Part shown: positions 1 through 64,000 of the stretch, in pieces
Numbering within the stretch: position 1 is the stretch's first letter
How the letters are laid out: the number at the start of each line of letters is the position of its first letter
From: an uncultured Actinomycetes bacterium
GTDB lineage: Bacteria > Actinomycetota > UBA4738 > HRBIN12
Direction: 5' to 3'
DNA length: 64,000 nt
Assembly: GCA_963704725.1 (NCBI GenBank)
Contig: OY969934.1
Coordinates: 1,685,138-1,749,137 of the forward strand
Notes under the pieces: model-generated
The model's database searches: none
What the model was told of the DNA's origin: nothing
The model's input: only the letters and a program-made list of their open reading frames with translations
Translations under genes and position numbers: made by a program

Positions 1-1623
1 CGGGGCCGAGGCCGTCGGGCGCCGGAGCCACGAGAACCCGTGGCCGGCCAGTCGCGCCACGAGAAGCGCGAACCCCGCGAGCAGCAGGAAGGGGAACGCG
101 ACGAGCGCGAGGCTCGGGCGGAGGACGTCGAGTCGCTCGTCCGCGACGAATGCGCCTCCCTCCCGCAGGCGCTGGAGTGCCACGAACGCGAGAGCGGCGA
201 TGCCGAGCTCCCAGGGGGCGAGCTCGACGACGCGGGCGAACCGCCGCCCGTGCGGATCGACCACGCGCAGGTAGGTTCGCGCCGCGACGATGGCGGTCAG
301 CACGATCGACCCGATGACGGCGATCGTGGTGGCGATCGCGGCGTCGGCGAAGACCGAGCGGTCGACGGGAGCGGGGGGCCCGAGCACGCCGACGGCCGCG
401 ACCGCCAGCCCGAACCCGACCACCCCGCCCACGATGCACGGCAAGGCCGACTCGAGAGCGGTCCTCGCGCCCACGCGCGCGGACGAGGATCCCCGGGTGA
501 ACCACCACGTGGCCTCGACCCGGCGAGCGCGGACGGAGAACGCCCCCGCGGCCGCCACGACGACGACGGCGACCGCGATCCCCGCCACCTCGAGCACGCG
601 CGCCGGCCCCTCGACGGCGACGATCCGCTTCTCGACGTCGTCGACGACGAGCCCGATCGAGGACGCGAAGGTCGTCGCGGTGACGTTGAAGCGGCGGAAG
701 AAGAAGCGACGGCAACAGGCGAAGGTGGTCCCGAGCTCTCCATCGGGATACGTGATCTGCTCGTGCACCCGGTCCTGATAGGCGTCGAGCGCCCGGGCCT
801 CCTCGAGGCTGATCGTCGTGACCGCGAGGGGCGCCTCCCATCGGACCAAGGCGGTCCTCTGGCCGAGGGCCTTCAGCAGACCGAGGACCTGAGCGCGGTC
901 GCCGAGGATCGGCTGCGGCGGCGGGCTGCACTCCAGGCATTGCAGCCGGAACTCCGTCCCCCACGGCTGCCAGTACCCCCCGGGTGGGGTCGCGTAGACG
1001 GCCCGGTAGACGCCGTCGACGCCCACGGACACTCCGACGCCGCTGTCCGGGTCGCGGAGACGGATCGTGTCCCCGGGCCCGACCCCGAGCTGGTCGGCGA
1101 TCAGGTCGGGGAGCCACACGCCGTCGCCATCGGTCCCCGCCAGCCGCTCGACCTCGTCGAGCGCGCCGGTCGCGCTGAACAGGCGCCCGTCCTGAGGCGG
1201 CGCGCCGGGAGCCTCGACGTCGAGCTCGTTGCTCATCACTCCCGCCACCGGGGGGCCCAGCACCGGGCTGCCCGCGGCGAGCATGCGGAACGCCTCCGTC
1301 GGCCCGTCGGGCGTCGGGGCCATCAGCCCGGGCTGGATCTGAACGGGGTGGAGCGGCAGGTCGCGGATCGTGTACGTGAGCCCCGCTCCGTAGCGGGTGA
1401 CGGTGGGCCGCTCCAGCCCGCTGCGGACCAGCTCGCTGGTGGTGGCCGACATGAACAGGGGGTACGCGGCCGCCGCGACGGCGAGCAGCAGCGAGCCGGC
1501 GGCGACGGCCAGGAGCAGCGCCGGATGTCGGAGCAGCAGGAACGGCGCCGCCCGCCGGAACACGCCGCCGCGGCCCGCGTCGGCGCGAACGGATCTCCGC
1601 TCCTGCGCGATCGGCCCGGCCAT
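1..1623 (-). CDS. ABC-transporter permease-like membrane protein (FtsX/MacB-type), partial; runs off the window start
   Basis: Minus-strand frame open from ATG at 1623-1621 to the window edge (unterminated, so absent from the ORF track). My translation begins [69 protein letters not shown]: an N-terminal TM helix followed by a large extracytoplasmic domain. The + ORF 40..1680 is its D/E/R-rich antisense shadow. Confidence 0.5.
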
Positions 1624-1691
1624 CACCCGGAACCTACGTTGTGGCGGGGTCGTCCGGCTCCCCCGCTCGCGGTCGGATAGATTCGCGGGCG

Positions 1692-2267
1692 ATGCGCGTC
1701 TGCGTGTTCGCGGGATCCTCGCCCGGCATCCGGCACGAGTACGCGCGGGCGGCGACGGAGCTCGGGGCGCTCCTCGGCCGGCGTGGGATCGGCATGGTCT
1801 ACGGAGGAGGGCACATCGGCCTGATGGGCGCGGCCGCCGAGGCGGCGCTCGAGGCCGGGGGCGAGGTGATCGGGGTCATCCCCGAGGCCCTCATGGAACG
1901 GGAGATCGCCATGCTCGAGGTCACCGAGCTGCACGTCGTGGCCACGATGCACGAGCGCAAGGCGATGATGGGCGACCTCTCGGTCGCGTTCGCGGCGCTC
2001 CCGGGCGGTCTCGGCACGCTCGAGGAGCTGTTCGAGGTCTGGACGTGGAGCCAGCTCGGGCTGCACCGCAAGCCGCTCGGCCTGCTGAACGTGGACGGGT
2101 TCTACGACACGCTACTGGCACATCTGCAGCGAGCGAGCGCGGAGGGGTTCGTCCGGGCCGAGTACCTGAGCCTCCTCCGGGTCGAGACGACGCCGGAGGC
2201 GCTCCTGGACGCGCTGCTGACGCGCCCGCCCGAGGAGCCCGCGGTCCCGACCCGCGACCTGCGATGA
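1692..2267 (+). CDS. LOG family protein (cytokinin riboside 5'-monophosphate phosphoribohydrolase-like, TIGR00730 type)
   Basis: ORF 1641..2267; LOG hallmarks [11 protein letters not shown] and [10 protein letters not shown]. Start placed at internal Met ([10 protein letters not shown]) just after the upstream gene; 1641 is an alternative. Confidence 0.85.
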
Positions 2268-2334
2268 GCGGGGCGACGCCCCCAGGTCTGCGACGAGTCC
2301 GGTCGAGGCTCCGAGGGGCGGCGCGCGAGCTCGG

Positions 2335-2625
2335 CTATCGGTCGCGCTTGCCCATGCCGCGGCCGGAGCCACCGAGCAGGCCGAGATCCACGGCGACGCC
2401 GATCACGATCACGATGACGCCGGCGGCCTCCAGGCCGCCGTTCGGCGCCGTGAACTCGTTCTTCGCGATCGCATAGCCGATCGCGGTCGTGGGCAGGAAG
2501 AAGAACCCGAGCAATGCCCACCATCCGCTGGCGAACGCGCGCTCGAGGTAGTTCGTGAAGAGCCAGAGCAGCACCATGACGAACCGCGGCGTGACGAGCG
2601 AGAAGACGACCAGGAGGCAACCCAT
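2335..2625 (-). CDS. small hydrophobic membrane protein, function unknown
   Basis: ORF track 96 aa with two predicted TM stretches (LVVFSLVTPRFVMVLLWLF, GVIVIVIGVAVDLGLLG). Start uncertain; an internal Met at about 2577 is possible. Confidence 0.4.
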   Translation of the reverse strand: MGCLLVVFSLVTPRFVMVLLWLFTNYLERAFASGWWALLGFFFLPTTAIGYAIAKNEFTAPNGGLEAAGVIVIVIGVAVDLGLLGGSGRGMGKRDR

Positions 2626-2706
2626 GGTCGGATGCTATCCCGGCGCCGTTCGCTCACGTCGAGGGCTTGCGCCCACTCGAACGTATGTTCTATCCTCATC
2701 GCTTCG

Positions 2707-4713
2707 ATGGCCGACCAACTCTTCGAGATCGCCCGGCGCACGTTCGACACCCCCGAGTTCCGGGGGATGGAGTTCATCGAGACCGATTGCAGGACCATCA
2801 TCAACCGCGTCCCCGGCTCGTACCTCCCGTTCAACTGGACGATCAACCCGTACCGGGGATGCTCGCATGCGTGTAGTTACTGCACGTCCGGCGATACCCC
2901 GGTCCTGATGGCCGATGGCCGGACGAGGCCCATCGCGAAGGTCGAGGTGGGGGATCGGATCTACGGGACCGTGCGCCGGGGTCGGTACCGGAGGTACGTC
3001 ACGACGCCGGTACTCGCCCATTGGTCCACGGTGAAGCCCGCCTATCGGGTCACACTCGAGGACGGCACCGAGCTGATCGCGAGCGGCGACCACCGGTTCC
3101 TCACGGAGCGAGGATGGAAGCACGTCACCGGGAAGGGTTCGGGCCGCGAGTGCCGGCCCTTCCTGACCACGAACAACGAGCTCCTGGGCGTCGGCGGCTT
3201 CGCCGTAGCGCCTGCTGAGGATGACGACTATCGGCGCGGCTACCTCACGGGCATGATCCGTGGCGACGGACAGATCGGCTCGTACGCGTACCCGGCAAGG
3301 AACGGACGGTCCCGAGCAGTGCATCGATTCCGGCTCGCTCTCGTGGACGGCGAGGGGCTCGATCGGGCGCGCATCTATCTGTCCCGGGAGGGAGTCGAGA
3401 CGACGCCGTTTCAGTTCCAGCAAGCGACCGGGCGGCATCGGCGGATGGGCGCTATCCGATCGCAGCGTCGGGCCGACGTCGAGCGGATCCGCGAGGTCAT
3501 CGCCTGGCCGGCCCGATCCACGAACGCTTGGCGGAAGGGGTTCCTCGCCGGCGTCTTCGACGCCGAGGGGAGTTTCAGTGGCACCCTCCGCATCGCGAAT
3601 TGCGACCCGCAGATCCTCGGCACGACGACTGCGTGTCTGGACGCGCTCGGCTTCTCGCATCGGTTGGAGACGACCATCGACCGCAAGGGGCTGGCCTACG
3701 TCCGGCTCCTCGGCGGTCTCCGAGAGGTCCTCCGCTTCTTCCACACGGTCGATCCCGCCATCACGAGGAAGCGAGACATCGCGGGGATCGCGATCAAGAG
3801 CGATGCGCCACTCCGGCTCGTCTCGGTCGAGCCGCTCGATCTCGACCTCCCCTTGTACGACATCACCACCGGGACCGGGGACTTCATCGCGGACGGCGTG
3901 GTGAGCCACAACTGCTTCGCGCGGCCCACGCACACGTTCCTCGACATGAACGCCGGGAGCGACTTCGAGCGCAAGATCGTGGTGAAGGTCAACGCGCCCG
4001 ACGTGCTGCGCCGGCAGCTCGCCGCCAAGCGCTGGAAGGGCGAGGGCATCGCCATGGGGACCAACACCGACCCGTACCAGCGGGCCGAGGGGCGCTACCG
4101 GTTGATGCCGCGGATCGTGGAGGCCCTCGCGGACTTCCGGAACCCGTTCTCGATCCTGACCAAGGGCACGCTGATCCTGCGCGATCTCGACCTGCTCGTC
4201 GACGCGGCGCGGGTGGCCGACGTCGCCACCGCCTTCTCCATCGGCACGCTGGACGAGGACGTGTGGCGGCGGACGGAGCCCGGCACGCCGCACCCGCGCA
4301 AGCGGATCGAGGCCGTCGCGGCTCTCAACGCCGCCGGGATCCCGTGCGGGGTCCTCATGGCGCCGATCCTGCCGGGGATCAGCGATCACCCCCGTCAGCT
4401 CCGGGAGGTCGCCCGGGCGGCGATCGACGCAGGCGCGACCCACGTCTCCCCGATCCTCCTGCACCTGCGGCCGGGTGTCCGCGAGGAGTTCATGCCCTGG
4501 CTGGCCGAGCACTACCCGGATCTCGTGGAGCGATACGAGGCGATGTACCGGACGCCGTACGCGTCGCCGGCGGATCGCAAGCGGGTCGGATCGACCGTCG
4601 GGAGCATCGTCCGGTCGCTCGGAGGCACCCGGCGGGAGCGGGCGGCTCCGCATCGGTGGTCCGGCCGGGGAGACGGCGGCGGCGGGTCCGGGGAGCAGCT
4701 CAGCCTCGTCTGA
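2707..4713 (+). CDS. radical SAM protein of the SplB / Rv2578c-like family (COG1533), interrupted by an in-frame intein
   Basis: ORF 2632..4713. N-extein ends RGCSHACSY and C-extein resumes CFARPTHTFLDMN, reconstituting the family CxxxCxYCFAR Fe-S motif. Start taken at MADQLFEIARR (2707); 2632 is the alternative. Confidence 0.85.
   Translation: MADQLFEIARRTFDTPEFRGMEFIETDCRTIINRVPGSYLPFNWTINPYRGCSHACSYCTSGDTPVLMADGRTRPIAKVEVGDRIYGTVRRGRYRRYVTTPVLAHWSTVKPAYRVTLEDGTELIASGDHRFLTERGWKHVTGKGSGRECRPFLTTNNELLGVGGFAVAPAEDDDYRRGYLTGMIRGDGQIGSYAYPARNGRSRAVHRFRLALVDGEGLDRARIYLSREGVETTPFQFQQATGRHRRMGAIRSQRRADVERIREVIAWPARSTNAWRKGFLAGVFDAEGSFSGTLRIANCDPQILGTTTACLDALGFSHRLETTIDRKGLAYVRLLGGLREVLRFFHTVDPAITRKRDIAGIAIKSDAPLRLVSVEPLDLDLPLYDITTGTGDFIADGVVSHNCFARPTHTFLDMNAGSDFERKIVVKVNAPDVLRRQLAAKRWKGEGIAMGTNTDPYQRAEGRYRLMPRIVEALADFRNPFSILTKGTLILRDLDLLVDAARVADVATAFSIGTLDEDVWRRTEPGTPHPRKRIEAVAALNAAGIPCGVLMAPILPGISDHPRQLREVARAAIDAGATHVSPILLHLRPGVREEFMPWLAEHYPDLVERYEAMYRTPYASPADRKRVGSTVGSIVRSLGGTRRERAAPHRWSGRGDGGGGSGEQLSLV
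2881..3912 (+). mobile_element. intein (344 aa) with LAGLIDADG-type homing endonuclease domain
   Basis: Block A CTSGDTPVLMADG at the N-terminal splice junction; block B-like SGDH; two LAGLIDADG-like motifs (GYLTGMIRGDG, KGFLAGVFDAEGSF); C-terminal DFIADGVVSHN followed by +1 Cys. Coordinates from ORF arithmetic (aa 84-427 of the 2632 ORF). Confidence 0.85.
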
Positions 4714-4742
4714 CGCGGGACATCGGCTACCCTTCCGCACCG

Positions 4743-5453
4743 ATGCTTGGCATGGACCGGATCCTCGAGCTGCAGGAGCTCGATACCTCGATCGGCCGGC
4801 TGACGCACCGGCGCGAGCTGCTCGAGGCGGGGGAGGAGCTGTCCGCCGTCCGCACGGAGGCGGAAGAGGCCGAGTCGCGCCTCGGGGAGATCCGGCTGGC
4901 GCTCGACGCCGTCGCCCGCGAGTCCACGCGCCTGGAACACGAGATCGAGACGGTCGGCGCCAAGGCCGCGGCCGAGGAAAAGCGCATGTACGACGGCAGC
5001 ATCGCGAACGCCAAGGAGCTCGAAGCCCTCCAGCACGAGATCCAGAGCCTCAAGGAGCGGCGTGGCCGGGCCGAGGACGAGCTCCTCGACCGGATGGTGA
5101 CTCGCGAGGACCTCGAGGCCAGGGCCGTGACGGCTGACGCCGAGCTCACCGCGATCCGCGAGCGGATGCAGGCGGTCGGCGGCGACGCGGTGCGCGAGCT
5201 CGAGGAGATCGAGGCCGGCTTGGCGGAGCAGCGGTCGGCTCGCGGCACGCTGGCCGCCGAGCTCGACGAGGAGCTCCTCGAGCTGTACGAGGACCTCCGG
5301 CGTCAGAAGAAAGGTGTCGGGGCCGCGGCGATCGTCGACGGCGTCTGCCAGGCGTGCCACGAGAAGCTGTCCGCGGTCGAGCTCGACAAGCTGAAGCACA
5401 CCGACGGCGTCAAGAGGTGTGAGTACTGCCGGCGGATCGTCGTCTTCGCGTGA
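4743..5453 (+). CDS. zinc-ribbon domain protein (COG1579-like coiled-coil with C-terminal CxxC...CxxC)
   Basis: C-terminal in-frame part of track ORF 3528..5453, starting MLGMDRILELQ; long coiled-coil then VCQACHEKL...RCEYCRRIVV. The upstream 400 aa of that track ORF is shadow. Confidence 0.8.
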   Translation: MLGMDRILELQELDTSIGRLTHRRELLEAGEELSAVRTEAEEAESRLGEIRLALDAVARESTRLEHEIETVGAKAAAEEKRMYDGSIANAKELEALQHEIQSLKERRGRAEDELLDRMVTREDLEARAVTADAELTAIRERMQAVGGDAVRELEEIEAGLAEQRSARGTLAAELDEELLELYEDLRRQKKGVGAAAIVDGVCQACHEKLSAVELDKLKHTDGVKRCEYCRRIVVFA

Positions 5454-5917
5454 TCGTCGCGACCGACGGGGCCGCGCGCGGCAACCCGGGGCCCGCCGGG
5501 ATCGGCGCCGTCGTCACCGGTGAGGACGGGGAGGTCCTGGCGGAGATCGCGGAGGGCATCGGGGTGGCCACGAACAACGTGGCCGAGTACACGGCGGTGA
5601 TCCGGGGGCTGGAGCGCGCGCGCGAGCTCGGGGCGTCGCAGGTGCTGGTCCGCTCGGACAGCCGGCTGATCGTGGAGCAGCTCTCGGGCCGCTTCAAGGT
5701 GAAGAACCCCACGCTGCAGCGGCTGCACACGCAGGCTCGGTCGCTCGCCGCCGGGTTCGATCGGATCCGGTTCGAGCACGTCCCGCGGGAGCGGAACACC
5801 GACGCGGACCGGCTGGCGAACGCCGGTGTCGACGCCTGGCTCGCCGGCGAGGGCGCGACGTGGTCCCGCCCGGCGCCCCCGTCTCGCCTGTGGGGGGGCG
5901 ACGACGAGGGCCGCTGA
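5450..5917 (+). CDS. rnhA: ribonuclease H (RNase HI family)
   Basis: MIVATDGAARGNPGPAGIGAVV... with NNVAEYTAVIRGLE and C-terminal NTDADRLAN; GTG start overlaps the upstream stop (GTGA). Confidence 0.85.
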   Translation: MIVATDGAARGNPGPAGIGAVVTGEDGEVLAEIAEGIGVATNNVAEYTAVIRGLERARELGASQVLVRSDSRLIVEQLSGRFKVKNPTLQRLHTQARSLAAGFDRIRFEHVPRERNTDADRLANAGVDAWLAGEGATWSRPAPPSRLWGGDDEGR

Positions 5918-5940
5918 CCGGCGAGCCTATACTCGGACGC

Positions 5941-6340
5941 GGAGGAGTCGGCCGGGCGGCCGCGGGCGGAAACGCTCGAGGAAAGTCCGGGCTCCGAAGG
6001 GCAGGGTGCTGGGTAACGCCCAGGCGGGGCGACCCGCGGAAAGCGCCACAGAGAACAGACCGCCGCGCGAGCGGTGAGGGTGAAACGGTGAGGTAAGAGC
6101 TCACCAGCGGACCGGGTGACCGGCCCGGCTCGGCAAGCCCCACCCGGAGCAAGGCCAAGCAGGGAGCGGTCGTCGGGCTCCGGCAGCGATGCCGCCCCGG
6201 CGAGAAGGACGGCCCGTCCGTGCTCCCGGGTCGGCCGCACGAGGGCGTCGGCCCCGGGGTCTCGTAAGGGACCCAGAGAGATGGTCGCCGGGCGGTCGCG
6301 AGACCGCCGCACAGAACCCGGCTTACAGGCCGGCTCCTCC
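5941..6340 (+). ncRNA. rnpB: RNase P RNA, bacterial type A
   Basis: Universal P4 strands present: GAGGAAAGTCCGGGCTCC near the 5' end and ACAGAACCCGGCTTA near the 3' end; also GGTAACGCC, AGGGTGAAA, GGTAAGAGC, CACCCGGAGCAAGGCCAA. P1 pairs GGAGGAGTCGGCC (5941-) with GGCCGGCTCCTCC (-6340). Ends are +/- a few nt. Confidence 0.9.
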
Positions 6341-6348
6341 ACCTCGCG

Positions 6349-7248
6349 TCACGAGGCGGCCAGGATCTGCCAGCTCGGCGTGAACTCCTTGCCCTCGTCG
6401 CCCGTCAGCACGAGCTCCCCGGTCGCGTCGGCGTCGGCGGTGCACACGTTCATCGTCCGGTCGCGGATGCAGGTCCAGGCGATCCGCGTCCCGTCGGGCG
6501 ACCAGACGGGGAAGACGTCGAGCCGCTCGTTGACCGTGAGCCGGGTCGGGCCGGAGCCGTCGGCGGCCATGACGAACAGCTCGTACTGGCGGTGGCCGCG
6601 AGTGCTGGCGAACAGGATCCGGGTCCCGTCGGGCGACCAGTCCGGATGCACGTCGGAAGCGCGGGACTCGGTGAGCCGCGTCAACACTCCGGTCGTCAGG
6701 TCCTTCACGTAGATGTCGAGGCTCCCGGCGCGGTCGGACATGAACAGCAGCTTCGTCCCGTCGGGTGAGTAGCTCCCGGACAGGTCGTCGCCCCGACGGT
6801 TCGTGAGGCGCTGCTCCACCCCGGTGACGACGTCGACGGTGTAGAGCTCGAAGTTCCCGTCCCGAAGGCTCGCGAGCACGATCGAGCCGCCGTCGGGGGC
6901 CCACGATTCCGGGAAGTCGGGGGCGTCGTTGAACGTGAGCTGCCGTACGTCGGAGCCGTCCGCGTTCATCAGGAACGCCTCGGGGTCTCCGTCGCGCAAG
7001 CTGGTGAAGGCGATGCGCGTCCCGTCGGGCGAGAAGCGGGCCTGGAAGTCGTCCGCCGGATCGTTCGTGAGCTGCGTCGGCTCCCCGCCGTCGGGGTCGA
7101 TCGTGTACACGTCGAAGTCCCCGTCGGCGTTCGAGTCGAACGCGATGAGGCCGTTCGCCCCCGGGAACGTCGCCGACGCGGGGGTCGTCATCCCCGCCAA
7201 GAGACCGAGCACGAGGCCGGCGCGCGCCGGCCACCGGAACCACGCCAT
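6349..7248 (-). CDS. secreted TolB-like beta-propeller protein (PD40 / WD40-like repeats)
   Basis: C-terminal 299 aa of track ORF 6349..8178, starting MAWFRWPARAGLVLGLLAGMTTPASA (signal peptide); repeated FSPDGTRIAF / YSPDGTKLLF / WSPDGTRILF units. The upstream 300 aa is Arg/Gly-rich shadow. Confidence 0.8.
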   Translation of the reverse strand: MAWFRWPARAGLVLGLLAGMTTPASATFPGANGLIAFDSNADGDFDVYTIDPDGGEPTQLTNDPADDFQARFSPDGTRIAFTSLRDGDPEAFLMNADGSDVRQLTFNDAPDFPESWAPDGGSIVLASLRDGNFELYTVDVVTGVEQRLTNRRGDDLSGSYSPDGTKLLFMSDRAGSLDIYVKDLTTGVLTRLTESRASDVHPDWSPDGTRILFASTRGHRQYELFVMAADGSGPTRLTVNERLDVFPVWSPDGTRIAWTCIRDRTMNVCTADADATGELVLTGDEGKEFTPSWQILAAS

Positions 7249-7316
7249 GAGAGCCCCCCTCCGCGGTCGGGGCCATCGTAGGCGCTCGCGGGGCCGGTGC
7301 GAAGCAGGAAGCCGGA

Positions 7317-8273
7317 TCAGCGGGCGAGGGCGGCGCCGGACTCGAGCGCCCGGCGGAGCTGCTTGCCGGCGTGATAGCTCGAGCGGACGAGCGGCCCCGC
7401 CTCGACGTGGGCGATCCCGAGCGACTCGCCGAGGCGCTTCCACTGCGCGAACTCGTCCGGGGCAACCCACCGGTCGACCGGGAGGTGGAAGGGCGTCGGC
7501 TGGAGGTACTGCCCCATCGTGAGGATCTCGGCACCCGAGCTCGCCACATCCTGGAGCGCCTGCGGGATCTCCTCCGGACGCTCGCCCATGCCGAGGATGA
7601 GGTTCGACTTGGTGACCTGACCGGCACGCAGGCGCTTCGCCGTCCGCAAGACGTCGAGCGTGCGGTCGTAGCCGAACGCCGGGCGGATCCGCTCGTGGAG
7701 GCGCCGAACCGTCTCCAGGTTGTGGGCGAACACGTCGGGCTCGGCCTCGACGACGGTGGCGATGTCGCGCTCGCCCCCCTTGAAGTCGGTGGGCAGCACC
7801 TCGACGCCGCATCCCGGGACGGCCTCGCGCACGGCGCGGATCGTGGCCGCCCAGATCCGGGCGCCGCCGTCCTCCAGGTCGTCGCGGGCGACCCCGGTCA
7901 CGACCACGAACCGCAGGCCCATGTCGCGAACGGCCTCGGCGACGCGGCGAGGCTCGTCCTCGTCCACGGGGTCGGGCTTGGCGGTCATGACGTCGCAGAA
8001 GCCGCACCGCCTCGTGCATCGGTCGCCGAGGATCAGGAACGTCGCCTCGCGCTCCTCCCAGCACTCGCCGATGTTTGGGCACATCGCCTCCTCGCACACG
8101 GTGTGCAGGGAGCGCCCACGCATGATGCCCTTGAGCTCCGAGTAGTTCGGCCCGGTCTGCAGCTTCACCTTGAGCCACGGAGGCTTGCGATCGCCGTGGG
8201 GCGGTGCGCCGGCCGTCGAGACGATCGGCAGGTGGAGGCGGCGACGATGCGGGTTGTGGTCCCGGTCGGACAT
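7317..8273 (-). CDS. lipA: lipoyl synthase
   Basis: 318 aa; N-terminal Cys cluster [12 protein letters not shown] and radical SAM motif CTRRCGFC. Confidence 0.95.
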
Positions 8274-8283
8274 CCCGGGAAGT

Positions 8284-11200
8284 CTAGCCCGACCTCACCC
8301 CATCGACGGCCGGGCGGCCGCGTGCGAACGCTCGACGAGCGGATCCGCCGGTGTCCTCGGGGGGCTGACCGGGCAGGAACACGCGGAACGAGGCTCCCCC
8401 TCCCTCCCGCTCCTCGACCCAGGCGCGGCCGCCGTGCAGATCCGTGAACATCGCGACGAGCGAGAGCCCGATCCCCGTCCCGGGGGCATGGGGGGAGGCC
8501 GTCGGGCCCTGGCGGAAGGGTTCGAAGATCGCGGACTGCAGCTCCTCGGGCACACCGGGACCGTCGTCCTCGACGGCCAGGAACGCCCCGCCGCCACCGG
8601 CCCACACGCGGACGAAGATCGTGACGTCCGGACCCGTGTGCCGAACGGCGTTCATGACGAGGTTCTCCACGATCCGCTCCACCTTGGGTCCGTCCACGGG
8701 GACGACGACGGGCTCGGCCTCGACGGACACGAACCGGTCTCCGAGCTCCAGGGAGTCGACGGCCCCTCGGACGAGCGCGCCCACGTCGGTCGGCCGGAGC
8801 TGTGGCGTCACGTTCCCGCGCGAGAGTCGGTCGATGTCGAGCAGATCCTTCAGCAGCCGGTCGAGCTTGCGGGCGTTCTGCGCCACGCGCCGGGTGAGGT
8901 CGCGGCGATCCTCGGCGGAGAGCTGCTGCTGCTCGAGCGTGAGCGAGAGGCCGAGGATCGACGTCAGCGGACTGCGGAGCTCGTGTGAGACGGCGGCCAG
9001 GAACGTGTTCTTCATCTCGTCCAGGGCGCGAAGGCCCTCGGCGGCTTCGCGCTCGCGCCGCTCGCTGTCGCGGAGGGTCTGCTCCGCGAGCTTCCGCTCG
9101 GTGATGTCGAACATCACGCCCTGGACGAACAGCGGCGTGCCGTCCTCGTCGAGGACGAACGCGGTCTCGTCGTGCACCCAGGCCTCCCGGCCGTCCGGCG
9201 TCACGATGCGGTATTCGCCCTGCCACGACCGGCCCGCCTCGGCCGCCTCGAGGTAGCTCCGGCGCATCTCGTCGCGGAACTCGGGGGTCATCAGGTCGAG
9301 CCACAGGGCGGGCTCGTCGATGAAGCGCTGGGACGGCACGCCCATGATCTGCTGGATCTGCGGGCTCACGTAGACGGTCTTCATGGACTGGTCGGGGCGA
9401 TCGACGTAGATCGCCGCGGGAACGTGCTCGACGATTGCCCGGTAGCGCGCCTCGGTCTCGCGAAGCTGCTCCTCGGCCTGCCGTCGCTCGGTGATGTCGA
9501 GCATCACCCCCTGCGAGAACAGGATGTTGCCCTCGGCATCGCGCACCACCGTCGCGTGGTCCGTGACCCACATCCAGCGTCCGTCCTTGGCCCGGAAGCG
9601 GTACTCGAGCACGAACGGGTCGCCGTCGCGGCCGTGCCGCTCGGCGGCGGCGAGCACCCGTTCGCGATCGTCGGGGTGGATGCCGTCGATCCACAGGTCG
9701 GGATCCGACGTCCACTCCCGCGGCATGTAGCCGAACAGGGCCTCGATCTGCGGGCTCACGTACATCTTCGTGTGCCGCTCGTCGACCGCGTCGACGTAGG
9801 TGACGGCCGGCATGCTCTCGACGAGCGAGCGGTACCGCTCCTCGGCCTCACGCAGGTGGTGCTCGGCCGTCTTCTGCGGCGTGATGTCGAACCGGATGCC
9901 CTGCCAGTACAGGGGGTTGCCGCCGTCGTCGCAGATCAGGGCGGCCTCGTCGTGGACCCAGATCCACCGGCCGTCCCTGTGACGCTGCCGGTACTCGACG
10001 ACGAACGGCTCGCCCGTGCGCTCGGCCCGCTCGTCGGCCTCCATGGCCCGGGCTCGATCGTCCTGATGGAGGGTCTGGAGCCAGCGCTCGTAGTCGGACT
10101 CGCCCCACTCCTGGACCGTGTAGCCGGTCAGCCGTTCGAGCTGCGGGCTCATGTATGTGAGCGGCGCGCCGGGACCGAGACCTTGGATGTAGGTCACGGC
10201 GGGGATCGTCTCGACGAGCTTGCGGTATCGGAGCTCGGCCTGGGTCCGAAGGGTCTCGGCCCGGGCCCGTCCGATGGCCGCCCCCAGGGTGTCGGCGGCG
10301 GCCTTCAGGGCGTCGACCTCCGGAGCCGGCCACTCGCGCTCGGTCTCGCAGTCGTCCAGCGCCAGGAACCCCCACCACTCGTCGCCCAGGAAGACCGGCA
10401 CGAGGACGCGCGAGCGGACGCCGTCGTGCAGGGGCCCCGTCCGTTCCGCCGCGGGGAAGTCGCGGGTCCGACCCTGGAGCGTCCGTCCCGAGGAGAGGGC
10501 GGCCTGCCACCGGACGTGACCCTTGGCGTAGGGCGACGGCTCCTCGGCCTGCGGGAGCGGCAGGACGCCGTCGGCGACCCACTGGTGGCGCAGGCGCATC
10601 CCGACCTCGCCGCCCTCGAGGGTCTCGTTCTCGAACAGCGAGACCCGCCCGGACGCCGAAGCGCGACCGAGCCGTTCCAGGACCTCGGGCAGCACCGGCT
10701 GCCATTCATGGGCCTTGAGCAGTCGCTCGGCCGCGAACCCGGCCGCCTCGAGGACGGCGTCGCGCCGCGACAGCATCTCCTCGGCGATCTTGGCCTGCGT
10801 GACGTCGATGAGGACCCCCTGCCAGCGGTTGGGCGAACCGTCCTCGTGCCGCAGCAGGACGGCCTCGTCGCGGACCCAGACGACCCGGCCGTCCCGGCCC
10901 AGGAAGCGGTACTCGACCGAGAACGGATCGCCGGTGTCGTTCGTCCGCCGCGACTCCTCGAGCACCCGCTCCCGGTCGTCGGGGTGCAGGTGGTCGATCC
11001 AGAACCTGGGATCGGCCGTCCTGGCTTCTGGCGGGTAGCCGAACATCTGCTCGTACTGCGGGCTGACGTAGATCGCCGTGCTCGTGTCGTCGACGGCGTC
11101 CTGGTACACGACGACGGGGAGCTGCTCGACGAGCGTCCGGTAGGTCTCCTCGGCCTCTCGAAGGCGAAGCTCGGCCTCCTTGCGCGCCGTGACGTCGATG

Positions 11201-12204
11201 CACACGCCCTGCCAGACGCTGCGGTCGAACGAGGGCCCGGGCTCCACGATCCGGGCGTCGTCGTGGATCCACACCACCCGGCCATCCTTGGCGATCATCC
11301 GGTACTCGAGGCTCCACGGTGCGCCCCGCCGCTCGCTCGCCGCGATCTCCTCGAGCGCGCGTTCGCGATCGTCCGGGTGCACGACGCGGTGCCACATCTG
11401 CGCGTCCCGGGTCCACTCGGCCTGCGAGTAGCCGAGGAGCCGCTCGATGCCCGGGGAGATGTACCGCTGCCCCGGGTCGTCCCGGCGATCGTCGACGTAG
11501 GTCACGACGGGCATGTGCTCCACGAGCGATCGATAGCGCTCCTCAGCCTCGCGCACCTTGTCCTCGGCCGCCTTGCGATCGGTGATGTCGAACACCACGC
11601 CCTGGAACATCGGGTGCCCCCGCTCATCGCGGCCGACCGGTACCGCCTCGTCGCGCACCCAGAGCGTCCGTCCATCTCGAGTGGACATGCGGTACTCGGC
11701 GCGGAAGGGGGAGGAGGTCCGCTCGCACGCCTCCCACTCCGCCATCACCGGACCGACGTCGTCGGGGTGCATCAGCCGGGACCAGAGCAACGGGTCGTCG
11801 AACTCGTCCTGCCCGTAGCCGAGGAGCGAGCGCACCTGGGGGCTGACGTACGTGGCGGGGGCCTCACCGACGCGATACGTCGCGTCCCACGTGTACGTGA
11901 CCGCCGGCATGTTCTCCACGAGCGCCCGGAACTGGGTCTCGGCGAGCTCGCGAGCGGCGGCCTCGCGCTGGGCCGAGCGCCACTGCAGGAGGCTGAACAC
12001 GGCGAGCCCGACGGAGGCCAGGATCGGGGCGAGGATCACCTCGTCGACGGCTCCGTTGAACCGCTTCGTCAGCCAGTCCTGCGTTCCGGAGAAGACGTCG
12101 GTTGCGGCGCCGAACCAGAGCACGCCGGAAACGGCGAGCGAGATCAGCAGCAGATCCCGCAGCGCCCTCCACCCACGGCGAGGCCGACTCTCGGTGTCCT
12201 TCAT
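8284..12204 (-). CDS. membrane-anchored multi-PAS sensor histidine kinase
   Basis: Track ORF 8284..12468; start taken at [12 protein letters not shown] (12204) to avoid the E1-beta gene. Two N-terminal TM helices, at least seven PAS/PAC-like repeats (recurring PAVTYV / YVSPQ units), H-box [10 protein letters not shown], and a HATPase_c tail. Confidence 0.85.
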
Positions 12205-12292
12205 GGCATGCGAGCTCGTTGAATTGGTTATCGGCCGCTCGGGGGAGCACCTGAGAGGAGGGCGGGGAGAGAGGAGGGGCCGGTCGAGCCCG

Positions 12293-13279
12293 TCAGAACC
12301 GGGCCAGCTCGAGCATCCGGTCGAAGATCCGGTCCACGTTCGGCATGAACGCGTGCTCGAGGTTGGAGGCGAACCCCATCGCCGGGACGTCCGGCCCGCC
12401 GATGCGAACGAGCGGGCCGTCCAGGTCGAACATGGCCTCCTCGGCGATCGTGGCCACGATCTCTGCACCGGCGCCGTACGTGCGGTTGTCCTCGTACACG
12501 ACCATGGCCTTGCCCGTCTTGCGGACCGAGGCGAGGATCGTCTCCTTGTCCAGGGGGCTGATCGTCCGGACGTCCACCACCTCGGCGGACGCCCCCTCCT
12601 GGTCCTGGAGCCGCGAGGCGGCCTCCAGACAGTGGTGGAGCATGAGCCCGTAGGCGACGACGGTCAGGTCCGTGCCCTCGCGCTTGACGTCGGCGGGTCC
12701 GATCGGCACCTCGTACGGCTCGTCCGGGACCTCGCCCTTGATCAGCCGGTAGGCCCGCTTGTGCTCGAGGAACAGGACGGGGTCGGGGTCCTTGATGGCG
12801 GTCCGTAGGAGCCCGGCCGCGTCGTGGGGGGTCGACGGGATGACCACCTTGATCCCGGGGATGTGCCCGTAGAGGGCCTCGATCGACTGCGAGTGGTACA
12901 GCGCGCCGTGGACGCCGCCGCCGAACGGCGTGCGGATGACCATGGGAAGCCCGAAGTCGCCGTTGGTCCGGTAGCGCATCCGGGCGACCTCGGAGACCAT
13001 CTGGTCGAACGCGGGGTGGATGAAGTCCGCGAACTCGATCTCGGCGACCGGGAGGAGGCCGTGCAGGGCCATCCCCACGGCCACGCCGATGATCCCGCCC
13101 TCGGCGAGCGGGGTGTCGATCACGCGCCGCTCACCGAACTCCTCGAGGAACCCCTGCGTGACCCGGAACACGCCGCCCCGAGCGCCGACGTCCTCTCCGA
13201 GCACGATGAGGCGCTCGTCGGCGGCCATCTGCTCGTGCAGGGTGTCGTGGATCGCGGTGACCAGGTTCTTCTCGGTCAC
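12293..13279 (-). CDS. 2-oxoacid dehydrogenase E1 component, beta subunit
   Basis: 328 aa; transketolase-like pyrimidine-binding and C-terminal domains typical of E1-beta (pyruvate, acetoin or branched-chain type not distinguishable here). Confidence 0.9.
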   Translation of the reverse strand: MTEKNLVTAIHDTLHEQMAADERLIVLGEDVGARGGVFRVTQGFLEEFGERRVIDTPLAEGGIIGVAVGMALHGLLPVAEIEFADFIHPAFDQMVSEVARMRYRTNGDFGLPMVIRTPFGGGVHGALYHSQSIEALYGHIPGIKVVIPSTPHDAAGLLRTAIKDPDPVLFLEHKRAYRLIKGEVPDEPYEVPIGPADVKREGTDLTVVAYGLMLHHCLEAASRLQDQEGASAEVVDVRTISPLDKETILASVRKTGKAMVVYEDNRTYGAGAEIVATIAEEAMFDLDGPLVRIGGPDVPAMGFASNLEHAFMPNVDRIFDRMLELARF

Positions 13280-13286
13280 GGACGGC

Positions 13287-14327
13287 TCACTCGGTCTCGG
13301 GCTCGAGGTAGAGGTGGCGCAGGAGGCTGTCGGGGTCGGGGTCGGCCGCGTTCCACGCCTCGTCGATCTGCCGGTCCACGTCGGCCTTGATCTCGGCGGT
13401 GATGCCCTCCACGGCCTCCTTCTGCATGACGCCGGCGTTCCGCAGGTAGTGCTCGAACAGGTGCAGGGGGTCGCGGTGCTTGGCCTCCTCGACCTCCTCC
13501 CGCGTCCGGTACGTCCGGTCGTCGTCGTCGGAGGTGTGCGGGAAGAACCGGTAGGTCTTCGCCTCGATCAGGGTCGGCCCCTCCCCGGCCCGGGCGCGCT
13601 CGACCGCGGTCTTCATCGCGCCGTAGCACGCGAGGACGTCGTTGCCGTCGACGACGACGCCGGGGAATCCGTACGCAGCACCGCGATCGGCCACGTCCTC
13701 GATCGCCATCTGCTTCTTCTGCGAGACCGAGATCGCGTACTGGTTGTTCTCGCACACCCAGATCACGGGGAGCTTGTGGATCCCGGCGAAGTTCAGGCCC
13801 TCGTGCCAGGAGCCCTCGGACGTCGCGCCCTCGCCGAACCAGCACCCGACGACGGCGTCCTCCTCGCGATAGCGGATCGCGTACGCGACGCCGGCGGCGT
13901 GGGGGATCTGCGAGGCGATGGGGGAGGAGTGGCTGATGATCCCCAGGCGCCGCGAACCCCAGTGGCTCGGCATCTGCCGTCCGCCCGAGGAGGGGTCGTC
14001 GGCCTTGGCGAACAGCCCGAGGAAGATCTCGTACGGGGTCATGCCGGCGACGAGCACGACGGCCACGTCCCGGTAGTAGGGGAGCCAGATGTCCTGTCCC
14101 CGTCGGAGGGCCCATGCGGTGCCGACCTGGCAGCCCTCGTGCCCCGAGACGGGGACGACGAACGGCGCCTTGCCCTGGCGGTTGAGCCGGAACGACGCCT
14201 CGTCGACGAGACGAGCCGTGAGCATCGTGCGGTAGATCGACAGGAGGTCGTCTTCGCCGAGGCCGAGGGCCTCGTGTGATGTGTCCGTCGTTACTCGGGT
14301 CGCCACACCACCCTCCTCGCGGGGCAT
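13287..14327 (-). CDS. 2-oxoacid dehydrogenase E1 component, alpha subunit (TPP-dependent)
   Basis: 346 aa; TPP-binding GEGATSEG...NNQYAIS region; directly upstream of the E1-beta gene. An internal Met start is possible. Confidence 0.85.
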   Translation of the reverse strand: MPREEGGVATRVTTDTSHEALGLGEDDLLSIYRTMLTARLVDEASFRLNRQGKAPFVVPVSGHEGCQVGTAWALRRGQDIWLPYYRDVAVVLVAGMTPYEIFLGLFAKADDPSSGGRQMPSHWGSRRLGIISHSSPIASQIPHAAGVAYAIRYREEDAVVGCWFGEGATSEGSWHEGLNFAGIHKLPVIWVCENNQYAISVSQKKQMAIEDVADRGAAYGFPGVVVDGNDVLACYGAMKTAVERARAGEGPTLIEAKTYRFFPHTSDDDDRTYRTREEVEEAKHRDPLHLFEHYLRNAGVMQKEAVEGITAEIKADVDRQIDEAWNAADPDPDSLLRHLYLEPETE

Positions 14328-14380
14328 CCTAGCATCGGGGTTGCGCTTCCCGACGACGCGCCGTTGGATACGCTCCGCGC

Positions 14381-15259
14381 ATGCGGGAGGGGACCCGGAG
14401 GGACCGCGCGCTCGCGCTCATCGAGGAGCTCTCATCCGACGGCCGCCGCCCGCTCGACCCCGGCGATCGCCTGGCCGACGTCGGGTTCGACTCCCTCGCG
14501 TTCGCCGAGCTGGCCGTGGCCCTGGAGCGCGAGACCGGCGTCGATCTCACTCCCGCCCGGATCGGCCACGACGACCGTGTCGCCGACGTCCTTCGGGCGG
14601 TCGAGTCCTCGGCGCCGCGACGCACGCCTCCCGCGCTGCCGCGCGGCATCGGGCGTGCGCAGCCGTTCTCGAAGACGGTGGGCGGACCGGTCCTGCGGTG
14701 GTGGTTCCGTCTGCGGGTCGTGGGGGCGCAGCGCCTCCCGAGCACCGGACCCTGCGTGCTGGCCATGAACCACGAGAGCGCCATGGACATCCCGATCATC
14801 GTCGCGGCGTGCCCCCGCCCGATCACGTTCATGGCGAAGAGGGAGCTGTTCAGGAACCCGGTCGTGTCCGCGACCCTCCTCGCGCTCGGCGGGTTCCGCG
14901 TGGACCGGGACCGGTTCGACCTGCCGGCCGTCGGGTCGGCGCTCGCCGCGCTCTCCAGAGGCGACGTGCTCGGGATGTACCCGGAGGGGACCCGGTCGCC
15001 GGGCGAGCTCCGGCCGTTCCTGCACGGGGCGGCCTGGGTAGCGCTGCGGACGGGCGCTCCGCTCGTTCCCTGCTCGATCGCCGGGACCGAGCACGCCGGC
15101 CGGGCCTCACTTCCCGGCCGCGTCCGTGTTCGCGTCGAGTTCCACCATCCGATCGCCGTCGAGCCCGTCGAGGACCCTCTCGAGCGCCGGCTTCGAGCCG
15201 AGGCGCTCACCGCCGAGCTGCGAACCGCGGTCGAGAAGGGATACGCGGTCCCGCGGTGA
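14381..15259 (+). CDS. acyl-carrier-protein-like domain fused to 1-acyl-sn-glycerol-3-phosphate acyltransferase (PlsC-like)
   Basis: N-terminal phosphopantetheine-site-like GFDSLAFAEL; then acyltransferase motifs NHESAMD (HX4D) and YPEGTRS. Confidence 0.8.
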   Translation: MREGTRRDRALALIEELSSDGRRPLDPGDRLADVGFDSLAFAELAVALERETGVDLTPARIGHDDRVADVLRAVESSAPRRTPPALPRGIGRAQPFSKTVGGPVLRWWFRLRVVGAQRLPSTGPCVLAMNHESAMDIPIIVAACPRPITFMAKRELFRNPVVSATLLALGGFRVDRDRFDLPAVGSALAALSRGDVLGMYPEGTRSPGELRPFLHGAAWVALRTGAPLVPCSIAGTEHAGRASLPGRVRVRVEFHHPIAVEPVEDPLERRLRAEALTAELRTAVEKGYAVPR

Positions 15260-15287
15260 TGCCCCTCTCGCGGCGGACGCTCCTCGC

Positions 15288-16613
15288 TCAGGAGAAGCAG
15301 TCCGTGCGAAGCGGCAGGGGATCGGGAGGACGCGGTCGCATCGAGAAGTCGAAGTCGTAGGAGAGATCGGTCGCCGCTCGGTCGCGGTGCGTGAGCTGCG
15401 ACAGTCCCCATGCGCGTTCGACGAAGCGAAGCACGCTCGAGAACTCGCCCCGTCGGTGGTCGACCACGCCGGGCCTCGCGTAGGGGGAGATGACGAGGAG
15501 CGGGACGCGGATCCCGAGTCCGAAGCCGTCCACCTGCGGCGGGGGCACGTGATCGTAGAAGCCCCCGTAGTCGTCCCACGTCACGAAGATCGCGGTATCC
15601 CGCCACATGGGGCTGCGCATGATCGCGTCGATCACGCGCGTGGACCAGTTCTCGCCGAGGCAGAAGCTGTACTGCGGGTGCTCGGACACCTCGTATCGCG
15701 GCGCGATCCACGTGACGGGCGGCAGGCGGTCGGCTCGGATGTCGGCGAGCAGGTCGTCCACGGGCAGCACGTGACGCGACCATTGGTTCGTCTCCCGGAT
15801 GTGCCGGATCGCCGAGTACGCGGACCAGATGTAGCCGAGCTGGTCGGGCTGGGCCGCGTAGTAGGCCCAGTCGATCCCCGCACTCGACAGGAGGTCGCCC
15901 TCGGTCGGGAAGTCGAAGCAGGGCGGCACCTGCTTCTCGTGGCCCTCGGAATCCACGACGGTCACCGTCTGGCCGGCCGGCGCGTCGCAGCCGAACGTGT
16001 TGCTCGAACGGAACGCTCCGGTCCGCCGCGGGTTGTCGTGGGCGCCACCGGACTGCGCGGCGATGGCGTAGAGGTGGTTGGGGAACGAGGGTCCCTGGGC
16101 GGAGGAGAAGAAGTTGTCGGCCAGCACGAACTCCCGGGCCCAGTGCCAGTAGTTCGGCAGCTGGGGCCGGCGGAGCTGCGTGTATGCCCACCGGTCGGAG
16201 ACGGCGCCCTGGTTGAACCCGTCCATCTCCCCGTGGTTCCAGGCCGCGAGCGAGCACGTGTAGCAATGGGGGATGTCCTCGGAGCCGATGCTCCCGTCCG
16301 TTCCGGGCGCGAGCGGACGTCGGACGCCGTGGTCCAGGCCGGACGTGGCGCCGTCCGCCCCGGGGAAGGTCCCGAACAGGTTGTCGAACGTGCGGTTCTC
16401 CTTGATCAGGAAGACCACGTGCTCGATCGGCCAGGGGGCCTCGCGCCGGCTCGGTTGTTCGGACGGCCCCGGGGAGAGCGCGGACGGAGGGAGGGTAGGC
16501 CGCGCGTGGCCGGGGGCCGCCGGTGCGGCGCTCTCACACGCCGCGGCGACGAGGGCCAGCGCGACGGCGCTCGCGACGGCCGCGCGGCGAGACGATGAGC
16601 GGTGCCTCCCCAT
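15288..16613 (-). CDS. phosphoesterase-family protein (phospholipase C / acid phosphatase type), secreted lipoprotein
   Basis: 441 aa; signal peptide with RR and lipobox-like LVAAAC; family-typical [14 protein letters not shown]. Its 5' end overlaps the upstream ORF by about 80 nt. Confidence 0.8.
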
Positions 16614-16824
16614 CGCGATTCAGACTCGGCGAGGCCCAGGAGCGTTCCGAATGACCGTGGGAGCCGCCCGCGTGCATCCCGAGCATCATCAACGGGCACG
16701 CCAGGGCGATCCCGAGGACGACGAGGCTCTGCACGGGCACGTGGAAGATTGCGACGGCGGCGAAGGCTCCGAGGGCCGCGAGCACGGCGACGAGTCGGAG
16801 GCGAGCCCCGTTTACGCCGCTCAT
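16534..16824 (-). CDS. small membrane protein, DUF2933-like (His-rich tail)
   Basis: In-frame part of track ORF 16534..17082, starting [19 protein letters not shown]; [16 protein letters not shown] resembles the DUF2933 signature (recollection). Start overlaps the SHOCT gene stop (ATGA). Confidence 0.45.
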
Positions 16825-17093
16825 CGATCCCTCTCCTCCGGCGTCGCGCGCGGGTCCTTCCCGGAACGGAGCACCCTTCGGCGCTCGATGAGCTCCTGCT
16901 CGGAGATCTCGCCGCGTGCGAACCGCTCCTCGAGGATGCGTTCGGGATCCGGGCCGTGCGCCTGCGGCGAGGATCCCTCCGGTGGCCGGCGATCGGACCA
17001 TCGAACGATCCACACGACGATGCCGACCAGGAGCGCCCACGACGCGACCATCCAGAGCAGGCCCCACCCACCGTCGTGCCACCCGTACGGCAT
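16821..17093 (-). CDS. SHOCT-domain small membrane protein
   Basis: 90 aa, C-terminal part of track ORF 16821..17609, starting MPYGWHDGGWGLLWMVASWALLVGIVVWIV; C-terminal ILEERFARGEISEQELIERRRVL matches the SHOCT pattern. Confidence 0.6.
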   Translation of the reverse strand: MPYGWHDGGWGLLWMVASWALLVGIVVWIVRWSDRRPPEGSSPQAHGPDPERILEERFARGEISEQELIERRRVLRSGKDPRATPEERDR

Positions 17094-17104
17094 CACCGGG
17101 GTTC

Positions 17105-17467
17105 TCAGCTGCCCGTCGGGTGATGGTCGGCGTGCGATCCCCAGGGTCCGGCGGAGCCCGTCCACGGCGCCGTGCCGCCCATCATGCCGCCCATGCCCGA
17201 GGTCCCCTCCATCATCTGCGACATCTGCTCGTGCAGGGCGTCGCACTGGGCCGCGAGCTCGGCCGGCATCTGGTCGTGGAGCTGCCGCATCGCGGCCGAG
17301 TCGTGCATCGCGTCCATCGTCGCGGTCGACGGGGTGCCGTCCATCATCGACCCCATCGATCCCGGCCCGCCTCCGGTCGTCCACCCCGTGGATCCGTGGG
17401 CGAACCCGAGCGTCAGGGCGAGCACGAAGCCGAGCGCCGCCCCGAGCACGATCCATCGTCCCTTCAT
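17105..17467 (-). CDS. secreted Met/His-rich protein, putative periplasmic copper-binding protein
   Basis: 120 aa; signal peptide, then MxxM / MxxH-rich sequence (MDAMHDSAAMRQLHDQM, HEQMSQMMEG, GMGGMMGG) and a His-rich C-terminus. Start overlaps the upstream kinase stop. Confidence 0.6.
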   Translation of the reverse strand: MKGRWIVLGAALGFVLALTLGFAHGSTGWTTGGGPGSMGSMMDGTPSTATMDAMHDSAAMRQLHDQMPAELAAQCDALHEQMSQMMEGTSGMGGMMGGTAPWTGSAGPWGSHADHHPTGS

Positions 17468-18891
17468 CGTGAACCTCCTTGTTCTGCCCCGACCGTAGCC
17501 GGGGGCGATGAAGGCTCGATGAAGGCGCCGCGCGGGTGCGATGAGGGGCCGGGAAGCCGCACGGTGAAGGTGGTGCCGTGGCCGAGCTCGCTGGCGGCGA
17601 CCAGCTCACCCCCGTGGGCGAGCACGAGCTCCCGGGCCACGGTCAGGCCGATGCCGGAGCCTCGGGCGCGAACCCCGCTGCCCCGGAAGAACCGGTCGAA
17701 GACCCTGGGGAGCTCGTCGGGAGAGATCCCGGGTCCGGTGTCGGAGACGGCGATCACGGCGTCGTCCCCGTCGCGGCGAAGACTGAGGCGCACCTCGCCC
17801 TTCTCAGGGGTGAACTTGAGGGCGTTCGAGAGGAGGTTCGCGATCATCTGGCGGATCCGGGTGGCATCGGCCGGGATCTCGACGTCCTCGAGCTCGCCGG
17901 ACAGGCGGACGTCGCCCGCCTCGAAGGGCCCCTCGAACTCCCTCATCGCGTCCTCGATCACGTCTCGCAGCCGCGTCGACGTCCGGTTGAGCGAGAACCC
18001 GGCCGCATCTGCCGAGGCCAGCGTCTCCAGGTCTCCGACGAGCCGGGTCAGGCGGAGCGACTCCTCGTGCAGGGACGCGATGGCGGGGGAGCTGGGCTCG
18101 ACGACGCCGTCCTGGATCCCCTCGATCTGCGTGCGAAGGATCGCGAGCGGGGTGCGCAGCTCGTGCGCGACCTCCGCCGCGAACGCGCGCCGGAGCCGAT
18201 CCTCCTCCTCGATCGTGTCGGCCATCGAGTTGAAGGCCCTGGCCATCTCCCCGAGCTCGTCCGGTGAGTCGTCGTCCACCCGCTGCGATCGCTCGCCGCT
18301 CGCCATGGCCCGGGCCGCTCGGGTGAGCTCGCGGGCCGGCGCCGTGGCCTTGCGCGCGAGCACGAGTCCCGCGGCCAGGGCCGCGAGCGCCGCCGCGACG
18401 CCGCCGACGAGGAGCATGTGGTTGACCGACGACCGGAAGGCCAGATCCTGGGGGAGCAACCCGGGGGTGGGGAGCCGGACGAGCGCGGTCCCCACGACCA
18501 CTCCGTCGACGCTGATCGGCAGCCGACGGGTGGGCCCAAGCGGCCCGCTCCCCATCATCTGGCGGTGCATCGCCGAGACGCGTCCGCCCTCACCCGCGGA
18601 TGGCTCCCAGACGGCGATCCCGTCGGCATCGAGGAGTCGCAGGGTGCCGCCGTCCATCATGGCGAGCGACTCCAGCGTGCGAAGGTCGGTGGCGTTCCAG
18701 CCCCCCATGCGCTCGTACGAGTCGGCCAGCCCGGCGACCAGCTGCTCCTGCCGCGCGCGTTGCTGGTCCTCGAGATAGGAGGAGAACCGGCTTTCGAAGG
18801 AGACGTTGACGAGGATCGCCGTGAGCGCCGCCGCCGCGATCCCGACGCCCGTGAACGCCGCGGCGAGGCGGAGCGCGAACGACCTACGCAT
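17464..18891 (-). CDS. sensor histidine kinase (TM-HAMP-HisKA-HATPase_c), putative metal-responsive
   Basis: Track ORF 17464..18996; start taken at MRRSFALRLAAAFTG (18891). H-box AEVAHELRTPL; C-terminal GSGIGLTVARELV. Confidence 0.85.
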   Translation of the reverse strand: MRRSFALRLAAAFTGVGIAAAALTAILVNVSFESRFSSYLEDQQRARQEQLVAGLADSYERMGGWNATDLRTLESLAMMDGGTLRLLDADGIAVWEPSAGEGGRVSAMHRQMMGSGPLGPTRRLPISVDGVVVGTALVRLPTPGLLPQDLAFRSSVNHMLLVGGVAAALAALAAGLVLARKATAPARELTRAARAMASGERSQRVDDDSPDELGEMARAFNSMADTIEEEDRLRRAFAAEVAHELRTPLAILRTQIEGIQDGVVEPSSPAIASLHEESLRLTRLVGDLETLASADAAGFSLNRTSTRLRDVIEDAMREFEGPFEAGDVRLSGELEDVEIPADATRIRQMIANLLSNALKFTPEKGEVRLSLRRDGDDAVIAVSDTGPGISPDELPRVFDRFFRGSGVRARGSGIGLTVARELVLAHGGELVAASELGHGTTFTVRLPGPSSHPRGAFIEPSSPPATVGAEQGGSR

Positions 18892-19582
18892 CGGCCCTGG
18901 GGCCGAACTTGTAGCCGACGCCCGGGACCGTGAGGACGAATCGAGGCTCCTTCGGATCGTCGCCCAGCTTGCGCCGGAGGTTCTTGACGTGAGCATCGAT
19001 GGTGCGCTCGTACCCCTCGTAGTCGTACCCCTGCACCTTGGTGACGAGCTCGTAGCGTGAGAACGCCCTGCCGGGATGAGCGGCCAGCGCCAGGAGCAGG
19101 TCGAACTCGCTCCGGGTGAGGTCGGCGGGCCTGCCGTCGACCGAAACCTCCCGACCGACCCGATCGATCACGAGCGCGCCGGATGCGAACGACGCGGGGC
19201 GGTCCTCTCTGCTCCCGCCCGCGCGCCGGAGCACGGCCTCCACCCTGGCGACGAGCTCACGTGGGCTGAAGGGCTTGACGAGATAGTCGTCCGCGCCCAG
19301 TCGCAGCCCGTTCACGCGGTCGTCCTCCGAGGACTTAGCGGTGAGCATGATGACCGGGAGATCGGAATGAGCCCGGATCGACCGTGCGACCTCCTCGCCG
19401 GCGATGTCCGGAAGCATGAGGTCGAGCACGAGCAGGTCGGGATGGGCTCGCTCCACCGCCTCGAGCGCCCGCGCGCCCGTGTCGGCGACGAGGACGGAGT
19501 ACCCCTCGCGCTCCAGGTATGAGCGGACGAGCTCCCGGATCTTCCGCTCGTCGTCCGCGACGACGATCGTGGCCGTTCCCAT
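18884..19582 (-). CDS. OmpR-family response regulator
   Basis: Track ORF 18884..19708; start taken at MGTATIVVADDE (19582). Receiver domain plus C-terminal winged-helix (VLTVPGVGYKF). Confidence 0.9.
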   Translation of the reverse strand: MGTATIVVADDERKIRELVRSYLEREGYSVLVADTGARALEAVERAHPDLLVLDLMLPDIAGEEVARSIRAHSDLPVIMLTAKSSEDDRVNGLRLGADDYLVKPFSPRELVARVEAVLRRAGGSREDRPASFASGALVIDRVGREVSVDGRPADLTRSEFDLLLALAAHPGRAFSRYELVTKVQGYDYEGYERTIDAHVKNLRRKLGDDPKEPRFVLTVPGVGYKFGPRADA

Positions 19583-19685
19583 GGTCGGCACCTCATCGGT
19601 CTGTCGTGACGTCTCAGGGTGCGGCCCTGCTCCCGGACCCTTCAGGGCCGGCAGGCCCCGGCGGCGGGGGTCGATCGGCCCGGCC

Positions 19686-20351
19686 TCAGTCGAGTTCCGG
19701 GAGCGCATCGAGCAGGTCCCTCGCCGACACGAACATCGACGGGTACTCCTGCGTCCAGCGGATCCGTCCCGCGGCGTCGACGAGCACGAAGCCGTGGCCC
19801 GGGAGGTTGGCGTGCATGCCGTGGCCGATCATCCCGTACGCCTGGGAGACCGAGGTGTCGGCATCGCTCAGGTACGGCGTTGTGATGCCGAAGCGCTGGA
19901 GCTCGGGCACAACGTCGCTCACTGGGTTCGCCACGATCGGGACGACCTCGATCCCCGCGGCGGCGAATCCGTCGGCGTCCTTCTCGATCTCGGTCATCTG
20001 GTAGAAGCACGCGTCGCAGCCGACTCCCTCGTTGAAGTACAGGAGCACGTTGCGTCCCAGGAAGCTCGAGATCGACACGCTCGTCCCCGACGTGGACGGA
20101 AGCGTGAACGCCGGAGCGGCCCCTTGGGCCCCTCCCGCCGGGGCCTGGCGCCCGCCGAAGTACAGCATCAGCCCCAGGGCCGCGATCGCGGCGACACCGA
20201 CGAGCGGACCGAAGGGGCTGCGCTTACGCGCGACCCCCCGGGATCGCCTCCTCCGCGTGCCGGCCGGTCTCTGCCCGGGGTGCGTGGCAGTGGGCTTCGC
20301 TCGATGGGGGGGTTCCCAGCGGGCTCGCTTCCCCTTCGTCTTGGTGGTCAT
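19686..20351 (-). CDS. membrane-anchored thioredoxin-like / redoxin protein (TlpA/ResA-like)
   Basis: Track ORF 19686..20447; start taken at MTTKTKGKRA (20351). One TM helix, then thioredoxin fold with GCDAC motif. Overlaps the 3' end of the CcdA ORF by about 128 nt. Confidence 0.7.
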   Translation of the reverse strand: MTTKTKGKRARWEPPHRAKPTATHPGQRPAGTRRRRSRGVARKRSPFGPLVGVAAIAALGLMLYFGGRQAPAGGAQGAAPAFTLPSTSGTSVSISSFLGRNVLLYFNEGVGCDACFYQMTEIEKDADGFAAAGIEVVPIVANPVSDVVPELQRFGITTPYLSDADTSVSQAYGMIGHGMHANLPGHGFVLVDAAGRIRWTQEYPSMFVSARDLLDALPELD

Positions 20352-21231
20352 GATCGGGTCCTCCTGAGGGTTCGGCGGAGCGGTGTCGGAGCGCGACGGC
20401 CATGAAGGCGCCGGCCAGTGCGAGCAGGCCGAGGCCGAGGACCGCATCGGGGACGGGGTCGAGGAACCTGACGACCCGGACGGACTCCGACGACAGCCAG
20501 CGGCCGATGGCGAGCTGGAACCCCGGCGCCACGGTCGTGTCGCCCCGGACGGCGATGAAGAGCACGAAGAAGCCCATCGCGGCGAAGGCCGCGGCGACCG
20601 CGATGTTCACGGTGTTCGTGGCGACCCGGACCGGTCCGAGCCGGATCGCGACCGGCTTGGCCCGGAACAGGCGCCGCTCGCCGAGCTTGAGGCGGTCCCA
20701 GAACAGCGCCATGAGGAGCAGTGGGAAGACCATCCCGAACACGTAGGCCGCACCGAGCGTCGTCGCTCCGATCAGCGAGCCGGAGAGCGCCGACAGGGTC
20801 ATGACCCCGGCGAGCACAGGAGCGCAGCACGACGAGGCCACGCCGGAGAAGACGCCGAGGGCGTAGACGCCGGCCGCGTCGGTCCGGCGGACGGAGGGCG
20901 CGCGGATGAAGGACGGGAGGCTCCAGGTGTGCCCGGAGAAGGCGAGCGCGGCGAGCGCGAGCATCAGGATTCCGCCGCCGAGGAAGAAGCCGAGGTGGTA
21001 CCGGGCGAGCGTCGTCGAGACGAACCCGATGCCGAGGGTCACGGGCAGCAGCACGGTCCCGATCCCGAGGGCGAAGACGAACGTGAGCGGCAGCAGGCGC
21101 CACCGCCGCGCCTGGACCGCGGAGGCCAGGTACGCCGGAAAGAGGAACACGATGCAGCACGGGCTGAACAGCGCGATGCCGCCCGCGAAGAACGCGGCGA
21201 GGATCGATCCGGTCGTGAGCAGACCGCCCAT
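20224..21231 (-). CDS. ccdA: cytochrome c biogenesis / thiol-disulfide transporter CcdA (DsbD-like)
   Basis: Track ORF 20224..21459; start taken at MGGLLTTGSILAAFF (21231). Polytopic, with conserved Cys in FSPCCIVFLFPAYL and SSCCAPVLAGV. Confidence 0.8.
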   Translation of the reverse strand: MGGLLTTGSILAAFFAGGIALFSPCCIVFLFPAYLASAVQARRWRLLPLTFVFALGIGTVLLPVTLGIGFVSTTLARYHLGFFLGGGILMLALAALAFSGHTWSLPSFIRAPSVRRTDAAGVYALGVFSGVASSCCAPVLAGVMTLSALSGSLIGATTLGAAYVFGMVFPLLLMALFWDRLKLGERRLFRAKPVAIRLGPVRVATNTVNIAVAAAFAAMGFFVLFIAVRGDTTVAPGFQLAIGRWLSSESVRVVRFLDPVPDAVLGLGLLALAGAFMAVALRHRSAEPSGGPDHDHQDEGEASPLGTPPSSEAHCHAPRAETGRHAEEAIPGGRA

Positions 21232-21491
21232 CAGATCCGCTCGACCGTTCGCTCGAGCACCTTCCGGAGCTTCTTCGCGGGAAGCCGTCCCGAGCTGAAC
21301 GGGGTCCCGTCCACGAGCACGAGCGGCCACATCCCCGGCCGGTGCCGCTCCACGAGCTCGAGCCCGTCTTGCGATGCCGCATCGAGCTCCCGGACCCGCA
21401 GTGGGAACTCGGCCCCGAGCTCCGCCAGTCGGGCCCGAGCGTCGGCGCAGAAGTGGCATCCGAGCGCGGTCACGAGCACCACGTCGGTCAT
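21231..21491 (-). CDS. glutaredoxin-like small thioredoxin-fold protein
   Basis: 86 aa, C-terminal part of track ORF 21231..22346, starting MTDVVLVTALGCHFCADARA (CxxC). Translationally coupled to ccdA (overlapping stop/start). Confidence 0.7.
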   Translation of the reverse strand: MTDVVLVTALGCHFCADARARLAELGAEFPLRVRELDAASQDGLELVERHRPGMWPLVLVDGTPFSSGRLPAKKLRKVLERTVERI

Positions 21492-21742
21492 CGGCGCGAT
21501 CCGCGGACCCAGGCGTCGGGGGACGGTCGCCGGATGCGGTAGGGCATCCACAGCAGGAGCGGGAACCACAGCAGCAGGCCCGCGAGCAGGAACGACACGA
21601 GCGGTGCCCCCAGGACGATCGCGGCGAGGAGCCCGCTGCCGATCCCGCTCATGACGGCCACGGCGAGCACACGGGTCGAACGCCAGCCGCTTGGGCGGGC
21701 GCCGGCCCGGAGATCGTGCCGGATGGCTCGAAGCTCTCTCAT
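21488..21742 (-). CDS. small membrane protein, function unknown
   Basis: Track ORF of 84 aa with two hydrophobic helices; stop overlaps the glutaredoxin-like start. Start uncertain (internal Met possible). Confidence 0.4.
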   Translation of the reverse strand: MRELRAIRHDLRAGARPSGWRSTRVLAVAVMSGIGSGLLAAIVLGAPLVSFLLAGLLLWFPLLLWMPYRIRRPSPDAWVRGSRR

Positions 21743-21831
21743 CGGTGACCAGCTTCGGTTCCGGCTGTGAAGGAGCGGTGAAGCGAGGGCGAAAGCCGGA
21801 TGAGGAGGTCCGAGGGTGCCGGCCCGTTTGC

Positions 21832-21856
21832 TTAGGATACCCCCCTATGGTATGCT
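21832..21856. promoter_or_regulatory. CsoR-operator-like inverted repeat overlapping a promoter-like element
   Basis: TTAGGATACCCCCCTATGGTATGCT: ATACC and GGTAT arms flank a C-tract, the architecture of CsoR/RcnR operators; about 35 nt upstream of the csoR start and followed by an AAAGGAG RBS. Confidence 0.4.
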
Positions 21857-21890
21857 GCTCGGGCAGGTGCCCACGAAAGGAGCGTCCGCC

Positions 21891-22166
21891 GTGGCCGGGT
21901 ACAGCATGAACAAGAAGGACCTCCAGGATCGCCTGCGGCGGATCGAGGGGCAGATCCGGGGTCTCCAGCGGATGGTGGAGGCCGACCAGTACTGCATCGA
22001 CATCCTGACCCAGGTGAACTCGGCAACGGCGGCACTCAAGTCGGTCGGCATGGGGCTCCTCGACGACCACGTGCGCCACTGCGTGAAGGAGAGCATCGAG
22101 GCCGGCAGGAGCGACGAGAAGGTCGAGGAGCTGCTGGCCGCGGTGGCTCGGTTCGCGGGGAAGTGA
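21891..22166 (+). CDS. csoR: CsoR/RcnR-family metal-sensing transcriptional repressor
   Basis: Track ORF 21816..22166; start taken at GTG 21891 (about 8 nt after GGAG), ATG 21906 is the alternative. Candidate C-H-C ligand set (YCID...DDHVRHC). Confidence 0.85.
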
Positions 22167-24322
22167 CGGAGATGGCCGAGACCACGATCGGCGACGACGT
22201 CCGCGAGCTCCGGCTCGACGTTCTCGGTATGACCTGCGGCTCCTGCGCCGCGCGGGTCGAGAAGACCCTGAACAAACAGGCGGGCGTGGAGGCGTCCGTG
22301 AACTTCGCGACGGGGGAGGCGCTCGTCCGTCTCTCGAACGGTGCACCCACCTTCGACCTACTTCGCGAGGCGGTGCGGGCTCGCGGGTACGACGTGCGCG
22401 AGCATGTCGACGAGGCCGAGGAGGCCGCTCGACGTGACGAGCGGGCCTGGCTGCGGCGCCTGGTCATCGCCTGGCCCCTCGCCATCGTCACGATGGCCAT
22501 CTCGATCCCCTTCATGGAGCAGACGTGGGCCCGGTGGACCGCGCTCGCGCTGGCCGCGCCGGTGCAGTTCTACGCGGGCTGGCCCTTCCTGAAGGGGGCG
22601 GCCATCCGCGCACGGAACTTCAGCGCCAACATGGACACGCTGATCGCGGTGGGCACGCTCGCCGCGTTCGCGTACTCGGTGTGGGCCCTGTTCGGCACCG
22701 AGGACCTGTACTTCGACACCTCGGCGGTGATCGTCGCCTTCATCGCGCTCGGCCGGTGGCTCGAAGCGCGGGCGAAGGGCCGGGCGTCGCAGGCCATCAA
22801 GCGGCTGCTCGAGATGGGGGCCAAGGAGGCTCGCGTCCTGCGCGACGACAAGGAGCTCCGGCTGCCGGTCGACGCCGTCAAGGTGGGGTGGCTCGTGAAA
22901 GTCCTTCCGGGCGAGAAGATCCCGGTGGACGGCCGCGTCGTCGACGGGGCCTCGGCGGTGGACGAGTCGATGCTCACCGGCGAGTCGGTGCCGGTCGAGA
23001 AGACCACCGGCGACGACGTGGCCGGGGCGACCGTCAACCTCGACGGCGTGATGGTGATCGAGGCGACGCGCGTCGGGCAGGACACGGCGCTCGCGCAGAT
23101 CGCCCGGCTCGTCGCCGAGGCGCAGGGCTCGAAGGCGCCGATCCAGCGCCTGGCCGACCAGGTGGCGGGGATCTTCGTCCCCGTCGTCATCGCGATCGCC
23201 GCGGTCACCGCGGTGGGGTGGTACCTGGTGGACGGGACCGTGCGCGACGCGCTCGTGCCCGCCGTCGCCGTCCTCATCATCGCGTGCCCCTGCGCGCTCG
23301 GGCTGGCCACGCCGGCCGCGCTGATGGTCGGCACGGGGCGGGGAGCTCAGCTCGGAGTCCTGATCCGGGGCGCCGAGGTCCTCGAGCGCTCGCGCAAGGT
23401 GGACACGATCGTCTTCGACAAGACCGGGACGCTCACCGAGGGCCGGATGCGGCTGGTCGAGACGGCCGGCTGCGTCGAGACCCTGGAGCGTGCGGCCGCC
23501 GTCGAGGCCGGGAGCGAGCACCCCATCGCCCGCGCGGTCGTCGAGGGCGCCGCCCGGCGCGGGGTCGTCGTTCCGGCCGCAGAGGGTTTCCGCTCGATCG
23601 CGGGTCGCGGTGCCCGGGCGACCGTGGACGGGCACGAGGTTCTGGTGGGGCGACGTTCGCTGCTCGAGTCCGAGGGACTGCACGTCCCGCCGTCGATCGA
23701 GCGCTACGCCGGAGGGTTCGAGGCCCAGGGTCACACGGTGTTCTGGGTCGGGTGGGGCGGCGAGGCGGCCGGGGTCGTCGCGGTCGCCGACACCCTGAAG
23801 GAGGGCGCGAACGAGGCGGTCACCCGGTTGCACGGGCTCGGCGTCCGCGTCGCGATGATCACCGGCGACAACCGCACCACCGCCGAGGCGATCGCGTCGC
23901 AGGTGGGCATCGATCGGGTCCTGGCCGAGGTGCACCCCGAGGACAAGGTCGAGGAGATCCGCCGGCTCCAGGGCGAGGGGCACGTCGTCGCCATGGTCGG
24001 CGACGGGATCAACGACGGGCCCGCGCTCGCTCAGGCCGACCTGGGCATCGCCATCGGTACCGGCACGGACGTCGCGATCGAGGCGAGCGACATCACGCTC
24101 ATCTCCGGGGACCTGGACGGCGTCGTGCGCGCCGTCGAGCTCTCGCGGACGACGTTCCGGACGATCCAACAGAACCTGGCCTGGGCGTTCGGCTACAACG
24201 TGGCCGCGATCCCGCTCGCCGCGTTCGGGCTGTTGAACCCCATCATCGCCGGGGCGGCGATGGCGGCCTCGTCGGTGTCCGTGCTGACGAACTCGTTGCG
24301 GTTGCGGCGGTTCGGGAGATGA
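22163..24322 (+). CDS. copA: copper-translocating P1B-type ATPase
   Basis: 719 aa; HMA domain [14 protein letters not shown] motif CPC ([13 protein letters not shown]), [17 protein letters not shown]. Start overlaps the csoR stop. Confidence 0.95.
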
Positions 24323-26739
24323 GGCACCCCACGGATCACCACGGGCCGGCGACGGTGGTTCTCCACGTCGGCGGGCTCAACTGGGCCTCCCAGAAGGGCG
24401 TGGCAGAGACCGTCCTCAGGCGCCGGCCCGGCGTGACCTCCGTCGACGCGAACCCCGTGGCTCAGACCGCCACCGTCACCTTCGACCCGGCACGAACGTC
24501 CGTGGCGGACCTTCAACGGTGGTTGCGGGAGTGCGGGCTCCAGTGCGCCGGGCAGTCGGTCCCCACGCACCTCTGCGACCCCATGGCGGAGCCGGTCACC
24601 GGAGACGAGAGCCGCGAGACCGCGATGGAGCACGGAGGCCACGAGATGGCGACGGATGCCGGCCTTCGCTCGCCGCACGAGACGACGGGGCACGGCGGGG
24701 ACGCGGGGATGTCGATGGAGCAGATGGTCCGTGACATGCGGAACCGGTTCGTGGTCGCGGCCGTGCTGTCGGTCCCGATCCTGCTGTGGTCGCCGATCGG
24801 GCGGGACGTCATCGGCTTCCACGCCGCAGCGCCCCTCGGCCTCTCGGATGCGTGGTTCCAGCTCCTGCTGAGCCTGCCGGTCGTCTTCTATTCGGGGTGG
24901 ATCTTCTTCGACGGCGCGTACCAGGCCCTGCGACACGGAACGCTCGACATGATGGTGCTGGTCGCGGTGGCGATCGGGGCGGGGTGGTCGTACTCGGTGG
25001 TCGCGACGATCGCCGGAGGCGAGGAGGTGTTCTTCGAGGCCGCCGCGGTGCTGGCCGCGTTCGTGCTCCTGGGGCACTGGTTCGAGATGCGGGCCCGCGG
25101 CGGTGCGAACGACGCGATCCGCACGCTGCTCGATCTCGCGCCGGCGATGGCGGTGGTGCTCCGTGAGGGCGAGCCCGTCGAGATCCCGACGGCCGAGGTG
25201 GTCGTGGGTGATCTCCTCCTGGTCCGGCCGGGGAGCAAGATCGCGGTCGACGGGGTCGTCGAGGAAGGGGAGACCGACGTCGACGAGTCCATGGTCACCG
25301 GCGAGAGCTTGCCGGTTCACAAGACATCCGGATCCGGGGTCATCGGCGCGACGATCAACCGGAACGGAACGATGCGCGTGCGCGCCACGAAGATCGGGGC
25401 CGACACGGCCCTGGCCCAGATCGTGAAGCTCGTCCAGGAGGCCCAGAACTCCAAGGCGCCCGGACAGCGGCTCGCCGACCGGGCGGCCTTCTGGCTCGTC
25501 CTGGTCGCGCTGATCGGCGGCACCGGGACCCTCCTGGCATGGCTCGCCGCCGGCCGCCCGCTGGACGAGGCCATCCTGTTCGCCATCACCGTGGTCGTCA
25601 TCACGTGTCCGGACGCGCTCGGCCTGGCCACTCCCACGGCGATCATGGTCGGCACCGGTCTCGGCGCCGCCCGGGGCATCCTGTTCAAGAACGCGGTGGC
25701 GCTGGAGGAGAGCGCCCGGATCCAGGTCGTCGTCGTGGACAAGACCGGGACCCTGACCAAGGGGGAGCCGGAGGTCACGGACGTGATCGCCGAAGGCCTC
25801 CCGGACGATGACCTCCTCCGCCTCGTGGCCGCGGTCGAGCGGGAGTCCGAGCACCCGCTGGCCGAGGCGATCGTTCGCCACGCCGACGCCCTGGGGCTCC
25901 GGGCCGCCGGGGCCGAGGCGTTCGAGAACGTTCCCGGCCACGGCGCGTTTGCCACCGTCGAAGGGCGGCGCGTCGCCGTCGGGAACCGCAGGCTCATGGA
26001 GCGCGAGGGGATCGCCCTGGGGGCGCTGGAGGACCGCCGCCGGCAGCTCGCGGCGAACGGCAAGACCGCGGTGATCGCGGCGGTGGACGGCCGCGCGTGC
26101 GCGGTCATCGGCGTCGCCGACGCGGTCCGGCCGTCGTCCCGCGCCGCGGTGTCGGCGCTCGCCGAGACCGGGGTGGAGGTCGTCATGCTGACCGGTGACA
26201 ACGAGGCCACGGCCGCGCGGATCGCCCGAGAGCTCGGCATCGGCTCGGTCATCGCCGAGGTGCTCCCCGGCGACAAGGCGGCCAGGATCGCCGAGCTCCA
26301 GCGCGGCGGGCGCCGGGTGGCCATGGTCGGCGACGGCGTGAACGACGCGCCGGCGCTCGCGCAGGCCGACCTCGGCATCGCCATCGGCGCCGGGACGGAC
26401 GTCGCGATCGAGACGGCGGACGTGGTCCTGATGCGCTCCGACCCGCTCGACGTGGCGACGGCGCTGCGGATCGGGCGAGGGACGCTCCGGAAGATGCGGC
26501 AGAACCTGGGCTGGGCCGTGGGCTACAACGCCATCGCCCTGCCCATCGCGGCGGGGGTCTTCGAGCCCGCCTTCGGGCTCACGCTGCGCCCGGAGATCGC
26601 CGCCCTCTCGATGTCGGGCTCGAGCCTGATCGTGGCCGTGAACGCGCTCGCGCTGCGGAGACTCCGACTGCCCCGCGCGGTGGGTGATGGGGGCGAGACG
26701 GCCCCGGCGACGGTGGAGCTCGTGGAGCGGGCGGCGTGA
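24319..26739 (+). CDS. second heavy-metal P1B-type ATPase (CopB-like) with CPD motif and Cys-less HMA-like N-terminus
   Basis: In-frame C-terminal 806 aa of track ORF 22525..26739; ATG at 24319 overlaps the copA stop (ATGA). DKTGTLT and [10 protein letters not shown] present; ion-path motif reads [12 protein letters not shown]; N-terminal [13 protein letters not shown] is an HMA fold without the CxxC; His/Met-rich linker. Confidence 0.85.
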
Positions 26740-26810
26740 GCGCCGAGGAATCCCGAGCGCTCCCTCGGGTGTTGGCAAGGGGGGGAACGTGGCGAACGTG
26801 AGTACTCTGA

Positions 26811-27641
26811 GTGGAGGAACGGATGAACCGAGCAGATGAGATGACCGAGATGCGAGTGCCCGAACCCGTCGTGATCGAGGCGACCGATCAGAACTTCATG
26901 GACACGGTCGTCGAGGAGTCCAAGCGCCGACCCGTCGTGGTCGACCTGTGGGCGACCTGGTGCGGTCCGTGCCGCACCCTCGGGCCGATGCTGGAGAAGG
27001 TGGCCGGCGAGCGCGGCGGGGACTTCCTCCTGGCCAAGCTCGACGTCGATGCCAACCCCTACACGGCCGGACAGTTCGGGGTGCAGAGCATCCCGACCGT
27101 CGTCGGCTTCAAGGACGGGCGGCCGGTGGACGGGTTCGTCGGCGCGATCCCGGAGGCCATGATCAACGAGTTCGTCGACCGCCTCCTGCCCACGGTGGCG
27201 GATCTCGGCGCGCAGCAGGGACTGGAGCGCGAGCTGGACGGGGACCTGCCCGACGCCGAGAAGACCTACCGGGACGCGCTCGAGACCGACGCCGGCAACC
27301 GGGAGGCGAGGCTCGGCCTCGGCCGCGTCCTGGCGGAGACCGGTCGGGAGGACGAGGCGCGGGAGACCCTGATGCCCCTGCTGCCCGACCCCGACGCCGA
27401 GCGCGTGCTGGCCGAGCTCGAGGTCCGCTCCTGGGCGGAGCTCTCGGAGCCCGGGACGCTCGCCAGCGCCAAACGGCTCGCCGCACAGGGCCGGTTCCGC
27501 GAGGCGCTCGACGGCATGCTCGGGTCGCTCTCGGACGACCCGGACGCGCGCCCGGCCGTGCTCGACGTGTTCGCGATCCTTGGGGACGAGGACCCCCTCG
27601 TGACCGAGTACCGGCGCAAGCTGGCGAACGCGCTGTTCTGA
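26811..27641 (+). CDS. thioredoxin-domain protein with C-terminal TPR-like region (YbbN-like)
   Basis: 276 aa; WCGPC active site followed by a helical repeat region. Confidence 0.8.
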   Translation: MEERMNRADEMTEMRVPEPVVIEATDQNFMDTVVEESKRRPVVVDLWATWCGPCRTLGPMLEKVAGERGGDFLLAKLDVDANPYTAGQFGVQSIPTVVGFKDGRPVDGFVGAIPEAMINEFVDRLLPTVADLGAQQGLERELDGDLPDAEKTYRDALETDAGNREARLGLGRVLAETGREDEARETLMPLLPDPDAERVLAELEVRSWAELSEPGTLASAKRLAAQGRFREALDGMLGSLSDDPDARPAVLDVFAILGDEDPLVTEYRRKLANALF

Positions 27642-27696
27642 TGGCGGGGAGCTCATGCAGCGGGACGGCGGGCGAGCGTAGCCTCCACGGAGCCTG

Positions 27697-28434
27697 ATGG
27701 ACGTCCACGACCTGATCCGCGAGTTCTGGGACGCCGACTCGCACACGTACGACGCCACCAAGTCGCACGCCATCTCGGACCCGCTCGAGGCCGCCGCGTG
27801 GCGCCGGGCGCTCCGCGAGGCGTTGCCGGATCCGGACGCGGAGGTCCTCGACGTGGGCGCCGGCACGGGGGCGCTCGCGCTGCTCGCCGCGGAGCTCGGA
27901 TACGAGGTCACGGCGCTGGACCTGTCCTCGGGCATGCTCGGCCGGGCCGAGGCCAAGGCTCGGGAGCGCGGTCTCGGCGACCGCATGCGGTTCGTCGTGG
28001 GCTCGGCCACCGAGCCGCCGGCCGGGCCGTTCGACGCGGTGATGGAGCGGCACCTGCTGTGGACGCTCCCGGACCCCGTCGACGCCCTGCGGGCGTGGCG
28101 GAAGGTCGCGAGACGCCTCGTGCTGTTCGAGGGCGTGTGGGGGCACGCGGATCTGTCGCAGCGGGTCAAGGACCTCGCCGCGGTGACGCTTCGCAGGGTC
28201 ATCGGCACGCCGCCCGACCACCACGCCCCGTACCCGGAGGACGTACTCGCCGAGCTCCCGCTGGCGCGGGGGTCCTCGCCCGTCCCGATGATCGACGCCG
28301 TCGTCGAGGCGGGATGGACGGGGGTGCGGATCAAGCGGCTCCGCGACGTCGAGTGGGCGGCCAGGCTTCACGAGGGGTGGCCGTTCGGATGGCTCGAGCA
28401 TCGGCCGCGCTACGTGATCGCGGCGGACGCCTAG
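27697..28434 (+). CDS. class I SAM-dependent methyltransferase
   Basis: 245 aa; motif I LDVGAGTG. Confidence 0.8.
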   Translation: MDVHDLIREFWDADSHTYDATKSHAISDPLEAAAWRRALREALPDPDAEVLDVGAGTGALALLAAELGYEVTALDLSSGMLGRAEAKARERGLGDRMRFVVGSATEPPAGPFDAVMERHLLWTLPDPVDALRAWRKVARRLVLFEGVWGHADLSQRVKDLAAVTLRRVIGTPPDHHAPYPEDVLAELPLARGSSPVPMIDAVVEAGWTGVRIKRLRDVEWAARLHEGWPFGWLEHRPRYVIAADA

Positions 28435-30402
28435 TCAGCGCGCCGGCACCGCGATCGTGACGTGCACCGGTAGGTGATCGGACGCCTGCACCGTCCCGAT
28501 CCGAAAGCCCAGGATCTCGATGTCCGGCGTGACGAAGAGCCACGAGACACGGTCGCAGGTGGAGGTCGGTTCCGCGGAGGTCGTGCGGCATGGATCGCCG
28601 GTCGCGTCCTCGGCGTCGACCAGGCCGGCGCTCGTGAAGCGCAGGACGTCCGCCGTGTCGGTGGGCTGCATGTTGAGGTCGCCGGCGATGATCGCCGGCT
28701 CGAACCCGTCCCATGCGTCCAACAGGGCCTCGATCTGCTCGGGCCGGTCTCCCTCCAGGTGGGCGTCGACCACGAGGAGCGTGCCCGCGGATCCGAGATC
28801 GAGCCGGACGGCAAGGTAGCTCCGACGCTGCTTCCCAGGCACGTCGGGGAGAGGCCCTGCGGAGACGAGGGTCATCGGCAGTCGCGACAGGATGACGTTG
28901 CCGAACTGTCCGTCGGCGGCTGGCTCGTACCGGTACGGCATGTCGAGTCGCTGCTGGATGCGCGCCAGGACGTCGCCGCCGCCGAAGATCGGCCATCCTC
29001 GGGCGACCTCCTGCAGGACGACCACGTCGGGGTTCGACGAGGCGATCGCCCGAGCCACGTCGTCGGGGTCGAGCTGTCCCCGGACGTTCACGGAGCCCCG
29101 GATGTTGTACTGGACCACGCGAACCTCTCGACGCTGCAACGCGGCCGGGTCGGCGGAAGGCCGGTCCACCCACAGCCAGCCACCGAGCACGATCGCCGCG
29201 GCGGCGACGATGGCCGCCGCGGCGAGGGCGAAGCGAGGGTCGGCGCCCGTGACGATCGCGTTCCCGGATGCCCACCGGCGCACGAGGGCGACGAGCAGGG
29301 CGAGCGCCGCGACCGCGGGAAGGATCTCGCGGGGGAACGGGAGCGGGGTGTCGATGTCGAGCTGCCACAGCAGCACCAACAGGACGAACGACATGCTGGC
29401 GCCCCACACACCGAGCATCGCTCGCCGAGTCCCGCCTCCGGTCGTTGCGATCGACTCCGCAATGACCACCGTGACGAGAGGCTGGAGCACCACCACGACC
29501 GCGATCGCCGGCGCCCCGCTCGAGGCGGTGAGGAACCAGGCGAGCGGTACGCCCAGGGCCGCGACGAACGCGAGGAGGGATCGGGGGATCGTGCCGCGAG
29601 ACAGAAGCGTGAGGGCCGCGAGGGCGAGGGCATCCGCCCCGAGCACGACGAACGTGGCCGCCGCGAAGCCCACCCGCCCCTGCGATGCCACGTAGCCGAG
29701 GTTCTGCAGGAACAGCAGCTGCAGCATCAGGTACGGGCCGAGCGTGACGGGGGCGAGGCCCCCCGTCTCGTGGACGCCGGCCGGTGCGCGCCGGATCCAT
29801 CGGAGCAGCACGACCGTGGCGACGGCGACGAGAAGGAGGCTGAGCGTCATCGCTCCCGGGCCCCCCTGCCACGCGAGATCCCAGGAGCGGTACGGCGCTC
29901 GCAGGGCGGAGTCGAGTGCGAGCCCCGCCACGACGCCGGTCGCCAGCGCGCGCGGCCTCTCACGAAGGGCGCCGACACACAGCGCCGCCCCGACCAGCGT
30001 CACGGCGGTCCCCGCCATCGCCAGCCACGTGGGGATCGGATGCACGAGCTGCACCGCCAGCCGGGCCATCACGATGGCGCCCGCGCCGGCCACGACCCGG
30101 CCCCGGAGATCGAGTCGCACGAGCGCCAGCGCCATCACCGGCGCGGCATAGACGCCGATCGCGATCCCGCCGGCGAGGAGGAAGCTCCGATCCTCGCCCA
30201 GCAGGTACATGAGCGGGAACATCGTCCTCGCAACCTGCGCCGCGGCGGCGACTAGGATGGCGATCAGGACGATCGCCACTCGATCGGTACCCCCTCGCTC
30301 CTCTCCGGACGCCGAGCCCGTCGAACGGTGGCGAGGGAGGTCCTGGGTGCCGCGGAGCCGAGAGCGAACCCGCATCATGGCCCCCTTCGCCGGCGACGGC
30401 AT
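28435..30402 (-). CDS. polytopic membrane protein with C-terminal endonuclease/exonuclease/phosphatase (EEP) domain
   Basis: Track ORF 28435..30465; about 400 aa of TM helices then EEP-like region (VRVVQYNIRG...VVVLQEV...DHLPVHVTIAV). Start uncertain (Met at 30402 or 30378). Confidence 0.7.
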   Translation of the reverse strand: MPSPAKGAMMRVRSRLRGTQDLPRHRSTGSASGEERGGTDRVAIVLIAILVAAAAQVARTMFPLMYLLGEDRSFLLAGGIAIGVYAAPVMALALVRLDLRGRVVAGAGAIVMARLAVQLVHPIPTWLAMAGTAVTLVGAALCVGALRERPRALATGVVAGLALDSALRAPYRSWDLAWQGGPGAMTLSLLLVAVATVVLLRWIRRAPAGVHETGGLAPVTLGPYLMLQLLFLQNLGYVASQGRVGFAAATFVVLGADALALAALTLLSRGTIPRSLLAFVAALGVPLAWFLTASSGAPAIAVVVVLQPLVTVVIAESIATTGGGTRRAMLGVWGASMSFVLLVLLWQLDIDTPLPFPREILPAVAALALLVALVRRWASGNAIVTGADPRFALAAAAIVAAAAIVLGGWLWVDRPSADPAALQRREVRVVQYNIRGSVNVRGQLDPDDVARAIASSNPDVVVLQEVARGWPIFGGGDVLARIQQRLDMPYRYEPAADGQFGNVILSRLPMTLVSAGPLPDVPGKQRRSYLAVRLDLGSAGTLLVVDAHLEGDRPEQIEALLDAWDGFEPAIIAGDLNMQPTDTADVLRFTSAGLVDAEDATGDPCRTTSAEPTSTCDRVSWLFVTPDIEILGFRIGTVQASDHLPVHVTIAVPAR

Positions 30403-30464
30403 CCGCGTCCGAGGGCCCCGGTCAAAGGACGAAGGGCCCCTACGGACCCGGCCCCGGTGGCGCA

Positions 30465-31238
30465 CTACCGGCGAGCCGTCCAGAAGACGTCGGTGCGGTA
30501 CGGCATCACGATGGAGGCCGCGCCCGACAGGTCGGGATCCTTGTCGAGGAGCTCGTTCACCTCGACCACCACGCGCTCTCGCTCGTCCTCGGGGGCGCTC
30601 GCCACGTAGCTGACCGAGAGCACGCGATCCAGGAACGTGTCCCGGTCGACCTCGTGCACGTGATACGCCACCTGATGGTGCAGAGGGCCGAAGAGCTCGG
30701 TGCGTTCGAAGGCCGCGCGCCAGCGCAGGTCGCGGTATCGGGGACCGTCCCCTGCGAGCCGGTCGAAGATGGCGGTGATCCGCTCGGACCAGTCGGTGGC
30801 CTCGTCCCGGACGTTCCAGATGAGCCCCAGCCGGCCGCCGGGCCGCAACACGCGGTGAGCCTCGGCCAGGGCGCGATCGCCGTCGAACCAGTGGAACGCC
30901 TGAGCGGCGACCACCGCGTCCGCCGTGGCGTCGGGGACCGGCACGTCCTCGGCCGTGCCGTCCAGGATGGTGACGGCGGGGCAGTTCCCGGCCAGCGCCT
31001 CGCGCATGGCGGCGACCGGCTCGACCGCGGTGATCCGAGCCCCCGACGGCTCGAGGAGCCGTGTGAACTTGCCCGTCCCGGCGCCGAGCTCGAGGACGTC
31101 GCGCCCCGGTGCCAGGCCCAGCTCCCGGACGAGGTATTCCACGGCGTCGTCCGGATAGCTCGGCCGGGCCCGCTCGTACGGCTCGACGGCGGCCTCGAAC
31201 CCCCGCGCAGCGGCCTCGTGGATGCGATCCGGCGTCAC
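30465..31238 (-). CDS. class I SAM-dependent methyltransferase
   Basis: C-terminal 257 aa of track ORF 30465..31949; motif LELGAGTG; GTG start at 31238 overlaps the upstream aminotransferase stop (GTGA). The rest of the track ORF is Arg/Gly shadow. Confidence 0.8.
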   Translation of the reverse strand: MTPDRIHEAAARGFEAAVEPYERARPSYPDDAVEYLVRELGLAPGRDVLELGAGTGKFTRLLEPSGARITAVEPVAAMREALAGNCPAVTILDGTAEDVPVPDATADAVVAAQAFHWFDGDRALAEAHRVLRPGGRLGLIWNVRDEATDWSERITAIFDRLAGDGPRYRDLRWRAAFERTELFGPLHHQVAYHVHEVDRDTFLDRVLSVSYVASAPEDERERVVVEVNELLDKDPDLSGAASIVMPYRTDVFWTARR

Positions 31239-32602
31239 GTCGCGACCTCGATCACGAGCTCCTCCAGCACCCCCAGGTAGCGATCGACGTCGTCCCCCGT
31301 CGCGGCGACCGAGACCGCGGGACCCGCCCACTCCATGGCCTCCCACACGCCGCGGTTGGCCATCCACAGGCGGAGCAGGCGCCACAGCTCGGGGTCGTGG
31401 CCCTGCCGGGCCTCGGCGCCGCTCCGGGCCGGGACGCCGCCGAAGGCGTAGCCGCTCCTGGCGAAGAGCCGATGCGCGCGCCAAGGCAGCCCCGCCGTCG
31501 CCGCCACCGCCTCGATCCCGTCGGCCATCCGAGCGCCCAGGTGCCCGGTGCGCTCGTAGGCGTCCTCGGTGAGGACCTCGGTCAATGCAGCGCGCGCGGC
31601 GGCCATCTGCAGGGGGTTCCCGAACAACGTGCCTCCCGTCGCCACCTCGTCCTCCACCGCGCCGGCCCCGCCGTGCTCCGCCACGTCCTCGAGCAGCGCC
31701 CCCAACGCCTCGGTCGTCCCGTACGCGCCGATGGCGACGCCCCCGCCGATCGACTTGCCGAGCGTCACCACGTCGGGCTCGAGTCCCCACCGGCCGACCA
31801 GGCCCGCCGGTCCGCAGATGAGCGTGTGGGTCTCGTCCACGATGAGGACGGCGCCGGCCTCGCGCGTCAGGCGCCGGACCTCGGCGTGGAAGCCCTCGTC
31901 CGGCTGCACGACGCCGGCGTTCGTGAGCGCCGGCTCGGTGAGGACGCACGCGACGTCGCCCGGCTCGAGGGCGCGGGCCAGGGCCGGCGGGTCGTTGAAC
32001 GGCACGATCCGCACGTGACGCTCGACCCCGGGCGACAGACCGCGGTTCTCGGGGACCTCGCGGCCGTCCAGCGTGGTGACGAGCAGCTCCTCACCGTGGC
32101 CGTGGTACCTCCCGTCGAACATCAGCAACGTCGGCCGTCCCGTCGCGGCGCGGGCCAGCCGGATCGCCTCGACGTTCGCGATCGTCGCCGACAGGGTGAA
32201 CTGCCACCGGGGGAGCCTCCACCGCCGCGCGAGCTCCTCGGCGACGACGATGGCATCCTCCGTCGGCATGAGGAACTGCGTGCCGGTCCGAACGCGCTCG
32301 CTCACAGCTCTCACCACGGGCTCGGGCGCGTAGCCGCAGAACATCGACGTGTCCGCGATGTTGGTGTCGAGGTACCGGTGGCCGTCGACGTCGAACAGGT
32401 AGGCACCCTCGCCCCGATCCATGTAGACGGGTGGGTGCCCGTGCAGCGAGGCCATCCACCCCATCGGGACGCCGAGAGGCATGCAGGCGCGGGCCCGCTC
32501 CAGCAGCGTCGCCGATCGGGGGCGGTCGGCGAGGAACCGGGTGAGCTCGCGCTCCGTCAGCTCGCCGACGCGGCGGCGATCGACGGTCTCGGCGACGGCC
32601 AC
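31235..32602 (-). CDS. class III aminotransferase (glutamate-1-semialdehyde aminomutase-like)
   Basis: Part of track ORF 31235..33106; PLP-lysine context LGKSIGGG; start taken at GTG 32602 preceded by AGGAGG (ATG 32482 is the alternative). Overlaps the lipB 3' end. Confidence 0.85.
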   Translation of the reverse strand: MAVAETVDRRRVGELTERELTRFLADRPRSATLLERARACMPLGVPMGWMASLHGHPPVYMDRGEGAYLFDVDGHRYLDTNIADTSMFCGYAPEPVVRAVSERVRTGTQFLMPTEDAIVVAEELARRWRLPRWQFTLSATIANVEAIRLARAATGRPTLLMFDGRYHGHGEELLVTTLDGREVPENRGLSPGVERHVRIVPFNDPPALARALEPGDVACVLTEPALTNAGVVQPDEGFHAEVRRLTREAGAVLIVDETHTLICGPAGLVGRWGLEPDVVTLGKSIGGGVAIGAYGTTEALGALLEDVAEHGGAGAVEDEVATGGTLFGNPLQMAAARAALTEVLTEDAYERTGHLGARMADGIEAVAATAGLPWRAHRLFARSGYAFGGVPARSGAEARQGHDPELWRLLRLWMANRGVWEAMEWAGPAVSVAATGDDVDRYLGVLEELVIEVAT

Positions 32603-33261
32603 GTGGCCTCCTGGGTCTCGAGGCGGAGGTCGAAGACCTCCTCGAACCTCCGGGCGACGATCGGCGCCATCTCGTCGACCGACACGACCCGCCCGGCGAG
32701 CTGCGAGAGGGAGGTCACCCCCTCGTTCGCGAGCCCGCACGGGACGATGGCGTCGTACCACGAGAGATCGGTGGTGCAGTTCAGGGCGAAGCCGTGGAGC
32801 GACACGCGCATCCGCATGAGGCGCACCCCGATCGCACAGATCTTTCGCGCTCCCGACCACACACCGGTCTGGACGTCGCTGCGGTGCAACGGGACACCCA
32901 CGTCCGCCGCCGCACGGATCACGACCTCTTCGAGGCCCCGCACGAAGCGGAGGGCGTCGGGCCGCGACCCCAGGTCGAGCACCGGGTATCCGACGAGCTG
33001 TCCCGGCCCGTGGAACGTGAGCGAGCCGCCCCGGTCGATGAAGCGGAGCGCGGCGCCCGCCGCGCGGATCCGATCCTCGGTCCACACGATGTGGTCTGGC
33101 TTCCACCGGCGGCCGGCCGTGTAGACGGGCGGATGCTCCAGCAGGATGAGCGAGTCCTCGCCGGCGCCCTCCAGACGAGCCTCGGCCAGCTCGTGCATCG
33201 CGGCGTTCGCCTCGTCGTAGTCGACGAGGCCCGCCGGGCGGATCAGGCGGCCGGCGCGCAT
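32557..33261 (-). CDS. lipB: octanoyltransferase (lipoyl(octanoyl) transferase)
   Basis: 234 aa; LILLEHPPVYTAGRR and RGGSLTFHGPGQLVGYP are LipB hallmarks. Confidence 0.9.
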   Translation of the reverse strand: MRAGRLIRPAGLVDYDEANAAMHELAEARLEGAGEDSLILLEHPPVYTAGRRWKPDHIVWTEDRIRAAGAALRFIDRGGSLTFHGPGQLVGYPVLDLGSRPDALRFVRGLEEVVIRAAADVGVPLHRSDVQTGVWSGARKICAIGVRLMRMRVSLHGFALNCTTDLSWYDAIVPCGLANEGVTSLSQLAGRVVSVDEMAPIVARRFEEVFDLRLETQEATWPSPRPSIAAASAS

Positions 33262-33265
33262 CGGC

Positions 33266-34630
33266 TCAGAGCCCGAGGTCCTCGGCGAAGTCCCAGGTCT
33301 CGAGGTTCTGCTTGATCCTCGCCAGGAACTGCGACGCCAGCGCGCCGTCGATCACCCGGTGGTCCCACGACATCGACAGGTAGACCATGTGGCGGATGGC
33401 GATCGCGTCGTCGATCACCACCGGTCGCTTCTCGACCGTGTCGAACCCGAGGATGCCGGTCTGGGGCTGGTTGATGATCGGGACGGAGATCATCGACCCG
33501 AAGGGGCCGGGGTTCGTGATCGTGAAGGTCCCGCCGTGCACCTCGTCGGGCTTGAGCTGCTTGGCCCTGGCCCGCGTGGCCAGGTCGTTGATCCCCCGTG
33601 CCAGGCCGACGAGGTTCATCGTGTCGGCGTTCTTCAGCACCGGCACGATGAGGCCCTCGTCGTAGGACACGGCGATGCCCATGTTGACGAAGTGCCGCAG
33701 GACGATCTCGTCGCCCCGCAGCTCGCCGTTCACCATGGGGTACGCGAGCAGGGCCTCGGTGACGGCGCGCGTGACGAACGGCATGTACGTGAGGTTGAAC
33801 CCCTCGCGCGCCCGGAAGGCCTCCTTGGTGCGCTCGCGGAGGCGGGCGACGTTCTCGAGGTTCACCTCCACGGCGTTCCACGCGCGGGCCGAGACCTCGA
33901 GGCTCGCCTTCATGTGCTCGGCGATCGCTTTGCGGATATGGGTGACCGGGACGACCTCCTCCCCGCCGGCGACCGCGGCCGGCGCAGGCACCGGCGCGGC
34001 CTGGAGGGCGGACGGAGCGGGCGGCGGTGGCGGTGTCGCCGCGACCCGAGCGGCCGCCGTGGCGCCCCCTCCCGCGACGAACGCCACCACGTCGTTCTTC
34101 GTGATGCGTCCCCCCGTCCCGGTCCCGGTGACCTGGGAGAGATCGACCCCGTGCTCGCCGGCGAGCTTGCGCACCAGCGGCGACAGGATCTGCGACCGAG
34201 GCCCCCGATCGGCGAGCGGAGCTGTCGGCGCCGTCGCAGGAACCGAGGCCGCCATCTGAGACGGAACTGCCGCCGCCGGGGCCGTGGCGGAGGGGGCCTC
34301 GTCGCCCCCCGCGCCCACCGACGCCGCCGGAGCGCCCACCGGCGCCTCCGCAGCGAGCCGCGACGGAGCCCCCGGAGCCGCGGGCCCGGCGGCGGCCCCC
34401 GAGTCCGCGATCTCGGCCAGATCCGTCCCCACCGCGACGGTCGCCCCTTCAGCAACGAGGATCTTCACGAGCGTCCCGGCCGCCGGCGAAGGCACCTCCG
34501 TGTCGACCTTGTCGGTGGAGATCTCGAACAGGGGCTCGTCCTGTGCCACCTGCTCGCCCTCCTGCTTCAGCCACTTCAGGATGGTGCCCTCGACGACGGT
34601 CTCGCCGAGTTGGGGCATCTTGACCTGCAT
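33266..34630 (-). CDS. 2-oxoacid dehydrogenase E2 component (dihydrolipoyllysine-residue acyltransferase)
   Basis: C-terminal 454 aa of track ORF 33266..35599, starting MQVKMPQLGET; lipoyl-lysine site EISTDKV; E3-binding domain; catalytic DHRVIDGA. RBS GAGGAGG upstream. Confidence 0.9.
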   Translation of the reverse strand: MQVKMPQLGETVVEGTILKWLKQEGEQVAQDEPLFEISTDKVDTEVPSPAAGTLVKILVAEGATVAVGTDLAEIADSGAAAGPAAPGAPSRLAAEAPVGAPAASVGAGGDEAPSATAPAAAVPSQMAASVPATAPTAPLADRGPRSQILSPLVRKLAGEHGVDLSQVTGTGTGGRITKNDVVAFVAGGGATAAARVAATPPPPPAPSALQAAPVPAPAAVAGGEEVVPVTHIRKAIAEHMKASLEVSARAWNAVEVNLENVARLRERTKEAFRAREGFNLTYMPFVTRAVTEALLAYPMVNGELRGDEIVLRHFVNMGIAVSYDEGLIVPVLKNADTMNLVGLARGINDLATRARAKQLKPDEVHGGTFTITNPGPFGSMISVPIINQPQTGILGFDTVEKRPVVIDDAIAIRHMVYLSMSWDHRVIDGALASQFLARIKQNLETWDFAEDLGL

Positions 34631-34662
34631 CGGACCTCCTCGGTGGGGCTGGGCCCCTTCCC

Positions 34663-35708
<1,046 letters not shown>

Positions 35709-35709
<1 letters not shown>

Positions 35710-36779
35710 CAGGCCTGCGTGCCGCCGCCGCGGCCGGGCTCGCTCGTCCAGTAGCCGTCCTCGACCCACAGGCCCTTGGTCACGTCGCCGGGCTCGGGGA
35801 AGGGCGAGTTCAGCGCGTACTGGTACCCGTCGTCGAACTCCTGCTTGATCCGCTCGTCGATCTCGTTCACGAACGCGTCGTCGACCACGTCGTGGGATCG
35901 CAGCAGCTCCTCGAAGCGCCGCACCGGGTCCTTGTTCTGCATGTAGTCCTCGAGGAGCTCCTTGGGCACGTACTTCGCCGGGTCGTGGCCGGCGTGGCCC
36001 CGCCACCGGAGCGAGACGCTCTCGATCAGGGTCGGGCCGCCGCCCCCCCGCGCGCGCTCGATGGCCTCGCGCGCCGCCGCGTAGACCTCCAGCAGGTTCG
36101 CCCCGTCGACGCGGACCCCGGGCATCCCGTACGCGACCGCCCGCTCGGCGATCGTGGGGATCGCGAACTCGAGCCGGTTCGGCGTCGAGTACGCGTACTG
36201 GTTGTTGTTGACCACCCACACCACGGGGAGGTGGAACACCGCGGACGTGTTGAGCGCCTCGTGCCACCGGCCGTTGGACGTCGACCCGTCGCCGCAGATC
36301 GCGAGCGCCACGCGGGGTTCGCCTCGGCGCTGGTAGGCGAGCGCGGCGCCGCACGCCACCGGGTACGCGATCGGCAGATGCGACATCACGGTCCACGTCC
36401 GGTTCCCGAACCAGTCCCCGATGTGGCTGTTCCCGTCGCGTCCGCGTGTGTACCCGTCGATCCGTCCCCAGAACTGGGCCATGACCCGGCGGAGCTCGAG
36501 GCCCTTCGCCAGCTGGGCGGACAGGTCCCGGTGCGTCGGGAACAGCGAGTCGTCGTCGCGCAGCGGAGCCGCCACGCCGACGTGCGTGCCCTCCTGGCCG
36601 CGGCCCGAGTAGATCGCGCCCGGAAGGCGGCCCTGCCGATACAGCGCCTCCATGCGCTCGTCGAAGTACCGGCACAGCTTGATCGTGTGCAGGAGGTCCT
36701 TGAGGCGATCGTCGGACAGCCCGGCGCGCCAGTCCTCCGCCGAGAGCTGCTTCTCGGTCACGCTCGTGGCCACGCTCAC
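35709..36779 (-). CDS. 2-oxoacid dehydrogenase E1 component, alpha subunit
   Basis: C-terminal ~356 aa of track ORF 35709..37673; GTG start at 36779 (or 36773) next to GGAGG and overlapping the lpd stop; TPP motif GDGSTSNG...NNQYAYS. Confidence 0.85.
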
Positions 36780-38167
36780 CCTCCGTGCAGCGGCTTGCCG
36801 GCGAGCCCGAGGAAGGCCTCGCCGACACCCTCGGACAGCGACGGATGCGGGTGCATGAGGGCGGCGACCTCGGCGGGGACCGCCTCCCAGTTGACGATGA
36901 GCATCGTCTCGGCGACGAGGTCCGTGACGTGCGGCCCCACCATGTGCACGCCGAGCACGGGCCCGCCGCCCCGCTCCGCGACGATCTTCACGATGCCGCC
37001 CTCGCCGACGATGTTGGCCTTGCCGACGCCCTGGAAGTTGAACTTCTCCGTCTCGACGTCGTGGCCGCGCTCGGTCGCCTGCGCCTCCGTGAGCCCCACG
37101 GACGCGATCTCCGGCGTGCTGTAGGTGACCCTCGGGATGCCCGTGTACTCGATCTCCGGGACGTCCATGCCGGCGATGCGCTCGGCCACGGCGTAACCCT
37201 CGGTGAACGAGACGTGCGCGAGCTGCAGGGGGGTGGCGGCGACGTCCCCCACCGCCCACACGTGCGGCGACGACGTCCGCAGCTGCGGATCCACGCGGAC
37301 GAAGCCGCGATCGAGCTCGACGCCTGCGGCCTCGAGGTCGAGACCGTCGGTGACCGGTCCCCGGCCCACGGCGACCAGGCAGACGTCCGCGGCGACGGAC
37401 TGCGACGTCCCCCCCGCCTCGAACGCAACGTCCACGCGGTCCTCGGCCTCCTTCACCTCGGTGACCGAGGCCCCCGCGTGCGCCGAGATGCCGCGCTTGC
37501 GGAACGCCCTCGCCACCTCCTTCGAGACGTCCTCGTCCTCGAGCGGGGCGATCCTGGGCAGCGCCTCGACGAGGGTGACCTCGGCGCCCATCGAGCGATA
37601 GAAGCTGGCGAACTCGAGCCCGATCGCGCCGGCGCCGATGATGACGGCCGACGACGGGATCGACGGGTACCACAGCGCCTCGTCGCTCGTGATCACGCGC
37701 TCGGTGCGCTCCAGGCCGGGCAGGAGCTTGGGGCGGGATCCCGACGCGATCACCACGTCGGTGGCGGCGATCGTGCGTCCGTCGACCTGCACCACCGGGC
37801 CGGGGCGGACCGCGGCCGTGCCCGTGATCACGTCGATCTTGCGCGCCTTCACCAGCCCGGTGACGCCCGAGACGAGCTTGTCGACGATGCGGTTCTCGAA
37901 CGCCTGGATCTGCGACCAGTCGGGCTCGCCGCTCGCCTTGATGCCCCAGTCCTCGGAGCGGTTCACGGCATCCATCACGGCCGCCGACTGGAGCAACGCC
38001 TTCGTCGGGATGCAGCCGCGGAGGAGGCAGGTCCCGCCGAGCCGATCGTCCCGCTCGACGATGGCGACGCGCTTGCCGAGTTGCGCAAGCCGCAGGGCAC
38101 AGGAGTAGCCTCCCGTCCCCGCGCCGATGACGACTACGTCGTAAGCGTCGGGCATCCGAGCGTCCAT
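36776..38167 (-). CDS. lpd: dihydrolipoyl dehydrogenase (E3)
   Basis: C-terminal 463 aa of track ORF 36776..39325, starting MDARMPDAYDVVVIGAGTGG (FAD-binding GxGxxG); redox disulfide GTCLLRGCIPTK. Confidence 0.9.
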   Translation of the reverse strand: MDARMPDAYDVVVIGAGTGGYSCALRLAQLGKRVAIVERDDRLGGTCLLRGCIPTKALLQSAAVMDAVNRSEDWGIKASGEPDWSQIQAFENRIVDKLVSGVTGLVKARKIDVITGTAAVRPGPVVQVDGRTIAATDVVIASGSRPKLLPGLERTERVITSDEALWYPSIPSSAVIIGAGAIGLEFASFYRSMGAEVTLVEALPRIAPLEDEDVSKEVARAFRKRGISAHAGASVTEVKEAEDRVDVAFEAGGTSQSVAADVCLVAVGRGPVTDGLDLEAAGVELDRGFVRVDPQLRTSSPHVWAVGDVAATPLQLAHVSFTEGYAVAERIAGMDVPEIEYTGIPRVTYSTPEIASVGLTEAQATERGHDVETEKFNFQGVGKANIVGEGGIVKIVAERGGGPVLGVHMVGPHVTDLVAETMLIVNWEAVPAEVAALMHPHPSLSEGVGEAFLGLAGKPLHGG

Positions 38168-38259
38168 GCTACCGCGGTTCCCACTTCCACCCGCTCGAAC
38201 GCACGGTAGCGAGCTCGTGACGGGATCGGGTCGGAGCCGACGGCTCCGCCCGGCGTCGC

Positions 38260-39006
38260 TCAGACCGGCCCGAGCACCTCGAAGGTGGCCGGTGCGGCCG
38301 CGGCGGCGAGGTCGGCGACCGTCGCGCCGCCGAAGCGGGTGCGATCCAGGATGCGCTCGAGCACGTGCGGAGCCTTCGGCGAGTCGGGCATCGCGGCGAC
38401 GACGAGGTACAGGCCGGACGACGGGATCCCGACCTCGCGGACGGGGCCGTAGCCCGGAGCGGCGACGAAGTAGGCCCACCGCGTTGGCTGCCCGCCGACC
38501 TTGCAGGTCCCTTCGCCTCGCGCCACGTAGTCGCCGGGTGAGGCGGGAGCGCCCGATGCGAACTCGGGCCGGTGATCGACGATCACCTGGTTCGTGACGT
38601 CGCTGCACCGCCACGACGGCGTGACCATGTCGAAGGCCGGCCCCCGCGCGGCCAGGTAGTAGTAGTCGGAGGGCACCCCCACCCGGGTGCCGTCGATCCA
38701 CATGGCGGCGTAGCCCTCGGTCGGCGGGCGGTCGGTGGTCCAGACGTTGAGCCTTGGGCCGGCGACCAGGCCCTGCCGGGGATCGTCGACGGGACCGGCG
38801 GGCCGGGGGCTCCAGGCGTCCGGGAGGACCGCCGTCACGGCCCCGGACGTCACCTCGCGGTACGGGCTGGGTGACTCGGTGATCGTGAGTGGGGAGGGCG
38901 CGGCGGGAGGTGAGGTCACTGCGGCGCCGCGGCAACCCACGGCGACCAGCGCGACCACGCAGCAGCTCAGGAGCCTTCGCACTCGGTCGATACCCGTCGG
39001 CAGCAT
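38260..39006 (-). CDS. hypothetical secreted lipoprotein
   Basis: C-terminal 248 aa of track ORF 38260..40281, starting MLPTGIDRVRRLLSCCVVALVAVGC (lipobox); no recognisable catalytic motif. Confidence 0.55.
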   Translation of the reverse strand: MLPTGIDRVRRLLSCCVVALVAVGCRGAAVTSPPAAPSPLTITESPSPYREVTSGAVTAVLPDAWSPRPAGPVDDPRQGLVAGPRLNVWTTDRPPTEGYAAMWIDGTRVGVPSDYYYLAARGPAFDMVTPSWRCSDVTNQVIVDHRPEFASGAPASPGDYVARGEGTCKVGGQPTRWAYFVAAPGYGPVREVGIPSSGLYLVVAAMPDSPKAPHVLERILDRTRFGGATVADLAAAAAPATFEVLGPV

Positions 39007-39139
39007 AGCCCGGCACCCGGTGCCCGCGCCACTCCGTAGGCCGGTTCCCCGACGGCCGGCGTCGGACGTTCGGAGTACGATCCGGCGCAACTGAAGAGCA
39101 CGTGCCCTCCAGGTGCGCCGGACCACGTCCGGCCGGAGG

Positions 39140-39310
39140 CGGGGCCGGGCCGATCCCGACCCCGCGAAGAGGGAAGCCGGTGAGAATCCGGCGCGGTCGC
39201 GCCACTGTGACCGGGGAGCGAACCCGACGGAACCACTGGGCCCACGGGCCCGGGAAGGGTCGGGGGAGCGCAGATCCGGGAGCCAGGAGACCTGCCTCGA
39301 GGGCCCCACG
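39140..39310 (+). promoter_or_regulatory. cobalamin (B12) riboswitch
   Basis: GGGAAGCCGGTGAGAATCCGGCGCGGTCGCGCCACTGTGA core and the B12 box AGCCAGGAGACCTGCC (about 39281-39296); immediately upstream of an AAAGGAG RBS and the GTG start of a BtuF-like gene. Boundaries approximate. Confidence 0.8.
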
Positions 39311-39339
39311 GGTCGTCCTTCGCACGAAAGGAGACGCGC

Positions 39340-40299
39340 GTGAGACCCGCTCGCACCCGCACCGGATCGGTGCTGCTCCTCGCCTTGCTCCTCACCGCCT
39401 GTGCGGACTCGTCGCCGGAGCCGGCGCGGTCGCCGGCGGCGGGGGGAGCTCCGAGCCCGTCGGCCGCCGCCTTCCCCTTCACCCTCGTCGACGACGACGG
39501 CGTGTCCGTCACTATCGAGGCCCCGCCGCAGCGCATCGTGACCTTCGCGCCGTCGGCCACCGAGATCGTGTACGCGCTCGGGTTGGGCGAACGGCTCGTC
39601 GGCGTGTCGGGCCCGTTCGACGACTACCCGGCGGAGGCGGCGAACGTCCAGGAGATCGGAGGCGCCGGCGACTTCGGCGTCGACCCCAACATCGAGCAGG
39701 TGGTGGCGCTCGAGCCGGACCTGTTCCTCACGATCAAGGGAGGCGATCAGTGGAAGGCTCGGCTGCGCGAGCTGGGCGTGCCCGTGGTCACCCTGGACGC
39801 CACCGATCTCGACGACCTGATGGCCGACCTCGAGGTGGCCGGGCGCCTCACGGGAGCCACCGAGGGCGCGGCCTCGCTCGTCCGGGACCTCCAGGCGGAG
39901 GTCTCCGAGGTAGAGAACGCCGTGAGCCAGGTCGAGCCGGTGACGTGCTTCTACGAGACGTTCTACCCGCCCCTGTACACGGTGGGGCCCGGCACGTTCA
40001 TCTACGACCTGCTCGAGCGCGCCGGGTGCGACCCCGTCACGTCCTCCTCGAACCAGCAGTACCCGCAGTGGTCGGTGGAGGAGCTGGTCCGGGAGAGCCC
40101 GGACGTGTACCTGGTCTCGTCGGAGTCCGGGGCGAGCCCGAGGCAGGTGGCCCGGCGGGCCGGCTTCGACGCCGTCTCGGCCGTGGCGCAGGGTCGCATC
40201 GTCCCGATCGAGTCCGACCTCGCCGAACGGCCCGGGCCGAGGATCGTGCAGGGCCTTCGGCTGATCGCCGAGGCCCTGCATCCGGAGGCGTTCGCGTAG
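39340..40299 (+). CDS. ABC transporter substrate-binding lipoprotein (BtuF/FecB-like)
   Basis: 319 aa; lipoprotein signal LLLALLLTAC; periplasmic binding-protein-like sequence; first gene after the riboswitch. Confidence 0.85.
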   Translation: MRPARTRTGSVLLLALLLTACADSSPEPARSPAAGGAPSPSAAAFPFTLVDDDGVSVTIEAPPQRIVTFAPSATEIVYALGLGERLVGVSGPFDDYPAEAANVQEIGGAGDFGVDPNIEQVVALEPDLFLTIKGGDQWKARLRELGVPVVTLDATDLDDLMADLEVAGRLTGATEGAASLVRDLQAEVSEVENAVSQVEPVTCFYETFYPPLYTVGPGTFIYDLLERAGCDPVTSSSNQQYPQWSVEELVRESPDVYLVSSESGASPRQVARRAGFDAVSAVAQGRIVPIESDLAERPGPRIVQGLRLIAEALHPEAFA

Positions 40300-40301
40300 C
40301 C

Positions 40302-41325
40302 GTGCGAGCCGCGGTCAGGTACCGGCGGGCGCTCGTGCTCCTTGCGACCGGGCTCGTGTGTGCGCTCGTGCTCGGCGTGGCGGTGGGGTCGGTGTGGGTG
40401 TCGCCCGTCGACGTCGCGCGCCTCATGACGTGGAAGCTCCACGTGTCCGGCCGGCCCGACGTGGCGCGATCCGCGGAGGTCATCGTCCTGCAGCTGCGGC
40501 TCCCGCGCGTGCTGCTGGCCGCGATCGTCGGCGCGGCCCTGGCGGCGTCGGGCGCGGTGTTCCAGGGGCTGTTCCGCAACGCCCTGGCGGACCCGGCCAT
40601 CATCGGCGTGTCCTCCGGGGCTGCCCTGGGAGCCATCCTCGTGATCGTCACGGTCGGCGCGGGCTCTCTCGGGGCGTACGCCGTCCCGATGGCGGCCTTC
40701 CTCGGCGCCTTGGGGACGGCGCTCGTCGTGTATCGCCTGGCCAGGATCGGGCCTGCCGTTCACGTGGCGACCCTCCTGCTGGCCGGGATCGCCGTCGCGG
40801 CCGTGATCTCGAGCCTGATGTCGCTCGTGATGTCGTACTCGGGCGAGGAGGTCCGGAGCATCTACGCCTGGCTGCTCGGCGGGCTCGTGGCGGAGGGGTG
40901 GCGTTCGATCGCGATCGTGCTGCCCGTCGTCGCCGTGGGGGTCGTCGGGGCCGTGTCCGTCGCCCACGAGCTCAACCTCGTCGCGCTCGGCGAGGAACGG
41001 GCCGCCCAGCTCGGCGTGGAGATCGACCGGTTCAAGCGGCGGGCCATCGCGGTGGGAGCCCTGCTCGCCGCGGCCGCCGTCTCGGTGGCCGGCGTGATCG
41101 GCTTCGTCGGGTTGATGACCCCGCACCTGTTGCGGTTCGTCGTCGGGGCCGATCACCGCAGGCTGGTGCCGGCCTCGGTCCTTGCAGGGGCGACCCTGCT
41201 GATCCTGGCCGACCTGGTGGCGCGGACCGTCGTCGCGCCGTCGGAGCTCCCGATCGGCGTGGTCACGGCGCTGCTCGGCGGCCCGTTCTTCCTGTTTCTG
41301 CTGCGCCGCGAGGGACGGAACGCCG

Positions 41326-41339
<14 letters not shown>
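40302..41339 (+). CDS. FecCD-family ABC transporter permease (BtuC-like)
   Basis: In-frame C-terminal 345 aa of track ORF 39102..41339 from GTG 40302 (VRAAVRYRRALVLLATGL); multiple TM helices, ends LLGGPFFLFLLRR. Confidence 0.9.
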
Positions 41340-42549
<1,210 letters not shown>

Positions 42550-42574
<25 letters not shown>

Positions 42575-43851
42575 TGGAAGGGGACGACCGTCCCGGTTCC
42601 GGTCTCGGGCGCGGGCTCCCGTGCCGGGGCGGGCGGAGCCGCCTCCGCCTCGACCTCCGCGATCGAGGGCGGCGTCGTCACGGTCTGACCCTCGTGCGCC
42701 GGGATGACGAACGAGACGCGCGTGCCCCCGATCGGCAGCGGCTCGGCCCACATGATCCCGCCGTGCTGCAGGACGATCTGCCGGGCCATGTGCAGGCCCA
42801 CCCCCGCGCCGGAGCGCTCCTTGCGCAGGATGTCCTCGCCGGCGGTGAAGGGCTCGTTGAAGGCCTTCGCCACGACGTCGCGGCGGACCCCGGAGCCGTG
42901 GTCGGTGACCGAGACGACCACGCCCTCGGACATGTCCCGCGCCCTGAGCACCACGGGCTGGTCCTCGGGCGAGTAGCGGCAGGCGTTGTCCAGGAGCTGC
43001 CGGACCACCTCGGCGAACCGAACGGGATCGGCGGGACCGTCCAGCCGGTCCGGGACCTCGCGGCGGATCTCGATCCCCGGGTACTGGCGGCCGATCTCGT
43101 CCGCGACGTGCGACAGGATCGGCGCCAGGTCGACGACGGTGAGCTTGATGGTCAGCTGGCCGCGATCCAGGTCGGCGATCGTCAGCATCTCGTCGATCAG
43201 CATCATGAGCTTCTCGAGCGAGCCCTCGAGCTGCCCCAGGAACTCGAACTGTTCCTCCTCCGGCAGGCCGCGGTTCTTGAGGACGTAGGCGATGCCCTTG
43301 GCCACGGTGACCGGCGTGCGCAGCTCGTGCGAGATGTTGGCCAGGAAGTCGGCCTTGGCGGTGGTGAGGGACTCCAGCCGCTCGGACACCTCGCCGAGGG
43401 CGATCTCCAGGTCGCGTCGCTGCGTGGACTCGGCCACGAGACGATCGGAGATGAGGGCGCTCACGCGGTGGCTGAGCGCCACGTTGCCGTCGACCACCGA
43501 GCGGATGGCCCGGAGCACCGACTCGGGACCGTCCTCCTTGAGGAGGTAGGCGACGGCGCCGGCATCGAGCATCTGGGCCGCGGTGACCGGCGAGGAGACG
43601 TTCGTCCAGCACATGACGGACGTCTCGGGCACGATGGCCAGGAGTCGGCGGACCAGATCCGTGCCCGACAGGCCCTCGAGCCCGATCTCGGCCACCACGA
43701 CGGCCGGCTGGGTGCGGGCGGCGACCTCGACGGCGCGGAAGCCGTCGGTGACGACCTCCATCTCCAGGCCGGCGCCCGACTTCAGGAGCGTGTACTGGAG
43801 CTGCGCGAGGCCGTCGGCGGTGTCGCAGAGCAGCACCTTCGTGGGCATCAT
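42550..43851 (-). CDS. cytoplasmic histidine kinase with N-terminal receiver-like domain
   Basis: 433 aa; no TM segment; REC-like N-terminus in which the phospho-acceptor position appears to be Glu (VVVAEIGLEG); H-box ISHELRTPV; HATPase_c. Confidence 0.8.
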
Positions 43852-43911
43852 CGGTTGTATCGGCGCCCGGCCAACGGGGTTGAGCCGGCGCGGACCCCCC
43901 CGCGAGTGCGG

Positions 43912-44574
43912 CTACTCGACGAGGCCGCTGCGGATGGCGATCGCGACCGCCTGAGCACGGTCGTTCGCGCCGAGCTTCTCGAAGATGCGCTCGAGGTGCG
44001 TCTTCACGGTGTGCGGGGAGATGCCGAGGTCGTGGGCGACCTCCTTGGTCGTCGCGCCGTAGGCCACCTTCTGGAGGATCTCCTTCTCCCGCTTGGACAG
44101 GGGGGGCGCCTCGACCCGCTTCTCGGCGATCTGAACCTCTTCGATGAAGGCCCGGGTGAGCTGGGGATGGATGACCGCCTTGCCCTCCAGGGCGAGGCGG
44201 GCCGCGTTCACGAGCTCGTCGGCCGAGGCGTCCTTGAGGAGGTAGCCGGAGACGCCGGCCTGGATCGCCTCGGAGATCGAGGCGCGGGACTCGTCGACCG
44301 TGAACAGGATCACCCGGGTGTCGGGCGAGCTCAGGCGGATCGCCTTGGTCGCCTCGATCCCGTTCATCCCGGGCATCCGGACGTCCATGAACACGATGTC
44401 GGGCGTGAGGTCGCCGGCCTTGCGAACGGCGTCCTCGCCGCTGTCGGCCTCGCCGATCACGACCACGTCGTTGGCCAGGTCGAGCGCCGCGTGGAGCCCC
44501 TCGCGGGTGACCGGGTGGTCGTCCACGATGAGGATGCGGATGCGGTGGGTGTCGTCTCTCGTCGTCTCGCTCAT
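43912..44574 (-). CDS. NarL/LuxR-family response regulator
   Basis: 220 aa; receiver (ILIVDDHP, FMDVRMPG) plus C-terminal LuxR-type HTH. Confidence 0.9.
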   Translation of the reverse strand: MSETTRDDTHRIRILIVDDHPVTREGLHAALDLANDVVVIGEADSGEDAVRKAGDLTPDIVFMDVRMPGMNGIEATKAIRLSSPDTRVILFTVDESRASISEAIQAGVSGYLLKDASADELVNAARLALEGKAVIHPQLTRAFIEEVQIAEKRVEAPPLSKREKEILQKVAYGATTKEVAHDLGISPHTVKTHLERIFEKLGANDRAQAVAIAIRSGLVE

Positions 44575-44636
44575 GGAATAGGTATCGGCCGCAAGGCCTT
44601 TAGGATAGAGGCTGTAGTTCCCCGAAGGAACTAACC

Positions 44637-45032
44637 TTGCTCATGGACGAAACCCGAACCGGTCCTGGCCCGATCCACGCCGGTCCCGTCCCCGAAGCGT
44701 CCGAGACCCCGTCGGCCACCTCGGGGGGGACCGTGACCGAGGAGCGGGTCCTCGACGCCCTCCGCCACGTGGTCGACCCGGAGCTCGGCATCAACATCGT
44801 CGACCTGGGGCTCGTGTACGAGGTGGACGTCAGCGCCGAGGGCGCCGTCCACGTGGAGTACACCCTGACCACGATGGGCTGCCCCATCGGCCCCCTGATC
44901 GAGCAGCAGATGGAGTCGTTCCTGTCCGGCGTCCCCGGCGTGAGCGGAGTCGAGGCCGAGATGGTCCTGCGTCCGCCCTGGACCCCGGAGATGATGTCCG
45001 AGGAGGCCAAGGCCGCCCTCGGCTACTTCTGA
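44637..45032 (+). CDS. DUF59 / SufT-like Fe-S assembly accessory protein
   Basis: 131 aa; VVDPELGINIVDLGLVY and conserved Cys in TMGCPIG. Confidence 0.8.
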   Translation: MLMDETRTGPGPIHAGPVPEASETPSATSGGTVTEERVLDALRHVVDPELGINIVDLGLVYEVDVSAEGAVHVEYTLTTMGCPIGPLIEQQMESFLSGVPGVSGVEAEMVLRPPWTPEMMSEEAKAALGYF

Positions 45033-45119
45033 TCGGCCCGCCACCCGGTTGACAGGTACGGGCCGTGGGAGTTGACTTGCACCTGCAAATCCGAGTGGTG
45101 GAGTCGAATTCCGTGATCC

Positions 45120-45275
45120 GGACCCGGTGCCGAGGCCTGGTGGGGGCGATGATCCCCTCCCGCCTGTGCTGTCCGGCGCCGTGGTGCGCCCAGCAGGGCG
45201 CGTAGGGTCGCCGAGCGGTTCACCCCACCATCCGCAGAGCCGGAGAGCAAGGGCCGCAGGCGCGGCCCTTTTCCA
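45120..45275 (+). ncRNA. candidate small RNA (6C-like: C-rich loops plus intrinsic terminator)
   Basis: Non-coding 300 nt gap; C-rich tracts GATCCCCTCCCGCC and GCGG-TTCACCCCACCAT-CCGC that can sit in hairpin loops, followed by the terminator hairpin at 45251-45275. Upstream TTGACA-like hexamers at about 45049 and 45072. Not verified by folding. Confidence 0.3.
45251..45275 (+). terminator. intrinsic terminator-like hairpin
   Basis: GGGCCGC-AGGC-GCGGCCC (7 bp GC stem) followed by TTTTCC. Confidence 0.5.
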
Positions 45276-45335
45276 TTGGACCCCCACGGCCGAGGCGGAA
45301 GCGCCGTCGGCCCCACCCGAGAGGAGGAGATGGCG

Positions 45336-46178
45336 ATGGCGGGCTACGCCAACCCCGACGCGCTCGTCGAGACCGACTGGCTCGAGGACCACCTCGAGGA
45401 CGAGAACGTCCAGGTGATCGAGGTGGACGAGGACACGACGGCTTACGACAAGGGCCACATCCGCGGCGCGGTCGGCTGGAACTGGAGCACCGACCTGCAC
45501 GCGGAGGTGGGCCGGGAGTACCTCGGCCAGCGGGAGCTCGCGGACCTGCTCTCGCGCGCCGGCGTCGGCGAGAGCACGACGGTGGTGCTCTACGGAGGGA
45601 ACAACAACTGGTTCGCCGCCTACGCCTACTGGATCCTGAAGCTCCGCGGCTTCGACGCCGTCCGTCTGCTGAACGGCGGCCGGAAGAAGTGGGAGTTGGA
45701 GAGCCGGGAGCTGACGCAGGACGCCCCCTCGCCTACGCCGACCGGCATCGTCGTCTCCGGATCCGAGCGCGCCGGTATCCGGGCGCTGCGCGACGAGGTG
45801 TTGGCCAAGCTCGGCGGAGCGGCGTTCGTGGACGTCCGGTCTCCGGAGGAGTACCGGGGGGAGAAGCTCGCCCCCGATCACCTGCCGCAGGAGCAGTCGC
45901 AGGTGCCCGGCCACATCCCCGGCGCCGCGAACATCCCCTGGGTCAAGGCGGCGAACGAGGACGGCACGTTCAAGTCGGCGGACGAGCTCCGCGCGCTCTA
46001 CGAGCCCGAGGGCGTGACCCCCGACACGGAGGTCATCGCGTACTGCCGGATCGGGGAGCGGAGCTCGCACACGTGGTTCGCGCTCACCGAGCTGCTCGGG
46101 TACGAGAACGTCAAGAACTACGACGGCTCGTGGACCGAGTACGGGTCGCTGGTCGGCGTCCCGGTCGAGAAGGGCTGA
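45336..46178 (+). CDS. thiosulfate sulfurtransferase (tandem rhodanese domains)
   Basis: Track ORF 45276..46178; start taken at second ATG (45336), 8 nt after GAGGAGG. Active-site loop CRIGERSS. Confidence 0.9.
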
Positions 46179-46247
46179 GCGCGCCAGGGCGCTCCTCGGG
46201 GGGCCCGTCCTCCGGGGTGCGGGGAAAGGATGCCCCCTCTCCCTCCG

Positions 46248-46280
46248 AAGGGGCGGGTGCCGTTCGGCACCCGCCCCTTT
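46248..46280. repeat. perfect palindrome (14-bp arms) in the rhodanese-sufB intergenic region
   Basis: AAGGGGCGGGTGCC-GTTCG-GCACCCGCCCCTT; no U-tract on either strand, so a protein operator (for example SufR-type) or bidirectional hairpin rather than a classical terminator. Confidence 0.4.
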
Positions 46281-46408
46281 CCCCTCGGCGCTGCCCCGCC
46301 CGGCGCCGTGCGCCTGTGCTCGAATTCCGACCCCTCGGATGGACTTACCTCGTCGCCGTGGGTATCCTCGATGGGAGGAGTGAGGGCCGCTCCTCGGGAA
46401 GGACCACC

Positions 46409-47821
46409 GTGGCCGTCACCCAGGAAGAGCATCTCCGGGAGCTCAGCAAGGGCTACCGCTTCGGCTGGAAGGACCCGTCCCACTCGGTCTTCACGCCGAA
46501 GATGGGCCTGAGCGCCGCGGTGGTCGAGGAGATCTCGGCGCTGAAGGACGAACCCGACTGGATGCGGAAGTACCGGCTGAAGGCGCTGAAGCACTTCGAG
46601 CAGCGCCCCATGCCGTGGTGGGGGGCCGACCTGTCGGGGATCGACTTCGACGATATCTACTACTTCATCCGCTCGACCGAGAAGCAGGCGCAGAACTGGG
46701 ACGAGCTGCCCGACGACATCCGCGGGACGTGGGACAAGCTGGGGATCCCGGAGGCGGAGAAGAAGTTCCTGGGCGGGGTCTCGGCGCAGTACGAGAGCGA
46801 GGTCGTCTACCACAAGATCAAGCAGGAGCTCGACGACATGGGCGTCCTGTTCGCAGACATGGACACGGCGCTCCGCGACCACCCCGACATCGTCAAGGAA
46901 TACTTCGGGACGATCATCCCGCCCAACGACAACAAGTTCGCCGCGCTGAACTCGGCGGTGTGGTCGGGGGGATCGTTCATCTACGTCCCGCCCGGCGTGC
47001 ACGTCGACATCCCGCTGCAGGCGTACTTCCGGATCAACGCGGAGGCGATGGGGCAGTTCGAGCGGACGATGATCATCGCGGACGAGGGCAGCTACGTGCA
47101 CTACGTCGAGGGCTGCTCGGCCCCGATCTACACGCGCGATTCGCTCCACTCGGCGGTCGTCGAGATCATCGTGAAGAAGGGCGCCCGCGTCCGCTACACG
47201 ACCATCCAGAACTGGTCGAACAACGTCTACAACCTCGTTACCAAACGCGCGGCAGCGTACGAGGACTCCGTGATGGAGTGGATCGACGGCAACATCGGCT
47301 CGAAGGTGACGATGAAGTACCCGTCTATCTACCTGCTCGGCAAGGGCGCCCGGGGCGAGGTCCTCTCAGTGGCGTTCGCCGGTGAGGGGCAGCACACGGA
47401 CGCCGGCGGCAAGGCGATCCACGCCGCGCCGTTCACCACCTCGATCATCAACAGCAAGTCGGTGAGCAAGGGCGGCGGGCGCACCGGGTACCGAGGGCTC
47501 GTCCGCATCGAGCCGGGTGCGCACCACGCGAAGTCAATGGTCCGCTGCGACGCGCTGATCCTCGACGAGATCTCGCGCTCGGACACCTACCCGTACGTCG
47601 AGGTCGAGGAGCAGACCGCGCAGCTCGGCCACGAGGCGTCGGTCGCCCGGATCGGCGAGGACCAGCTCTTCTACCTCATGAGCCGTGGGCTGTCCGAAGC
47701 CGAGGCATCGGCGATGATCGTGAACGGCTTCATCGAGCCGATCACCCGCGAGCTGCCCATGGAGTACGCCGTCGAGCTCAACCGCCTGATCGAGCTCCAG
47801 ATGGAAGGCGCGATCGGCTAG
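46409..47821 (+). CDS. sufB: Fe-S cluster assembly protein SufB (intein-free)
   Basis: In-frame C-terminal 470 aa of track ORF 45689..47821 from GTG 46409 (RBS GGGAAGGA); conserved SufB sequence throughout. Confidence 0.95.
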
Positions 47822-48098
47822 CGAGCGTCAGCGGCTCCAACACGGGCGAGCGGAGGATCGCCGTCCGGATGGCGTCCTCGTGGGACGGGCAGCAGGCGCT
47901 CCACGTCAGGTGATCGCCCGCACGGGAGGCGCGGATGTCGATGGGCCTCCTCCCGTGCGCCGGGCACCGCACGCGCCGGATCCTCGCCCGCGCGGCAGCG
48001 ACACCATCTCTCAGGGCCTCGCGCTTGACGCACTCCAACCACTCGTCGGCAGACACGGGGCGGCCATGCGCGTCCCGGAACTCGATATCGAGCTTCAC
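47778..48098 (-). CDS. hypothetical small protein (Cys/His-containing)
   Basis: C-terminal ~106 aa of track ORF 47778..48356 from GTG about 48098 (AGGAG upstream); CPAHGRR...[13 protein letters not shown]. Its 3' end overlaps the sufB stop by about 44 nt convergently. Confidence 0.3.
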
Positions 48099-48130
48099 CA
48101 GCACCTCCTGGCTTGATCGCGGGGGAGCGT

Positions 48131-49321
48131 TCACGGTGGACCTCGGTCCTCCAGCCGCGACCCATCCGGCCGGAAGAACGCCGGGCGCCCGTCGACGAGC
48201 TCGAGACGGAACCCGCCGGGCCGATGGACCAGCCGGTGGTGACGGCGGCACAGCAGAATCAGGTTCTGGATCGCGGTCGGACCGCCGTCGGCCCAGTGGA
48301 CCACATGATGAGAGTCGCACCACGTGTGAGGGCGTTCGCAGCCGGGGAACCGGCACCGGCGATCTCGAACCACCACGGCGCGCCGCATCGACGGCGGCAC
48401 CACGGGAGTCCTTCGTCCCACGTCCAGCGGCTCGGACCGTCCGGACAGCACCACACGGGTGACCGACGCGTCGCAGGCAAGTCGCCGAGCGGTCTCGACC
48501 GAGACGGGTCCGACGTCGTCGAGCTCGCTCGGGCCGGCCGCGGCGCCTGTCAGGGCGTCGGCCGGGAGCGTCACGGTGACGTGTGGTCGCTCGCCCGCCA
48601 CGCGGGGACGGTCGGCCAGGTCAAGCCACTGCCGGCAGATCTCGACCAGGGCGTCCGCGCGGCGCTGGGCGGGCGTCCGCTCGTCCTCGGGCCCTCGCGA
48701 TCGTGACTCGGCGTCGAGCACGGCTCGAAGCGCCGTGAGCAGGGTCTCACCGCCCTCGGGGTCGAGATCGAAGTCGCCCCGGACCATCCCGAGGAACGTC
48801 GGCGAGGCATGAAGTCGCCGTCGCGCGTGAAGCGCTTCGTCCCCGTCCCTCGCCTGCTCCCGCTCGACGATCTGGCGCCAATGCGCGGCGACCCGCTGCA
48901 GGGCCCCCGTCGAGTGGATCCGGGCGGCTTCCACGAGCTGGGCCTCCGAACGCGCGAACGCCTCTCGGTCGAGGTCGTGCGCCGTGGTGAGCACGCGCGC
49001 CGCGGAGAGCGACAGCTCGCCGTCCTCGAGCGCCCGCCGGGTCACCGGCATGTCTTCGAGCGCCCGAGCGACGCGCACCGACTCGCGGGCCGTCCCCCAG
49101 GCGACGTTGAACCTCGCGTTGAGCCAGGAGGCCGAGGACAGGTTCCCGTCGCGCTCGAACAGCCGACGCCGCTCGATGTCCGCCAGCCGCCGGAGCCGTT
49201 CGACCTCGAGCAGCTCCATCGCCCGGTGCAGCTCGGCGAAGTCCTCCTCGATGACCGCGTCCGGCAGCTCGGCAAGGAGCTCGGACTGCAACGCATCGAT
49301 GGCCGAGCGAAGCTCGCTCAA
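48131..49321 (-). CDS. DUF222 plus HNH endonuclease domain protein (REP13E12-like family)
   Basis: 396 aa; C-terminal HNH motif CRFPGCERPHTWCDSHHVVHWADGGPTAIQNLILLCRRHH preceded by the family-typical N-terminal region. Confidence 0.85.
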   Translation of the reverse strand: MSELRSAIDALQSELLAELPDAVIEEDFAELHRAMELLEVERLRRLADIERRRLFERDGNLSSASWLNARFNVAWGTARESVRVARALEDMPVTRRALEDGELSLSAARVLTTAHDLDREAFARSEAQLVEAARIHSTGALQRVAAHWRQIVEREQARDGDEALHARRRLHASPTFLGMVRGDFDLDPEGGETLLTALRAVLDAESRSRGPEDERTPAQRRADALVEICRQWLDLADRPRVAGERPHVTVTLPADALTGAAAGPSELDDVGPVSVETARRLACDASVTRVVLSGRSEPLDVGRRTPVVPPSMRRAVVVRDRRCRFPGCERPHTWCDSHHVVHWADGGPTAIQNLILLCRRHHRLVHRPGGFRLELVDGRPAFFRPDGSRLEDRGPP

Positions 49322-49361
49322 CGACTGTCCCCCCTCCCGAACGTACGTTCGAGATCGTAGC

Positions 49362-49751
49362 TCATGGCAGTGACATCGAACGCGCGACGTCGGCCACGGT
49401 CATCGGCTGGGGGAGGTCGGCCGCGAGGATCGCCCCGTCGAGGCCGAGCCGGCCGACCGCCAGCAACCACGGCGTGACCGAGGGGTCGATCACGCCGGCG
49501 ACGACGAGCAGCGCCATCGCGATGGCGAGGTCGAGCTCGCACGTCGGCCCACCGGAGATGGGCGGCTCGAGGTGAACGAAGGCGAGCGGCACCTCGTCGA
49601 GCAGCCCATCGTTGACGAGGGCGGCTCGCACGCGATCGGCCGTGGTGCGGCCGTATCCGGGCGGCAAGCCCATGATCTGAAAGCGATCCCCTGGCCTGGC
49701 CACCAGCTCGACGAGCCGGTCGTCGACCACACCCCACACGCGAACGCCCAC
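49362..49751 (-). pseudogene. 5' fragment of a comM/yifB-family (Mg-chelatase-like ATPase) gene
   Basis: 129 aa ORF matching only the ComM N-terminal domain (MGLPPGYGRTTADRVRAALVNDG...CELDLAIAMALLVVAG...GRLGLDGAIL), then a stop; no AAA+ Walker region anywhere downstream. Confidence 0.55.
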
Positions 49752-49869
49752 GCACGACCTCGAAGGAGCGGACGGCCGAGGGAGAAGGCGACCCTATCGC
49801 CGGGTACCGACAGCCACGGCGGTCGGGGGTCGTCCGTATAGTGGCCGCATCACGGGCAAGGGGCAGAGC

Positions 49870-51816
49870 GTGGACAACTTCCAGGAGAAAGTCGCCTTCA
49901 TCTGGTCGGTGGCCGACCTGCTCCGCGGCGACTACAAGCAGTCCGAGTACGGCAAGGTCATCCTGCCGCTGACCGTGCTCCGCCGTCTCGATTCCGTGCT
50001 GGAGCCGACCAAGTCGAAGGTCCTGAAGCGGCACAAGGAGCTCCAGGGCCGCCTCGAGAACGTCGAGCCGGTGCTCACGCAGATCACCGGGCACGGCTTC
50101 TACAACACGTCGCCCTTCACGTTCCGGACGCTCCTCGACGACCCGGACCACGTCGGCGAGAACCTGCGCCGCTACATCCTCGGGTTCGACCAGGGGACGC
50201 AGGACGTGATCGCCAAGTTCGAGCTCGAGGGCCAGATCCGGCGCCTCGAGCGCTCGAACCTCCTGTACATGGTCGTCTCGAAGTTCTGCGACATGGACCT
50301 GCACCCGGACCGGGTCTCGAACATCGAGATGGGCTACGTGTACGAGGAGCTCGTCCGCAAGTTCTCGGAGCTGTCGAACGAGACCGCCGGAGAGCACTTC
50401 ACCCCGCGCGAGGTCATCCGCCTGATGGTGAACATCCTGTTCGCCGGCGACCGGGACCTGCTGGCGAAGAAGGGCGCGATCGCCACGCTGTACGACCCGG
50501 CCTGCGGGACCGGTGGCATGCTGAGCGTGGCCGAGGACCACCTCCGGGCCCTGAACCCGGACGCCAAACTCCGCGTGTTCGGGCAGGAGCTGAACGCCGA
50601 GACGTACGCGGTCTGCCGCTCGGACATGATGCTGAAGGGCCAGGACGCGTCGAACATCTACTTCGGCAACTCGTTCACCGAGGACGGGTTGCCTGACTCC
50701 ACGTTCGACTACCTACTGGCGAATCCGCCGTTCGGCGTCGAGTGGAAGAAGGTCCAGGATCGGGTCCGCCAGGAGCACGACCGTGACGGCTACCAGGGGC
50801 GCTTCGGCGCCGGTTTGCCGAGGATCAACGACGGCTCGCTGCTGTTCCTGCAGCACATGATCTCGAAGATGAAGCCGCCCGAGAAGGGCGGCAGCCGCCT
50901 CGCCATCGTCTTCAACGCGTCGCCGCTGTTCACCGGCGCCGCCGGCTCGGGCGAGTCCGAGATCCGCCGCTGGATCATCGAGAACGACTCGCTCGAGGCG
51001 ATCGTCGGCCTGCCGGACCAGCTCTTCTACAACACCGGGATCTCGACGTACTTCTGGGTCCTCACGAACCGGAAGACCCCCGAGCGCCGGGGGAAGGTCC
51101 AGCTCGTCGACGCCCGCGAGCTGTGGACCAAGATGCGCAAGAGCCTCGGCGAGAAGCGCAAGGAGATCTCGAGCGAGCAGATCGAGGAGATCACGCGCCT
51201 GTGCGCGGAGGTCCAGGAGGGCGATCGCTGCAAGATCCTGCGGAACGAGGACTTCGGCTACCGCCGGATCACCGTCGAGCGACCACTCCGCGTGCGGTGG
51301 GAAGTGACCGAAGAGACGGCCGCGACGCTCGGCGCCTCGAAGGCGCTCACGAAGCTCGACGACGATGCTCGTGAGCGGCTGCTCGAAGCCGTCGATGGGC
51401 TGAAGGGAACGTCGACGACGGATCGGGACGTATTCGCGGAGAAGGTCGCTGGAGTGCTCGACGCCATGGGGAAGTTCGGCAAGCCAATGGAGAGGGCTAT
51501 CATCGAGGCGGCGACGGTCCGGGACCCCGAGGCCCCGCTCGTGACCGACAAGAAGGGGAATCCGGAGCCCGATCCTGAGCTGCGCGACTTCGAGAACGTG
51601 CCGCTCACCGAGGACGTCGGTGAGTACATGGAGCGCGAGGTCCTCCCCTTCGTCGACGCATGGGTCGACGAGTCGAAGACGAAGGTCGGGTACGAGATCC
51701 CGTTCACCCGGCACTTCTACGTGTACGTGCCTCCCCGGCCTCTCGAAGAGATCGACTCCGATATCAAGGCGCTCGAGCAGGAGATCCTCCAGCTCCTCCG
51801 CGAGGTAGCTGAGTGA
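49870..51816 (+). CDS. hsdM: Type I restriction-modification system, methyltransferase subunit
   Basis: 648 aa; N6-adenine MTase motifs DPACGTGG and NPPFG; GTG start. Confidence 0.95.
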   Translation: MDNFQEKVAFIWSVADLLRGDYKQSEYGKVILPLTVLRRLDSVLEPTKSKVLKRHKELQGRLENVEPVLTQITGHGFYNTSPFTFRTLLDDPDHVGENLRRYILGFDQGTQDVIAKFELEGQIRRLERSNLLYMVVSKFCDMDLHPDRVSNIEMGYVYEELVRKFSELSNETAGEHFTPREVIRLMVNILFAGDRDLLAKKGAIATLYDPACGTGGMLSVAEDHLRALNPDAKLRVFGQELNAETYAVCRSDMMLKGQDASNIYFGNSFTEDGLPDSTFDYLLANPPFGVEWKKVQDRVRQEHDRDGYQGRFGAGLPRINDGSLLFLQHMISKMKPPEKGGSRLAIVFNASPLFTGAAGSGESEIRRWIIENDSLEAIVGLPDQLFYNTGISTYFWVLTNRKTPERRGKVQLVDARELWTKMRKSLGEKRKEISSEQIEEITRLCAEVQEGDRCKILRNEDFGYRRITVERPLRVRWEVTEETAATLGASKALTKLDDDARERLLEAVDGLKGTSTTDRDVFAEKVAGVLDAMGKFGKPMERAIIEAATVRDPEAPLVTDKKGNPEPDPELRDFENVPLTEDVGEYMEREVLPFVDAWVDESKTKVGYEIPFTRHFYVYVPPRPLEEIDSDIKALEQEILQLLREVAE

Positions 51817-53111
51817 GGCAAGCATTCTCCATTGGCTCGAGTTGGCCGCTCACGAGACTCAAGCACCGAGTGGCATTCGCCGCAGGCGGGACGCCACCTG
51901 TGGATCGAACTGAGTACTGGGCGGAAGACAAGGGAGTGCCGTGGGTCACGATTGCGGATATGACTCGGGCGTTTCGCGTGACCACTACGGATCGCACACT
52001 GACTGAGGCGGGATTAGGCGTGATGAGACGTCGACTTGCGCCACCCGGCACCTTGTTGTTTGCGATGTATGCCAGCGTCGGCAAAGTGGGCCGGCTCGGG
52101 GTCGCGGCGACTTGGAATCAAGCGATTCTCGGCATGACGCCACGAGCAGGATGTTATGGCGGGTTCCTCGCCTATTGGCTCGAGGCGCTCCAACCAATCG
52201 TGCTTGGGTTGGCGCGAAGCAACACCCAGGACAACCTCAACGCAGAGCAGGTCGGCAACCTCCCATTCCCTACCATGCCTCTATCCATGCAGCGGGCGAT
52301 CGGCGACTTCCTCGACACCGAGATCGCTCGCATCGACGCGCTGCTCGACAAGAGGGGTCGGCTCCTCCGTCGACTGTCTGAGCGCAGGCGGTCAGTCACG
52401 TTCCTGGGAGTTACCGGCGTGCTAGCGCCCAGAGTCGCGACTCACGATCCAGGCCTTGCGTGGGCCCGCAAGATCCGTGCGCCCTGGCCTGCGGTCAAGC
52501 TCAAGCATGTCGCACGGCTTGGAACTGGCCACACGCCTAGCCGGACCCATTTGGAGTACTGGGAGGACTGCACCATCCCCTGGATCACGACCGGAGAGGT
52601 TCAGCAGGTTCGGGATGATCGAGCGGAGGTCATCACCGAGACGCGAGAGAAGATCAGTGAGGTCGGCCTCGCGCACTCGGCGGCCGAACTACACTCGGCA
52701 GGCACGGTCGTGCTGTGCAGAACCGCCTCAGCCGGCTACTCGGCAATCATGGGGTCGGACATGGCGACGAGCCAGGACTTCGCCACGTGGACGTGCTCGG
52801 AACGCCTCCTTCCCAGATACCTACTGATGTGCCTACGAGCGATGAGACCGGACCTCCTCGGACGGCTTGCGTTCGGCTCAACCCACAAAACGATCTACAT
52901 GCCCGACATCGAAGGGCTGAAGATCCCCTTGCCCACCGTTGAAGAGCAGCGGGAAGTAGTTGACGAGATCGACCGACAACTCTCGAAGATCGATGCACTC
53001 GCGGAGCGCATCGAGCGCCAGTTGGGCCTCCTCGCCGAGCGCCGTCAGGCGCTGATCACGGCTGCGGTCACCGGTCTCGTGGACGTGACCATGGACAGCG
53101 CCGAGACATAG
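51813..53111 (+). CDS. hsdS: Type I restriction-modification system, specificity subunit
   Basis: 432 aa; two target-recognition-domain-like halves separated by conserved coiled-coil regions; 4-nt overlap with hsdM. Confidence 0.9.
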   Translation: MRQAFSIGSSWPLTRLKHRVAFAAGGTPPVDRTEYWAEDKGVPWVTIADMTRAFRVTTTDRTLTEAGLGVMRRRLAPPGTLLFAMYASVGKVGRLGVAATWNQAILGMTPRAGCYGGFLAYWLEALQPIVLGLARSNTQDNLNAEQVGNLPFPTMPLSMQRAIGDFLDTEIARIDALLDKRGRLLRRLSERRRSVTFLGVTGVLAPRVATHDPGLAWARKIRAPWPAVKLKHVARLGTGHTPSRTHLEYWEDCTIPWITTGEVQQVRDDRAEVITETREKISEVGLAHSAAELHSAGTVVLCRTASAGYSAIMGSDMATSQDFATWTCSERLLPRYLLMCLRAMRPDLLGRLAFGSTHKTIYMPDIEGLKIPLPTVEEQREVVDEIDRQLSKIDALAERIERQLGLLAERRQALITAAVTGLVDVTMDSAET

Positions 53112-53113
53112 GC

Positions 53114-61261: not shown

Positions 61262-62041
61262 ATGACCGAACCGGTGACGCTGGAGATCCGGGGCCTGGAG
61301 GCCTCGGTGGAGGACAAGCCGATCCTGAAGGGGATCGACCTGGTCGTGAAGCAGGGCGAGACCCACGCCCTGATGGGGCCGAACGGGTCGGGCAAGTCGA
61401 CGCTCGCCAACGTCCTCATGGGGCGGCCCGGATACCGGCTCACGGCCGGACAGGTCCTGTTCAAGGGCGAGGACATCACCAAGCTCACGGCCGACAAGCG
61501 AGCGGAGCGAGGGCTGTTCCTGGCGATGCAGTACCCGGTCGAGATCCCCGGCGTCTCGGTCGTGAACTTCCTTCGGACGGCGTACAAGAACGTCAAGGGT
61601 GAGGAGATCAGCGCCCTGGCCTTCCGCAAGCACATGAAGGAGAAGATGAACCTGCTCGGGGTCGAAGACGCCATGGTCCAGCGATACGTGAACCAGGGCT
61701 TCTCCGGCGGCGAGAAGAAGAAGAACGAGGTCCTGCAGCTCGCGGTGCTCGAGCCCGAGATCGCGGTGCTCGACGAGACGGACTCCGGTCTGGACATCGA
61801 CTCGCTGAAGGCGGTGGCGACCGGGATCGCCCAGCTGATCGGCCCCAACCTCGGCGTGTTGCTCATCACGCACTACCAGCGCATCCTCGACTACATCACG
61901 CCCGACTTCGTTCACGTGATGGTGGATGGACGTATCGTGAAGTCGGGCGGCAAGGAGCTCGCACACGAGCTCGAGGACAAGGGCTACGAGGGCCTGCGCA
62001 AGGAGCTCGGCCTCGAGGATGCCGCGGCGGCGACCACGTGA
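61262..62041 (+). CDS. sufC: Fe-S cluster assembly ATPase SufC
   Basis: 259 aa, from internal ATG of track ORF 61133..62041; Walker A GPNGSGKST, signature FSGGEKKKNE, Walker B VLDETDSG. Confidence 0.95.
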   Translation: MTEPVTLEIRGLEASVEDKPILKGIDLVVKQGETHALMGPNGSGKSTLANVLMGRPGYRLTAGQVLFKGEDITKLTADKRAERGLFLAMQYPVEIPGVSVVNFLRTAYKNVKGEEISALAFRKHMKEKMNLLGVEDAMVQRYVNQGFSGGEKKKNEVLQLAVLEPEIAVLDETDSGLDIDSLKAVATGIAQLIGPNLGVLLITHYQRILDYITPDFVHVMVDGRIVKSGGKELAHELEDKGYEGLRKELGLEDAAAATT

Positions 62042-62060
62042 TCGGGGAGGGGAGGGTGCG

Positions 62061-63314
62061 ATGTCGGTGACCGAAGAGCGGTCCGCGGGCCGTCTGGACG
62101 TCGCCCGGGTCCGGGCGGACTTCCCGATCCTGGAGCGGGTCATCAACGGCAAGCCGCTCGTCTACCTGGACTCCGCCGCGACCTCGCAGAAGCCGGCCGC
62201 CGTGATCGACGCCGAGGCCGACTTCTACCGGAACCACAACGCCAACGCGCACCGCGGCATCTACGCGCTCGCGGAGGAGGCGACCACGCTGTACGAGGAC
62301 GCCAGGGCTTCGCTGGCCCGGTTCGTCGGCGCCCCACAGCCGGAGACGATCGTGTTCACGCGCGGGACGACCGAGTCCACCAACCTCGTCGCGTACGCCT
62401 GGGCCAGGCGGTTCCTGTCCGAGGGCGACGAGATCCTCCTCACCGACATGGAGCACCATTCCAACATCGTGCCGTGGCAGCTCGCGGCGCGGACCACCGG
62501 CGCCGAGCTGCGGTACCTGCCCCTGACCGACGAGGGCCTGCTCGACCTGTCCGAGCTCGGCTCGCTGCTCACCGAGCGCACCAAGCTCCTGGCCGTCACG
62601 GGGATGTCCAACTCGCTGGGGACGCTGCCGCCGCTCCGCGAGCTCGTGGAGGCGGCGCACGCCGTGGGGGCGCTCGTCCTGGTGGACGGGGCGCAGCTCG
62701 TCCCACACGTGCCGGTGGACGTCACGGCGCTCGACTGCGACTTCCTCACGATCAGCGGACACAAGATGCTGGGCCCCACCGGGTCGGGCGGCCTGTACGG
62801 CAAGCTCGAGCACCTCGAGGCCATGGACCCGTTCATCTCGGGCGGCCACATGATCGACGAGGTCTTCCACGACCGCTCGACGTGGAACACGGTCCCGTTC
62901 AAGTTCGAGGGCGGCACGATGAACATCGCGCAGGAGGCTGCGCTCGGGACCGCGATCACGTATCTGGAGAGCCTCGGGATGGACGCCGTTCGCGAGCACG
63001 AGGAGGAGATCACGTCATACGCGATCGACCGCCTCCTCGACGTCGGCGCGACCGTGTACGGACCCAAGGACGTGAGCGTGCGCGGCGGCGCGGTCTCGTT
63101 CTGGTACAAGGACGTGCACCCCCACGACCTCGCGACGATCCTCAACGAGGAAGGGGTCGCGATCCGTGCGGGGCACCACTGCAACCAGCTCGTCATGCGC
63201 CGGTTCGGGGTGCCGGCGACGGCGCGCGCGAGCTTCTACGTGTACAACACCAGGGACGAGGTCGACGCGCTCATCGAGGCCCTGGCCAAGGCCGAGAGCG
63301 TGTTCGGGTTCTGA
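62061..63314 (+). CDS. sufS: cysteine desulfurase SufS
   Basis: Track ORF 62019..63314, start at MSVTEERS (RBS GGGAGGGGAGGG); PLP-lysine SGHKM and active-site Cys in HHCNQ. Confidence 0.95.
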   Translation: MSVTEERSAGRLDVARVRADFPILERVINGKPLVYLDSAATSQKPAAVIDAEADFYRNHNANAHRGIYALAEEATTLYEDARASLARFVGAPQPETIVFTRGTTESTNLVAYAWARRFLSEGDEILLTDMEHHSNIVPWQLAARTTGAELRYLPLTDEGLLDLSELGSLLTERTKLLAVTGMSNSLGTLPPLRELVEAAHAVGALVLVDGAQLVPHVPVDVTALDCDFLTISGHKMLGPTGSGGLYGKLEHLEAMDPFISGGHMIDEVFHDRSTWNTVPFKFEGGTMNIAQEAALGTAITYLESLGMDAVREHEEEITSYAIDRLLDVGATVYGPKDVSVRGGAVSFWYKDVHPHDLATILNEEGVAIRAGHHCNQLVMRRFGVPATARASFYVYNTRDEVDALIEALAKAESVFGF

Positions 63315-63331
63315 CGGGGAGCTGAGGGGAC

Positions 63332-63781
63332 GTGGCGCTCGACGAGATCTACAAGGAGGTCATCCTCGACCACTACAAGAACCCCCGGAACAAGCGGGAG
63401 ATGCCCGACGCGGAGCTGACCTGCTCCAAGAACAACCCGCTGTGCGGCGACGAGATCACGGTCTTCGTCCACCGGGAGGACGGCAAGGTGCTCGAGGTCT
63501 CGTTCGTCGGCCAGGGATGCTCGATCAGCCAGTCCTCGGCGTCGATGATGACCGAGGCCGTGAGCGGCAGGACCGTCGAGGAGGTCGACGCGCTGGCCGG
63601 GAGCGTCCGCGCCATGCTCTCCGGAGAGCTCGAGCCCGACGAGGACGCCTTCGGCGAGCTCGTCGCGCTCAAGGGCGTGGTGAAGTACCCCGTCCGCGTG
63701 AAGTGCGCCGTGCTGGCGTGGGACGTGCTCCAGGAGGCCCTCGCCGGCGAGGGCTCGAGCAGCGGGAGCTCTCCTCACTAG
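63332..63781 (+). CDS. sufU: SUF-type Fe-S scaffold SufU (NifU/IscU-like)
   Basis: 149 aa; GTG start; conserved NPLCGD and GQGCSIS. Confidence 0.9.
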   Translation: MALDEIYKEVILDHYKNPRNKREMPDAELTCSKNNPLCGDEITVFVHREDGKVLEVSFVGQGCSISQSSASMMTEAVSGRTVEEVDALAGSVRAMLSGELEPDEDAFGELVALKGVVKYPVRVKCAVLAWDVLQEALAGEGSSSGSSPH

Positions 63782-64000
63782 TTAGCTACGCCGGATCCCC
63801 ACGAAGCCCTCGGATCCGACGGGCCACCACTCCGCCGGGAGCGGGATCGACGCAGCCTCGAACCCGGCCCGGCGCAGGAGCTCGAGCCAGGCCGCTCGCG
63901 GGAAGAGTCCGCACACGTGCCGGTCGTGCTCCACCCGCACGGACCCGTCGAGCTCCCGCAGGACGTAGACGAGGTCCATCAGGTGCGTCTCGTCACCCGG
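63782..64000 (-). CDS. hypothetical protein, probably the 3' part of a gene starting beyond the window end
   Basis: Track ORF 63782..63979 (65 aa); the frame stays open upstream to the window edge, so it may be longer. No family assigned. Confidence 0.3.
   Translation of the reverse strand, partial: PGDETHLMDLVYVLRELDGSVRVEHDRHVCGLFPRAAWLELLRRAGFEAASIPLPAEWWPVGSEGFVGIRRS

What the first reader, a model, noticed from the sequence alone, without database searches (positions are those of the whole stretch)
2881..3912. Homing-endonuclease intein inserted inside the Fe-S cluster motif of a radical SAM enzyme
The 344-aa intein sits between Y and C of the family CxxxCxYCFAR motif (RGCSHACSY | intein | CFARP). 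The +1 nucleophile of the C-extein is therefore the third cluster-ligating cysteine, so the enzyme cannot bind its [4Fe-4S] cluster until splicing has occurred. The intein has all splicing blocks and two LAGLIDADG-like motifs. sufB in the same window, a classical intein host in mycobacteria, is intein-free.
Basis: partly seen in the sequence, partly recalled or inferred. Interest (0 to 1): 0.75.

Follow-up and report, generated by a model that had tools for sequence, protein, structure and literature searches.

The report
Known intein splitting a radical-SAM cluster motif
A self-splicing, mobile protein insert (an intein with a homing endonuclease) really does interrupt the iron-sulfur-binding motif of a DNA-damage-inducible radical SAM enzyme here, but this intein-carrying allele is common in Actinomycetota and NCBI already has a curated model for it, so this copy is an ordinary member of a known class.

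Summary
Window 2881-3912 encodes a 344-aa class-1 intein with a double-motif LAGLIDADG endonuclease. It sits between Tyr58 and the third cysteine of the CX3CX2C motif (CSHACSY|intein|CFARP) of an Rv2578c-family ("SplB-like", COG1533) radical SAM protein.

Removing it in silico gives a 324-aa protein colinear with intein-less orthologs (75-86% identity). All splicing residues and both endonuclease acidic residues are present. sufB in the window has no intein.

It is not new:
- The precursor passes NCBIfam NF038136, "intein-containing Rv2578c family radical SAM protein" (728 bits, cutoff 700).
- RefSeq already uses that name.
- A 2016 survey counted 48 SplB inteins in Actinobacteria.
- 18 of the 80 closest species-representative loci carry the intein at the identical site.

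What I add:
- The host gene has a LexA (SOS) box conserved in 67 of 78 orthologous loci.
- Relatives of this intein (35-47% identity) occupy the same motif in other radical SAM families: DUF5131, B12-binding enzymes, and a QueE-like gene on a viral contig.
- In the precursor the intein's Cys1 restores a formal CX3CX2C and forms a CXXC with Cys-3, as in the redox-trapped Pyrococcus abyssi MoaA intein.

Redox- or Fe-S-gated splicing is therefore plausible but untested.

The parts
2677..2692 (.). LexA (SOS) box TCGAACGTATGTTCTA, 15 nt upstream of the ATG. Its 3' end overlaps a possible -10 element (TATCCT).
   Evidence: One mismatch to TCGAAC-N4-GTTCGA. A perfect GAAC-N4-GTTC lies within 150 nt upstream in 67 of 78 orthologous loci. 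M. tuberculosis Rv2578c has a LexA ChIP-seq peak with RecA-dependent induction (PMC3381160).
2707..2880 (+). N-extein, 58 codons, MADQLFEIARR...NPYRGCSHACSY
   Evidence: The start is supported by homolog N-termini. tblastn shows 75-84% identity to the N-exteins of orthologs.
2860..2880 (+). First two cluster cysteines of CX3CX2C (Cys52 and Cys56) plus the aromatic Tyr58 at position -1
   Evidence: C52, H54, C56 and C59 are invariant in intein-less orthologs. The Pfam Radical_SAM profile starts here in the spliced sequence.
2881..3912 (+). Intein, 344 aa, class 1, with an embedded LAGLIDADG homing endonuclease
2881..2919 (+). Block A (CTSGDTPVLMADG), with the Cys1 nucleophile
   Evidence: Cys1 is invariant in 18 of 18 genomic copies. 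TIGR01445 intein_Nterm scores 29.3 bits against a cutoff of 24.5.
3052..3105 (+). Block B (TLEDGTELIASGDHRFLT): S68-x-x-H71
   Evidence: H71 is invariant in 71 of 71 sequences and S68 in at least 90%. It aligns to block B of the gp41-1 and DnaB inteins.
3196..3780 (+). Homing endonuclease domain (about intein residues 106-300)
   Evidence: The AF2 model shows the alpha-beta-beta-alpha-beta-beta-alpha fold twice. Foldseek matches I-DmoI with target TM 0.70-0.78 and rmsd about 3.5 A. Pfam LAGLIDADG_3 E = 2e-6.
3229..3273 (+). LAGLIDADG motif 1 (YRRGYLTGMIRGDGQ), catalytic Asp129
   Evidence: G120, Y121 and R127 are invariant and D129 is at least 90% conserved. D129 is present in 16 of 18 genomic copies.
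3529..3573 (+). LAGLIDADG motif 2 (WRKGFLAGVFDAEGS), catalytic Glu229
   Evidence: W217, G220, A223, G224, A228, E229 and G230 are invariant in the 71-sequence alignment. It aligns to PI-PfuI motif 2.
3853..3912 (+). Blocks F and G (LYDITTGTGDFIADGVVSHN): Asp327, His343, Asn344
   Evidence: D327, H343 and N344 are invariant in 18 of 18 copies. TIGR01443 intein_Cterm gives a weak match.
3913..3915 (+). Cys+1: the splice-junction nucleophile, and also the third [4Fe-4S]-ligating cysteine of the host
   Evidence: Invariant. This is position 73 of the PA0069 profile, where the C-extein match begins in every intein-containing homolog scanned; in NF038136 the C-extein match begins at profile position 335.
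3913..4713 (+). C-extein (266 codons plus stop): the rest of the radical SAM partial TIM barrel
   Evidence: Pfam Radical_SAM. NF038135 rSAM_Rv2578c scores 424 bits on the spliced sequence. Identity to orthologs is 55-89%.

Best explanation
The insert is a canonical class-1 intein carrying a monomeric double-motif LAGLIDADG homing endonuclease. It lies in the gene for an Rv2578c-family radical SAM protein, an SOS-regulated 'SplB-like' enzyme of unknown substrate. The insertion point is exactly before the third cysteine of the CX3CX2C [4Fe-4S]/SAM motif.

Inferred mechanism:
1. The gene is transcribed from a LexA-repressed promoter.
2. The 668-aa precursor splices itself: an N-S acyl shift at Tyr58-Cys1, transthioesterification by Cys+1, Asn344 cyclisation assisted by His343, then an S-N shift.
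3. Splicing yields the 324-aa enzyme with an intact CSHACSYCFAR motif, plus the free 344-aa endonuclease.
4. The endonuclease cuts intein-less alleles at the conserved DNA that encodes the motif, and the intein is copied in by recombinational repair (homing).

The element is primarily selfish. It persists because it sits at a site the host cannot change. This copy is one ordinary member of a large, already catalogued allele class in Actinomycetota.
For: Shown here:
- Exact in-frame boundaries and all catalytic residues are present.
- NF038136 is passed at 728 bits against a cutoff of 700.
- The spliced sequence is colinear with intein-less orthologs of 323-336 aa at 75-86% identity.
- Of the 80 closest GTDB species loci, 62 are empty and 18 are occupied at the identical codon. 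Gene order (radical SAM, CT398-like Zn-ribbon, RNase H) is shared by empty and occupied loci.
- The closest relative, L001 (82% C-extein identity), lacks the intein.
- The intein model has pLDDT 95.1 and matches PI-PfuI (3.5e-15), TliVMA, PI-SceI and I-DmoI.
- The endonuclease motifs are under purifying selection, with many invariant residues at about 60% overall identity.
- Intein GC3 is 0.858 against 0.947 for the C-extein and 0.93-0.97 for neighbouring genes.
- Intein and extein divergence are only weakly correlated (Mantel r 0.34), and in 11 of 153 pairs the inteins are more alike than the exteins.
- One relative has a 156-aa mini-intein at the same site (L048), a stage of the homing cycle.
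- The same intein occupies the same site in the PA0069 family of other phyla.
- The LexA box is conserved in 67 of 78 loci.
Against: - Nothing was tested experimentally: neither splicing, nor endonuclease activity, nor LexA binding.
- Block B has Ser instead of the consensus Thr, and block F lacks the frequent His. Both variants are conserved across the family, so they are probably tolerated.
- The endonuclease domain is the least conserved part (mean pairwise identity 0.49, against 0.65 and 0.67 for the splicing halves). 2 of 18 genomic copies have lost a catalytic acid, so some copies are decaying and activity of this copy is not assured.
- The host's substrate is unknown. It fails the true spore-photoproduct-lyase model (21 bits against a cutoff of 400).
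- The AF2 model of an intein-less ortholog was poor (pLDDT 65, cluster loop below 50), so the cluster geometry could not be examined.
Confidence: 0.9

Rival explanations
1. Conditional (regulatory) intein. Four cysteines meet at the N-junction of the precursor: Cys-7, Cys-3, Cys1 and Cys+1. This makes splicing depend on redox state or on metal or Fe-S availability. Under oxidising or cluster-damaging conditions, a Cys-3/Cys1 (CXXC) or Cys1/Cys+1 disulfide, or metal bound to the pseudo-motif CSHACSYC, would hold the oxygen-labile enzyme as an inactive precursor until conditions become reducing. This is compatible with a selfish origin. It is an added function, not an alternative identity.
For: - The sequence shows Cys-3-x-x-Cys1 and a complete CX3CX2C made with the intein's Cys1.
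- The P. abyssi MoaA intein is reported to be trapped by a native Cys-3/Cys1 disulfide and released by reduction. The Pab PolII intein is reported to be blocked by a Cys1/Cys+1 disulfide (reviews PMC10663303 and PMC3922620).
- The host gene is stress-induced, via the conserved LexA box.
- The same junction recurs in many radical SAM families.
Against: - The CXXC arrangement follows automatically from the insertion site, because Cys-3 is a cluster ligand in every radical SAM enzyme. It is therefore not evidence of adaptation.
- 62 of the 80 closest relatives do without the intein, so any regulation is dispensable.
- I could not retrieve the Pab MoaA sequence to confirm that its site is the same.
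Confidence: 0.25
2. Domesticated or decaying passenger. The splicing function is intact, but the endonuclease of this copy no longer cuts. The intein would then be inherited only vertically, on its way to becoming a mini-intein or being lost.
For: - The endonuclease domain is the least conserved region (0.49 against 0.65-0.67).
- 2 of 18 copies lack a catalytic acid, and a 156-aa mini-intein exists in L048.
- The Mantel correlation between intein and extein divergence is positive (r 0.34, p 0.002), showing a vertical component.
- No close copy was found in viral contigs; the best full-length match is 26% identical.
Against: - This copy keeps D129 and E229 and all residues that are invariant across the family.
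- It has the modal length of 344 aa.
- Its closest relative is intein-free, while more distant relatives are occupied. That pattern fits recent gain or loss.
- The intein's GC3 is lower than the host's.
Confidence: 0.25
3. Not an intein: a native inserted domain or a non-splicing Hint/BIL-type domain of this radical SAM protein, or an assembly chimera.
For: The Pfam Intein_splicing and Hom_end_hint matches are below their gathering scores.
Against: - Precise presence/absence at one codon in syntenic orthologs.
- All nucleophiles and the terminal His-Asn are invariant.
- The curated NF038136 cutoff is passed.
- The high-confidence model matches solved intein endonucleases.
- The same architecture is seen in many hundreds of independent assemblies.
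Confidence: 0.02

Closest known systems
NCBIfam NF038136, 'intein-containing Rv2578c family radical SAM protein' (e.g. RefSeq WP_425734687.1 and WP_355592709.1, Micromonospora)
   Same: Same host family, same insertion codon, same intein lineage (60% intein identity to the Micromonospora profundi protein P0106). The window protein scores 728 bits against a cutoff of 700.
   Different: Nothing of substance. The organism is an uncultured Actinomycetota lineage; the closest species-representative C-extein is 82-89% identical, and the exact protein is not on record.
SplB (COG1533) inteins of Actinobacteria in the survey by Novikova et al., Mol Biol Evol 2016 (PMC4760082)
   Same: That survey lists SplB among the top bacterial intein hosts, with 48 inteins, all in Actinobacteria. 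This is that class.
   Different: The main text of that paper does not mention that the site lies in the Fe-S cluster motif (no occurrence of 'Fe-S' or 'MoaA', and no match for 'SAM' that refers to radical SAM). Its supplements were not available.
Pyrococcus abyssi MoaA intein (Callahan et al. 2011, as described in reviews PMC10663303 and PMC3922620)
   Same: The host is an oxygen-sensitive radical SAM enzyme (that MoaA is radical SAM is established knowledge). A native N-extein Cys-3 forms a CXXC with the intein's Cys1 and gives a redox trap. The window junction has the same Cys-3-x-x-Cys1 arrangement.
   Different: Archaeal host, and a different radical SAM family. I could not obtain the sequence or the primary paper, so I infer but did not verify that its site is the same CX3CX2|C position. 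Redox control is demonstrated there and untested here.
Mycobacterial SufB, DnaB and RecA inteins
   Same: Actinobacterial class-1 inteins in stress-related proteins (Fe-S assembly, replication, recombination). Several are reported to be responsive to oxidative stress (titles and abstracts).
   Different: Different hosts and sites. sufB in this window has no intein.
PI-PfuI, PI-SceI and TliVMA intein endonucleases, and I-DmoI
   Same: Same two-domain architecture: a Hint splicing domain plus a monomeric double-LAGLIDADG nuclease. Foldseek E-values run from 3.5e-15 to 1e-10, and the target TM to I-DmoI is 0.70-0.78.
   Different: Only 12-20% sequence identity. At 344 aa it is smaller than PI-PfuI (454 aa) and PI-SceI (about 430 aa in the solved chains), so an extra DNA-recognition domain of their kind is unlikely.
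Intein clustering at P-loops of ATPases (Novikova et al. 2016)
   Same: Inteins recur at a short, conserved cofactor-binding motif across non-orthologous proteins. Here, relatives of one intein lineage sit at CX3CX2|C in Rv2578c, PA0069, DUF5131, B12-binding and other radical SAM proteins, and in a QueE-like gene on a viral contig.
   Different: The motif is a different cofactor site (the Fe-S/SAM site). I found no paper in the held library that describes this pattern.

Membership tests
Class 1 intein | Cys, Ser or Thr at intein position 1 | tested here: met
   Cys1 (TGC, 2881-2883). Invariant in 18 of 18 genomic copies.
Class 1 intein | Block B TxxH motif with the conserved His | tested here: met
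   S68-G-D-H71. His is invariant in 71 of 71 sequences. Ser replaces Thr throughout this lineage.
Class 1 intein | Block F Asp, penultimate His and C-terminal Asn; Cys, Ser or Thr at +1 | tested here: met
   D327, H343, N344 and Cys+1 are all invariant.
Class 1 intein | In-frame insertion absent from orthologs, with exteins colinear once it is removed | tested here: met
   62 of 80 orthologous loci are empty at exactly this codon. The spliced sequence aligns at 99-100% coverage to 323-336-aa orthologs.
Class 1 intein | Hint fold | tested here: met
   AF2 pLDDT 95.1. Foldseek probability is 1.00 to PI-PfuI, TliVMA and PI-SceI. By sequence it also hits the gp41-1, DnaB and DnaE mini-inteins.
Class 1 intein | Autocatalytic protein splicing | not testable with these tools
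   Needs expression followed by SDS-PAGE or MS.
LAGLIDADG homing endonuclease (monomeric, double motif) | Two LAGLIDADG helices, each ending in a catalytic acidic residue | tested here: met
   ...MIRGD129G and ...VFDAE229G. Pfam LAGLIDADG_3 scores 28.2 bits against a cutoff of 22.5.
LAGLIDADG homing endonuclease (monomeric, double motif) | Pseudo-dimeric alpha-beta-beta-alpha-beta-beta-alpha fold | tested here: met
   Secondary-structure order in the model. I-DmoI target TM 0.70-0.78.
LAGLIDADG homing endonuclease (monomeric, double motif) | Site-specific cleavage of the intein-less allele, and homing | not testable with these tools
   Only indirect support: sporadic distribution, a conserved empty site, the mini-intein, and lower GC3.
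NF038136, intein-containing Rv2578c family radical SAM protein | Whole-protein score at or above the curated cutoff of 700 bits | tested here: met
   728.2 bits, E 8.3e-219.
Radical SAM superfamily (host) | CX3CX2C cluster motif at the N-terminus of the partial TIM barrel, and a Pfam PF04055 match | tested here: met
   The spliced sequence scores 62.2 bits against a cutoff of 29.5, from profile position 1. C52, C56 and C59 are invariant in orthologs. Weak fold matches are mostly to radical SAM enzymes, with some unrelated TIM-barrel enzymes, but the model confidence is low.
NF038135, Rv2578c family radical SAM protein (equivalog) | Score at or above 430 bits | tested here: inconclusive
   The spliced sequence scores 424.3 bits, just under the cutoff. 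An intein-less ortholog, P0122, scores 422.5. This lineage is a slightly divergent branch of the family.
Spore photoproduct lyase (TIGR04070 / Pfam SPL) | Score at or above 400 bits (TIGR04070) or 27 bits (Pfam SPL) | tested here: not met
   21.1 bits and 19.2 bits. The label 'DNA repair photolyase' is a COG1533 name, not evidence that the protein is an SPL. A Streptomyces ortholog is reported as 17.6% identical to B. subtilis SplB.
Actinobacterial LexA (SOS) regulon | TCGAAC-N4-GTTCGA-type palindrome in the promoter region, conserved in orthologs | tested here: met
   Window 2677-2692 has one mismatch. A perfect GAAC-N4-GTTC is present in 67 of 78 loci. An M. tuberculosis ChIP-seq peak lies at Rv2578c/Rv2579. 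LexA binding in this organism is not testable.
Redox-trap intein (Pab MoaA type) | Cys at N-extein position -3 forming a CXXC with Cys1 | tested here: met
   C56-S-Y-C1.
Redox-trap intein (Pab MoaA type) | Reversible disulfide that blocks splicing | not testable with these tools
   Needs in vitro splicing with and without reductant.

The most novel reading that the evidence does not exclude
The third cysteine of the radical SAM CX3CX2C motif is a superfamily-wide intein hot spot colonised by one related lineage of LAGLIDADG inteins. That much of the pattern is observed here: the lineage occurs in Rv2578c, PA0069, DUF5131/Gp37-Gp68, B12-binding and other radical SAM proteins, and in a QueE-like gene on a viral contig.

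The untested part is this. Every such precursor carries Cys-7, Cys-3, Cys1 and Cys+1 together at the junction. These inteins could therefore act as redox-, metal- or Fe-S-gated switches that keep oxygen-labile radical SAM enzymes as zymogens. In this case the enzyme is an SOS-induced one.
Probability: 0.25. Interest if true: 0.6.

Novelty: already known. Interest (0 to 1): 0.3.

Why it matters
This copy adds nothing new to intein biology. It is a typical member of an allele class that NCBI annotates automatically and that a 2016 survey had already counted.

Its practical value is for annotation:
- The gene should be called as one 668-aa precursor starting at 2707.
- The start should not be placed at the internal Met of block A, as many database entries do.
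- The mature enzyme is the 324-aa spliced product.

Three wider points could be followed up:
1. The host is a conserved SOS-regulon radical SAM enzyme of unknown function. An intein in its cofactor motif gives a natural on/off handle for studying it.
2. The junction chemistry is the same as in the one radical SAM intein shown to be redox-trapped (Pab MoaA), so conditional splicing is directly testable.
3. Related inteins recur at this motif across radical SAM families, in parallel with the known clustering of inteins at ATPase P-loops. I did not find this described in the literature I could search.

Tried and rejected
- Exact look-up of the window protein with three alternative starts (2707, 2632, and the internal Met at 2908) found nothing on record. 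The source organism stays 'uncultured Actinomycetota'.
- A sequence search of the spliced host against the PDB gave no hit at E <= 1.
- The AF2 model of an intein-less ortholog, built from 25 close sequences, was poor (pLDDT 65.4, cluster loop below 50). The fold search on it gave only weak matches, mostly to generic radical SAM enzymes. I draw no functional conclusion from it.
- I tried to read Callahan et al. 2011 to verify the Pab MoaA insertion site. The paper is not held, and the reviews give only the Cys-3/Cys1 disulfide.
- The supplements of Novikova et al. 2016 are not held.
- The viral-contig scan for a phage-borne copy of this intein found no close relative. The best full-length match is 26% identical (L081). 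Most other hits examined are terminase or helicase inteins that share only block A, which the search pattern 'DTPVLMAD' had selected for.
- The sigma-70 promoter scan found nothing, as expected for a genome with 70% G+C.
- I considered dN/dS for the endonuclease domain and dropped it, because at about 56% amino-acid identity synonymous sites are saturated. I used per-region identity and residue conservation instead.
- The NJ tree of inteins from different hosts has no bootstrap support and long branches. I use it only as a hint.
- The 701-aa antisense ORF at 2635..4740 (-) is the shadow ORF usual in high-GC DNA, and I disregarded it.
Full report
**1. What is in the sequence.**

The + strand carries one uninterrupted ORF from 2632 to 4713. 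The most likely start is the ATG at 2707 (MADQLFEIARR...). The closest intein-containing homologs (P0001, P0007, P0087) and the intein-less orthologs begin at the equivalent residue. A regulatory palindrome also ends 15 nt upstream of that ATG (see section 5).

Read in frame, the DNA gives ...NPYRGCSHACSY, with TAC at 2878-2880. Then comes CTSGDTPVLMADG..., starting with TGC at 2881-2883, through ...FIADGVVSHN, ending with AAC at 3910-3912. Then CFARPTHTFLD..., starting with TGC at 3913-3915.

**2. It is an intein, and the host is a radical SAM enzyme.**

- Pfam finds Radical_SAM and LAGLIDADG_3 above their cutoffs, and weaker Intein_splicing and Hom_end_hint matches.
- In the unspliced protein the Radical_SAM match starts only at profile position 31. 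After in-silico removal of 2881-3912 it starts at position 1 and scores 62 bits. The insert therefore cuts the cluster-binding head of the domain.
- NCBIfam is decisive. The precursor scores 728.2 bits (cutoff 700) on NF038136, 'intein-containing Rv2578c family radical SAM protein'. The spliced sequence scores 424 bits on NF038135, 'Rv2578c family radical SAM protein' (cutoff 430).
- It fails the true spore-photoproduct-lyase model (21 bits against 400). The frequent database label 'DNA repair photolyase' is only the COG1533 name.
- The spliced sequence retrieves, as its best 120 hits among 5.8 billion proteins, contiguous proteins mostly 323-336 aa long at 75-86% identity and near-full coverage.
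- In those orthologs C52, H54, C56, C59, F60, A61 and R62 are invariant.

**3. Anatomy of the intein.**

Alignments of 44 and 71 family members at about 60% identity, together with 18 genomic copies, show that the following residues are invariant or nearly so:
- Cys1.
- Block B S68-x-x-H71. Ser replaces the usual Thr across the whole lineage.
- LAGLIDADG motif 1, GYLxGMIRGD129G.
- LAGLIDADG motif 2, W217xxGFLAGxFDAE229G.
- Block F D327.
- H343-N344 and Cys+1.

This copy has all of them, and it has the modal length of the family (range 331-351 aa).

An AlphaFold model built on the family alignment is confident (mean pLDDT 95.1, pTM 0.90). It has beta-rich N- and C-terminal splicing halves around a helix-and-sheet core. 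Foldseek against the PDB returns intein endonucleases first: PI-PfuI at 3.5e-15, then TliVMA and PI-SceI. The core domain matches the monomeric double-LAGLIDADG enzyme I-DmoI with target TM 0.70-0.78. By sequence alone the PDB hits are the gp41-1, DnaB and DnaE inteins and PI-PfuI.

**4. Presence/absence polymorphism at an orthologous locus.**

I scanned one genome per GTDB species with the C-extein. The 80 best loci are all Actinomycetota, mostly MAGs, plus Microbispora, Streptomyces and Streptacidiphilus.
- In 62 loci the N-extein abuts the C-extein. In 18 an intein sits at exactly the same codon.
- The gene order (radical SAM, CT398-like zinc-ribbon protein, RNase H) is shared by empty loci (L002-L005, L008-L010, L015, L018) and occupied loci (L006, L007). 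These are therefore orthologs, not paralogs.
- The nearest relative (L001, 82% C-extein identity) is empty. Occupied relatives at 77-79% extein identity carry inteins only 59-62% identical to this one.
- Across the 18 full-size copies (17 loci plus the window), intein and extein divergence correlate only weakly (Mantel r 0.34, p 0.002). In 11 of 153 pairs the inteins are more alike than the exteins.
- The intein's GC3 is 0.858, against 0.947 for the C-extein and 0.93-0.97 for neighbouring genes.
- One species (L048, Egibacteraceae) has a 156-aa mini-intein at the site that keeps blocks A, B, F and G.
- Two of the 18 copies have lost a catalytic acid of the nuclease.

Together this is the expected picture of a homing cycle: gain, vertical descent, nuclease decay and loss.

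The empty-site DNA is conserved at first and second codon positions: GGNTGCNNNCAYNNNTGYNNNTAY|TGCTTCGCNCGNCCNACNCAC. That is a plausible target for the endonuclease.

**5. The host gene is an SOS gene.**

TCGAACGTATGTTCTA at 2677-2692 has one mismatch to the actinobacterial LexA box. A perfect GAAC-N4-GTTC lies within 150 nt upstream of the gene in 67 of 78 orthologous loci, whether or not they carry the intein. By my estimate, chance would give about 0.003 matches per locus.

In M. tuberculosis, LexA ChIP-seq found a peak at Rv2578c/Rv2579 with RecA-dependent induction (PMC3381160).

The precursor, and therefore the endonuclease, would be made when DNA is damaged. That coupling of a homing endonuclease to the SOS response is my inference, not a result.

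**6. Is it known? Yes.**

- NF038136 exists specifically for this allele.
- RefSeq names Micromonospora proteins with it: WP_425734687.1 (688 aa) and WP_355592709.1 (596 aa).
- Novikova et al. 2016 list SplB/COG1533 among the top bacterial intein hosts, with 48 inteins, all in Actinobacteria (PMC4760082).
- The intein alone retrieves 2776 proteins at E <= 1e-3 in the 90%-clustered database. The best 120 all show this same junction wherever a junction is present in the entry.
- It also retrieves 2207, 999 and 315 cluster representatives (50% identity) at E <= 1e-3, 1e-10 and 1e-30.
- The same intein, 57-60% identical, also sits at the same position in the sister PA0069 family in Proteobacteria and other phyla.

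I found no paper in the held library that discusses the location of this site within the Fe-S motif. That is a limit of the library, not proof of novelty.

**7.

Among the 150 best 50%-identity representatives, 98 show the intein's N-end with at least 8 residues of N-extein. Of those, 83 have CX3CX2 immediately before Cys1. Most of the remaining 15 look like frameshifted or miscalled sequences.

At least 28 representatives have exteins that are not of the Rv2578c or PA0069 type. By Pfam they are:
- DUF5131/Gp37-Gp68 proteins, one of them fused to ParB_N.
- B12-binding radical SAM enzymes.
- Other Radical_SAM proteins.

Their inteins are 35-47% identical to this one over the full length. One of them (P0299) sits one cysteine earlier, at CX3|CX2C.

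A viral contig (L081) encodes a QueE-like protein...RFQGCAVGCPF|intein|CDTRETW..., with a LAGLIDADG intein at the same position. That intein ends in Asp-Gln instead of His-Asn.

RadicalSAM.org places DUF5131, MJ0683-like proteins and spore photoproduct lyase in one megacluster (PMC9477430). By my own knowledge, not checked here, B12-binding enzymes fall outside that megacluster, so the spread is wider than one subgroup.

A rough, unbootstrapped NJ tree groups the Rv2578c and PA0069 inteins together, with three DUF5131-hosted inteins next to them.

So the radical SAM cluster motif behaves as an intein hot spot. This is comparable to the clustering at P-loops described for ATPases (PMC4760082).

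**8. Mechanism and its limits.**

The splicing chemistry, the homing mechanism and the LexA control all follow from established knowledge of these families plus the residues seen here. None of it was tested.

But the precursor still reads CSHACSYC, with the intein's Cys1 in the third position.

Two reviews report precedents (PMC10663303 and PMC3922620):
- The P. abyssi MoaA intein is held by a native Cys-3/Cys1 disulfide until it is reduced.
- The Pab PolII intein is blocked by a Cys1/Cys+1 disulfide.

Both arrangements are possible here. However, the CXXC is an automatic consequence of the insertion site, and most relatives lack the intein. I therefore rate a regulatory role at about 0.25.

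**9. Verdict.**

The novelty claim is not: this is an ordinary member of a catalogued allele class. Interest is low to moderate (0.3). It rests on the untested conditional-splicing idea and on the recurrence of the site across the radical SAM superfamily.

Noticed in passing
window 49337-49352 and 48131-49321 (-): A second near-perfect LexA box (CCGAACGTACGTTCGA, one mismatch) lies 16 nt upstream of a minus-strand gene encoding a DUF222 + HNH endonuclease protein. To my recollection this resembles the mycobacterial REP13E12 family; I did not check that. A second predicted SOS gene in the window therefore also encodes a nuclease.
   Followed up: partly
P0106 (WP_355592709.1), P0014, P0037, P0044, P0051, P0064, P0091, P0100, P0117 and others: Many database gene calls for this allele, including a RefSeq protein named 'intein-containing Rv2578c family radical SAM protein', start at the internal Met of intein block A (..L-MADG..). 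They therefore lack the N-extein and two of the three cluster cysteines. This is a systematic start-site misannotation.
   Followed up: partly
P0272, P0281, P0302, P0375, P0390 (DUF5131); P0275, P0316, P0299 (B12-binding radical SAM); P0322, P0330, P0304, P0274, P0286, P0378 (other Radical_SAM): Inteins 35-47% identical to this one sit at the same CX3CX2|C position in other radical SAM families. P0299 instead has its intein before the second Cys (GCPYR|...HN|CNFC).
   Followed up: partly
L081:3001-~4020 (IMG/VR UViG_3300029288_006487): A viral contig encodes a QueE-like radical SAM protein with a LAGLIDADG intein before the third cluster Cys (..GCAVGCPF|CVDGDTPVLMADW...NGFLVDQ|CDTRETW). The intein ends in Asp-Gln rather than His-Asn.
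   Followed up: partly
L048:2533-3000 (Egibacteraceae MAG): A 156-aa mini-intein at the same site has blocks A, B, F and G intact and the endonuclease domain deleted.
   Followed up: yes
P0082, P0111, P0102, P0081, P0076, P0063: The same intein (57-60% identity) occupies the same site in PA0069-family radical SAM proteins from Steroidobacteraceae and other non-actinobacterial sources. No intein-specific PA0069 model appeared among the NCBIfam hits.
   Followed up: partly
window 5944-6341 (+): Bacterial RNase P RNA, class A (225 bits), directly downstream of the RNase H gene at 5450-5917.
   Followed up: no
window 39140-39299 (+): Cobalamin riboswitch aptamer (90 bits).
   Followed up: no
window 45689-47821 (+): The mechanical sufB ORF is 710 aa, but the SufB homology starts only at about residue 378 (SufBD_N) and 447 (core). 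The true start is probably well downstream of 45689. There is no intein.
   Followed up: partly
window 49870-51813 (+): A type I restriction-modification methylase (HsdM_N + N6_Mtase) lies next to the DUF222/HNH gene.
   Followed up: no
P0112, P0067, P0103, P0018, P0057, P0087, P0076 (in alignment A1): Several ENA-derived homologs have C-exteins that turn into unrelated sequence partway through. This looks like frameshift errors in the assemblies rather than biology.
   Followed up: no
Streptomyces orthologs (literature): The Rv2578c-family gene is the attB target of the Samy phage integrase in Streptomyces (bioRxiv 10.1101/2025.02.27.640095). The same host gene is thus used by two unrelated kinds of mobile element.
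   Followed up: no

Follow-up and report, generated by a model that had tools for sequence, protein, structure and literature searches.

A probable chromosomal copper-stress locus of an uncultured actinobacterial lineage, with possible CsoR and CopRS-like sensing at one divergent control region

The DNA analysed here, a stretch of 64 kb referred to below as the window, probably carries a chromosomal copper-stress locus in which two sensors would meet at one divergent control region. The locus is real and fairly ordinary, a stepwise assembly of known modules, and two copper sensors apparently control the cluster; homology of its proteins and operators suggests that it would respond to copper. 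New are the CsoR operator inside the csoR promoter, the core of the CopR box that occurs twice and in the cluster only, and the assignment of the second P1B pump to the CPD subtype. Current models of copper homeostasis are not overturned by the locus, which offers a testable wiring for possible joint CsoR and CopRS-like sensing at one control region in a little-known uncultured lineage. Several actinobacterial orders share the CopR box of Corynebacterium, so that regulon prediction is possible there. Also flagged are three widespread but uncharacterised elements that travel on plasmids together with genes for metal resistance, namely the CPD ATPase, the CC-motif CcdA with its glutaredoxin (Grx)-like and redoxin partners, and a Met/His-SHOCT-DUF2933 cassette.

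Organization of the locus

GC3 gene calling combined with codon checks gave 13 intact genes at 16534-26739, and additionally a thioredoxin-TPR (Trx-TPR) gene at 26841-27641. The genes form two divergent units on either side of a divergence region at 21743-21890. Leftward from 21742 lie the genes for a small membrane protein, a Grx-like protein, a CcdA-like protein, an anchored redoxin, an OmpR-type regulator, and a kinase, followed by those for the Met/His-rich, SHOCT, and DUF2933 proteins; the rightward unit comprises csoR, copA, and the gene of a second P1B ATPase. This two-strand arrangement is absent from an earlier, sequence-only reading of the same DNA. That reading had described a copper cluster of several modules, mostly joined by stop/start overlaps, and both points are borne out, the first by the gene calls, the Pfam domains, and recurring module sets, and the second by overlaps of 1-8 nt at seven of 11 junctions. 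The ccdA/redoxin junction is an eighth overlap, of 128 nt, if the redoxin retains its membrane anchor. Gaps without genes are found at 19583-19685 and 26740-26840.

A scan of 15-29 kb for consensus promoters and terminators returned no match, so the transcription units given here are guesses. Folding of three intergenic or 3′ regions yielded z-scores of about 0, and the only Rfam matches (an RNase P RNA and a cobalamin riboswitch) lie outside the cluster. For the neighbouring phosphoesterase, the start that yields 376 aa cuts into the Pfam domain, which favours a 441-aa form bearing a lipoprotein-like signal; the longer form would overlap the 3′ end of the DUF2933 gene by 80 nt.

CsoR and the csoR promoter

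The csoR gene (21891-22166, plus strand) codes for a protein of 91 aa and has a GTG start, with GAAAGGAG 8 nt upstream, which corresponds to the ATG of the csoR gene in the related locus L083. The protein matches Trns_repr_metal (PF02583) with 105.4 bits (cut-off 22.8), and its closest PDB match is CsoR of S. lividans (4ADZ), with YC...H-x3-C conserved. The Cu(I) ligand set of Cys and His-x3-Cys is present, as YCIDILTQV and HVRHC align with the 4ADZ residues. Such an x-C-H-C set separates CsoR from the ligand sets of CstR, RcnR, and FrmR. An assignment to RicR, the mycobacterial CsoR paralogue, was rejected with 104.9 bits against a cut-off of 175 (NCBIfam NF052430). We regard the protein as a putative Cu(I)-sensing repressor with predicted Cu(I)-dependent release of DNA.

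The predicted csoR promoter (21828-21856, plus strand) consists of a -35 element TTGCTT (21828-21833) and a -10 element TATGCT (21851-21856), between which lies the candidate CsoR operator ATACCCCCCTATGGTAT (21837-21853, plus strand). This GC-rich pseudo-palindrome occurs once in the window, where 0.01 occurrences are expected, and TACCC-N5-GGGTA is also found upstream of csoR in L083, L020, L027, L029, L032, and L036. The CsoR operons of M. tuberculosis (cso), S. lividans (CsoR 4ADZ), and B. subtilis (copZA) share with the window the Cys-His-Cys ligands, a GC-rich pseudo-palindromic operator that overlaps the promoter, and the linkage of csoR with a CPC-type copA, for which cotranscription is predicted. 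Unlike these operons, the window has no CopZ chaperone gene, a CPD pump is joined to the operon by an ATGA overlap, and the operator is preceded, at a distance of 53 nt, by a CopR-type box.

The two P1B ATPases

Both pumps are E1-E2 ATPases with an HMA domain each (Pfam). CopA (719 aa; 22163-24322, plus strand) carries all motifs of a P1B-1 Cu(I) exporter, that is, a CxxC-containing HMA domain (GMTCGSC), CPC in TM4 (ACPCALG), YN in TM5 (GYN), and MAASS in TM6, and it reaches 603 bits against the TIGR01511 cut-off of 397. The second ATPase (806 aa; 24319-26739, plus strand) has CPD in TM4, YN, and MSGSS. CxxC is missing from its HMA-like domain, after which come C-x3-C-x9-C and a linker rich in His and Met. 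Canonical P1B-3 CopB pumps (CPH, MSxST, and a poly-His N-terminus) were considered and rejected, as the window pump shows CPD, MSGSS, and four His in the linker. A true CopB of the CPH/MSLST type is present on plasmid pCETAM.

A CPD subtype was named by Cubillas et al. 2017 as cluster VIc of the P1B-3-like ATPases (PMC5552934), and the window pump shares with it CPD in TM4, YN(X)4P, MSGSS, and few N-terminal His. CPD and MSGSS are present in all 120 closest homologues of the window pump. Its N-terminal region also matches pumps on plasmids of Xanthobacter Py2, Bradyrhizobium BTAi1, and Nitrobacter X14, species named in the same study (PMC5552934). Nevertheless, the proteobacterial CPD pumps are only 34-39% identical (N-terminus) to an actinobacterial branch that is internally 72-81% identical, and an invariant C-x3-C-x9-C is a feature of that branch as opposed to the subtype described in PMC5552934. 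Literature searches returned no biochemical study or characterised member of the CPD subtype. CPD pumps are plasmid-borne in several phyla; 42 actinobacterial plasmids carry versions that are 71-73% identical, with SHOCT, DUF2933, and two-component genes as neighbours.

The two-component system and CopR-type boxes

The sensor histidine kinase (475 aa; 17464-18891, minus strand; Pfam HAMP, HisKA, and HATPase_c) has two TM segments flanking an outside loop of ~127 aa with a conserved AM-R-MMG-GPLGP motif. It is 48% identical to the kinase of L119 without gaps, loop included, whereas the 37% identity to Corynebacterium CopS is confined to the cytoplasmic part, the 127-aa loop having no counterpart there; a CopS-like sensor region was thus not found. 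The OmpR-family, CopR-like response regulator (232 aa; 18884-19582, minus strand; Response_reg and Trans_reg_C) is 68% identical to the regulator of L119, 49-50% to those of L020 and L032, and 50.5% over 96% of its length to a CopR orthologue on pCETAM of Corynebacterium comes. Membership in the proteobacterial heavy-metal kinase and regulator families TIGR01386 and TIGR01387 was rejected (211 against 292.55 bits and 155.3 against 279.2 bits), and the best family match of the kinase is BaeS (NCBIfam).

Two candidate binding sites resemble the proven CopR site of C. glutamicum, TGAAGATTTgaTGAAGATTT (PMC3140484). Box 1, TGAAGGCTCGATGAAG (17509-17524, plus strand), falls inside the kinase gene, at its 3′ end, and precedes the ATG of the Met/His gene by 42-57 nt. 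Read on the minus strand, it is followed by 11 nt, TACGGT, AAGGAGG, and the ATG, and the layout of box, 11 nt, TAC(G/C)GT, Shine-Dalgarno, and ATG before the Met/His gene is common to the window, L119, and L118. Box 2, TGAAGGAGCGGTGAAG (21768-21783, plus strand), belongs to the divergent control region, stands 53 nt ahead of the CsoR operator, and falls within a segment absent from the relative L083. On the minus strand it is followed by 11 nt, GAAGCT (A2, T6), 8 nt, and the ATG at 21742, GAAGCT being a weak candidate for the -10 element of the leftward unit. A general rule of box, 11 nt, and NANNNT was dropped because only 6 of 18 boxes fit it.

The core TGAAG-N6-TGAAG occurs twice in the 64 kb, where 0.01 occurrences are expected, and both lie within the cluster. 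Among 80 loci identified by way of their CPD pump, the exact box is present in seven of the eight with a homologous two-component system and in two of the 72 without (Fisher p = 9e-8). The eighth, L010, has three intergenic boxes with one mismatch, and no box was found in L083, L085, and L087, relatives that lack the two-component system. On pCETAM the exact box stands 63-78 nt upstream of copR. Genes for multicopper oxidases, CsoR, CopA, and CPD pumps adjoin the homologous systems and have boxes immediately upstream. Because the CopR box core is confined to the cluster and recurs beside homologous systems in Actinomycetota, the two-component system can be classed as CopRS-like, as judged from sequence. 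The kinase signal could nonetheless differ from that of Corynebacterium CopS, since its sensor loop bears no relation to the short one of CopS. The effect of box 2 on the csoR promoter is likewise uncertain, as box and operator are 53 nt apart in the window versus 23-24 nt in Nocardioides.

The redox module

The first leftward gene (21488-21742, minus strand) codes for a small membrane protein of 84 aa with a hydrophobic segment and high GC3, for which no match was found in Pfam or NCBIfam. It is followed by the Grx-like protein (86 aa; 21231-21491, minus strand), which has a C-H-F-C motif, no signal peptide, and no TM segment and scores 26.5 bits for Glrx-like (cut-off 26). The CcdA/DsbD-like membrane protein (335 aa; 20224-21231, minus strand; about 7 TM segments; DsbD_TM 28.2 bits, cut-off 27.1) is 58% identical to a protein of L020. 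It contains vicinal Cys pairs in SPCC and SSCCAP as well as a His/Asp-rich tail, and the CC motifs are conserved in homologues on Cellulomonas and Rubrobacter plasmids; these Cys pairs could serve metal transport instead of electron transfer. The TlpA/ResA-like redoxin (221 aa; 19686-20351, minus strand; AhpC-TSA/Redoxin) is membrane-anchored and has a C-D-A-C active site. Its ATG at 20351 is the only start with an AGGAGG Shine-Dalgarno sequence that also retains the anchor; a 160-aa form proposed by an automatic caller was rejected because it begins inside the hydrophobic anchor helix, leaving the protein without a TM segment of its own. Grx genes flank the CcdA-redoxin pair in L020, L122, and L123, and the set of regulator, kinase, Grx, CcdA, and redoxin reappears in L020 (Nocardioides) as well as on plasmids of Cellulomonas and Rubrobacter.

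In system II cytochrome c maturation, reduction is classically the task of CcdA together with ResA/TlpA. This match raises the alternative, which we judge rather unlikely, that the Grx-like/CcdA-like/redoxin module serves copper use and not defence. It would then hold cysteines in the reduced state for cytochrome c maturation or for CuA/Sco-type insertion of copper into cytochrome oxidase and would adjoin the copper genes on that account. On pCETAM, ResB and CcsB come after TlpA and CcdA, and the window redoxin shows slight similarity to SCO1-SenC (E = 0.003). In C. glutamicum, ccsA and ccsB are copper-induced (PMC3140484). However, system II itself was rejected for the window, as ResB/CcsB and ResC/CcsA domains are found in no cluster gene (Pfam), and the CcdA-like protein represents a separate CcdA lineage with CC motifs. 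Against copper use also speaks that the plasmid modules accompany the two-component system, DUF2933, DUF305, and metal pumps and that the module has a CopR-type box of its own in L020 and a shared one in the window. A role of the module in copper defence is thus the reading retained here. It is favoured by the place of tlpA in the copper-induced CopR regulon of C. glutamicum (PMC3140484), whereas the merely distant relationship of the CcdA-like protein and the redoxin to Corynebacterium CcdA and TlpA speaks against it.

The Met/His-SHOCT-DUF2933 cassette

The Met/His-rich protein (120 aa; 17105-17467, minus strand) has an N-terminal hydrophobic segment, would be secreted or anchored, and contains 14 Met and 7 His. 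It belongs to a small family not previously described, in which H55, M60, M67, C75, H79, and M82 are nearly invariant; a word search yielded 17 homologues and a profile search 169 cluster representatives. No match was obtained in Pfam or NCBIfam, among PDB sequences (a 47-sequence profile included), or in a Foldseek search with the AlphaFold model, which has a mean pLDDT of 61 and three short helices. Metal_resist (PF13801) was not adopted as its family, as it matched only four of 47 members and these weakly. In all four contigs with downstream sequence (window, L118, L119, and L120), a SHOCT gene follows. The SHOCT protein of the window (90 aa; 16821-17093, minus strand) has one TM segment and is 60% identical to that of L118 and 38% to that of the Nocardia plasmid pNF1, its Pfam score of 25.9 bits lying just under the cut-off of 27. 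The DUF2933-like small membrane protein (96 aa; 16534-16824, minus strand; ATG and stop checked) scores 20.2 bits, just under the cut-off of 21, and shares 43% identity with the protein annotated as DUF2933 on pNF1 and 38% with a 78-aa protein of L119; its hydrophobic region ends in C-P-L-M-M-x-x-M-H. Homology to these RefSeq-annotated pNF1 proteins supports the two domain labels given in the sequence-only reading.

Two-component system and cassette might instead answer another signal, such as silver, zinc, or general envelope or thiol stress, their link to copper being one of neighbourhood only. The BaeS match of the kinase (under the heavy-metal kinase cut-off), the sensor loop unrelated to Corynebacterium CopS, and the four weak Metal_resist matches would fit this alternative. 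We consider it unlikely, since the box in the window matches the proven CopR box, the homologous systems adjoin copper genes with boxes directly upstream, the sensor loop retains a conserved Met cluster, and the small proteins under predicted control carry conserved Met, His, and Cys. A copper signal is assumed in what follows.

Chromosomal slot and history

The Trx-TPR gene (thioredoxin and TPR domains in Pfam) had earlier been counted as part of the cluster. In ten distant relatives, E1-alpha adjoins it directly with no copper genes between, and it was found in none of the 80 CPD-pump loci, so that it lies outside the cluster and is a housekeeping backbone gene, not cargo. A YbbN/CnoX-like thioredoxin-TPR protein as cluster member was accordingly rejected, as its occurrence does not follow that of the copper genes across relatives. 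The idea of one metal-stress locus consequently holds for the copper-linked, separable modules and does not extend to this gene.

As the same reading had proposed to check, the cluster varies between relatives. Closer relatives hold csoR-copA, or copA and the CPD pump, in the slot: csoR-copA is found there in relatives with 58-81% Trx-TPR identity, and the CPD pump in two others. csoR-copA has occupied this position for a long time. In L083 the CsoR operator is fused to what remains of an acyltransferase gene, a sign of deletion in L083, and it was apparently the closest relative that shed DNA and not the window that acquired it. The locus gained and lost modules one at a time in a single variable slot.

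That the entire 10-kb cluster is a recent resistance island, which arrived as a single piece from a plasmid or an integrative element, is quite improbable. Cluster modules, the two-component and redox modules among them, are also found on actinobacterial plasmids, the 42 plasmid-borne CPD pumps with their similar neighbours point the same way, and many relatives lack the cluster. On the other side, no tRNA was found in the window and no integrase or transposase among the Pfam-scanned neighbours, and GC and tetranucleotide usage did not deviate in any segment from the window's own spread; these were the island criteria tested. Together with the slot occupancy in relatives and the L083 remnant, these results run against the acquired island that had been thought possible, and the stepwise history remains preferred.

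The plasmid metal regions of Nocardia farcinica (pNF1), Cellulomonas (p110066), Rubrobacter tropicus, and Rhodococcus match the window in their parts list, as they share the CPD pump, SHOCT, DUF2933, regulator-kinase-Grx-CcdA-redoxin, and CopR-type boxes. The window genes differ in being chromosomal, without mobility genes, in another order and orientation, and set in a housekeeping lipoate/2-oxoacid dehydrogenase neighbourhood. Module sets thus recur in independent genomes and plasmids, and each module also occurs alone or in different order elsewhere. The grouping of genes exceeds chance, because module sets recur independently and two cis-elements are present far above expectation; adjacency by accident without joint function, for which the intergenic gaps at 19583-19685 and 26740-26840 might speak, is highly improbable given the codon overlaps, the cis-elements shared within the cluster, and the same combinations in unrelated genomes.

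Proposed mechanism and comparison with known systems

In the cytoplasm, CsoR would sit on its TACCC-type operator and be released by Cu(I), upon which csoR, copA, and the CPD ATPase gene would be transcribed. CopA (CPC type) would export Cu(I), and the CPD pump may act as a second exporter in place of the Corynebacterium CopB (CPH type). At the envelope, the CopRS-like kinase would detect copper outside the membrane and phosphorylate the OmpR-type regulator, which would bind the TGAAG-N6-TGAAG boxes. Box 2 would drive the genes of the small membrane protein, Grx-like protein, CcdA-like protein, and redoxin, then probably those of regulator and kinase. Expression of the Met/His, SHOCT, and DUF2933 genes would depend on box 1 within the kinase gene. 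The chain of Grx-like protein, CcdA-like protein, and anchored redoxin may move reducing power across the membrane and repair copper-damaged thiols/disulfides outside, like the Scs system, while the Met/His/Cys-rich protein may bind or buffer Cu(I) outside or give feedback to the kinase.

Less probably, though still conceivably, the locus represents an undescribed actinobacterial envelope copper system, with a CopR-like regulator and a new Met-rich sensor domain. If so, the regulator would directly control both the Met/His/Cys-rich protein-SHOCT-DUF2933 cassette and the CC-motif CcdA lineage, which would carry electrons, or perhaps Cu(I), from one side of the membrane to the other. The CPD ATPase, with an Asp in TM4 and a Cys3 site replacing CxxC, might also be a mechanistically distinct P1B class that spreads across phyla on plasmids and is placed, in some genomes, under a promoter joining a CopR box and a CsoR operator.

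Among the closest known counterparts is the CopRS regulon of C. glutamicum (cg3281-cg3289; Schelder et al. 2011, PMC3140484), of which C. comes pCETAM carries a plasmid copy. Common to both are an OmpR-type regulator and kinase in a divergent copper cluster and a direct-repeat box with TGAAG core and 11-bp period. In contrast, multicopper oxidase and CueP are both missing from the window cluster, the kinase loop of ~127 aa is unrelated to that of CopS, the pump is CPD instead of CPH, and CcdA and redoxin come from another lineage; moreover, the control region also holds a CsoR operator, and the Met/His-SHOCT-DUF2933 cassette has its own internal box.

In Salmonella, Proteus, and Caulobacter, the copper-linked Scs (suppressor of copper sensitivity) system reduces thiols in the envelope (PMC10907172; bioRxiv 10.64898/2026.05.22.727170), and the resemblance to it is functional only. 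Both have, next to copper genes, a membrane electron carrier of the DsbD superfamily and partners with a thioredoxin fold, of which one is bound to the membrane. An assignment to Scs was rejected: instead of a ScsB-type DsbD with periplasmic domains and ScsC or ScsD, the window holds a carrier of the minimal CcdA type (only the DsbD_TM core, 28.2 bits) with TlpA-like redoxin and Grx-like partners, in a Gram-positive-type host and under predicted CopR-like control.

Gene content and organization

Judged from its sequence, the locus at 16534-26739 is a genuine, coherent copper-linked cluster, and the DNA itself reveals its regulatory logic; that copper is the true signal, and what the uncharacterised parts do, we infer from it. 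Since the GC content of the window is ~71% throughout, genes were called by third-position GC, after which starts and stops were verified codon by codon. The genes form two divergent units, an arrangement that the sequence-only reading had not described. The leftward unit (- strand) starts with a small membrane protein (21742-21488) and continues with a Grx-like protein carrying CHFC (21491-21231), a CcdA-like protein (21231-20224), an anchored redoxin with CDAC (20351-19686), an OmpR-type regulator (19582-18884), a HAMP/HisKA kinase (18891-17464), a Met/His-rich protein (17467-17105), a SHOCT protein (17093-16821), and, in last position, a DUF2933-like protein (16824-16534). The SHOCT and DUF2933-like proteins fall just below the Pfam cut-offs, despite which they are homologous to proteins so annotated on the Nocardia plasmid pNF1. 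The rightward unit (+ strand) comprises csoR (21891-22166), copA (22163-24322), and a second P1B ATPase (24319-26739), followed after a gap of 101 nt by a thioredoxin-TPR gene on the same strand (26841-27641).

The gene set proposed earlier is real, as the called genes with their verified starts and stops, the Pfam/NCBIfam names, and an independent assembly (from run ERR11718635, covering this DNA with near-identical gene calls) agree. The claim that most genes are joined by overlapping stop and start codons was also borne out, with overlaps of 1-8 nt at 7 of the 11 junctions. Beyond the leftward unit, a full-length phosphoesterase of 441 aa, with a lipoprotein-like signal that includes LVAAAC, would overlap the 3' end of the DUF2933 gene by 80 nt (16534-16613); the 376-aa call cuts into its Pfam domain.

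Proposed regulation by a CopRS-like system and CsoR

The curated NCBIfam models did not recognise the regulator/kinase pair as a metal sensor: the best curated match of the kinase is BaeS, and its score with the heavy-metal kinase model lies under the cut-off. Scanning the divergent region for repeats brought up GCTGTGAAG / GCGGTGAAG, spaced at 11 bp; in C. glutamicum, the CopR site determined by experiment is TGAAGATTTgaTGAAGATTT (PMC3140484). The TGAAG-N6-TGAAG core occurs exactly twice in the 64-kb window (0.01 expected): once in the divergent control region (box 2, 21768-21783) and once inside the kinase gene, at its 3' end and 42-57 nt ahead of the Met/His gene (box 1, 17509-17524). Among 80 loci retrieved via the second ATPase, an exact box is present in 7 of the 8 with a gene for a homologous regulator or kinase versus 2 of the 72 others (Fisher p = 9e-8), and the eighth locus with the system (L010) has three one-mismatch boxes, all intergenic. 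Boxes are located upstream of the regulator, SHOCT, Grx module, csoR, and CPD pump genes, and relatives without the two-component system have no box. Plasmid pCETAM of Corynebacterium comes has an exact box 63-78 nt upstream of its copR gene, whose product is 50.5% identical to the window regulator. Because of the box enrichment, the pCETAM copR box together with the CopR identity, and the absence of boxes from system-less relatives, we treat the two-component system as CopRS-like, with copper as its putative signal. The kinase differs from CopS, to which it is 37% identical in the cytoplasmic part only, in its 127-aa outside loop, which is conserved in the L119 orthologue, including an AM-R-MMG-GPLGP motif. 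The Rubrobacter tropicus plasmid carries triple TGAAG repeats with 11-bp spacing at 4889-4915 and 17120-17146 (coordinates of locus L123).

By its motifs, the CsoR/CopA arm is textbook copper efflux. The best alignment of CsoR is with its Streptomyces lividans counterpart (4ADZ), and the Cys and His-x3-Cys ligands are retained, while CopA shows CxxC, CPC, YN, and MAASS and passes the cut-off of the curated Cu-ATPase model. Upstream of csoR, between TTGCTT and TATGCT, lies ATACCCCCCTATGGTAT (21837-21853), which occurs once in the window against 0.01 expected; TACCC-N5-GGGTA is found at the equivalent position upstream of csoR in L083, L020, L027, L029, L032, and L036. In the Nocardioides loci L020 and L032 and in L036 (a Nocardioidaceae MAG), one or two CsoR operators have a CopR-type box 23-24 nt upstream of them, an arrangement suggestive of a dual-input promoter.

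The CPD-type ATPase

The second pump, most likely a copper exporter, carries CPD and MSGSS and has an HMA-like fold without CxxC, followed by C-x3-C-x9-C and a His/Met-rich linker. CPD, MSGSS, and the Cys motif are present in 120 of the 120 best homologues, among which the motif (N-terminal in the window pump, within 24319-24760) reads invariantly CG[LYF]HCAGQSVPxH[VIL]CD and may constitute an undescribed metal-binding site. Among the listed genera and MAGs, homologues share 72-81% identity, those in Candidatus Dormiibacterota MAGs are 71-72% identical, and copies with 71-73% identity occur on 42 actinobacterial plasmids. A search with the N-terminus only returned 75 plasmids, including the three alphaproteobacterial plasmid examples to which Cubillas et al. 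(2017) gave the name CPD subtype (PMC5552934); literature searches found no functional study of a CPD-type pump. L024 and L010 each have a CopR-type box at 150-190 nt upstream of their pump gene. Where the window has the CPD pump, pCETAM has a canonical CPH CopB.

The Met/His cassette

The Met/His-rich protein (120 aa, 14 Met, 7 His) has only 17 homologues by word search and 169 profile matches among 1.84 billion representatives, none of them named. H55, M60, M67, C75, H79, and M82 are near-invariant. Its predicted model consists of three short helices at moderate confidence, structure and PDB searches gave no match, and 4 of 47 family members weakly match PF13801. It is at most a putative extracytoplasmic Cu(I) binder or kinase modulator. 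The SHOCT gene lies downstream of the Met/His gene in L118, L119, and L120, followed in the latter two by a 78-aa protein with CP(L/I)xMMxMH, beyond which L119 carries orthologues of the regulator (68%) and the kinase (48%). L118 and L119 have in common with the window, where the hexamer is TACGGT (17492-17497), a layout of CTTCA-N6-CTTCA, 11 nt, TAC(G/C)GT, ~10 nt, AAGGAG(G), 5-7 nt, and ATG, which argues for an internal promoter of the cassette that would depend on the regulator.

The redox module

The CcdA-like protein has ~7 TM segments; its two vicinal Cys pairs (SPCC and SSCCAP) are both conserved in its plasmid homologues. The redoxin start at ATG 20351 is the only one keeping the membrane anchor; its use would create a 128-nt out-of-frame overlap with the ccdA 3' end (20224-20351), where GC3 is high in both frames. 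Regulator, kinase, Grx, CcdA, and redoxin genes are likewise grouped in Nocardioides caricicola, whose locus (L020) is close to equivalent, and on a Cellulomonas plasmid, and with DUF2933 on the Rubrobacter plasmid; the L020 module has a box of its own that matches box 2 in orientation and spacing. Copper strongly induces tlpA in C. glutamicum in a CopRS-dependent manner (PMC3140484), although the window CcdA-like and redoxin proteins are only distantly related to Corynebacterium CcdA/TlpA. As a rival reading, the module would serve cytochrome or oxidase maturation; pCETAM has CcdA, ResB, and CcsB alongside, whereas the cluster in the window has neither ResB nor CcsB. We read the module as a putative copper-stress reductant export path, Scs-like in function.

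History of the locus

The history was traced by using the thioredoxin-TPR gene as a probe of metagenome contigs and mapping all window genes onto the matches. The backbone is a lipoate/2-oxoacid dehydrogenase neighbourhood with the order E1-beta, E1-alpha, a variable slot, thioredoxin-TPR, two methyltransferase genes, lipB, and E2. The slot is empty in 10 distant relatives, where E1-alpha lies ~200 nt from thioredoxin-TPR, and holds csoR-copA alone in L087 and in the closest relative, L083 (E1-beta 92%, thioredoxin-TPR 81%). In L088 copA adjoins thioredoxin-TPR, in L085 copA and a CPD pump gene precede it, and in L084, a contig cut short, the 3' end of a CPD pump gene does. The comparative check thus confirmed variable presence among relatives.

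DNA alignment with L083 leaves 14356-21834 and 24317-26864 specific to the window, with homology restarting at 21835, 2 nt ahead of the CsoR operator (21837-21853). At 1466-1648 of L083, a 31-aa remnant of the carrier-protein-like domain of the acyltransferase (16/31 identical) runs directly into the operator in what looks like a deletion scar; as L083 has kept this remnant, at least part of its difference from the window is a deletion in L083. No tRNA, integrase, or composition shift was detected by tRNA, Pfam-neighbour, and GC/tetranucleotide tests. The picture is of a single variable slot that gained and lost modules step by step, fed by a gene pool that plasmids carry as well. Hence, of the proposed single metal-stress locus, possibly an acquired resistance island, the coherent copper-linked locus stands, while thioredoxin-TPR drops out as a backbone gene found beside E1-alpha in the relatives with an empty slot. 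The lack of island marks and the presence of csoR-copA in the slot of relatives speak against a recent island.

Further along the backbone, the gene for a membrane protein with an endonuclease/exonuclease/phosphatase domain (28435-30480) is an indel, the flanking methyltransferase genes being directly adjacent in L084, L085, and L087.

Other features of the window

A block of ~11.8 kb with lower GC (0.62-0.69) at 47900-59600, between sufB (46409-47821) and a sufD-like gene (59629-60939), encodes an HNH/DUF222 endonuclease, a ChlI-like fragment, a type I R-M HsdM, a PIN protein, and an HsdR with a Schlafen AlbA_2 domain fused at its C-terminus; it has the appearance of a defence island that splits the suf operon. 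At 2707-4713, a 668-aa radical-SAM protein matches LAGLIDADG_3 at residues 276-347, which may reflect an intein that carries a homing endonuclease. Class A RNase P RNA lies at 5944-6341, and a cobalamin riboswitch at 39140-39299 precedes a Peripla_BP_2/FecCD/ABC transporter.

Follow-up and report, generated by a model that had tools for sequence, protein, structure and literature searches.

P1B ATPases are classed by the motifs of their membrane helices, and these motifs serve to predict which metal is exported. A gene in the window (the whole 64-kb stretch of DNA analysed here) raises the question of what is carried by a pump whose ion-path motif reads Cys-Pro-Asp (CPD), and whether that motif is real. 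The gene (24319–26739; it and all coding features below lie on the forward strand) encodes an 806-residue P1B ATPase, its ATG overlapping the stop codon of the upstream copA (ATGA). The M4 stretch reads V-V-I-T-C430-P431-D432-A-L-G-L-A-T-P, with CPD at the unwound helix centre (25606–25614); the codons tgt ccg gac, reported in the first-pass annotation, were confirmed, and D432 is kept across relatives.

In overall architecture, the protein is a complete P1B pump, with the catalytic motifs of the family and eight helices (MA, MB and M1–M6) carrying Cys-Pro-x at the unwound M4. The catalytic set is intact, comprising the phosphorylation motif D474-KTGT (25738–25752), TGES (residues 327–330), SEHPL (510–514) and a GDGxNDxP-type motif (671–680), and both NCBIfam models matched above their cut-offs (TIGR01525, 596.6 versus 346 bits; TIGR01511, 588.7 versus 397 bits). 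The best solved relative is LpCopA (549 bits, approximately 45% identity, aligned without gaps over LpCopA residues 79–735), and the AlphaFold model (pLDDT 83.5, pTM 0.78) shows the eight-helix CopA fold including MA and MB, with LpCopA (4bbj) and AfCopA (7r0g) as best Foldseek matches (E ~1e-53). C430-P431-D432 aligns gap-free to C382-P-C384 of LpCopA, and the model helix is broken at residues 430–432. The remaining membrane motifs are G-H253-W-F-E256-M257 in M2 (25072–25089), in which the entry-site Glu E256 is flanked by H253 and M257, two residues that CPD and CPH pumps always carry and CPC pumps almost never do; N729-x5-G-Y736-N737-x4-P742 in M5 (26503–26544); and R757-P-E759-x5-M765-S-G-S768-S769-x5-N775 in M6 (26587–26643), where the R757 and E759 pair at the outer helix end is specific to CPD pumps (225 of 246, versus 6 of 108 CPC pumps) and sets them apart from CopB as well. 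Residues of the Cu(I) pathway (M211, E240, E256, D387, Y736, N737, M765 and S768) were invariant clade-wide in a 64-sequence alignment.

Because the motif is unusual and four N-terminal positions that could hold ligands differ in the window protein from the consensus of its family (E25Q, H75Q, M123T and H128D), we considered whether CPD could be a sequencing error or the mark of a decaying, inactive copA copy. To this we give scarcely any credence, as the reading frame and catalytic motifs are all intact, the core shares just 47% identity with the copA next to it and falls in another clade, and the genetic code places GAC two substitutions away from a Cys codon (TGY). Conservation rules the idea out: CPD was found in 120 of 120 close matches (72–81% identity), in 120 of 120 matches of a CPD protein from other phyla that is 49% identical to the window protein (P0124; matches from Deinococcus, Chloroflexota, Gemmatimonadota, Planctomycetota and Rubrobacter) and at 47 of 48 genome loci, and D432 was invariant in the whole-clade alignment (n = 64 sequences) and across hundreds of sequences from several phyla. 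As D432 is kept in every relative examined, CPD is neither chance nor error; judged from this sequence record, it is a selected state, with accident excluded as its cause. CPD pumps are common in soil Actinomycetota and occur also in Pseudomonadota, Chloroflexota, Deinococcota and other phyla, on actinobacterial and proteobacterial plasmids as well as on chromosomes, under the sole database label ‘heavy metal translocating P-type ATPase’.

To which P1B subgroup does the protein belong? A neighbour-joining tree built after masking of the CPx columns split CPD and CPH sequences from 108 CPC sequences at 100/100 bootstrap, with only four CPH sequences included and the CPC sample made up of the best matches to the query; monophyly of the CPD pumps themselves received only 58% bootstrap. 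CPD and CPH pumps share six fixed residues (H253, M257, L393, A397, G401 and P709, where CPC pumps have R, A, F, V, A and L), which, with the bootstrap value, supports common ancestry. The CPH anchor sequence is of CopB type (302 bits to the AfCopB ATP-binding domain versus 192 bits to AfCopA). The CPD pump has as its sister clade the CopB proteins known from Enterococcus hirae and Archaeoglobus fulgidus, with which it also shares a His/Met-rich stretch directly before helix MA, but from which it differs in having Asp in place of His after the M4 proline. A His codon becomes GAC by a single base change. According to Arguello’s signatures, CopB reportedly carries N-x5-GYN-x4-P in M5 and P-x6-M-S-x-S-T-x5-N in M6; the window protein matches the former exactly and the latter as P-x6-M-S-G-S-S-x5-N, with Ser for Thr, so that the two groups together read P-x6-MSxS(T/S)-x5-N. 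(These signatures and Table 2 of Cubillas et al. 2017 (PMC5552934) were our reference motifs for P1B-3.)

Other assignments fitted less well. The pump has the P1B-1 features YN(x4)P in M5 (G-Y736-N-AIAL-P) and MxxSS in M6 (M765-SG-SS), and CopA (LpCopA, 3rfu and 4bbj; AfCopA, 7r0g) is its best match in sequence and fold, sharing the entry and exit residues and the Y-N and M-x-x-S-S ligands. P1B-1 membership was nevertheless rejected: Asp replaces the second Cys of CPC, the HMA domain has no CxxC and the protein falls outside the CPC clade (100/100 bootstrap). Also rejected was membership of P1B-2 (Zn/Cd/Pb) or P1B-4 (Co), for which the NCBIfam ZntA models scored 299–343 bits against cut-offs of 1005–1240, the PDB entries for ZntA and CadA scored 245 and 273 bits versus 549 bits for CopA, and M5 and M6 carry copper-type motifs. 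Of the P1B-3 features, CPH is absent from the CPD pump, as is a His-rich N-terminus without an HMA domain (the linker holds four His only, and an HMA domain is present).

A subtype with these features has been published. Cubillas et al. 2017 presented a phylogeny with a His-poor, longer P1B-3 subtype bearing CPD, YN(x4)P and MSGSS, which they named P1B-3a (PMC5552934), and all five features (CPD in M4, YN(x4)P in M5, MSGSS in M6, few N-terminal His and a length greater than that of CopB) are found in the window protein. The first-pass annotation had placed CPD outside the biochemically characterised CPx types (CPC, CPH, SPC and others), which stands; it had added that an established subgroup with CPD as a known variant would speak against its reading, and such a subgroup largely exists, in that P1B-3a appears in a published phylogeny (PMC5552934) and our tree and shared residues place the protein there. 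[quoted passage not shown] (PMC5552934), whereas the window protein comes from a high-G+C actinobacterial-type genome and is encoded in a CsoR operon. The protein on N. hamburgensis plasmid 2 nonetheless has the same architecture, with a Cys-less HMA loop, the CGFHCAGEAVPKHIC cluster and an MGHG...MVRDMRNRF motif. In the open-access literature, we found no assay of a CPD-clade member, and the only paper found there to mention the motif was Cubillas et al. 2017 (PMC5552934). The CPD type was already described in 2017, and the window gene adds a member to a known, uncharacterised group.

The N-terminus further distinguishes the pump from its relatives. Before MA, it spans approximately 130 residues, versus approximately 45–95 in CPH proteins, and holds an HMA-fold domain and a Cys/His cluster, whereas the N-terminus of the CPH proteins is no more than a short poly-His stretch. 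The HMA-like ferredoxin-fold domain (residues 11–79; 24349–24555) was recovered by Pfam (HMA at residues 14–73; E 1.6e-10, 41.6 bits, cut-off 24.8), by AlphaFold (β-α-β-β-α-β) and by Foldseek (nearest solved folds the metal-binding domains of MerP, CopA and ATP7B; TM 0.72–0.84). Its metal loop is degenerate, GMxCxxC being replaced by GGLNWASQK (residues 18–26; 24370–24396), or G19-L-N-W-A-S-Q-K26 against a family consensus of G-L-N-W-A-S-E-K. As first described, then, both the ion-path motif and the N-terminal metal loop set the protein apart from the neighbouring CopA, and its HMA-like fold lacks CxxC. The accompanying description of the domain as ‘cysteine-less’ did not survive: three of the five cysteines of the protein (C72, C76 and C86), together with H84, lie at its C-terminal edge, in a cluster that reads C72-G-x-(H)-C76-x-G-x-x-x-P-x-H84-x-C86 in the alignment of relatives (24532–24576). 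C72, G73, C76, G78, P82, H84 and C86 were invariant in 74 of 74 aligned relatives, and H75 (Q in the window protein) was conserved in at least 90%. In the AlphaFold model, C72 lies at the end of helix α2 and C76 within strand β4; confidence is low at residues 81–88, as expected of a site that needs metal.

The cluster is followed by the His/Met-rich linker that had been noted initially and that was borne out here (four His and seven Met in residues 89–140), ending in a conserved pre-MA motif that runs from (M)-G-H125 to residue 144 (24583–24750). Within that motif, G124, H125, D139, M140, R141, R143 and F144 were invariant among aligned relatives, and M123, M131, M133 and M136 were conserved in at least 90%. 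In Nocardia relatives, the linker has grown into (GHGGHA)n repeats. Most likely, the C-x3-C-x7-H-x-C cluster and the His/Met linker form a regulatory or metal-sensing module.

Genes around the pump point to copper. The CPD gene is the third in an overlapping csoR–copA–CPD operon. The csoR open reading frame (21816–22166, from GTG 21816; Pfam Trns_repr_metal PF02583, E 2.1e-30) is predicted to encode a Cu(I)-sensing repressor, with the CsoR Cys...His-x3-Cys triad (YCIDIL...DHVRHC), and its stop codon overlaps the start of copA. The latter (22163–24322) encodes a canonical P1B-1 Cu(I) ATPase by Pfam and NCBIfam, with GMTCGSC in its HMA domain, GYN, MAASS and, in its translation, the CPC that the first-pass annotation had read. 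In the operon promoter region, ATACCCCCCTATGGTAT (21837–21853, a pseudopalindrome without assigned strand) resembles a CsoR operator, with TAC-N9-GTA and a C/G tract, and is the sole TACC..GGTA match within the 64 kb. The true csoR start is likely GTG 21891 or ATG 21907, downstream of the operator. The predicted operator fits the streptomycete type 2 CsoR consensus ATATACCCCTNAGGGGTATAT and its required dyad TAC-X9-GTA (PMC3902906). Genes for a DsbD-type membrane protein and a TlpA-like redoxin adjoin the operon divergently.

Among relatives, 18 of the 47 loci (~38%) had a CsoR gene or operator together with the CPD pump. A CsoR-family open reading frame was present in 10 of 47 (nine with the Cys-His-Cys triad), and, among 35 evaluable loci, seven had a strict CsoR box no more than 100 nt upstream of a stand-alone CPD gene, versus 0.45 expected by chance; csoR–copZ–copA–CPD operons were also preceded by CsoR boxes. 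Neighbours, both chromosomal and on the plasmids pRHL3 and pNF1, included DUF305, multicopper oxidase, CopZ-like and SHOCT proteins, and some CPD pumps were carried on large resistance plasmids of polluted-soil origin. Proteobacterial CPD genes had other regulators, no CsoR boxes and an MFS transporter gene after them. A canonical CPC CopA shared one operon with the CPD pump in the window and at four other loci (L024, L028, L036 and L076), with fragments at two more (L017 and L021). This recurrent pairing, the frequency of multicopper oxidases among neighbours, the divergent DsbD-type and TlpA-like genes beside the window operon and the established division of bacterial Cu(I) pumps into two functional classes (PMC7558416) could suggest that the CPD pump delivers copper slowly and with high affinity to copper proteins outside the cytoplasm (CopA2/CcoI/FixI-type), leaving bulk detoxification to the upstream CopA. 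We regard this as improbable, since the pump stands alone in most loci, possession of its own CsoR box follows detoxification logic, carriage on resistance plasmids from polluted soils points the same way and the CPC-type CopA2/CcoI pumps are phylogenetically unrelated to it.

We therefore regard it as probable that the gene product is a functional ATP-driven exporter of copper that belongs to the CPD subtype of the CopB-related (P1B-3) lineage and is expressed from the third cistron of the CsoR-repressed operon. The analysis showed an intact gene, its conserved motifs and lineage, the layout of the operon, the operator and the genes around it; from these we infer which metal is carried, that D432 is a ligand and what the N-terminal cluster does; copper in particular is argued for by the CsoR Cu(I) triad, the CsoR operator and the copper-island neighbours. 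In such a scheme, cytoplasmic Cu(I) would bind the Cys-His-Cys site of CsoR, which would leave its TAC-N9-GTA operator (21837–21853), allowing the three overlapping genes to be transcribed and translationally coupled. Copper would dock at a conserved cytoplasmic platform of M211, E256 and D387 (M148, E205 and D337 of LpCopA) and be held within the membrane by C430 and D432 in the unwound M4, Y736 and N737 in M5 and M765, S768 and S769 in M6; on phosphorylation of D474, it would exit outward past E240. Since D432 stands where CopA has its second Cys and CopB its His, the site would be mixed sulfur/oxygen, not all-sulfur. As counterpoints to copper, induction by Cu(I) is silent on the species pumped, the CsoR link holds in only about two-fifths of loci and a carboxylate binds soft Cu(I) poorly. 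Given that poor fit, and an anomalous Cu signal at the second Cys of CPC in AfCopA (PMC9433437), a changed ion or redox preference is chemically plausible.

The first-pass annotation had suggested that the substrate may differ from Cu(I). Could the Asp retune the site to a harder ion, so that Cu(II) or Zn, Co, Ni, Fe or Mn is exported, complementing the Cu(I)-specific CopA upstream? D432 is invariant and clade-defining, the charged R757 and E759 mark the outer M6 end, and two P1B pumps in one operon suggest non-redundant roles. By analogy, the acidic residue directly after the M4 proline may correspond to the cation-binding Glu that Ca and Na/K pumps have there, in P-E-G-L. ZntA and CadA (P1B-2, exporting Zn/Cd/Pb) have an essential membrane Asp on M6 as metal ligand, paired with Lys on M5, which gives a precedent for a carboxylate at a P1B metal site, although their M4 carries CPC, and the CPD pump has copper-type M5 and M6 motifs and scored far lower against them. 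The sister CopB group has itself been reassigned between Cu(I) and Cu(II): Cubillas et al. 2017 called these Cu(II) pumps (PMC5552934), whereas the title of Purohit 2018 describes them as Cu(+)-specific. We nonetheless consider a harder ion unlikely, as the rest of the site matches that of copper pumps (Cys430, Tyr-Asn, Met765 and Ser-Ser), the ZntA and CadA scores lie far below that of CopA (and 299 bits against the NCBIfam ZntA cut-off of 1240), nearby CsoR regulators are of the Cu(I) type and have operators to match, and the adjoining genes encode copper-handling proteins.

The window itself is ordinary, a two-pump copper-resistance operon, and its interest lies in the branch to which the second pump belongs, a common, multi-phylum and plasmid-borne one in which Asp always takes the place of the CopA Cys and the CopB His. 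It is possible, though we hold this only tentatively, that CPD pumps form a distinct, widespread and mobile subgroup in which the Cys/Asp/Met site selects another copper species (Cu(II), or Cu(I) with other stoichiometry or proton coupling) or a broader range of metals than CopA or CopB, and the HMA-fold domain senses metal by the relocated C-x3-C-x7-H-x-C cluster in place of CxxC. The species transported by the sister CopB pumps has been disputed between Cu(II) and Cu(I). The natural His-to-Asp series offers a clean test of how this position sets selectivity, and the Cys/His cluster shifted along its HMA fold could be tested as well. Either another ion selectivity or sensing by the relocated cluster would, if true, make the CPD pumps a new functional class in the P1B scheme.

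The second P1B-type ATPase gene of the window (24319-26739, + strand) encodes an 806-aa protein that starts at an ATG sharing bases with the stop codon of the preceding ATPase gene (ATGA), a start position supported by a Met in the first alignment column in 102 of 120 homologues. Its M4 sequence reads VVVITC430-P431-D432-ALGLATP (codons tgt ccg gac, 25606-25614), confirming the CPD motif reported by a first-pass annotation made from the sequence alone. All catalytic motifs are intact (TGES at 327-330, DKTGT at 474-478, SEHPL at 510-514 and a further motif at 671-680), and the protein scores above the cut-off for the NCBIfam heavy-metal and copper ATPase models. The closest solved structures by sequence were LpCopA (549 bits) and AfCopA, with CadA (273 bits) and ZntA (245 bits) far behind. 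In a gap-free alignment with LpCopA, D432 aligns with C384, and the equivalents of M148, E189, E205, D337, C382, Y688, N689, M717 and S721 are all kept. The AlphaFold model (pLDDT 83.5, pTM 0.78) places a break in M4, one of its eight membrane helices, precisely at residues 430-432, and its top fold matches are LpCopA (4bbj) and AfCopA (7r0g). A Zn/Cd- or Co-type pump was ruled out by the family scores together with the M5 and M6 motifs.

The CPD motif is shared far beyond this genome. All of the best 120 database matches (72-81% identity, mostly Actinomycetota) carry both CPD and GYN, and 119 of them carry MSGSS; in a 50%-identity representative set, CPD proteins rank nearest among the full-length matches, ahead of CPH and CPC proteins at 41-50% identity. 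A search from a 49%-identical CPD protein of Candidatus Aquicultor again returned CPD in 120 of the 120 matches listed, from sources that included Deinococcus, Caldilineaceae, Anaerolineae, Gemmatimonadaceae, Planctomycetaceae, Rubrobacter, Calditrichia and mycobacteria, with several M6 sub-types (MSGSS, MSAST, MAAST and MSVSS). In species-representative genomes, 48 loci encode a relative that reaches 62% identity or more; 47 of them have CPD, and the 48th is cut off by the end of its contig. Copies at 70-73% identity occur on 42 actinobacterial plasmids (for example, Rhodococcus jostii pRHL3, Nocardia farcinica pNF1 and plasmids of R. opacus and Mycolicibacterium gilvum), and a second CPD protein has close relatives at 63-66% identity on proteobacterial plasmids, the listed matches including Nitrobacter, Bradyrhizobium, Ralstonia, Variovorax, Roseovarius and Paracoccus; the motif was read in the Nitrobacter and Ralstonia copies and is CPD in both. 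CPD is the character of a clade, well above chance. Because the Asp is invariant among relatives and every catalytic motif is intact, a sequencing error or pseudogene was ruled out.

To place the CPD pumps relative to those with CPC (the CopA, P1B-1 motif) and CPH (the CopB, P1B-3 motif), a neighbour-joining tree (100 bootstraps) was built from the pump cores of 35 CPD, 4 CPH and 108 CPC proteins after removal of the three CPx columns. CPD and CPH proteins together formed a clade in 100 of 100 bootstraps, as did CPH alone, and CPD alone was recovered in 58 of 100. Evidence independent of the tree comes from residues fixed in CPD and CPH and absent from CPC, namely H253 and M257 (around the M2 entry Glu), L393, A397 and G401 (M3) and P709, all of which are also invariant in 64 diverse CPD proteins. 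The one CPH anchor of the tree that was checked (P0220) is CopB-type, matching the ATP-binding domain of AfCopB at 302 bits versus 192 bits for AfCopA; the window pump scored 226 and 227 bits against the solved ATP-binding domains, which does not separate CopA-like from CopB-like. A relationship between CPH and CPD is also consistent with the genetic code, since the His codon CAC is one base from the Asp codon GAC and a Cys codon is two. The adjacent copA was rejected as the source of a recent duplication, the two pump cores being 47% identical and in different clades. Specific to the CPD pumps are D432, R757 and E759, the latter two within an RPE lead-in to M6 (window 26587-26595) found in 225 of 246 CPD, 6 of 108 CPC and none of 4 CPH proteins; both R757 and E759 are charged, lie at the ion path's outer end and co-occur with D432. 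In further contrast to CPH proteins, whose N-terminus is only a short poly-His stretch, a ferredoxin-like N-terminal domain with a terminal Cys motif extends across the CPD clade.

In an open-access literature search, the CPD motif of P1B pumps was found only in Cubillas et al. 2017 (PMC5552934), where three 'atypical' rhizobial Cu-ATPases (of Xanthobacter, Nitrobacter hamburgensis and Bradyrhizobium) form group VIc and are named P1B-3a. The N. hamburgensis plasmid 2 pump shares with the window pump CPD, GYN, MSGSS, a Cys-less HMA loop, CGFHCAGEAVPKHIC and MGHG...MVRDMRNRF. The first-pass annotation had set CPD outside the known subgroups: it is indeed not a characterised type, but given the published P1B-3a and a member with the same architecture, the window protein essentially falls within an established subgroup in which CPD is a known variant. 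CPD is the mark of a large subtype within the CopB lineage, published yet uncharacterised, to which the window gene adds a further member; functional data for the subtype were not found in the open-access literature, and among PDB entries there is no full-length structure from the CopB lineage.

The same annotation had described an HMA-like N-terminal domain with its CxxC replaced, which is borne out by a Pfam HMA match at residues 14-73, a modelled beta-alpha-beta-beta-alpha-beta fold at residues 11-79 (nearest to the MerP, CopA and ATP7B metal-binding domains) and the loop GLNWASQK (family consensus GLNWASEK) in place of CxxC. Its description of the domain as cysteine-less was mistaken: three of the pump's five Cys (C72, C76 and C86) lie with H84 at the domain's C-terminal edge in the pattern C-G-x-H-C-x-G-x3-P-x-H-x-C, and C72, C76, H84 and C86 are invariant in 74 of 74 aligned relatives, some with N-terminal identity of only 35-42%. 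One CPD sub-clade (Rubrobacter, Roseiflexaceae) retains CxxC in the canonical loop. A second conserved N-terminal element, starting (M)GHG, runs into helix MA. In Nocardia relatives the linker is enlarged to long (GHGGHA)n repeats, an expansion that fits a metal-binding role for the linker. Two Nocardia loci encode CPD pumps of about 1,180-1,235 aa (L054 5932-9483 and L044 4968-8675); as read, the L054 pump has approximately 250 aa of (GHGGHA)n and (DHG)n repeats in the linker and approximately 160 aa inserted in the nucleotide-binding domain, and alignment puts the surplus length of the L044 pump at the same linker position. An intein was ruled out in these long pumps, as the His-rich repeats and the nucleotide-domain insertion explain their length. 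For eukaryotic copper pumps, PMC10973460 proposes a structural or regulatory role for the pump-proximal metal-binding domain; by analogy, the HMA-fold domain lacking CxxC probably has a structural or regulatory role, with the Cys/His cluster and His/Met linker likely acting as a metal sensor. Four candidate ligand positions of the window pump differ from the family consensus, namely E25Q, H75Q, M123T and H128D (consensus residue in 115, 116, 117 and 91 of 120, respectively), and N-terminal metal binding may have relaxed in its lineage. Separately, an Actinomadura luteofluorescens locus encodes, approximately 750 nt downstream of its CPD pump, a stand-alone 84-aa HMA-like protein (L001 11248-11502, - strand) whose Cys-less loop, LRGIPWAGDES, is of the same type as the pump's, and which may work as a partner or have arisen as a spun-off domain.

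In the operon, csoR (21816-22166, +; with the Cys...His-x3-Cys Cu(I) triad), a standard copA (22163-24322, +; with MAASS) and the CPD pump gene follow in that order with overlapping stop and start codons. A CsoR operator-like site, ATACCCCCCTATGGTAT (21837-21853), lies upstream of the probable csoR start, is the sole TACC..GGTA match in the 64-kb window and fits both the published CsoR consensus and its essential TAC-N9-GTA dyad (PMC3902906). Scanning 21400-27000 for sigma-70 promoters and terminators gave no matches; judged by eye, we infer a weak promoter, TTGCTT-17 nt-TATGCT, that would overlap the CsoR box. Among 47 related loci, a CsoR-family ORF was present in 10 (nine with the triad) and directly adjoined the CPD gene in four (L009, L010, L033 and L040). 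A stand-alone CPD gene was preceded, at no more than 100 nt, by a strict TACCCC-N-GGGGTA box in 7 of 35 evaluable loci (0.45 expected by chance), and CsoR boxes preceded upstream genes leading into the CPD pump in L017, L024, L028, L036 and L076, with a csoR ORF detected in all of these except L028. Overall, 18 of the 47 loci had a CsoR link of some kind, and recurrent neighbours were DUF305 (11 loci), SHOCT (6), two-component systems (5) and multicopper oxidases (4). The pRHL3 and pNF1 islands combine CsoR, DUF305, CopZ-like, SHOCT and multicopper-oxidase genes, and CsoR boxes lie inside the island as well. Proteobacterial copies adjoin CopC, a four-helix-bundle copper-binding protein, heavy-metal two-component systems and an MFS transporter, and no CsoR boxes were found there.

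Divergent from the csoR operon, window 17464-21742 (-) encodes an 84-aa protein, a DsbD-type membrane protein, a TlpA-like redoxin, a response regulator and a HAMP histidine kinase, a layout reminiscent of the copRS/tlpA region of Corynebacterium glutamicum, which is induced by copper; in that species CopB (Cg3281) is likewise copper-induced (PMC3140484). The window region may be a second, extracytoplasmic copper-sensing arm. A 1,394-aa sensor histidine kinase with many PAS domains and a GAF domain (8284-12468, -) is unrelated to the pump. Elsewhere in the window, a 693-aa radical-SAM protein (2632-4713, +) contains an intein with a LAGLIDADG homing-endonuclease domain, the insertion point coinciding exactly with the third Cys of the CxxxCxxC iron-sulfur motif (...GCSHACSY/CTSGDTPVLMADG ... 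GVVSHN/CFARP...). A type I restriction-modification system (49870-51816, HsdM, and 56075-59578; both +) has a 1,167-aa HsdR-like helicase/nuclease subunit with a C-terminal Schlafen AlbA_2 domain, and an HNH/DUF222 protein is encoded at 48131-49321 (-).

Taken together, the window gene encodes an intact CopB-lineage pump and shares an operon, preceded by a CsoR operator, with the genes for a Cu(I) sensor and a Cu(I) pump. All of the contextual evidence points to copper. The CPD pump probably exports copper, with D432 predicted to complete a mixed S/O membrane site alongside C430 and M765. The transient all-sulfur site of AfCopA is made up of the entry Met and both Cys of CPC (PMC9433437), a geometry that is impossible in the window pump, where Asp432 replaces the second Cys. 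As a carboxylate is a hard ligand, a putative change in preferred species (Cu(II) or another divalent ion), affinity or proton handling is plausible; a further alternative is that the pump loads copper proteins. That one operon encodes both this pump and CopA hints that their roles are not redundant. The CPD clade, widespread and mobile, constitutes a natural experiment on the selectivity position of copper pumps.

Follow-up and report, generated by a model that had tools for sequence, protein, structure and literature searches.

A Cys-Cys leader sORF and an intrinsic terminator upstream of a rhodanese gene: a probable cysteine-responsive attenuator in uncultured Actinomycetota

Introduction

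Leaderless polycysteine sORFs of mycobacteria (Ms5788A/Rv0815A, the 'Cys ribulon') attenuate Cys-related operons (bioRxiv 10.1101/834739, Canestrari et al. 2020). One of the targets is the operon with the cysA2 thiosulfate sulfurtransferase (bioRxiv 10.1101/834739). The attenuation is translational and works through sequestration of the Shine-Dalgarno (SD) sequence, for which two consecutive Cys codons suffice, and some of the non-Cys residues of these sORFs are also conserved (bioRxiv 10.1101/834739). The uORFC-8-2 motif of cysS in Rhodobacterales combines a tandem-Cys uORF with a terminator (PMC8632094, Brewer et al. 2021). Cys leader peptides 'without obvious terminators' have also been predicted in Actinobacteria (PMC1262725, Seliverstov et al.). 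Thus far, control by cysteine leader peptides is experimental only as mycobacterial translational attenuation, and transcriptional attenuation by cysteine has been predicted only for cysS in Rhodobacterales. The family described here would add a terminator-based, SD-led version.

The element studied here lies in the gap between a sufT-like gene and a rhodanese gene of an uncultured member of the Actinomycetota. The original prediction saw no ORF in this gap and proposed a 6C-type small RNA, with a leader or attenuator of the downstream genes as its fallback. The comparative analysis makes it probable that positions 45049-45272 are the promoter and 5' leader of the rhodanese gene, and that this leader is a ribosome-mediated, cysteine-responsive transcription attenuator.

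Results

Locus and related loci

The window, which is the whole stretch of DNA analysed (64,000 nt), has a G+C content of 70.6%. When it was searched with Rfam 15 at gathering thresholds, an RNase P RNA (5944-6341) and a cobalamin riboswitch (39140-39299) were the sole matches. The genes around the gap are the following.

44637-45032: DUF59/SufT-like gene, assigned by PF01883.
45319-46178, forward strand: two-domain rhodanese sulfurtransferase, the proposed regulated gene, with its ATG at 45330 and the Shine-Dalgarno sequence GAGAGGAGGAG.
About 46430-47821: SufB gene, 3' of the rhodanese gene.

As predicted, a gap of about 300 nt (297 nt, 45033-45329) separates the DUF59/SufT-like gene upstream from the rhodanese gene downstream. 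PF00581 matches the rhodanese gene (45330-46178) twice, and its top NCBIfam match is 3-mercaptopyruvate sulfurtransferase, which scores under the cut-off of that family. A strong hairpin with a T-run is located 3' of the rhodanese gene. Because of this hairpin, the 'rhodanese-sufB unit' that had been proposed as the target of a leader holds for the rhodanese gene, and the inclusion of sufB is doubtful.

The fold energies were at z -2.0 to -2.7 versus shuffles on either strand. This gain is modest, and single-sequence folding therefore says little at the gap. A simple promoter/terminator scanner found no match in either of the gaps examined, 45033-45329 included, because its T-run and -10 criteria are too strict for sequence of 70% G+C.

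Related loci were collected by a protein search with the rhodanese, using one genome per GTDB species. It yielded 80 loci with 76-84% identity, all of them from MAGs of Actinomycetota that are uncultured and live in soil or groundwater. SufT-like gene, gap and rhodanese follow each other in this order in 74/80 loci. The gap mostly measures 250-310 nt, but 11 loci have ~103-146 nt and two have 20-50 nt. Comparison of the loci by blastn and MAFFT revealed a strongly conserved core, which corresponds to 45114-45172 of the window. CTTGACA and the palindrome TTGCACCTGCAA are also conserved, and so, in many loci, is a GGCCGC...GCGGCC hairpin that is followed by a T-rich tail. The core belongs to an sORF cassette that precedes the rhodanese gene in 61 of the 74 MAG loci that have both flanking genes in synteny. 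For the coding test, 57 non-redundant leaders were used; they had been reached through the rhodanese gene and are hence unbiased for the sORF.

Promoter and palindrome

Three elements at the 5' end of the gap were assigned to the leader promoter or overlap it.

45049-45054, forward strand: -35 box TTGACA of the leader promoter, supported by the recurrence of TTGAC among relatives.
45072-45077, forward strand: putative, weak -10 hexamer TTGACT, placed only by the 17-nt spacing.
45077-45088, no strand assigned: palindrome TTGCACCTGCAA, unique in the window and recurring in related promoters.

The TTGACA-like hexamers noticed at the outset are thus present, at 45049-45054 (TTGACA) and 45072-45077 (TTGACT). 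TTGAC recurs in 148 of the 161 non-redundant upstream regions from related loci, in most of them 59-68 nt 5' of the sORF start. At the place that matches the -10 hexamer, relatives carry TACGGT, TAGGAT or GAGAAT. The distances from the -35 box and to the SD sequence of the sORF imply a leader 5' UTR of about 25-30 nt.

The palindrome, with the consensus T(T/C)GCAnnTGC(A/G)A, occurs in 104/161 related promoters, where its distance from the -35 box falls into two discrete registers. In 39 cases it is at +6, inside the spacer directly after the -35 box, and in 63 cases, among them 45077-88 of the window, it is at +28 to +31, just past the -10 hexamer. It moves in and out of the transcribed region yet continues to overlap the promoter, which argues for a DNA operator and not for an RNA element. 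The palindrome is probably an operator for a repressor. One candidate for the protein that binds it is a LuxR-type response regulator, whose gene is adjacent and syntenic.

A leader sORF with protein-level conservation

The strongly conserved core of the gap lies in a short ORF, which has the following parts.

45100-45103, forward strand: Shine-Dalgarno sequence GGAG of the sORF; SD-like 4-mers recur in related leaders.
45113-45205, forward strand: leader sORF of 30 codons with a GTG start, VIRTRCRGLVGAMIPSRLCCPAPWCAQQGA, SD-led and conserved at protein level, with the TAG stop at 45203-45205.
45167-45172, forward strand: tandem Cys codons TGC TGT, the proposed sensing site, near-invariant among leaders.

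Contrary to the original prediction, the gap does have an ORF, the conserved sORF at 45113-45205. It consists of a conserved core, VIRTRCRGLVGAMIPSRLCC, and a variable tail. Among the relatives, 61 loci carry ATGATCCC..., which is translated as MIPSRLCC and followed by 1 to ~20 unrelated tail residues. A pattern of period three reaches 36 nt further 5' of the MIPSRLCC codons, up to the start codon, and the conserved peptide reads x-I-R-T-R-(C/A/E)-x-G-(L/V)-V-(G/A)-A-M-I-P-S-R-L-C-C. The start codon varies among loci between GTG, ATG, TTG and CTG, and the SD sequence between GGAG, GGGAG and GGAGG. Of 146 non-redundant leaders, 119 have an SD-like 4-mer 8-18 nt 5' of the NTG start.

The 57 leaders were compared pairwise over codons 2-20, and synonymous and nonsynonymous differences were counted. 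The counts were 10421:5178 in frame, versus 2124:14184 and 1421:14395 out of frame. The entropy of the third codon position is 1.3-1.8 bits, and that of positions 1 and 2 is near zero. All four bases are used at four-fold sites, and six-fold codons switch between their two boxes (Arg CGN and AGR, Ser TCN and AGY). A clade of 16 leaders with a CTG start gave 461:75 synonymous to nonsynonymous differences in codons 2-12. These results indicate that the first 20 codons of the sORF evolve as protein, with selection acting at the protein level.

Cys19 is present in 57/57 and Cys20 in 54/57 of the unbiased leaders. The second Cys codon is TGT in 54/54 leaders and the first is fixed as TGC; in the flanking genes of these loci, TGC occurs 135 times and TGT 21 times. 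Amino-acid conservation ends directly after the Cys pair, and the tail behind it varies both in sequence and in length. A second copy of the sORF within the window was found neither by a 3-mismatch pattern nor by a regular expression of the peptide nor by nhmmer, and none of the loci fetched contains two copies.

Other genes behind the sORF

Metagenome contigs were scanned for exact matches to a pattern of the MIPSRLCC codons, which gave at least 120 loci. Among the matches listed, 118 of 120 metagenome loci encode the full 20-residue peptide, 83/120 have a rhodanese gene downstream and 14 are too short to tell. In 22 further metagenome loci among these matches, the sORF stands before genes other than rhodanese, often with the same GGCCGC terminator. 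The downstream gene in some of the 22 loci encodes a ferredoxin-type sulfite/nitrite reductase (PF01077 + PF03460, two kinds), in some a beta-class carbonic anhydrase (PF00484) followed by DUF1416, and in some a DUF3303 protein. One of the 22 (locus L166) has a disrupted rhodanese start downstream of the sORF. In these contexts the sORF cassette appears to behave as a regulon-wide cis element for sulfur assimilation. A leader sORF of the translated type, tied to sulfur genes, can be proposed with high confidence from the comparisons.

A plain tRNA-charging sensor leaves the 18 residues kept ahead of the Cys pair and the invariant TGT unexplained. The main alternative, possible but rather unlikely, is an arrest-peptide sensor, in which xIRTRCxGLVGAMIPSRLCC would stall the ribosome from the exit tunnel at or just past the Cys pair. 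Such a sensor would respond to a signal connected with sulfur, e.g. free cysteine, much as TnaC responds to tryptophan, and the terminator/antiterminator output would be the same. What differs from the best explanation is the thing sensed, and the peptide sequence itself would be required. The 18 non-Cys residues are kept at the protein level before unrelated genes while synonymous change is free, conservation breaks off abruptly at the proposed stall site, and the peptide contains the internal repeat M-I-(R/P)-(T/S)-R-(L)-C-(C), all of which speak for such a sensor. The authors of the mycobacterial study also suggest a ribosomal interaction for conserved non-Cys residues (bioRxiv 10.1101/834739). 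However, the peptide does not resemble a known arrest motif and matched no family in Pfam and NCBIfam scans, and tRNA charging already accounts for tandem Cys codons before Cys and sulfur genes.

In a wider and equally doubtful form of this alternative, the peptide would represent a new class of arrest peptides that stall at an always-rare UGU and run a sulfur-assimilation 'ribulon' with two outputs. The genes of this ribulon would tentatively be those for rhodanese, sulfite reductase, the beta-carbonic-anhydrase-like enzyme with DUF1416, and DUF3303. Its two outputs, likewise a long shot, would be intrinsic termination in some leaders and another mechanism in the terminator-less ones.

RNA elements behind the Cys codons

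For the cysteine-responsive attenuator that is preferred here, the following elements come into question between the Cys codons and the rhodanese gene.

45186-45201, forward strand: hairpin H3, GCGCCC-AGCA-GGGCGC, in the variable part of the sORF, supported by consensus structure and compensatory changes.
45214-45222, forward strand: candidate antiterminator segment AGCGGUUCA, family consensus GCGGYY, complementary to the 5' arm of the terminator.
45223-45248, forward strand: C-rich, G-poor spacer with the second C-tract (C 40% and G 22% over 46 family spacers).
45249-45272, forward strand: intrinsic terminator AAGGGCCGC-AGGC-GCGGCCCTT with a T-run to 45272; covarying hairpin of -17.5 kcal/mol.

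H3 pairs 45186-91 with 45196-201 in the window, and its 5' arm usually begins 9-13 nt past the Cys pair. Its mere presence is not significant at such G+C, as it can be formed in 85% of leaders versus 73% of shuffles. H3 is instead supported by its position and by compensatory changes; in a subfamily of 22 sequences, one of its pairs is CG in 16 and UA in 6. In the consensus fold of the same 22 sequences, the GCUGU of the Cys codons pairs with a GCGGC ~40 nt downstream, and H3 is nested inside this pairing.

The strong GC hairpin with a T-run that had been noted at the end of the element is present at 45249-45272 and recurs with covarying pairs in relatives. Its core GGGCCGC-AGGC-GCGGCCC occupies 45251-45268 and is followed by TTTT at 45269-45272. 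The whole data set contains 62 distinct terminator hairpins with 45 different loops, whose outer pairs covary. In the 22-sequence subfamily, the six inner pairs GGCCGC/GCGGCC are fixed and the outer pairs vary (e.g. AU 11, CG 7, GC 3). The recurrence in related loci places both the terminator and the -35 box beyond chance. Terminator-like hairpins were found in 82/174 leaders (~46%), with few exceptions +75 to +125 relative to the internal ATG, and 92/174 leaders (~54%) are without a recognisable terminator. Since the terminator is recognisable in just ~46% of leaders, a second output mechanism must exist.

The GCGGCC form of the candidate antiterminator is identical to the 3' arm of the terminator and is therefore able to pair with the 5' arm; in the window this duplex has an energy of -11.2 kcal/mol. 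Among the leaders that have a terminator, 49/73 carry GCGGYY at +62 to +67, compared with 22/93 of the terminator-less ones. Pairing of GCGGCC with the 5' arm holds in 98.5% of cells in register versus 26-58% when the segments are slid. Covariation in this pairing is zero, because both partners are invariant. The stop codon of the sORF lies -8 to +12 nt from GCGGYY in 48/49 leaders, at -8/-7 or at +2 to +12. The spacer behind it (45223-45248) is poorly conserved in sequence across the family.

Two helices further 5' were dropped, namely a 5' hairpin AAUCCGA/UCGGAAUU and an 'SD hairpin' GGUGGGGG/CUCCCGCC. Neither was better than shuffled or slid controls (the tested 5' helices pair in 68.8% versus 67.3% in shuffles), and coding constraint accounts for their conservation. 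Pairing of the sORF with the downstream SD sequence, the mycobacterial-type model, was also rejected. The duplex energy of the sORF with the ribosome-binding region was no better than in dinucleotide shuffles, with a mean z of +0.31 for leaders with a terminator and +0.25 for those without.

That the sORF is a free-standing small protein gene, whose 30-residue Cys peptide acts in trans, e.g. with the sulfurtransferase, and whose terminator is the hairpin, is very unlikely. Such a gene would have what is seen here, namely selection at the protein level over 20 residues, its own SD sequence and start codon and a terminator directly downstream, and a leader peptide with a role in trans, peTrpL, has been described (PMC7968998). 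But the C-terminal part of the peptide is variable, with 1 to ~20 residues, and what is kept there is an RNA hairpin and not peptide. The sORF is always found in cis directly before a sulfur-assimilation gene, no other promoter is evident in the remaining 45-200 nt, and many copies are without any terminator.

The two C-rich tracts on which the 6C reading was built do exist, CCCCTCCC at 45154-45161 and CACCCCACC at 45221-45229, but neither is placed in a hairpin loop by minimum-free-energy folds. Instead, CCCCUCCC forms base pairs with either GGUGGGGG or the downstream SD sequence, and CACCCCACC is partly paired. The first tract is coding (Ile-Pro-Ser-Arg codons), and the second is not conserved and falls in the compositionally C-rich spacer. 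Neither a search of the whole window at the gathering score nor one of 44950-45400 at E<=10 gave a match to the covariance model of 6C (RF01066). The hits of the latter, permissive Rfam scan were all at chance level, namely CRISPR-DR28, which fell on the terminator, Vault, and fragments from two lncRNA families. With no match to the model, C-tracts outside loops and a coding core, membership in the 6C family falls away.

A trans-acting 6C-type sRNA, another non-coding RNA or a riboswitch from the TTGACA promoter to the hairpin is highly improbable, although a -35-like box and a terminator bracket ~190 nt, the fold z-score is -2.0 to -2.7 and terminated attenuator leaders can work as sRNAs elsewhere (e.g. 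rnTrpL, PMC7968998), since no Rfam family, 6C included, matches even at E<=10, the C-tracts are outside loops with one of them coding, the most conserved 96 nt yield no consensus structure in RNAalifold, the 5' helices are at shuffle level and the substitutions show a period of three. The coding signature largely refutes the non-coding reading already. A terminated transcript of ~190 nt that ends near 45272 would be expected as the attenuated leader, not as the product of a dedicated sRNA gene. What is supported is the other proposal, that of a leader or attenuator which serves the downstream gene, both by the order of promoter, sORF, terminator and rhodanese and by the recurrence before sulfur-assimilation genes.

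Folding of the candidate switch

In equilibrium folds, the terminator was formed in every masking state of the sORF, and the paired fraction of its 5' arm did not separate the stalled from the free condition across 33 leaders. Equilibrium masking is uninformative here, because the proposed switch would be kinetic. When the consensus folds ended before the 3' arm, a helix between GCGG and the 5' arm was predicted. In the same folds, this antiterminator helix was kept with the first 38 nt masked, which mimics a ribosome on the Cys pair, and was lost with the region of the stop codon masked. In the window sequence folded without the 3' arm, 45215-45221 pairs with 45251-45257 if masking covers the entire sORF as far as the stall site. 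When the footprint of a single stalled ribosome was masked in the window fold, the antiterminator was absent.

The energies of antiterminator and terminator, -11.2 versus -17.5 kcal/mol, stand in a ratio that resembles that of the E. coli trp leader. In its architecture the leader is consistent with a four-segment attenuator of the classical kind, with a putative switch.

Discussion

The cysteine-responsive attenuator proposed for 45049-45272 would work as follows. Transcription would start a few bases past the -10 hexamer, at ~45084-45090. A ribosome would load at GGAG/GTG (45100/45113) and translate the 30-codon sORF. When Cys-tRNA is plentiful, the ribosome would reach the stop codon at 45203-45205 and cover the GCGG segment just beyond it. 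With GCGG covered, the GGGCCGC/GCGGCCC hairpin and its U-run would form, and most transcripts would stop near 45272. When Cys-tRNA is scarce, the ribosome would stall on TGC-TGT and the GCGGUU at 45215-45221 would stay free. It could then pair with the 5' arm of the terminator at 45251-45257 before the 3' arm is made, and the polymerase would read through into the rhodanese gene. A further layer of control, independent of the leader and based on a protein, is probably provided by the palindromic operator that overlaps the promoter. Translation of the sORF, cysteine as the signal and the working of the switch are the parts that we infer from sequence.

If this reading is right, an 'empty' intergenic gap becomes a defined regulatory unit. 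One and the same leader-peptide cassette recurs upstream of several genes of sulfur assimilation in soil Actinomycetota that are widespread but uncultured. The element escapes gene callers as well as RNA-family scans, and a peak in RNA-seq data would be mislabelled as an sRNA. The 60-nt coding core could serve as a search handle for the sulfur regulon of organisms that cannot be cultured. Together, the conserved peptide and the fixed rare UGU could be used to test whether a leader peptide may do more than supply a run of regulatory codons.

The known systems share different parts of this element. 6C RNA (RF01066) resembles it in its occurrence in high-G+C Actinomycetota, its C-rich tracts and the terminator-like hairpin at its end. 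The gap element, in contrast, does not match the 6C model, is coding, would act in cis and has its C-tracts outside loops. Arrest peptides of the TnaC/SecM type have a conserved peptide of ~15-20 residues up to the stall site, and the conserved stretch here is 20 residues long and ends with the Cys pair, the proposed stall site.

Like the sORFs of mycobacteria, the present one is a short upstream ORF with consecutive Cys codons before cysteine or sulfur genes, and in both cases several independent leaders make a regulon-like set. The present sORF is SD-led with a 5' UTR, whereas the mycobacterial ones are leaderless. It has two tandem Cys codons and a variable tail instead of a C-terminal poly-Cys run, and its 20-residue peptide is far more conserved. 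The output also differs, as an intrinsic terminator (in the window and ~46% of leaders) would take the place of SD sequestration.

The uORFC-8-2 motif is likewise a predicted ribosome-mediated attenuator, and both have two tandem Cys codons in a stem and a terminator stem with a U-run. However, uORFC-8-2 belongs to Alphaproteobacteria and to cysS, whereas the present family is found in soil Actinomycetota, before genes for rhodanese, sulfite reductase, beta-carbonic anhydrase and DUF3303. UGC dominates among the Cys codons there, while the second codon is always UGU here. No shared peptide sequence is known, and the two are set apart by their description. No description of the present sORF-terminator family was found in the literature searched.

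With classical attenuators of the trp, his and ilvB type (including Mtb ilvB1, PMC13236596), the element shares the order of a promoter, an SD-led peptide with regulatory codons, an antiterminator/terminator and a structural gene. Masking of the antiterminator by a ribosome at the stop codon, as in those systems, is also proposed here. The differences are cysteine as the regulatory amino acid, the strong conservation of the peptide ahead of the regulatory codons, and genes of sulfur mobilisation and assimilation in place of a single biosynthetic operon. As judged from these sequence comparisons, the element appears to be a distinct family of a known kind, set apart by its SD-led start, its terminator, its long conserved peptide, the other genes it precedes and the other lineage in which it occurs.

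The rhodanese transcript

The original prediction allowed for a leader of a rhodanese-sufB unit. The sequence 3' of the rhodanese gene, within 46179-46430, does not favour such a unit, and contains the following element:

about 46247-46283, G+C hairpin of 15 bp, then TTT

Because this hairpin and TTT, followed by about 150 nt, separate the rhodanese gene from the beginning of sufB, the rhodanese transcript looks monocistronic and not shared with sufB. In the relatives, the distance from the rhodanese gene to sufB ranges from about 100 to 2700 nt.

Promoter palindrome and leader

The leader promoter is overlapped by a perfect palindrome, which occurs only once in the window:

45077-45088, palindrome TTGCACCTGCAA

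Of 161 related promoters, 104 keep the palindrome, which takes one of two alternative positions with respect to the -35 box and is probably an operator for a repressor. The sORF leader itself is absent, and the SufT-rhodanese gap short, in the syntenic related loci L004, L012, L013, L016, L023, L027, L034, L046, L053, L059, L061, L062, L065 and L066, several of which retain the TTGACA promoter and the palindrome. Judged from these arrangements, the predicted attenuator is lost or gained independently of the promoter/operator layer.

Within the leader, the second Cys codon (45170-45172) is TGT wherever this Cys is present among the non-redundant leaders that were found via the rhodanese gene rather than via the sORF (54/54), in a lineage that otherwise prefers TGC over TGT about 6.5-fold. 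For pairing of this Cys codon with GCGGC, TGC would do at least as well as TGT. Slower wobble decoding may be the cause of the fixed TGT.

Neighbouring genes and other RNAs

Two divergent genes lie upstream of the SufT-like gene:

42550-43851, - strand, hybrid histidine kinase
43912-44574, - strand, LuxR/GerE-type response regulator

Among the 80 related loci, the response regulator is syntenic in 75 and the kinase in 68, and the identity of the response regulator to its relatives reaches 96%. A link between this pair and the palindrome at 45077-45088 is conceivable, as is one with suf or sulfur regulation.

No sufD, sufC or sufS was found after sufB in the window (47821-53108). The block adjoining sufB has the appearance of an inserted mobile or defence element:

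48134-49321, - strand, DUF222/HNH endonuclease gene
49870-51813, HsdM, type I restriction-modification, paired with HsdS
51813-53108, HsdS, type I restriction-modification, paired with HsdM

At the Rfam gathering level, the whole window gave only two matches:

5944-6341, bacterial RNase P class A, 225 bits
39140-39299, cobalamin riboswitch, 90 bits

The leader before other genes

Among the matches listed, the leader was also located in metagenome contigs (L155, L156, L115, L161, L164 and L141) upstream of a beta-class carbonic anhydrase homologue and then a DUF1416 protein, which in the first five span +189 to +1100 counted from the sORF. DUF1416 is a known neighbour of the cysA2/sseA rhodaneses in mycobacteria, and the beta-carbonic-anhydrase family includes COS and CS2 hydrolases, which makes a sulfur-releasing role conceivable.

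Follow-up and report, generated by a model that had tools for sequence, protein, structure and literature searches.

The 129-aa open reading frame (ORF) at 49362..49751 is an intact member of a lineage-specific protein family of uncultured Actinomycetota, which comprises a shortened, non-proteolytic Lon-like domain and nothing else. Its gene (the small gene) lies outermost in a type I restriction-modification (R-M) island between sufB and sufD, and abuts a portable cassette of the REP13E12 type. The conserved tail of the small protein (CxTPvvGFERMFE) is the translation of promoter and operator DNA. The reading that joins these points, namely a conserved Lon-only family, its island position, damage-type promoters, a promoter-derived tail and an origin by shortening of a Lon-only gene, is in our judgement probable. 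The features on which it is based are listed below; "the window" denotes the whole stretch of DNA analysed (64 kb).

47778..48098, minus strand: Cys/His ORF, 106 aa, cargo of a variable slot, with an AGGAGG ribosome-binding site and a GTG start
47822..59628, no strand assigned: whole 11.8 kb insert between sufB (46409-47821) and sufD (59629-60939), by Pfam
48131..49321, minus strand: DUF222-HNH endonuclease of the REP13E12 type, 396 aa, TTG start, by Pfam
49337..49352, minus strand: LexA (SOS) box TCGAACGTACGTTCGG, one mismatch, ending 15 nt before the DUF222-HNH TTG
49354..49375, minus strand: P2, NDp-type motif TGTCACTG-N8-TACGAT, its -10 abutting the SOS box; overlaps the last codons and the stop of the small gene
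49362..49751, minus strand: small gene, stand-alone mini Lon-like (ChlI / ComM-N-terminal-type) protein, 129 aa, GTG start
49791..49812, minus strand: P1, PafBC/RecA-NDp-type motif TGTCGGTA-N8-TAGGGT, 39 nt upstream of the small-gene GTG
49833..49843, plus strand: conserved hsdM promoter element TCCGTATAGTG, -10 TATAGT, back to back with P1
49870..53111, plus strand: hsdM (49870-51816) and hsdS (51813-53111), type I R-M, divergent from the small gene, by Pfam and PADLOC
56075..59578, plus strand: hsdR, 1167 aa, with a C-terminal Schlafen/AlbA_2 domain, at the far end of the island 50 nt before sufD, by Pfam

A complete family of stand-alone Lon-like proteins

Based on Pfam, the 129-aa ORF matches ChlI (PF13541; E 9.9e-7, 29.1 bits, cut-off 27) over residues 22-114, which correspond to profile positions 10-100 of 121. 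TIGR00368, the NCBIfam equivalog model of full-length YifB/ComM, gives it 17.7 bits against a cut-off of 362.4; this sub-threshold match and a weak IscB match limited to the HNH domain of the neighbouring nuclease are the only ones in NCBIfam. The AAA+ core of ComM (PF01078) and Mg_chelatase_C are absent from the small protein, which ends at residue 129. Also, tblastn with two full-length ComM proteins matched the N-domain only and found no AAA+ core in the 64 kb window, and neither a remnant of AAA+ or Mg_chelatase_C nor the 3' half of a comM gene is found in about 100 related loci. The first-pass annotation was therefore right that the ORF corresponds to the N-terminal domain of ComM alone, with no ATPase core after it. 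One ComM tblastn alignment which ran past the stop into the DUF222 region was disregarded and put down to Ala/Arg/Gly-rich composition.

The homologues of the small protein are themselves small. A first search returned 84 matches, all of 75-168 aa, and the 129-aa ORF aligns with them end to end; in a second search the best 120 matches were all 128-168 aa long, and more than 120 homologues were found overall. In a scan of 1.84 billion representatives the family forms a discrete clade apart from ComM, its members scoring 81-198 bits and ComM-like proteins at most 75 bits, while a profile built from the family does match ComM (E 1.7e-8). One homologue (P0131) carries an extra internal segment. 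The proteins of the family are named "magnesium chelatase" or "ATPase with chaperone activity" in the databases. Concerning other collections, the genome collection search returned two MAG loci only, IMG/VR contains no relatives of the family, BFVD contains no stand-alone mini-Lon, and the phage collections have no match for either the small protein or the DUF222-HNH protein; for the latter, the plasmid collections gave two weak matches (<30% identity). PADLOC has no match for the small protein, the DUF222-HNH protein, the Cys/His ORF or orf187.

The ORF has the composition of a real coding sequence in a high-GC genome (GC3 0.885, GC2 0.477), and its start codon and GAGG ribosome-binding site are conserved in the alignment of related loci. 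The dN/dS of the small gene (0.20-0.50 at dS 0.5-1.4) indicates purifying selection; for comparison, that of SufB is 0.10-0.20. In an alignment of 30 sequences the 115-codon core contains 18 invariant and 17 near-invariant residues, and none of its invariant or 90%-conserved columns holds the Ser or Lys of the Lon protease dyad (MEROPS S16). The position of the Lon Ser motif is apparently occupied by the invariant pair L73-D74, presumably as in ComM and RadA; the longer relatives in the alignment used here were ComM proteins, with no Lon protease among them. The fold of the small protein was predicted confidently and corresponds to a known domain. The first-pass annotation had taken the ORF for a truncated comM relic. 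This does not hold: the ORF aligns with a complete small family and not merely with the ComM N-terminus, the family is a discrete clade under purifying selection, the gene has a conserved promoter motif and ribosome-binding site of its own, and the 3' half of a comM gene is found neither in the window nor in the related loci.

The type I R-M island and the DUF222-HNH gene

SufB, SufD, SufC and SufS were identified by Pfam, and the insert separates sufB from sufD. The HsdR protein contains the Pfam domains HSDR_N, SWI2_SNF2, ResIII, T1R_D3-like and SLFN_AlbA_2. In syntenic loci the identity is 81-85% for HsdM and only 25-30% for HsdS. Much of the island (from about 49500, with the lowest values across hsdS) has a GC content of 0.61-0.69, compared with 0.70-0.75 upstream of about 43000; the suf genes directly flanking the insert have a GC content similar to that of the island. 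No direct or inverted repeats are found at the island ends.

The same arrangement is seen in the relatives. About 14 distinct actinobacterial contigs have the order hsdM, small gene, DUF222-HNH and sufB, with hsdM divergent from the small gene and sufB convergent with DUF222-HNH, and remnants of it are left in three deletion derivatives (L030, L055 and L014). L014 has kept an intact small gene and DUF222-HNH, and has lost hsdM and hsdS and truncated hsdR; the small gene is therefore not strictly dependent on the R-M system. DUF222-HNH lies directly downstream of every short-form small gene except in L028, which is disrupted by an IS. As the first-pass annotation described, the DUF222-HNH gene and the Cys/His ORF follow the small gene and run into the sufB 3' end, the 3' end of the Cys/His ORF overlapping sufB, whose end is at 47821, by 44 nt. 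The Cys/His ORF has no match in Pfam, NCBIfam or PADLOC. Among the related loci it occurs only in L002, the closest one, and on the short contig L001, whose sequence is that of the window itself (100% identical); in other loci the variable slot contains an OGG-like gene, a 151-aa ORF or nothing.

The window contains a single copy of DUF222-HNH. Its protein matches DUF222 (PF02720; 98.7 bits, E 5e-28) and HNH (28.4 bits, E 2e-6) in Pfam and has an intact HNH motif (CxxC...DxHH...N...CxxHH); the residues CxxC, DSHH, N and CRRHH do not vary among 26 orthologues. The orthologues are 71-85% identical, with a dN/dS of 0.09-0.21. The AF2 model of this protein (pLDDT 51, shallow alignment) was left out of the fold search. 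Across metagenomes, orthologues with 65-77% identity, preceded by the same promoter cassette, occupy three or more unrelated contexts, and the small gene is absent from more than 30 of the 55 DUF222-HNH orthologue loci, which makes the nuclease independent of the small gene.

Damage-type promoter motifs and the C-terminal tail

P1 and P2 are the only matches to the PafBC-type motif with at most one mismatch in the 64 kb window, where 0.41 would be expected by chance; the published consensus is tGTCgg(N10)tA(N3)T (PMC8635444). The P1 motif recurs 30-41 nt before the start in each of the 13 related loci whose sequence extends that far, including L019 and L020, which carry outgroup forms of 177/178 aa. 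Based on this conservation, P1 is a likely PafBC-type (RecA-NDp) promoter of the small gene. On the opposite strand, the block CACTATACG(G/A)A of the hsdM promoter is invariant in the intergenic alignment of seven loci and present in 11 loci. P2 in the window reads TGTCAC and not TGTCGG; its TGTC...TAnnnT does not vary across 15 aligned loci. A scan of 47700-49950 found no sigma-70 consensus promoter and no intrinsic terminator, no terminator thus lying between the small gene and DUF222-HNH, and Rfam gave nothing credible in 47000-50500.

SOS boxes with at most one mismatch number two in the window, compared with 0.20 expected. One is the box next to P2; a perfect or one-mismatch box is found at the same place in every orthologous locus, and P2 is likewise conserved. 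The other, which serves as an internal control, is located 15 nt upstream of a radical-SAM gene, the presumed counterpart of Rv2578c. In Mycobacterium tuberculosis, Rv2578c/Rv2579 is a ChIP-verified LexA site and the LexA consensus is TCGAAC(N4)GTTCGA (PMC3381160). Among the 55 unique DUF222-HNH upstream regions, 36 (65%) contain an SOS box, against 1.2% of random windows; the NDp motif is similarly enriched upstream of DUF222-HNH (45% vs 0.5%). Both promoters, that of the small gene and that of DUF222-HNH, thus look DNA-damage-inducible, and P2, with its -10 abutting the LexA box, would drive DUF222-HNH, as judged from the conserved motifs.

P2 and the SOS box are also found in L017, L018, L053 and other loci that have no small gene, suf genes or R-M system. 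The occurrence of the cassette (NDp motif, -10, LexA box and DUF222-HNH) in such unrelated loci makes it a portable unit. Homology between the unrelated contexts begins exactly at the TGTC of P2, so that the 5' edge of the cassette is defined to the base. The 3' end of the small ORF runs into P2, and its frame ends inside the cassette promoter. The frame of the tail differs among the window, L002 and L014, and the DNA motifs are kept in all three; the last 15 codons or so are constrained as promoter DNA and not as peptide. The tail is therefore a clean case of a conserved peptide motif which is really an embedded promoter/operator, and calls for caution in motif-based protein annotation. Translational coupling through a 4-nt stop/start overlap was considered and rejected, because the TGA, which belongs to the cassette start context (NTGAGC), is present even where no upstream ORF exists.

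Origin, possible role and comparison with known systems

The nearest longer stand-alone relatives are Lon-only proteins of 177-178 aa with a full Lon domain, and not ComM proteins of 500 aa. One of them (L019) also adjoins hsdM, with no DUF222-HNH in the 267 nt downstream. The small protein lacks roughly the last 45 residues of the Lon domain, and no leftover of this C-terminal third is found in the window or in about 100 loci. JGI metagenomes contain no close relatives of the 177-aa outgroup protein, and the full Lon-only ancestral state is taken from two short contigs. From these outgroup relatives we infer that the small gene is an old, fixed and shortened derivative of a stand-alone Lon-only gene: a gene of about 177 aa beside hsdM would have been shortened on juxtaposition with the DUF222-HNH cassette, and the shortened form would then have been retained under selection. 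A 3' truncation and an internal deletion both fit and cannot be told apart. The first-pass annotation's relic of an integration event stands in so far as an R-M island has been inserted and juxtaposition appears to have shaped the gene; the insertion site is between sufB and sufD and not comM. Its suspicion that DUF222-HNH is mobile agrees with the portable cassette, present in multiple contexts, in whose promoter the small-gene frame ends. The protein is also shorter than its stand-alone relatives. What was shaped, long ago, would be a Lon-only gene and not comM, and the product of this Lon-only gene has been retained.

Two readings would deny the small protein a role of its own. That insertion of a mobile element (DUF222-HNH or an island) broke up a full-length comM/yifB gene and left a decaying 5' stump would account for the resemblance to the ComM N-terminal domain alone, for the portability of DUF222-HNH and for a frame that stops in the cassette promoter, and comM is a known island target in Acinetobacter. 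We consider it highly improbable: the homologues are widespread, of uniform length and subject to purifying selection, a promoter motif and a ribosome-binding site of their own are conserved, remnants of AAA+ or Mg_chelatase_C are lacking in the window and in about 100 related loci, the nearest longer relatives are Lon-only, and the locus is between hsdM and sufB and not in the usual comM neighbourhood, yraN-comM-dprA. Equally hard to credit is that the ORF is not a functional protein gene and its frame is kept by chance or by overlapping regulatory DNA of hsdM and DUF222-HNH. The last 15 codons or so do behave in this way, and the dN/dS of the small gene is above that of its neighbours; however, the conserved residues of the core, the dN/dS at the dS observed, the strongly skewed GC3, the conserved start codon and ribosome-binding site and the confidently predicted fold all speak for a protein.

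The other two readings concern its partner. As a dedicated partner of DUF222-HNH, the small protein would be a subunit, oligomeric or encircling DNA, by which the nuclease is loaded, restrained or targeted, and the two genes would form a functional operon. They are immediate neighbours in all short-form loci but L028, share by their motifs the same class of damage-responsive promoter and have no terminator between them, and the Lon rings of ComM and RadA encircle dsDNA. We nevertheless regard this as unlikely, given that equally conserved DUF222-HNH orthologues lack the small gene in most loci, that the Lon-only gene of L019 has no such nuclease nearby downstream, that the stop/start overlap is incidental and that the rates are unequal (small gene about 50% identity, DUF222-HNH about 75%). 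A damage-induced modulator of type I restriction, protecting unmodified repair or recombination sites through binding of DNA or HsdR, seems quite unlikely: the small gene is intact in L014 after the loss of hsdM and hsdS and the truncation of hsdR, PADLOC does not recognise it, we know of no precedent for such a factor, and the adjacency could be purely historical.

Returning to the conserved Lon-only family, P1, P2 and the LexA box suggest that both the small gene and DUF222-HNH would be induced after DNA damage, with PafBC as the activator of both promoters, while cleavage of LexA would relieve the block on P2 and on read-through from P1. As a speculation, the small protein may bind DNA as a ring or other oligomer in the response to DNA damage, possibly together with the HNH nuclease or with the neighbouring type I enzyme as its target. 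It is an unlikely extension that it represents a new kind of damage-induced, PafBC-switched accessory factor of type I R-M, a ring or oligomeric DNA binder from the ComM/RadA scaffold which tempers self-restriction (restriction alleviation) or channels HsdR/HNH breaks into repair. Restriction alleviation in E. coli is based on ClpXP; if the extension were true, Actinomycetota would have a dedicated, island-encoded counterpart. The family itself is a conserved, ATPase-less family on the Lon scaffold, whose recognition corrects a tempting mis-annotation, including that as a comM stump, and the locus suggests, as a testable idea, that DNA-damage signalling is linked with the type I R-M island that lies within the essential suf operon.

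The closest known domains are the N-terminal Lon-like domain of ComM (Legionella pneumophila ComM; PDB 8rxd/8rxs/8rxt) and the C-terminal one of RadA/Sms (5lkq, 5h45, 8rxc). Unlike both, the small protein has no attached ATPase, is about 45 residues short at the domain end and is encoded by a separate gene with its own damage-type promoter. The Lon domain serves as a planar hexamer scaffold through which dsDNA passes (PMC11612176); without its last 45 residues or so it may not hexamerise. Lon-related domains are also found in the phage-defence proteins BrxL (BREX) and CalpL, where they are fused to AAA+ or SAVED and where CalpL is an active protease; the small protein, unlike these, has no PADLOC match. 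As in the comM islands of Acinetobacter baumannii (AbaR/Tn6022-type), a ComM-related frame ends at the edge of acquired DNA. The A. baumannii islands have the two halves of a complete AAA+ comM on either side, and these fragments do not form a conserved family; in the present locus the ATPase half is missing, and the short gene is both conserved and under selection.

Concerning regulation, the motifs match the consensus and the usual start-codon spacing of the mycobacterial PafBC (RecA-NDp) and LexA regulons; membership is predicted here from the motifs, and the P2 operator/promoter, in contrast to those regulons, is inside the coding sequence of the upstream gene. The nuclease resembles the REP13E12/13E12 family of M. 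tuberculosis (DUF222-HNH proteins such as Rv0336, Rv0515, Rv1702c and Rv2100). The likeness extends to the DUF222 and HNH architecture, probably to copies in several contexts, as seen for the orthologues across metagenomes, and to a LexA box and/or RecA-NDp motif upstream, and most 13E12 genes of M. tuberculosis are LexA-bound or carry RecA_NDp (PMC3381160). The differences are the host, an uncultured, apparently distant and deep-branching member of the Actinomycetota, the single copy fixed between sufB and sufD and the cassette 5' edge defined to the base. The LexA/PafBC link of DUF222-HNH is thus seen both in M. tuberculosis and in apparently distant Actinomycetota, which suggests that the link between 13E12 and the damage response is old.

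Organisation of the suf-lodged island

The window DNA is high-GC and actinobacterial. The genes from sufB to sufS are arranged as follows:

46409-47821, + strand: sufB
47778-48098, - strand: 106-aa Cys/His ORF (44-nt overlap with sufB)
48131-49321, - strand: DUF222-HNH gene
49362-49751, - strand: 129-aa ORF (small gene)
49870-51816, + strand: hsdM
51813-53111, + strand: hsdS
53114-56042, mixed strands: unannotated cargo
56075-59578, + strand: hsdR (1167 aa)
59629-60939, + strand: sufD
within 61133-62041, + strand: sufC
62019-63314, + strand: sufS

These coordinates bear out the first-pass annotation in that the DUF222-HNH gene and then the Cys/His ORF lie downstream of the small gene, reaching the sufB 3' end. 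In the window and in two related loci (L014 and L030) sufD and sufS are found past hsdR; therefore, an 11.8 kb insert (47822-59628) splits the usual sufB-sufD junction. The insert contains a type I R-M island, the small gene and DUF222-HNH, its GC content drops to 0.61-0.69 over much of its length, and the split suf arrangement is kept in relatives. Since hsdM, hsdS, hsdR, sufD, sufC and sufS are all on the + strand and the hsdR-sufD gap is 50 nt, sufDCS may be transcribed by read-through out of the R-M genes.

Across about 14 distinct contigs with the short form of the gene, hsdR, hsdS and hsdM are divergent from the small gene, which is followed by DUF222-HNH; the latter converges with sufB, rhodanese and sufT genes. 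The exceptions are L014, without hsdM and hsdS, and L028, which has an IS between the small gene and DUF222-HNH. Relatives share most identity with the window in SufB (87-92%), HsdM (81-85%) and HsdR (80-85%), followed by DUF222-HNH (73-76%), the small protein (48-63%) and HsdS (25-30%). The window's HsdR ends in a Schlafen/AlbA_2 domain (residues 1003-1151), an architecture shared by all syntenic relatives.

Two slots are variable. The cargo between hsdS and hsdR differs per relative (L003, L005, L008, L010, L016): in the window it comprises the Zn-ribbon-like orf187, an ORF with weak GIY-YIG similarity and further unknown ORFs, and the relatives have VapBC, a PhdYeFM antitoxin, an AbiEi-like gene, an SMC-like ATPase and a HATPase_c_3 protein. 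The DUF222-HNH to sufB interval is occupied by the Cys/His ORF in the window, an OGG-like glycosylase in L003 (9880-10422) and an unknown 151-aa ORF in L010 (9648-10103), and is empty in L005 and L008.

Derived states of the island are also found. L014 retains the small gene and DUF222-HNH and has lost hsdM, hsdS and most of hsdR; in this MAG a UvrD-like helicase with an HRDC domain (6878-8890) lies beside the hsdR fragment. In L030 (5792-7155) and L055 (1138-2352) the last 45-60 codons of hsdR are fused to codon 12 or 50 of DUF222-HNH, through two independent deletions, to which the R-M genes, the small gene and the nuclease promoter were lost. The L028 insertion (2157-6000) comprises the IS (DDE_Tnp_1 and SWIM transposase) and an N6/N4 methyltransferase with an Mrr-like domain; it sits exactly at the TGTC motif separating the small gene from DUF222-HNH, and the SOS box remains on the nuclease side.

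The small protein and its family

The 129-aa ORF had been read as a truncated comM, the relic of an integration event. It does contain only the N-terminal domain of ComM/YifB: the Pfam ChlI match is narrowly over threshold (29.1 bits, profile positions 10-100 of 121), the full-length YifB model gives 17.7 bits against a cut-off of 362.4, and no AAA+ core is detectable across the whole window. The ORF aligns, however, to a complete small-protein family. All 84 homologues (42-63% identity; search of 5.8 billion proteins) are 75-168 aa long, and a profile search gave 591 matches, with lengths of 128-168 aa throughout the best 120. When 1.84 billion cluster representatives are scanned exhaustively with an HMM, the family forms a discrete clade at 81-198 bits, beneath which ComM-like proteins of all lengths form a plateau (≤75 bits). 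Over the 115-codon core, pairwise dN/dS values of 0.20-0.50 lie in the purifying range (DUF222-HNH: 0.09-0.21, SufB: 0.10-0.20, HsdM: 0.14-0.25), and GC3 is well above GC2. The relic reading is rejected on the uniformly short family, its separation from ComM, the dN/dS values and the missing AAA+ core; the ORF is a complete family member, not a stump.

The family alignment has 18 invariant and 17 near-invariant residues and a conserved start (M-G-V-R-V-W-G). None of these conserved residues is Ser or Lys, therefore a Lon-type catalytic dyad is excluded. Among PDB sequences the family profile has a single match, ComM 8rxd residues 21-96 (E 1.7e-8). AF2 folds the protein with confidence (pLDDT 91.9), and the model spans about two thirds of the Lon domain (~170-180 residues), with a TM of 0.49 normalised to the 180-aa 8rxs chain. 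On sequence grounds, the small proteins are an ATPase-less, mini Lon-scaffold family with a predicted damage-type promoter at the edge of a suf-lodged type I R-M island. The HMM scan also returned P0147 (489 aa), in which a ChlI/Lon-like N-domain is fused straight to DprA (DNA_processg_A) with no AAA+ core, a further ATPase-less deployment of the ComM N-domain.

Promoter motifs and origin of the short form

The PafBC consensus is tGTCgg(N10)tA(N3)T (PMC8635444). With ≤1 mismatch it has exactly two matches in the 64 kb window (0.41 expected), both at this locus: P1 (49791-49812), 39 nt 5' of the small gene, and P2 (49354-49375), upstream of DUF222-HNH. P1 is found 30-41 nt before the start in all 13 loci with sequence there, back to back with an invariant hsdM -10 element (TATAGT). 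Translating TGTC...TAnnnT-TCGAAC...GTTCGA yields the conserved tail with which the small protein ends, C-x-T-P-v-v-G-F-E-R-M-F-E. The DNA motifs are retained in the window, L002 and L014, where the tail is cut short or in another frame; therefore, the conserved element is the DNA, not the peptide.

Two more distant relatives, P0143 (177 aa) and P0148 (178 aa), are full-size Lon-only proteins. The P0143 gene adjoins an hsdM of 75% identity, with P1 and the hsdM -10 element likewise present and no DUF222-HNH within the 267 nt after it; P1 is also upstream of P0148. Because P0143, P0148, ComM and RadA have the full domain, the ~115-residue core is the derived state. Homology of the short ORF ends where the DUF222-HNH cassette starts on its 5' side. 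Read most simply, these two short contigs suggest that a Lon-only gene carried on the island was shortened on abutting the cassette and its product then retained. The integration event proposed earlier would thus stand as a juxtaposition with a mobile cassette that shaped the gene, but the product is no comM relic. A 3' truncation and an internal deletion are indistinguishable as the route; a search for a remnant of the missing Lon-domain part found none, and P0131, another member of the family, has an additional internal segment.

The mycobacterial LexA consensus is TCGAAC(N4)GTTCGA (PMC3381160). At ≤1 mismatch the window has two matches (0.20 expected), of which one (49337-49352) directly abuts the P2 -10 (TACGAT) and ends 15 nt ahead of the DUF222-HNH start; a perfect or one-mismatch box is at the same position in every orthologous locus. 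The other (2677-2692, one mismatch) is 15 nt upstream of the ATG of a radical-SAM gene (2707-4713), which we take to be the counterpart of Rv2578c. In M. tuberculosis, ChIP places a LexA site at Rv2578c/Rv2579 (PMC3381160). The radical-SAM gene carries an intein with a LAGLIDADG homing-endonuclease domain. At ≤2 mismatches there are 17 matches in the whole window against 4.2 in shuffles, which may be weak LexA sites or reflect codon/palindrome composition.

From these motifs, DNA damage would induce both the small gene and DUF222-HNH through PafBC-type activation at P1 and P2; intact LexA would block P2 and read-through from P1, and its cleavage would lift the block. The ComM/RadA Lon scaffold is a planar hexamer whose 18-23 Å pore lets dsDNA through (PMC11612176), and by speculative analogy the small protein might oligomerise likewise and act on DNA. 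Adjacency to hsdM is its more constant association, outgroup included, and the small gene outlasts the loss of hsdM/hsdS in L014. Restriction alleviation after DNA damage would be an attractive, if speculative, role for it (background: PMC4231737).

The portable DUF222-HNH cassette

The mobile character attributed to DUF222-HNH is supported by its presence in unrelated contexts without the small gene. The best 120 nuclease homologues are 71-85% identical and ~396 aa long. Two of these homologues, on contigs L017 and L018 (0.6 and 1.1 Mb), are flanked by an ECF-sigma gene on one side and by phosphoesterase and M23 peptidase genes on the other, without small gene, suf genes or R-M system, and their upstream sequence reads TGTCAGTG-N8-TAGAGT-TCGAACATGCGTTCGG. 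In L053 an intact cassette is divergent from sufD and the R-M island is missing; the small gene is absent from most of 80 further metagenomic loci. Judging from gene context, the nuclease clearly works elsewhere without the small protein.

When 15 loci are aligned, unrelated contexts become similar precisely from TGTC onwards, and the similarity continues over the -10, SOS box and start codon. Among 55 unique upstream regions the SOS box is found in 36 (≤1 mismatch) or 46 (≤2), compared with 1.2% and 2.4% of random 74-nt windows, and the NDp pattern in 25 (random: 0.5%). The portable unit is DUF222-HNH plus its own putative promoter, a REP13E12-like HNH unit which the predicted motifs wire to LexA and PafBC. 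In the M. tuberculosis 13E12 family there are six LexA ChIP peaks, and RecA_NDp motifs are found on other members (PMC3381160); the SOS and NDp motifs upstream of DUF222-HNH here agree with that published pattern.
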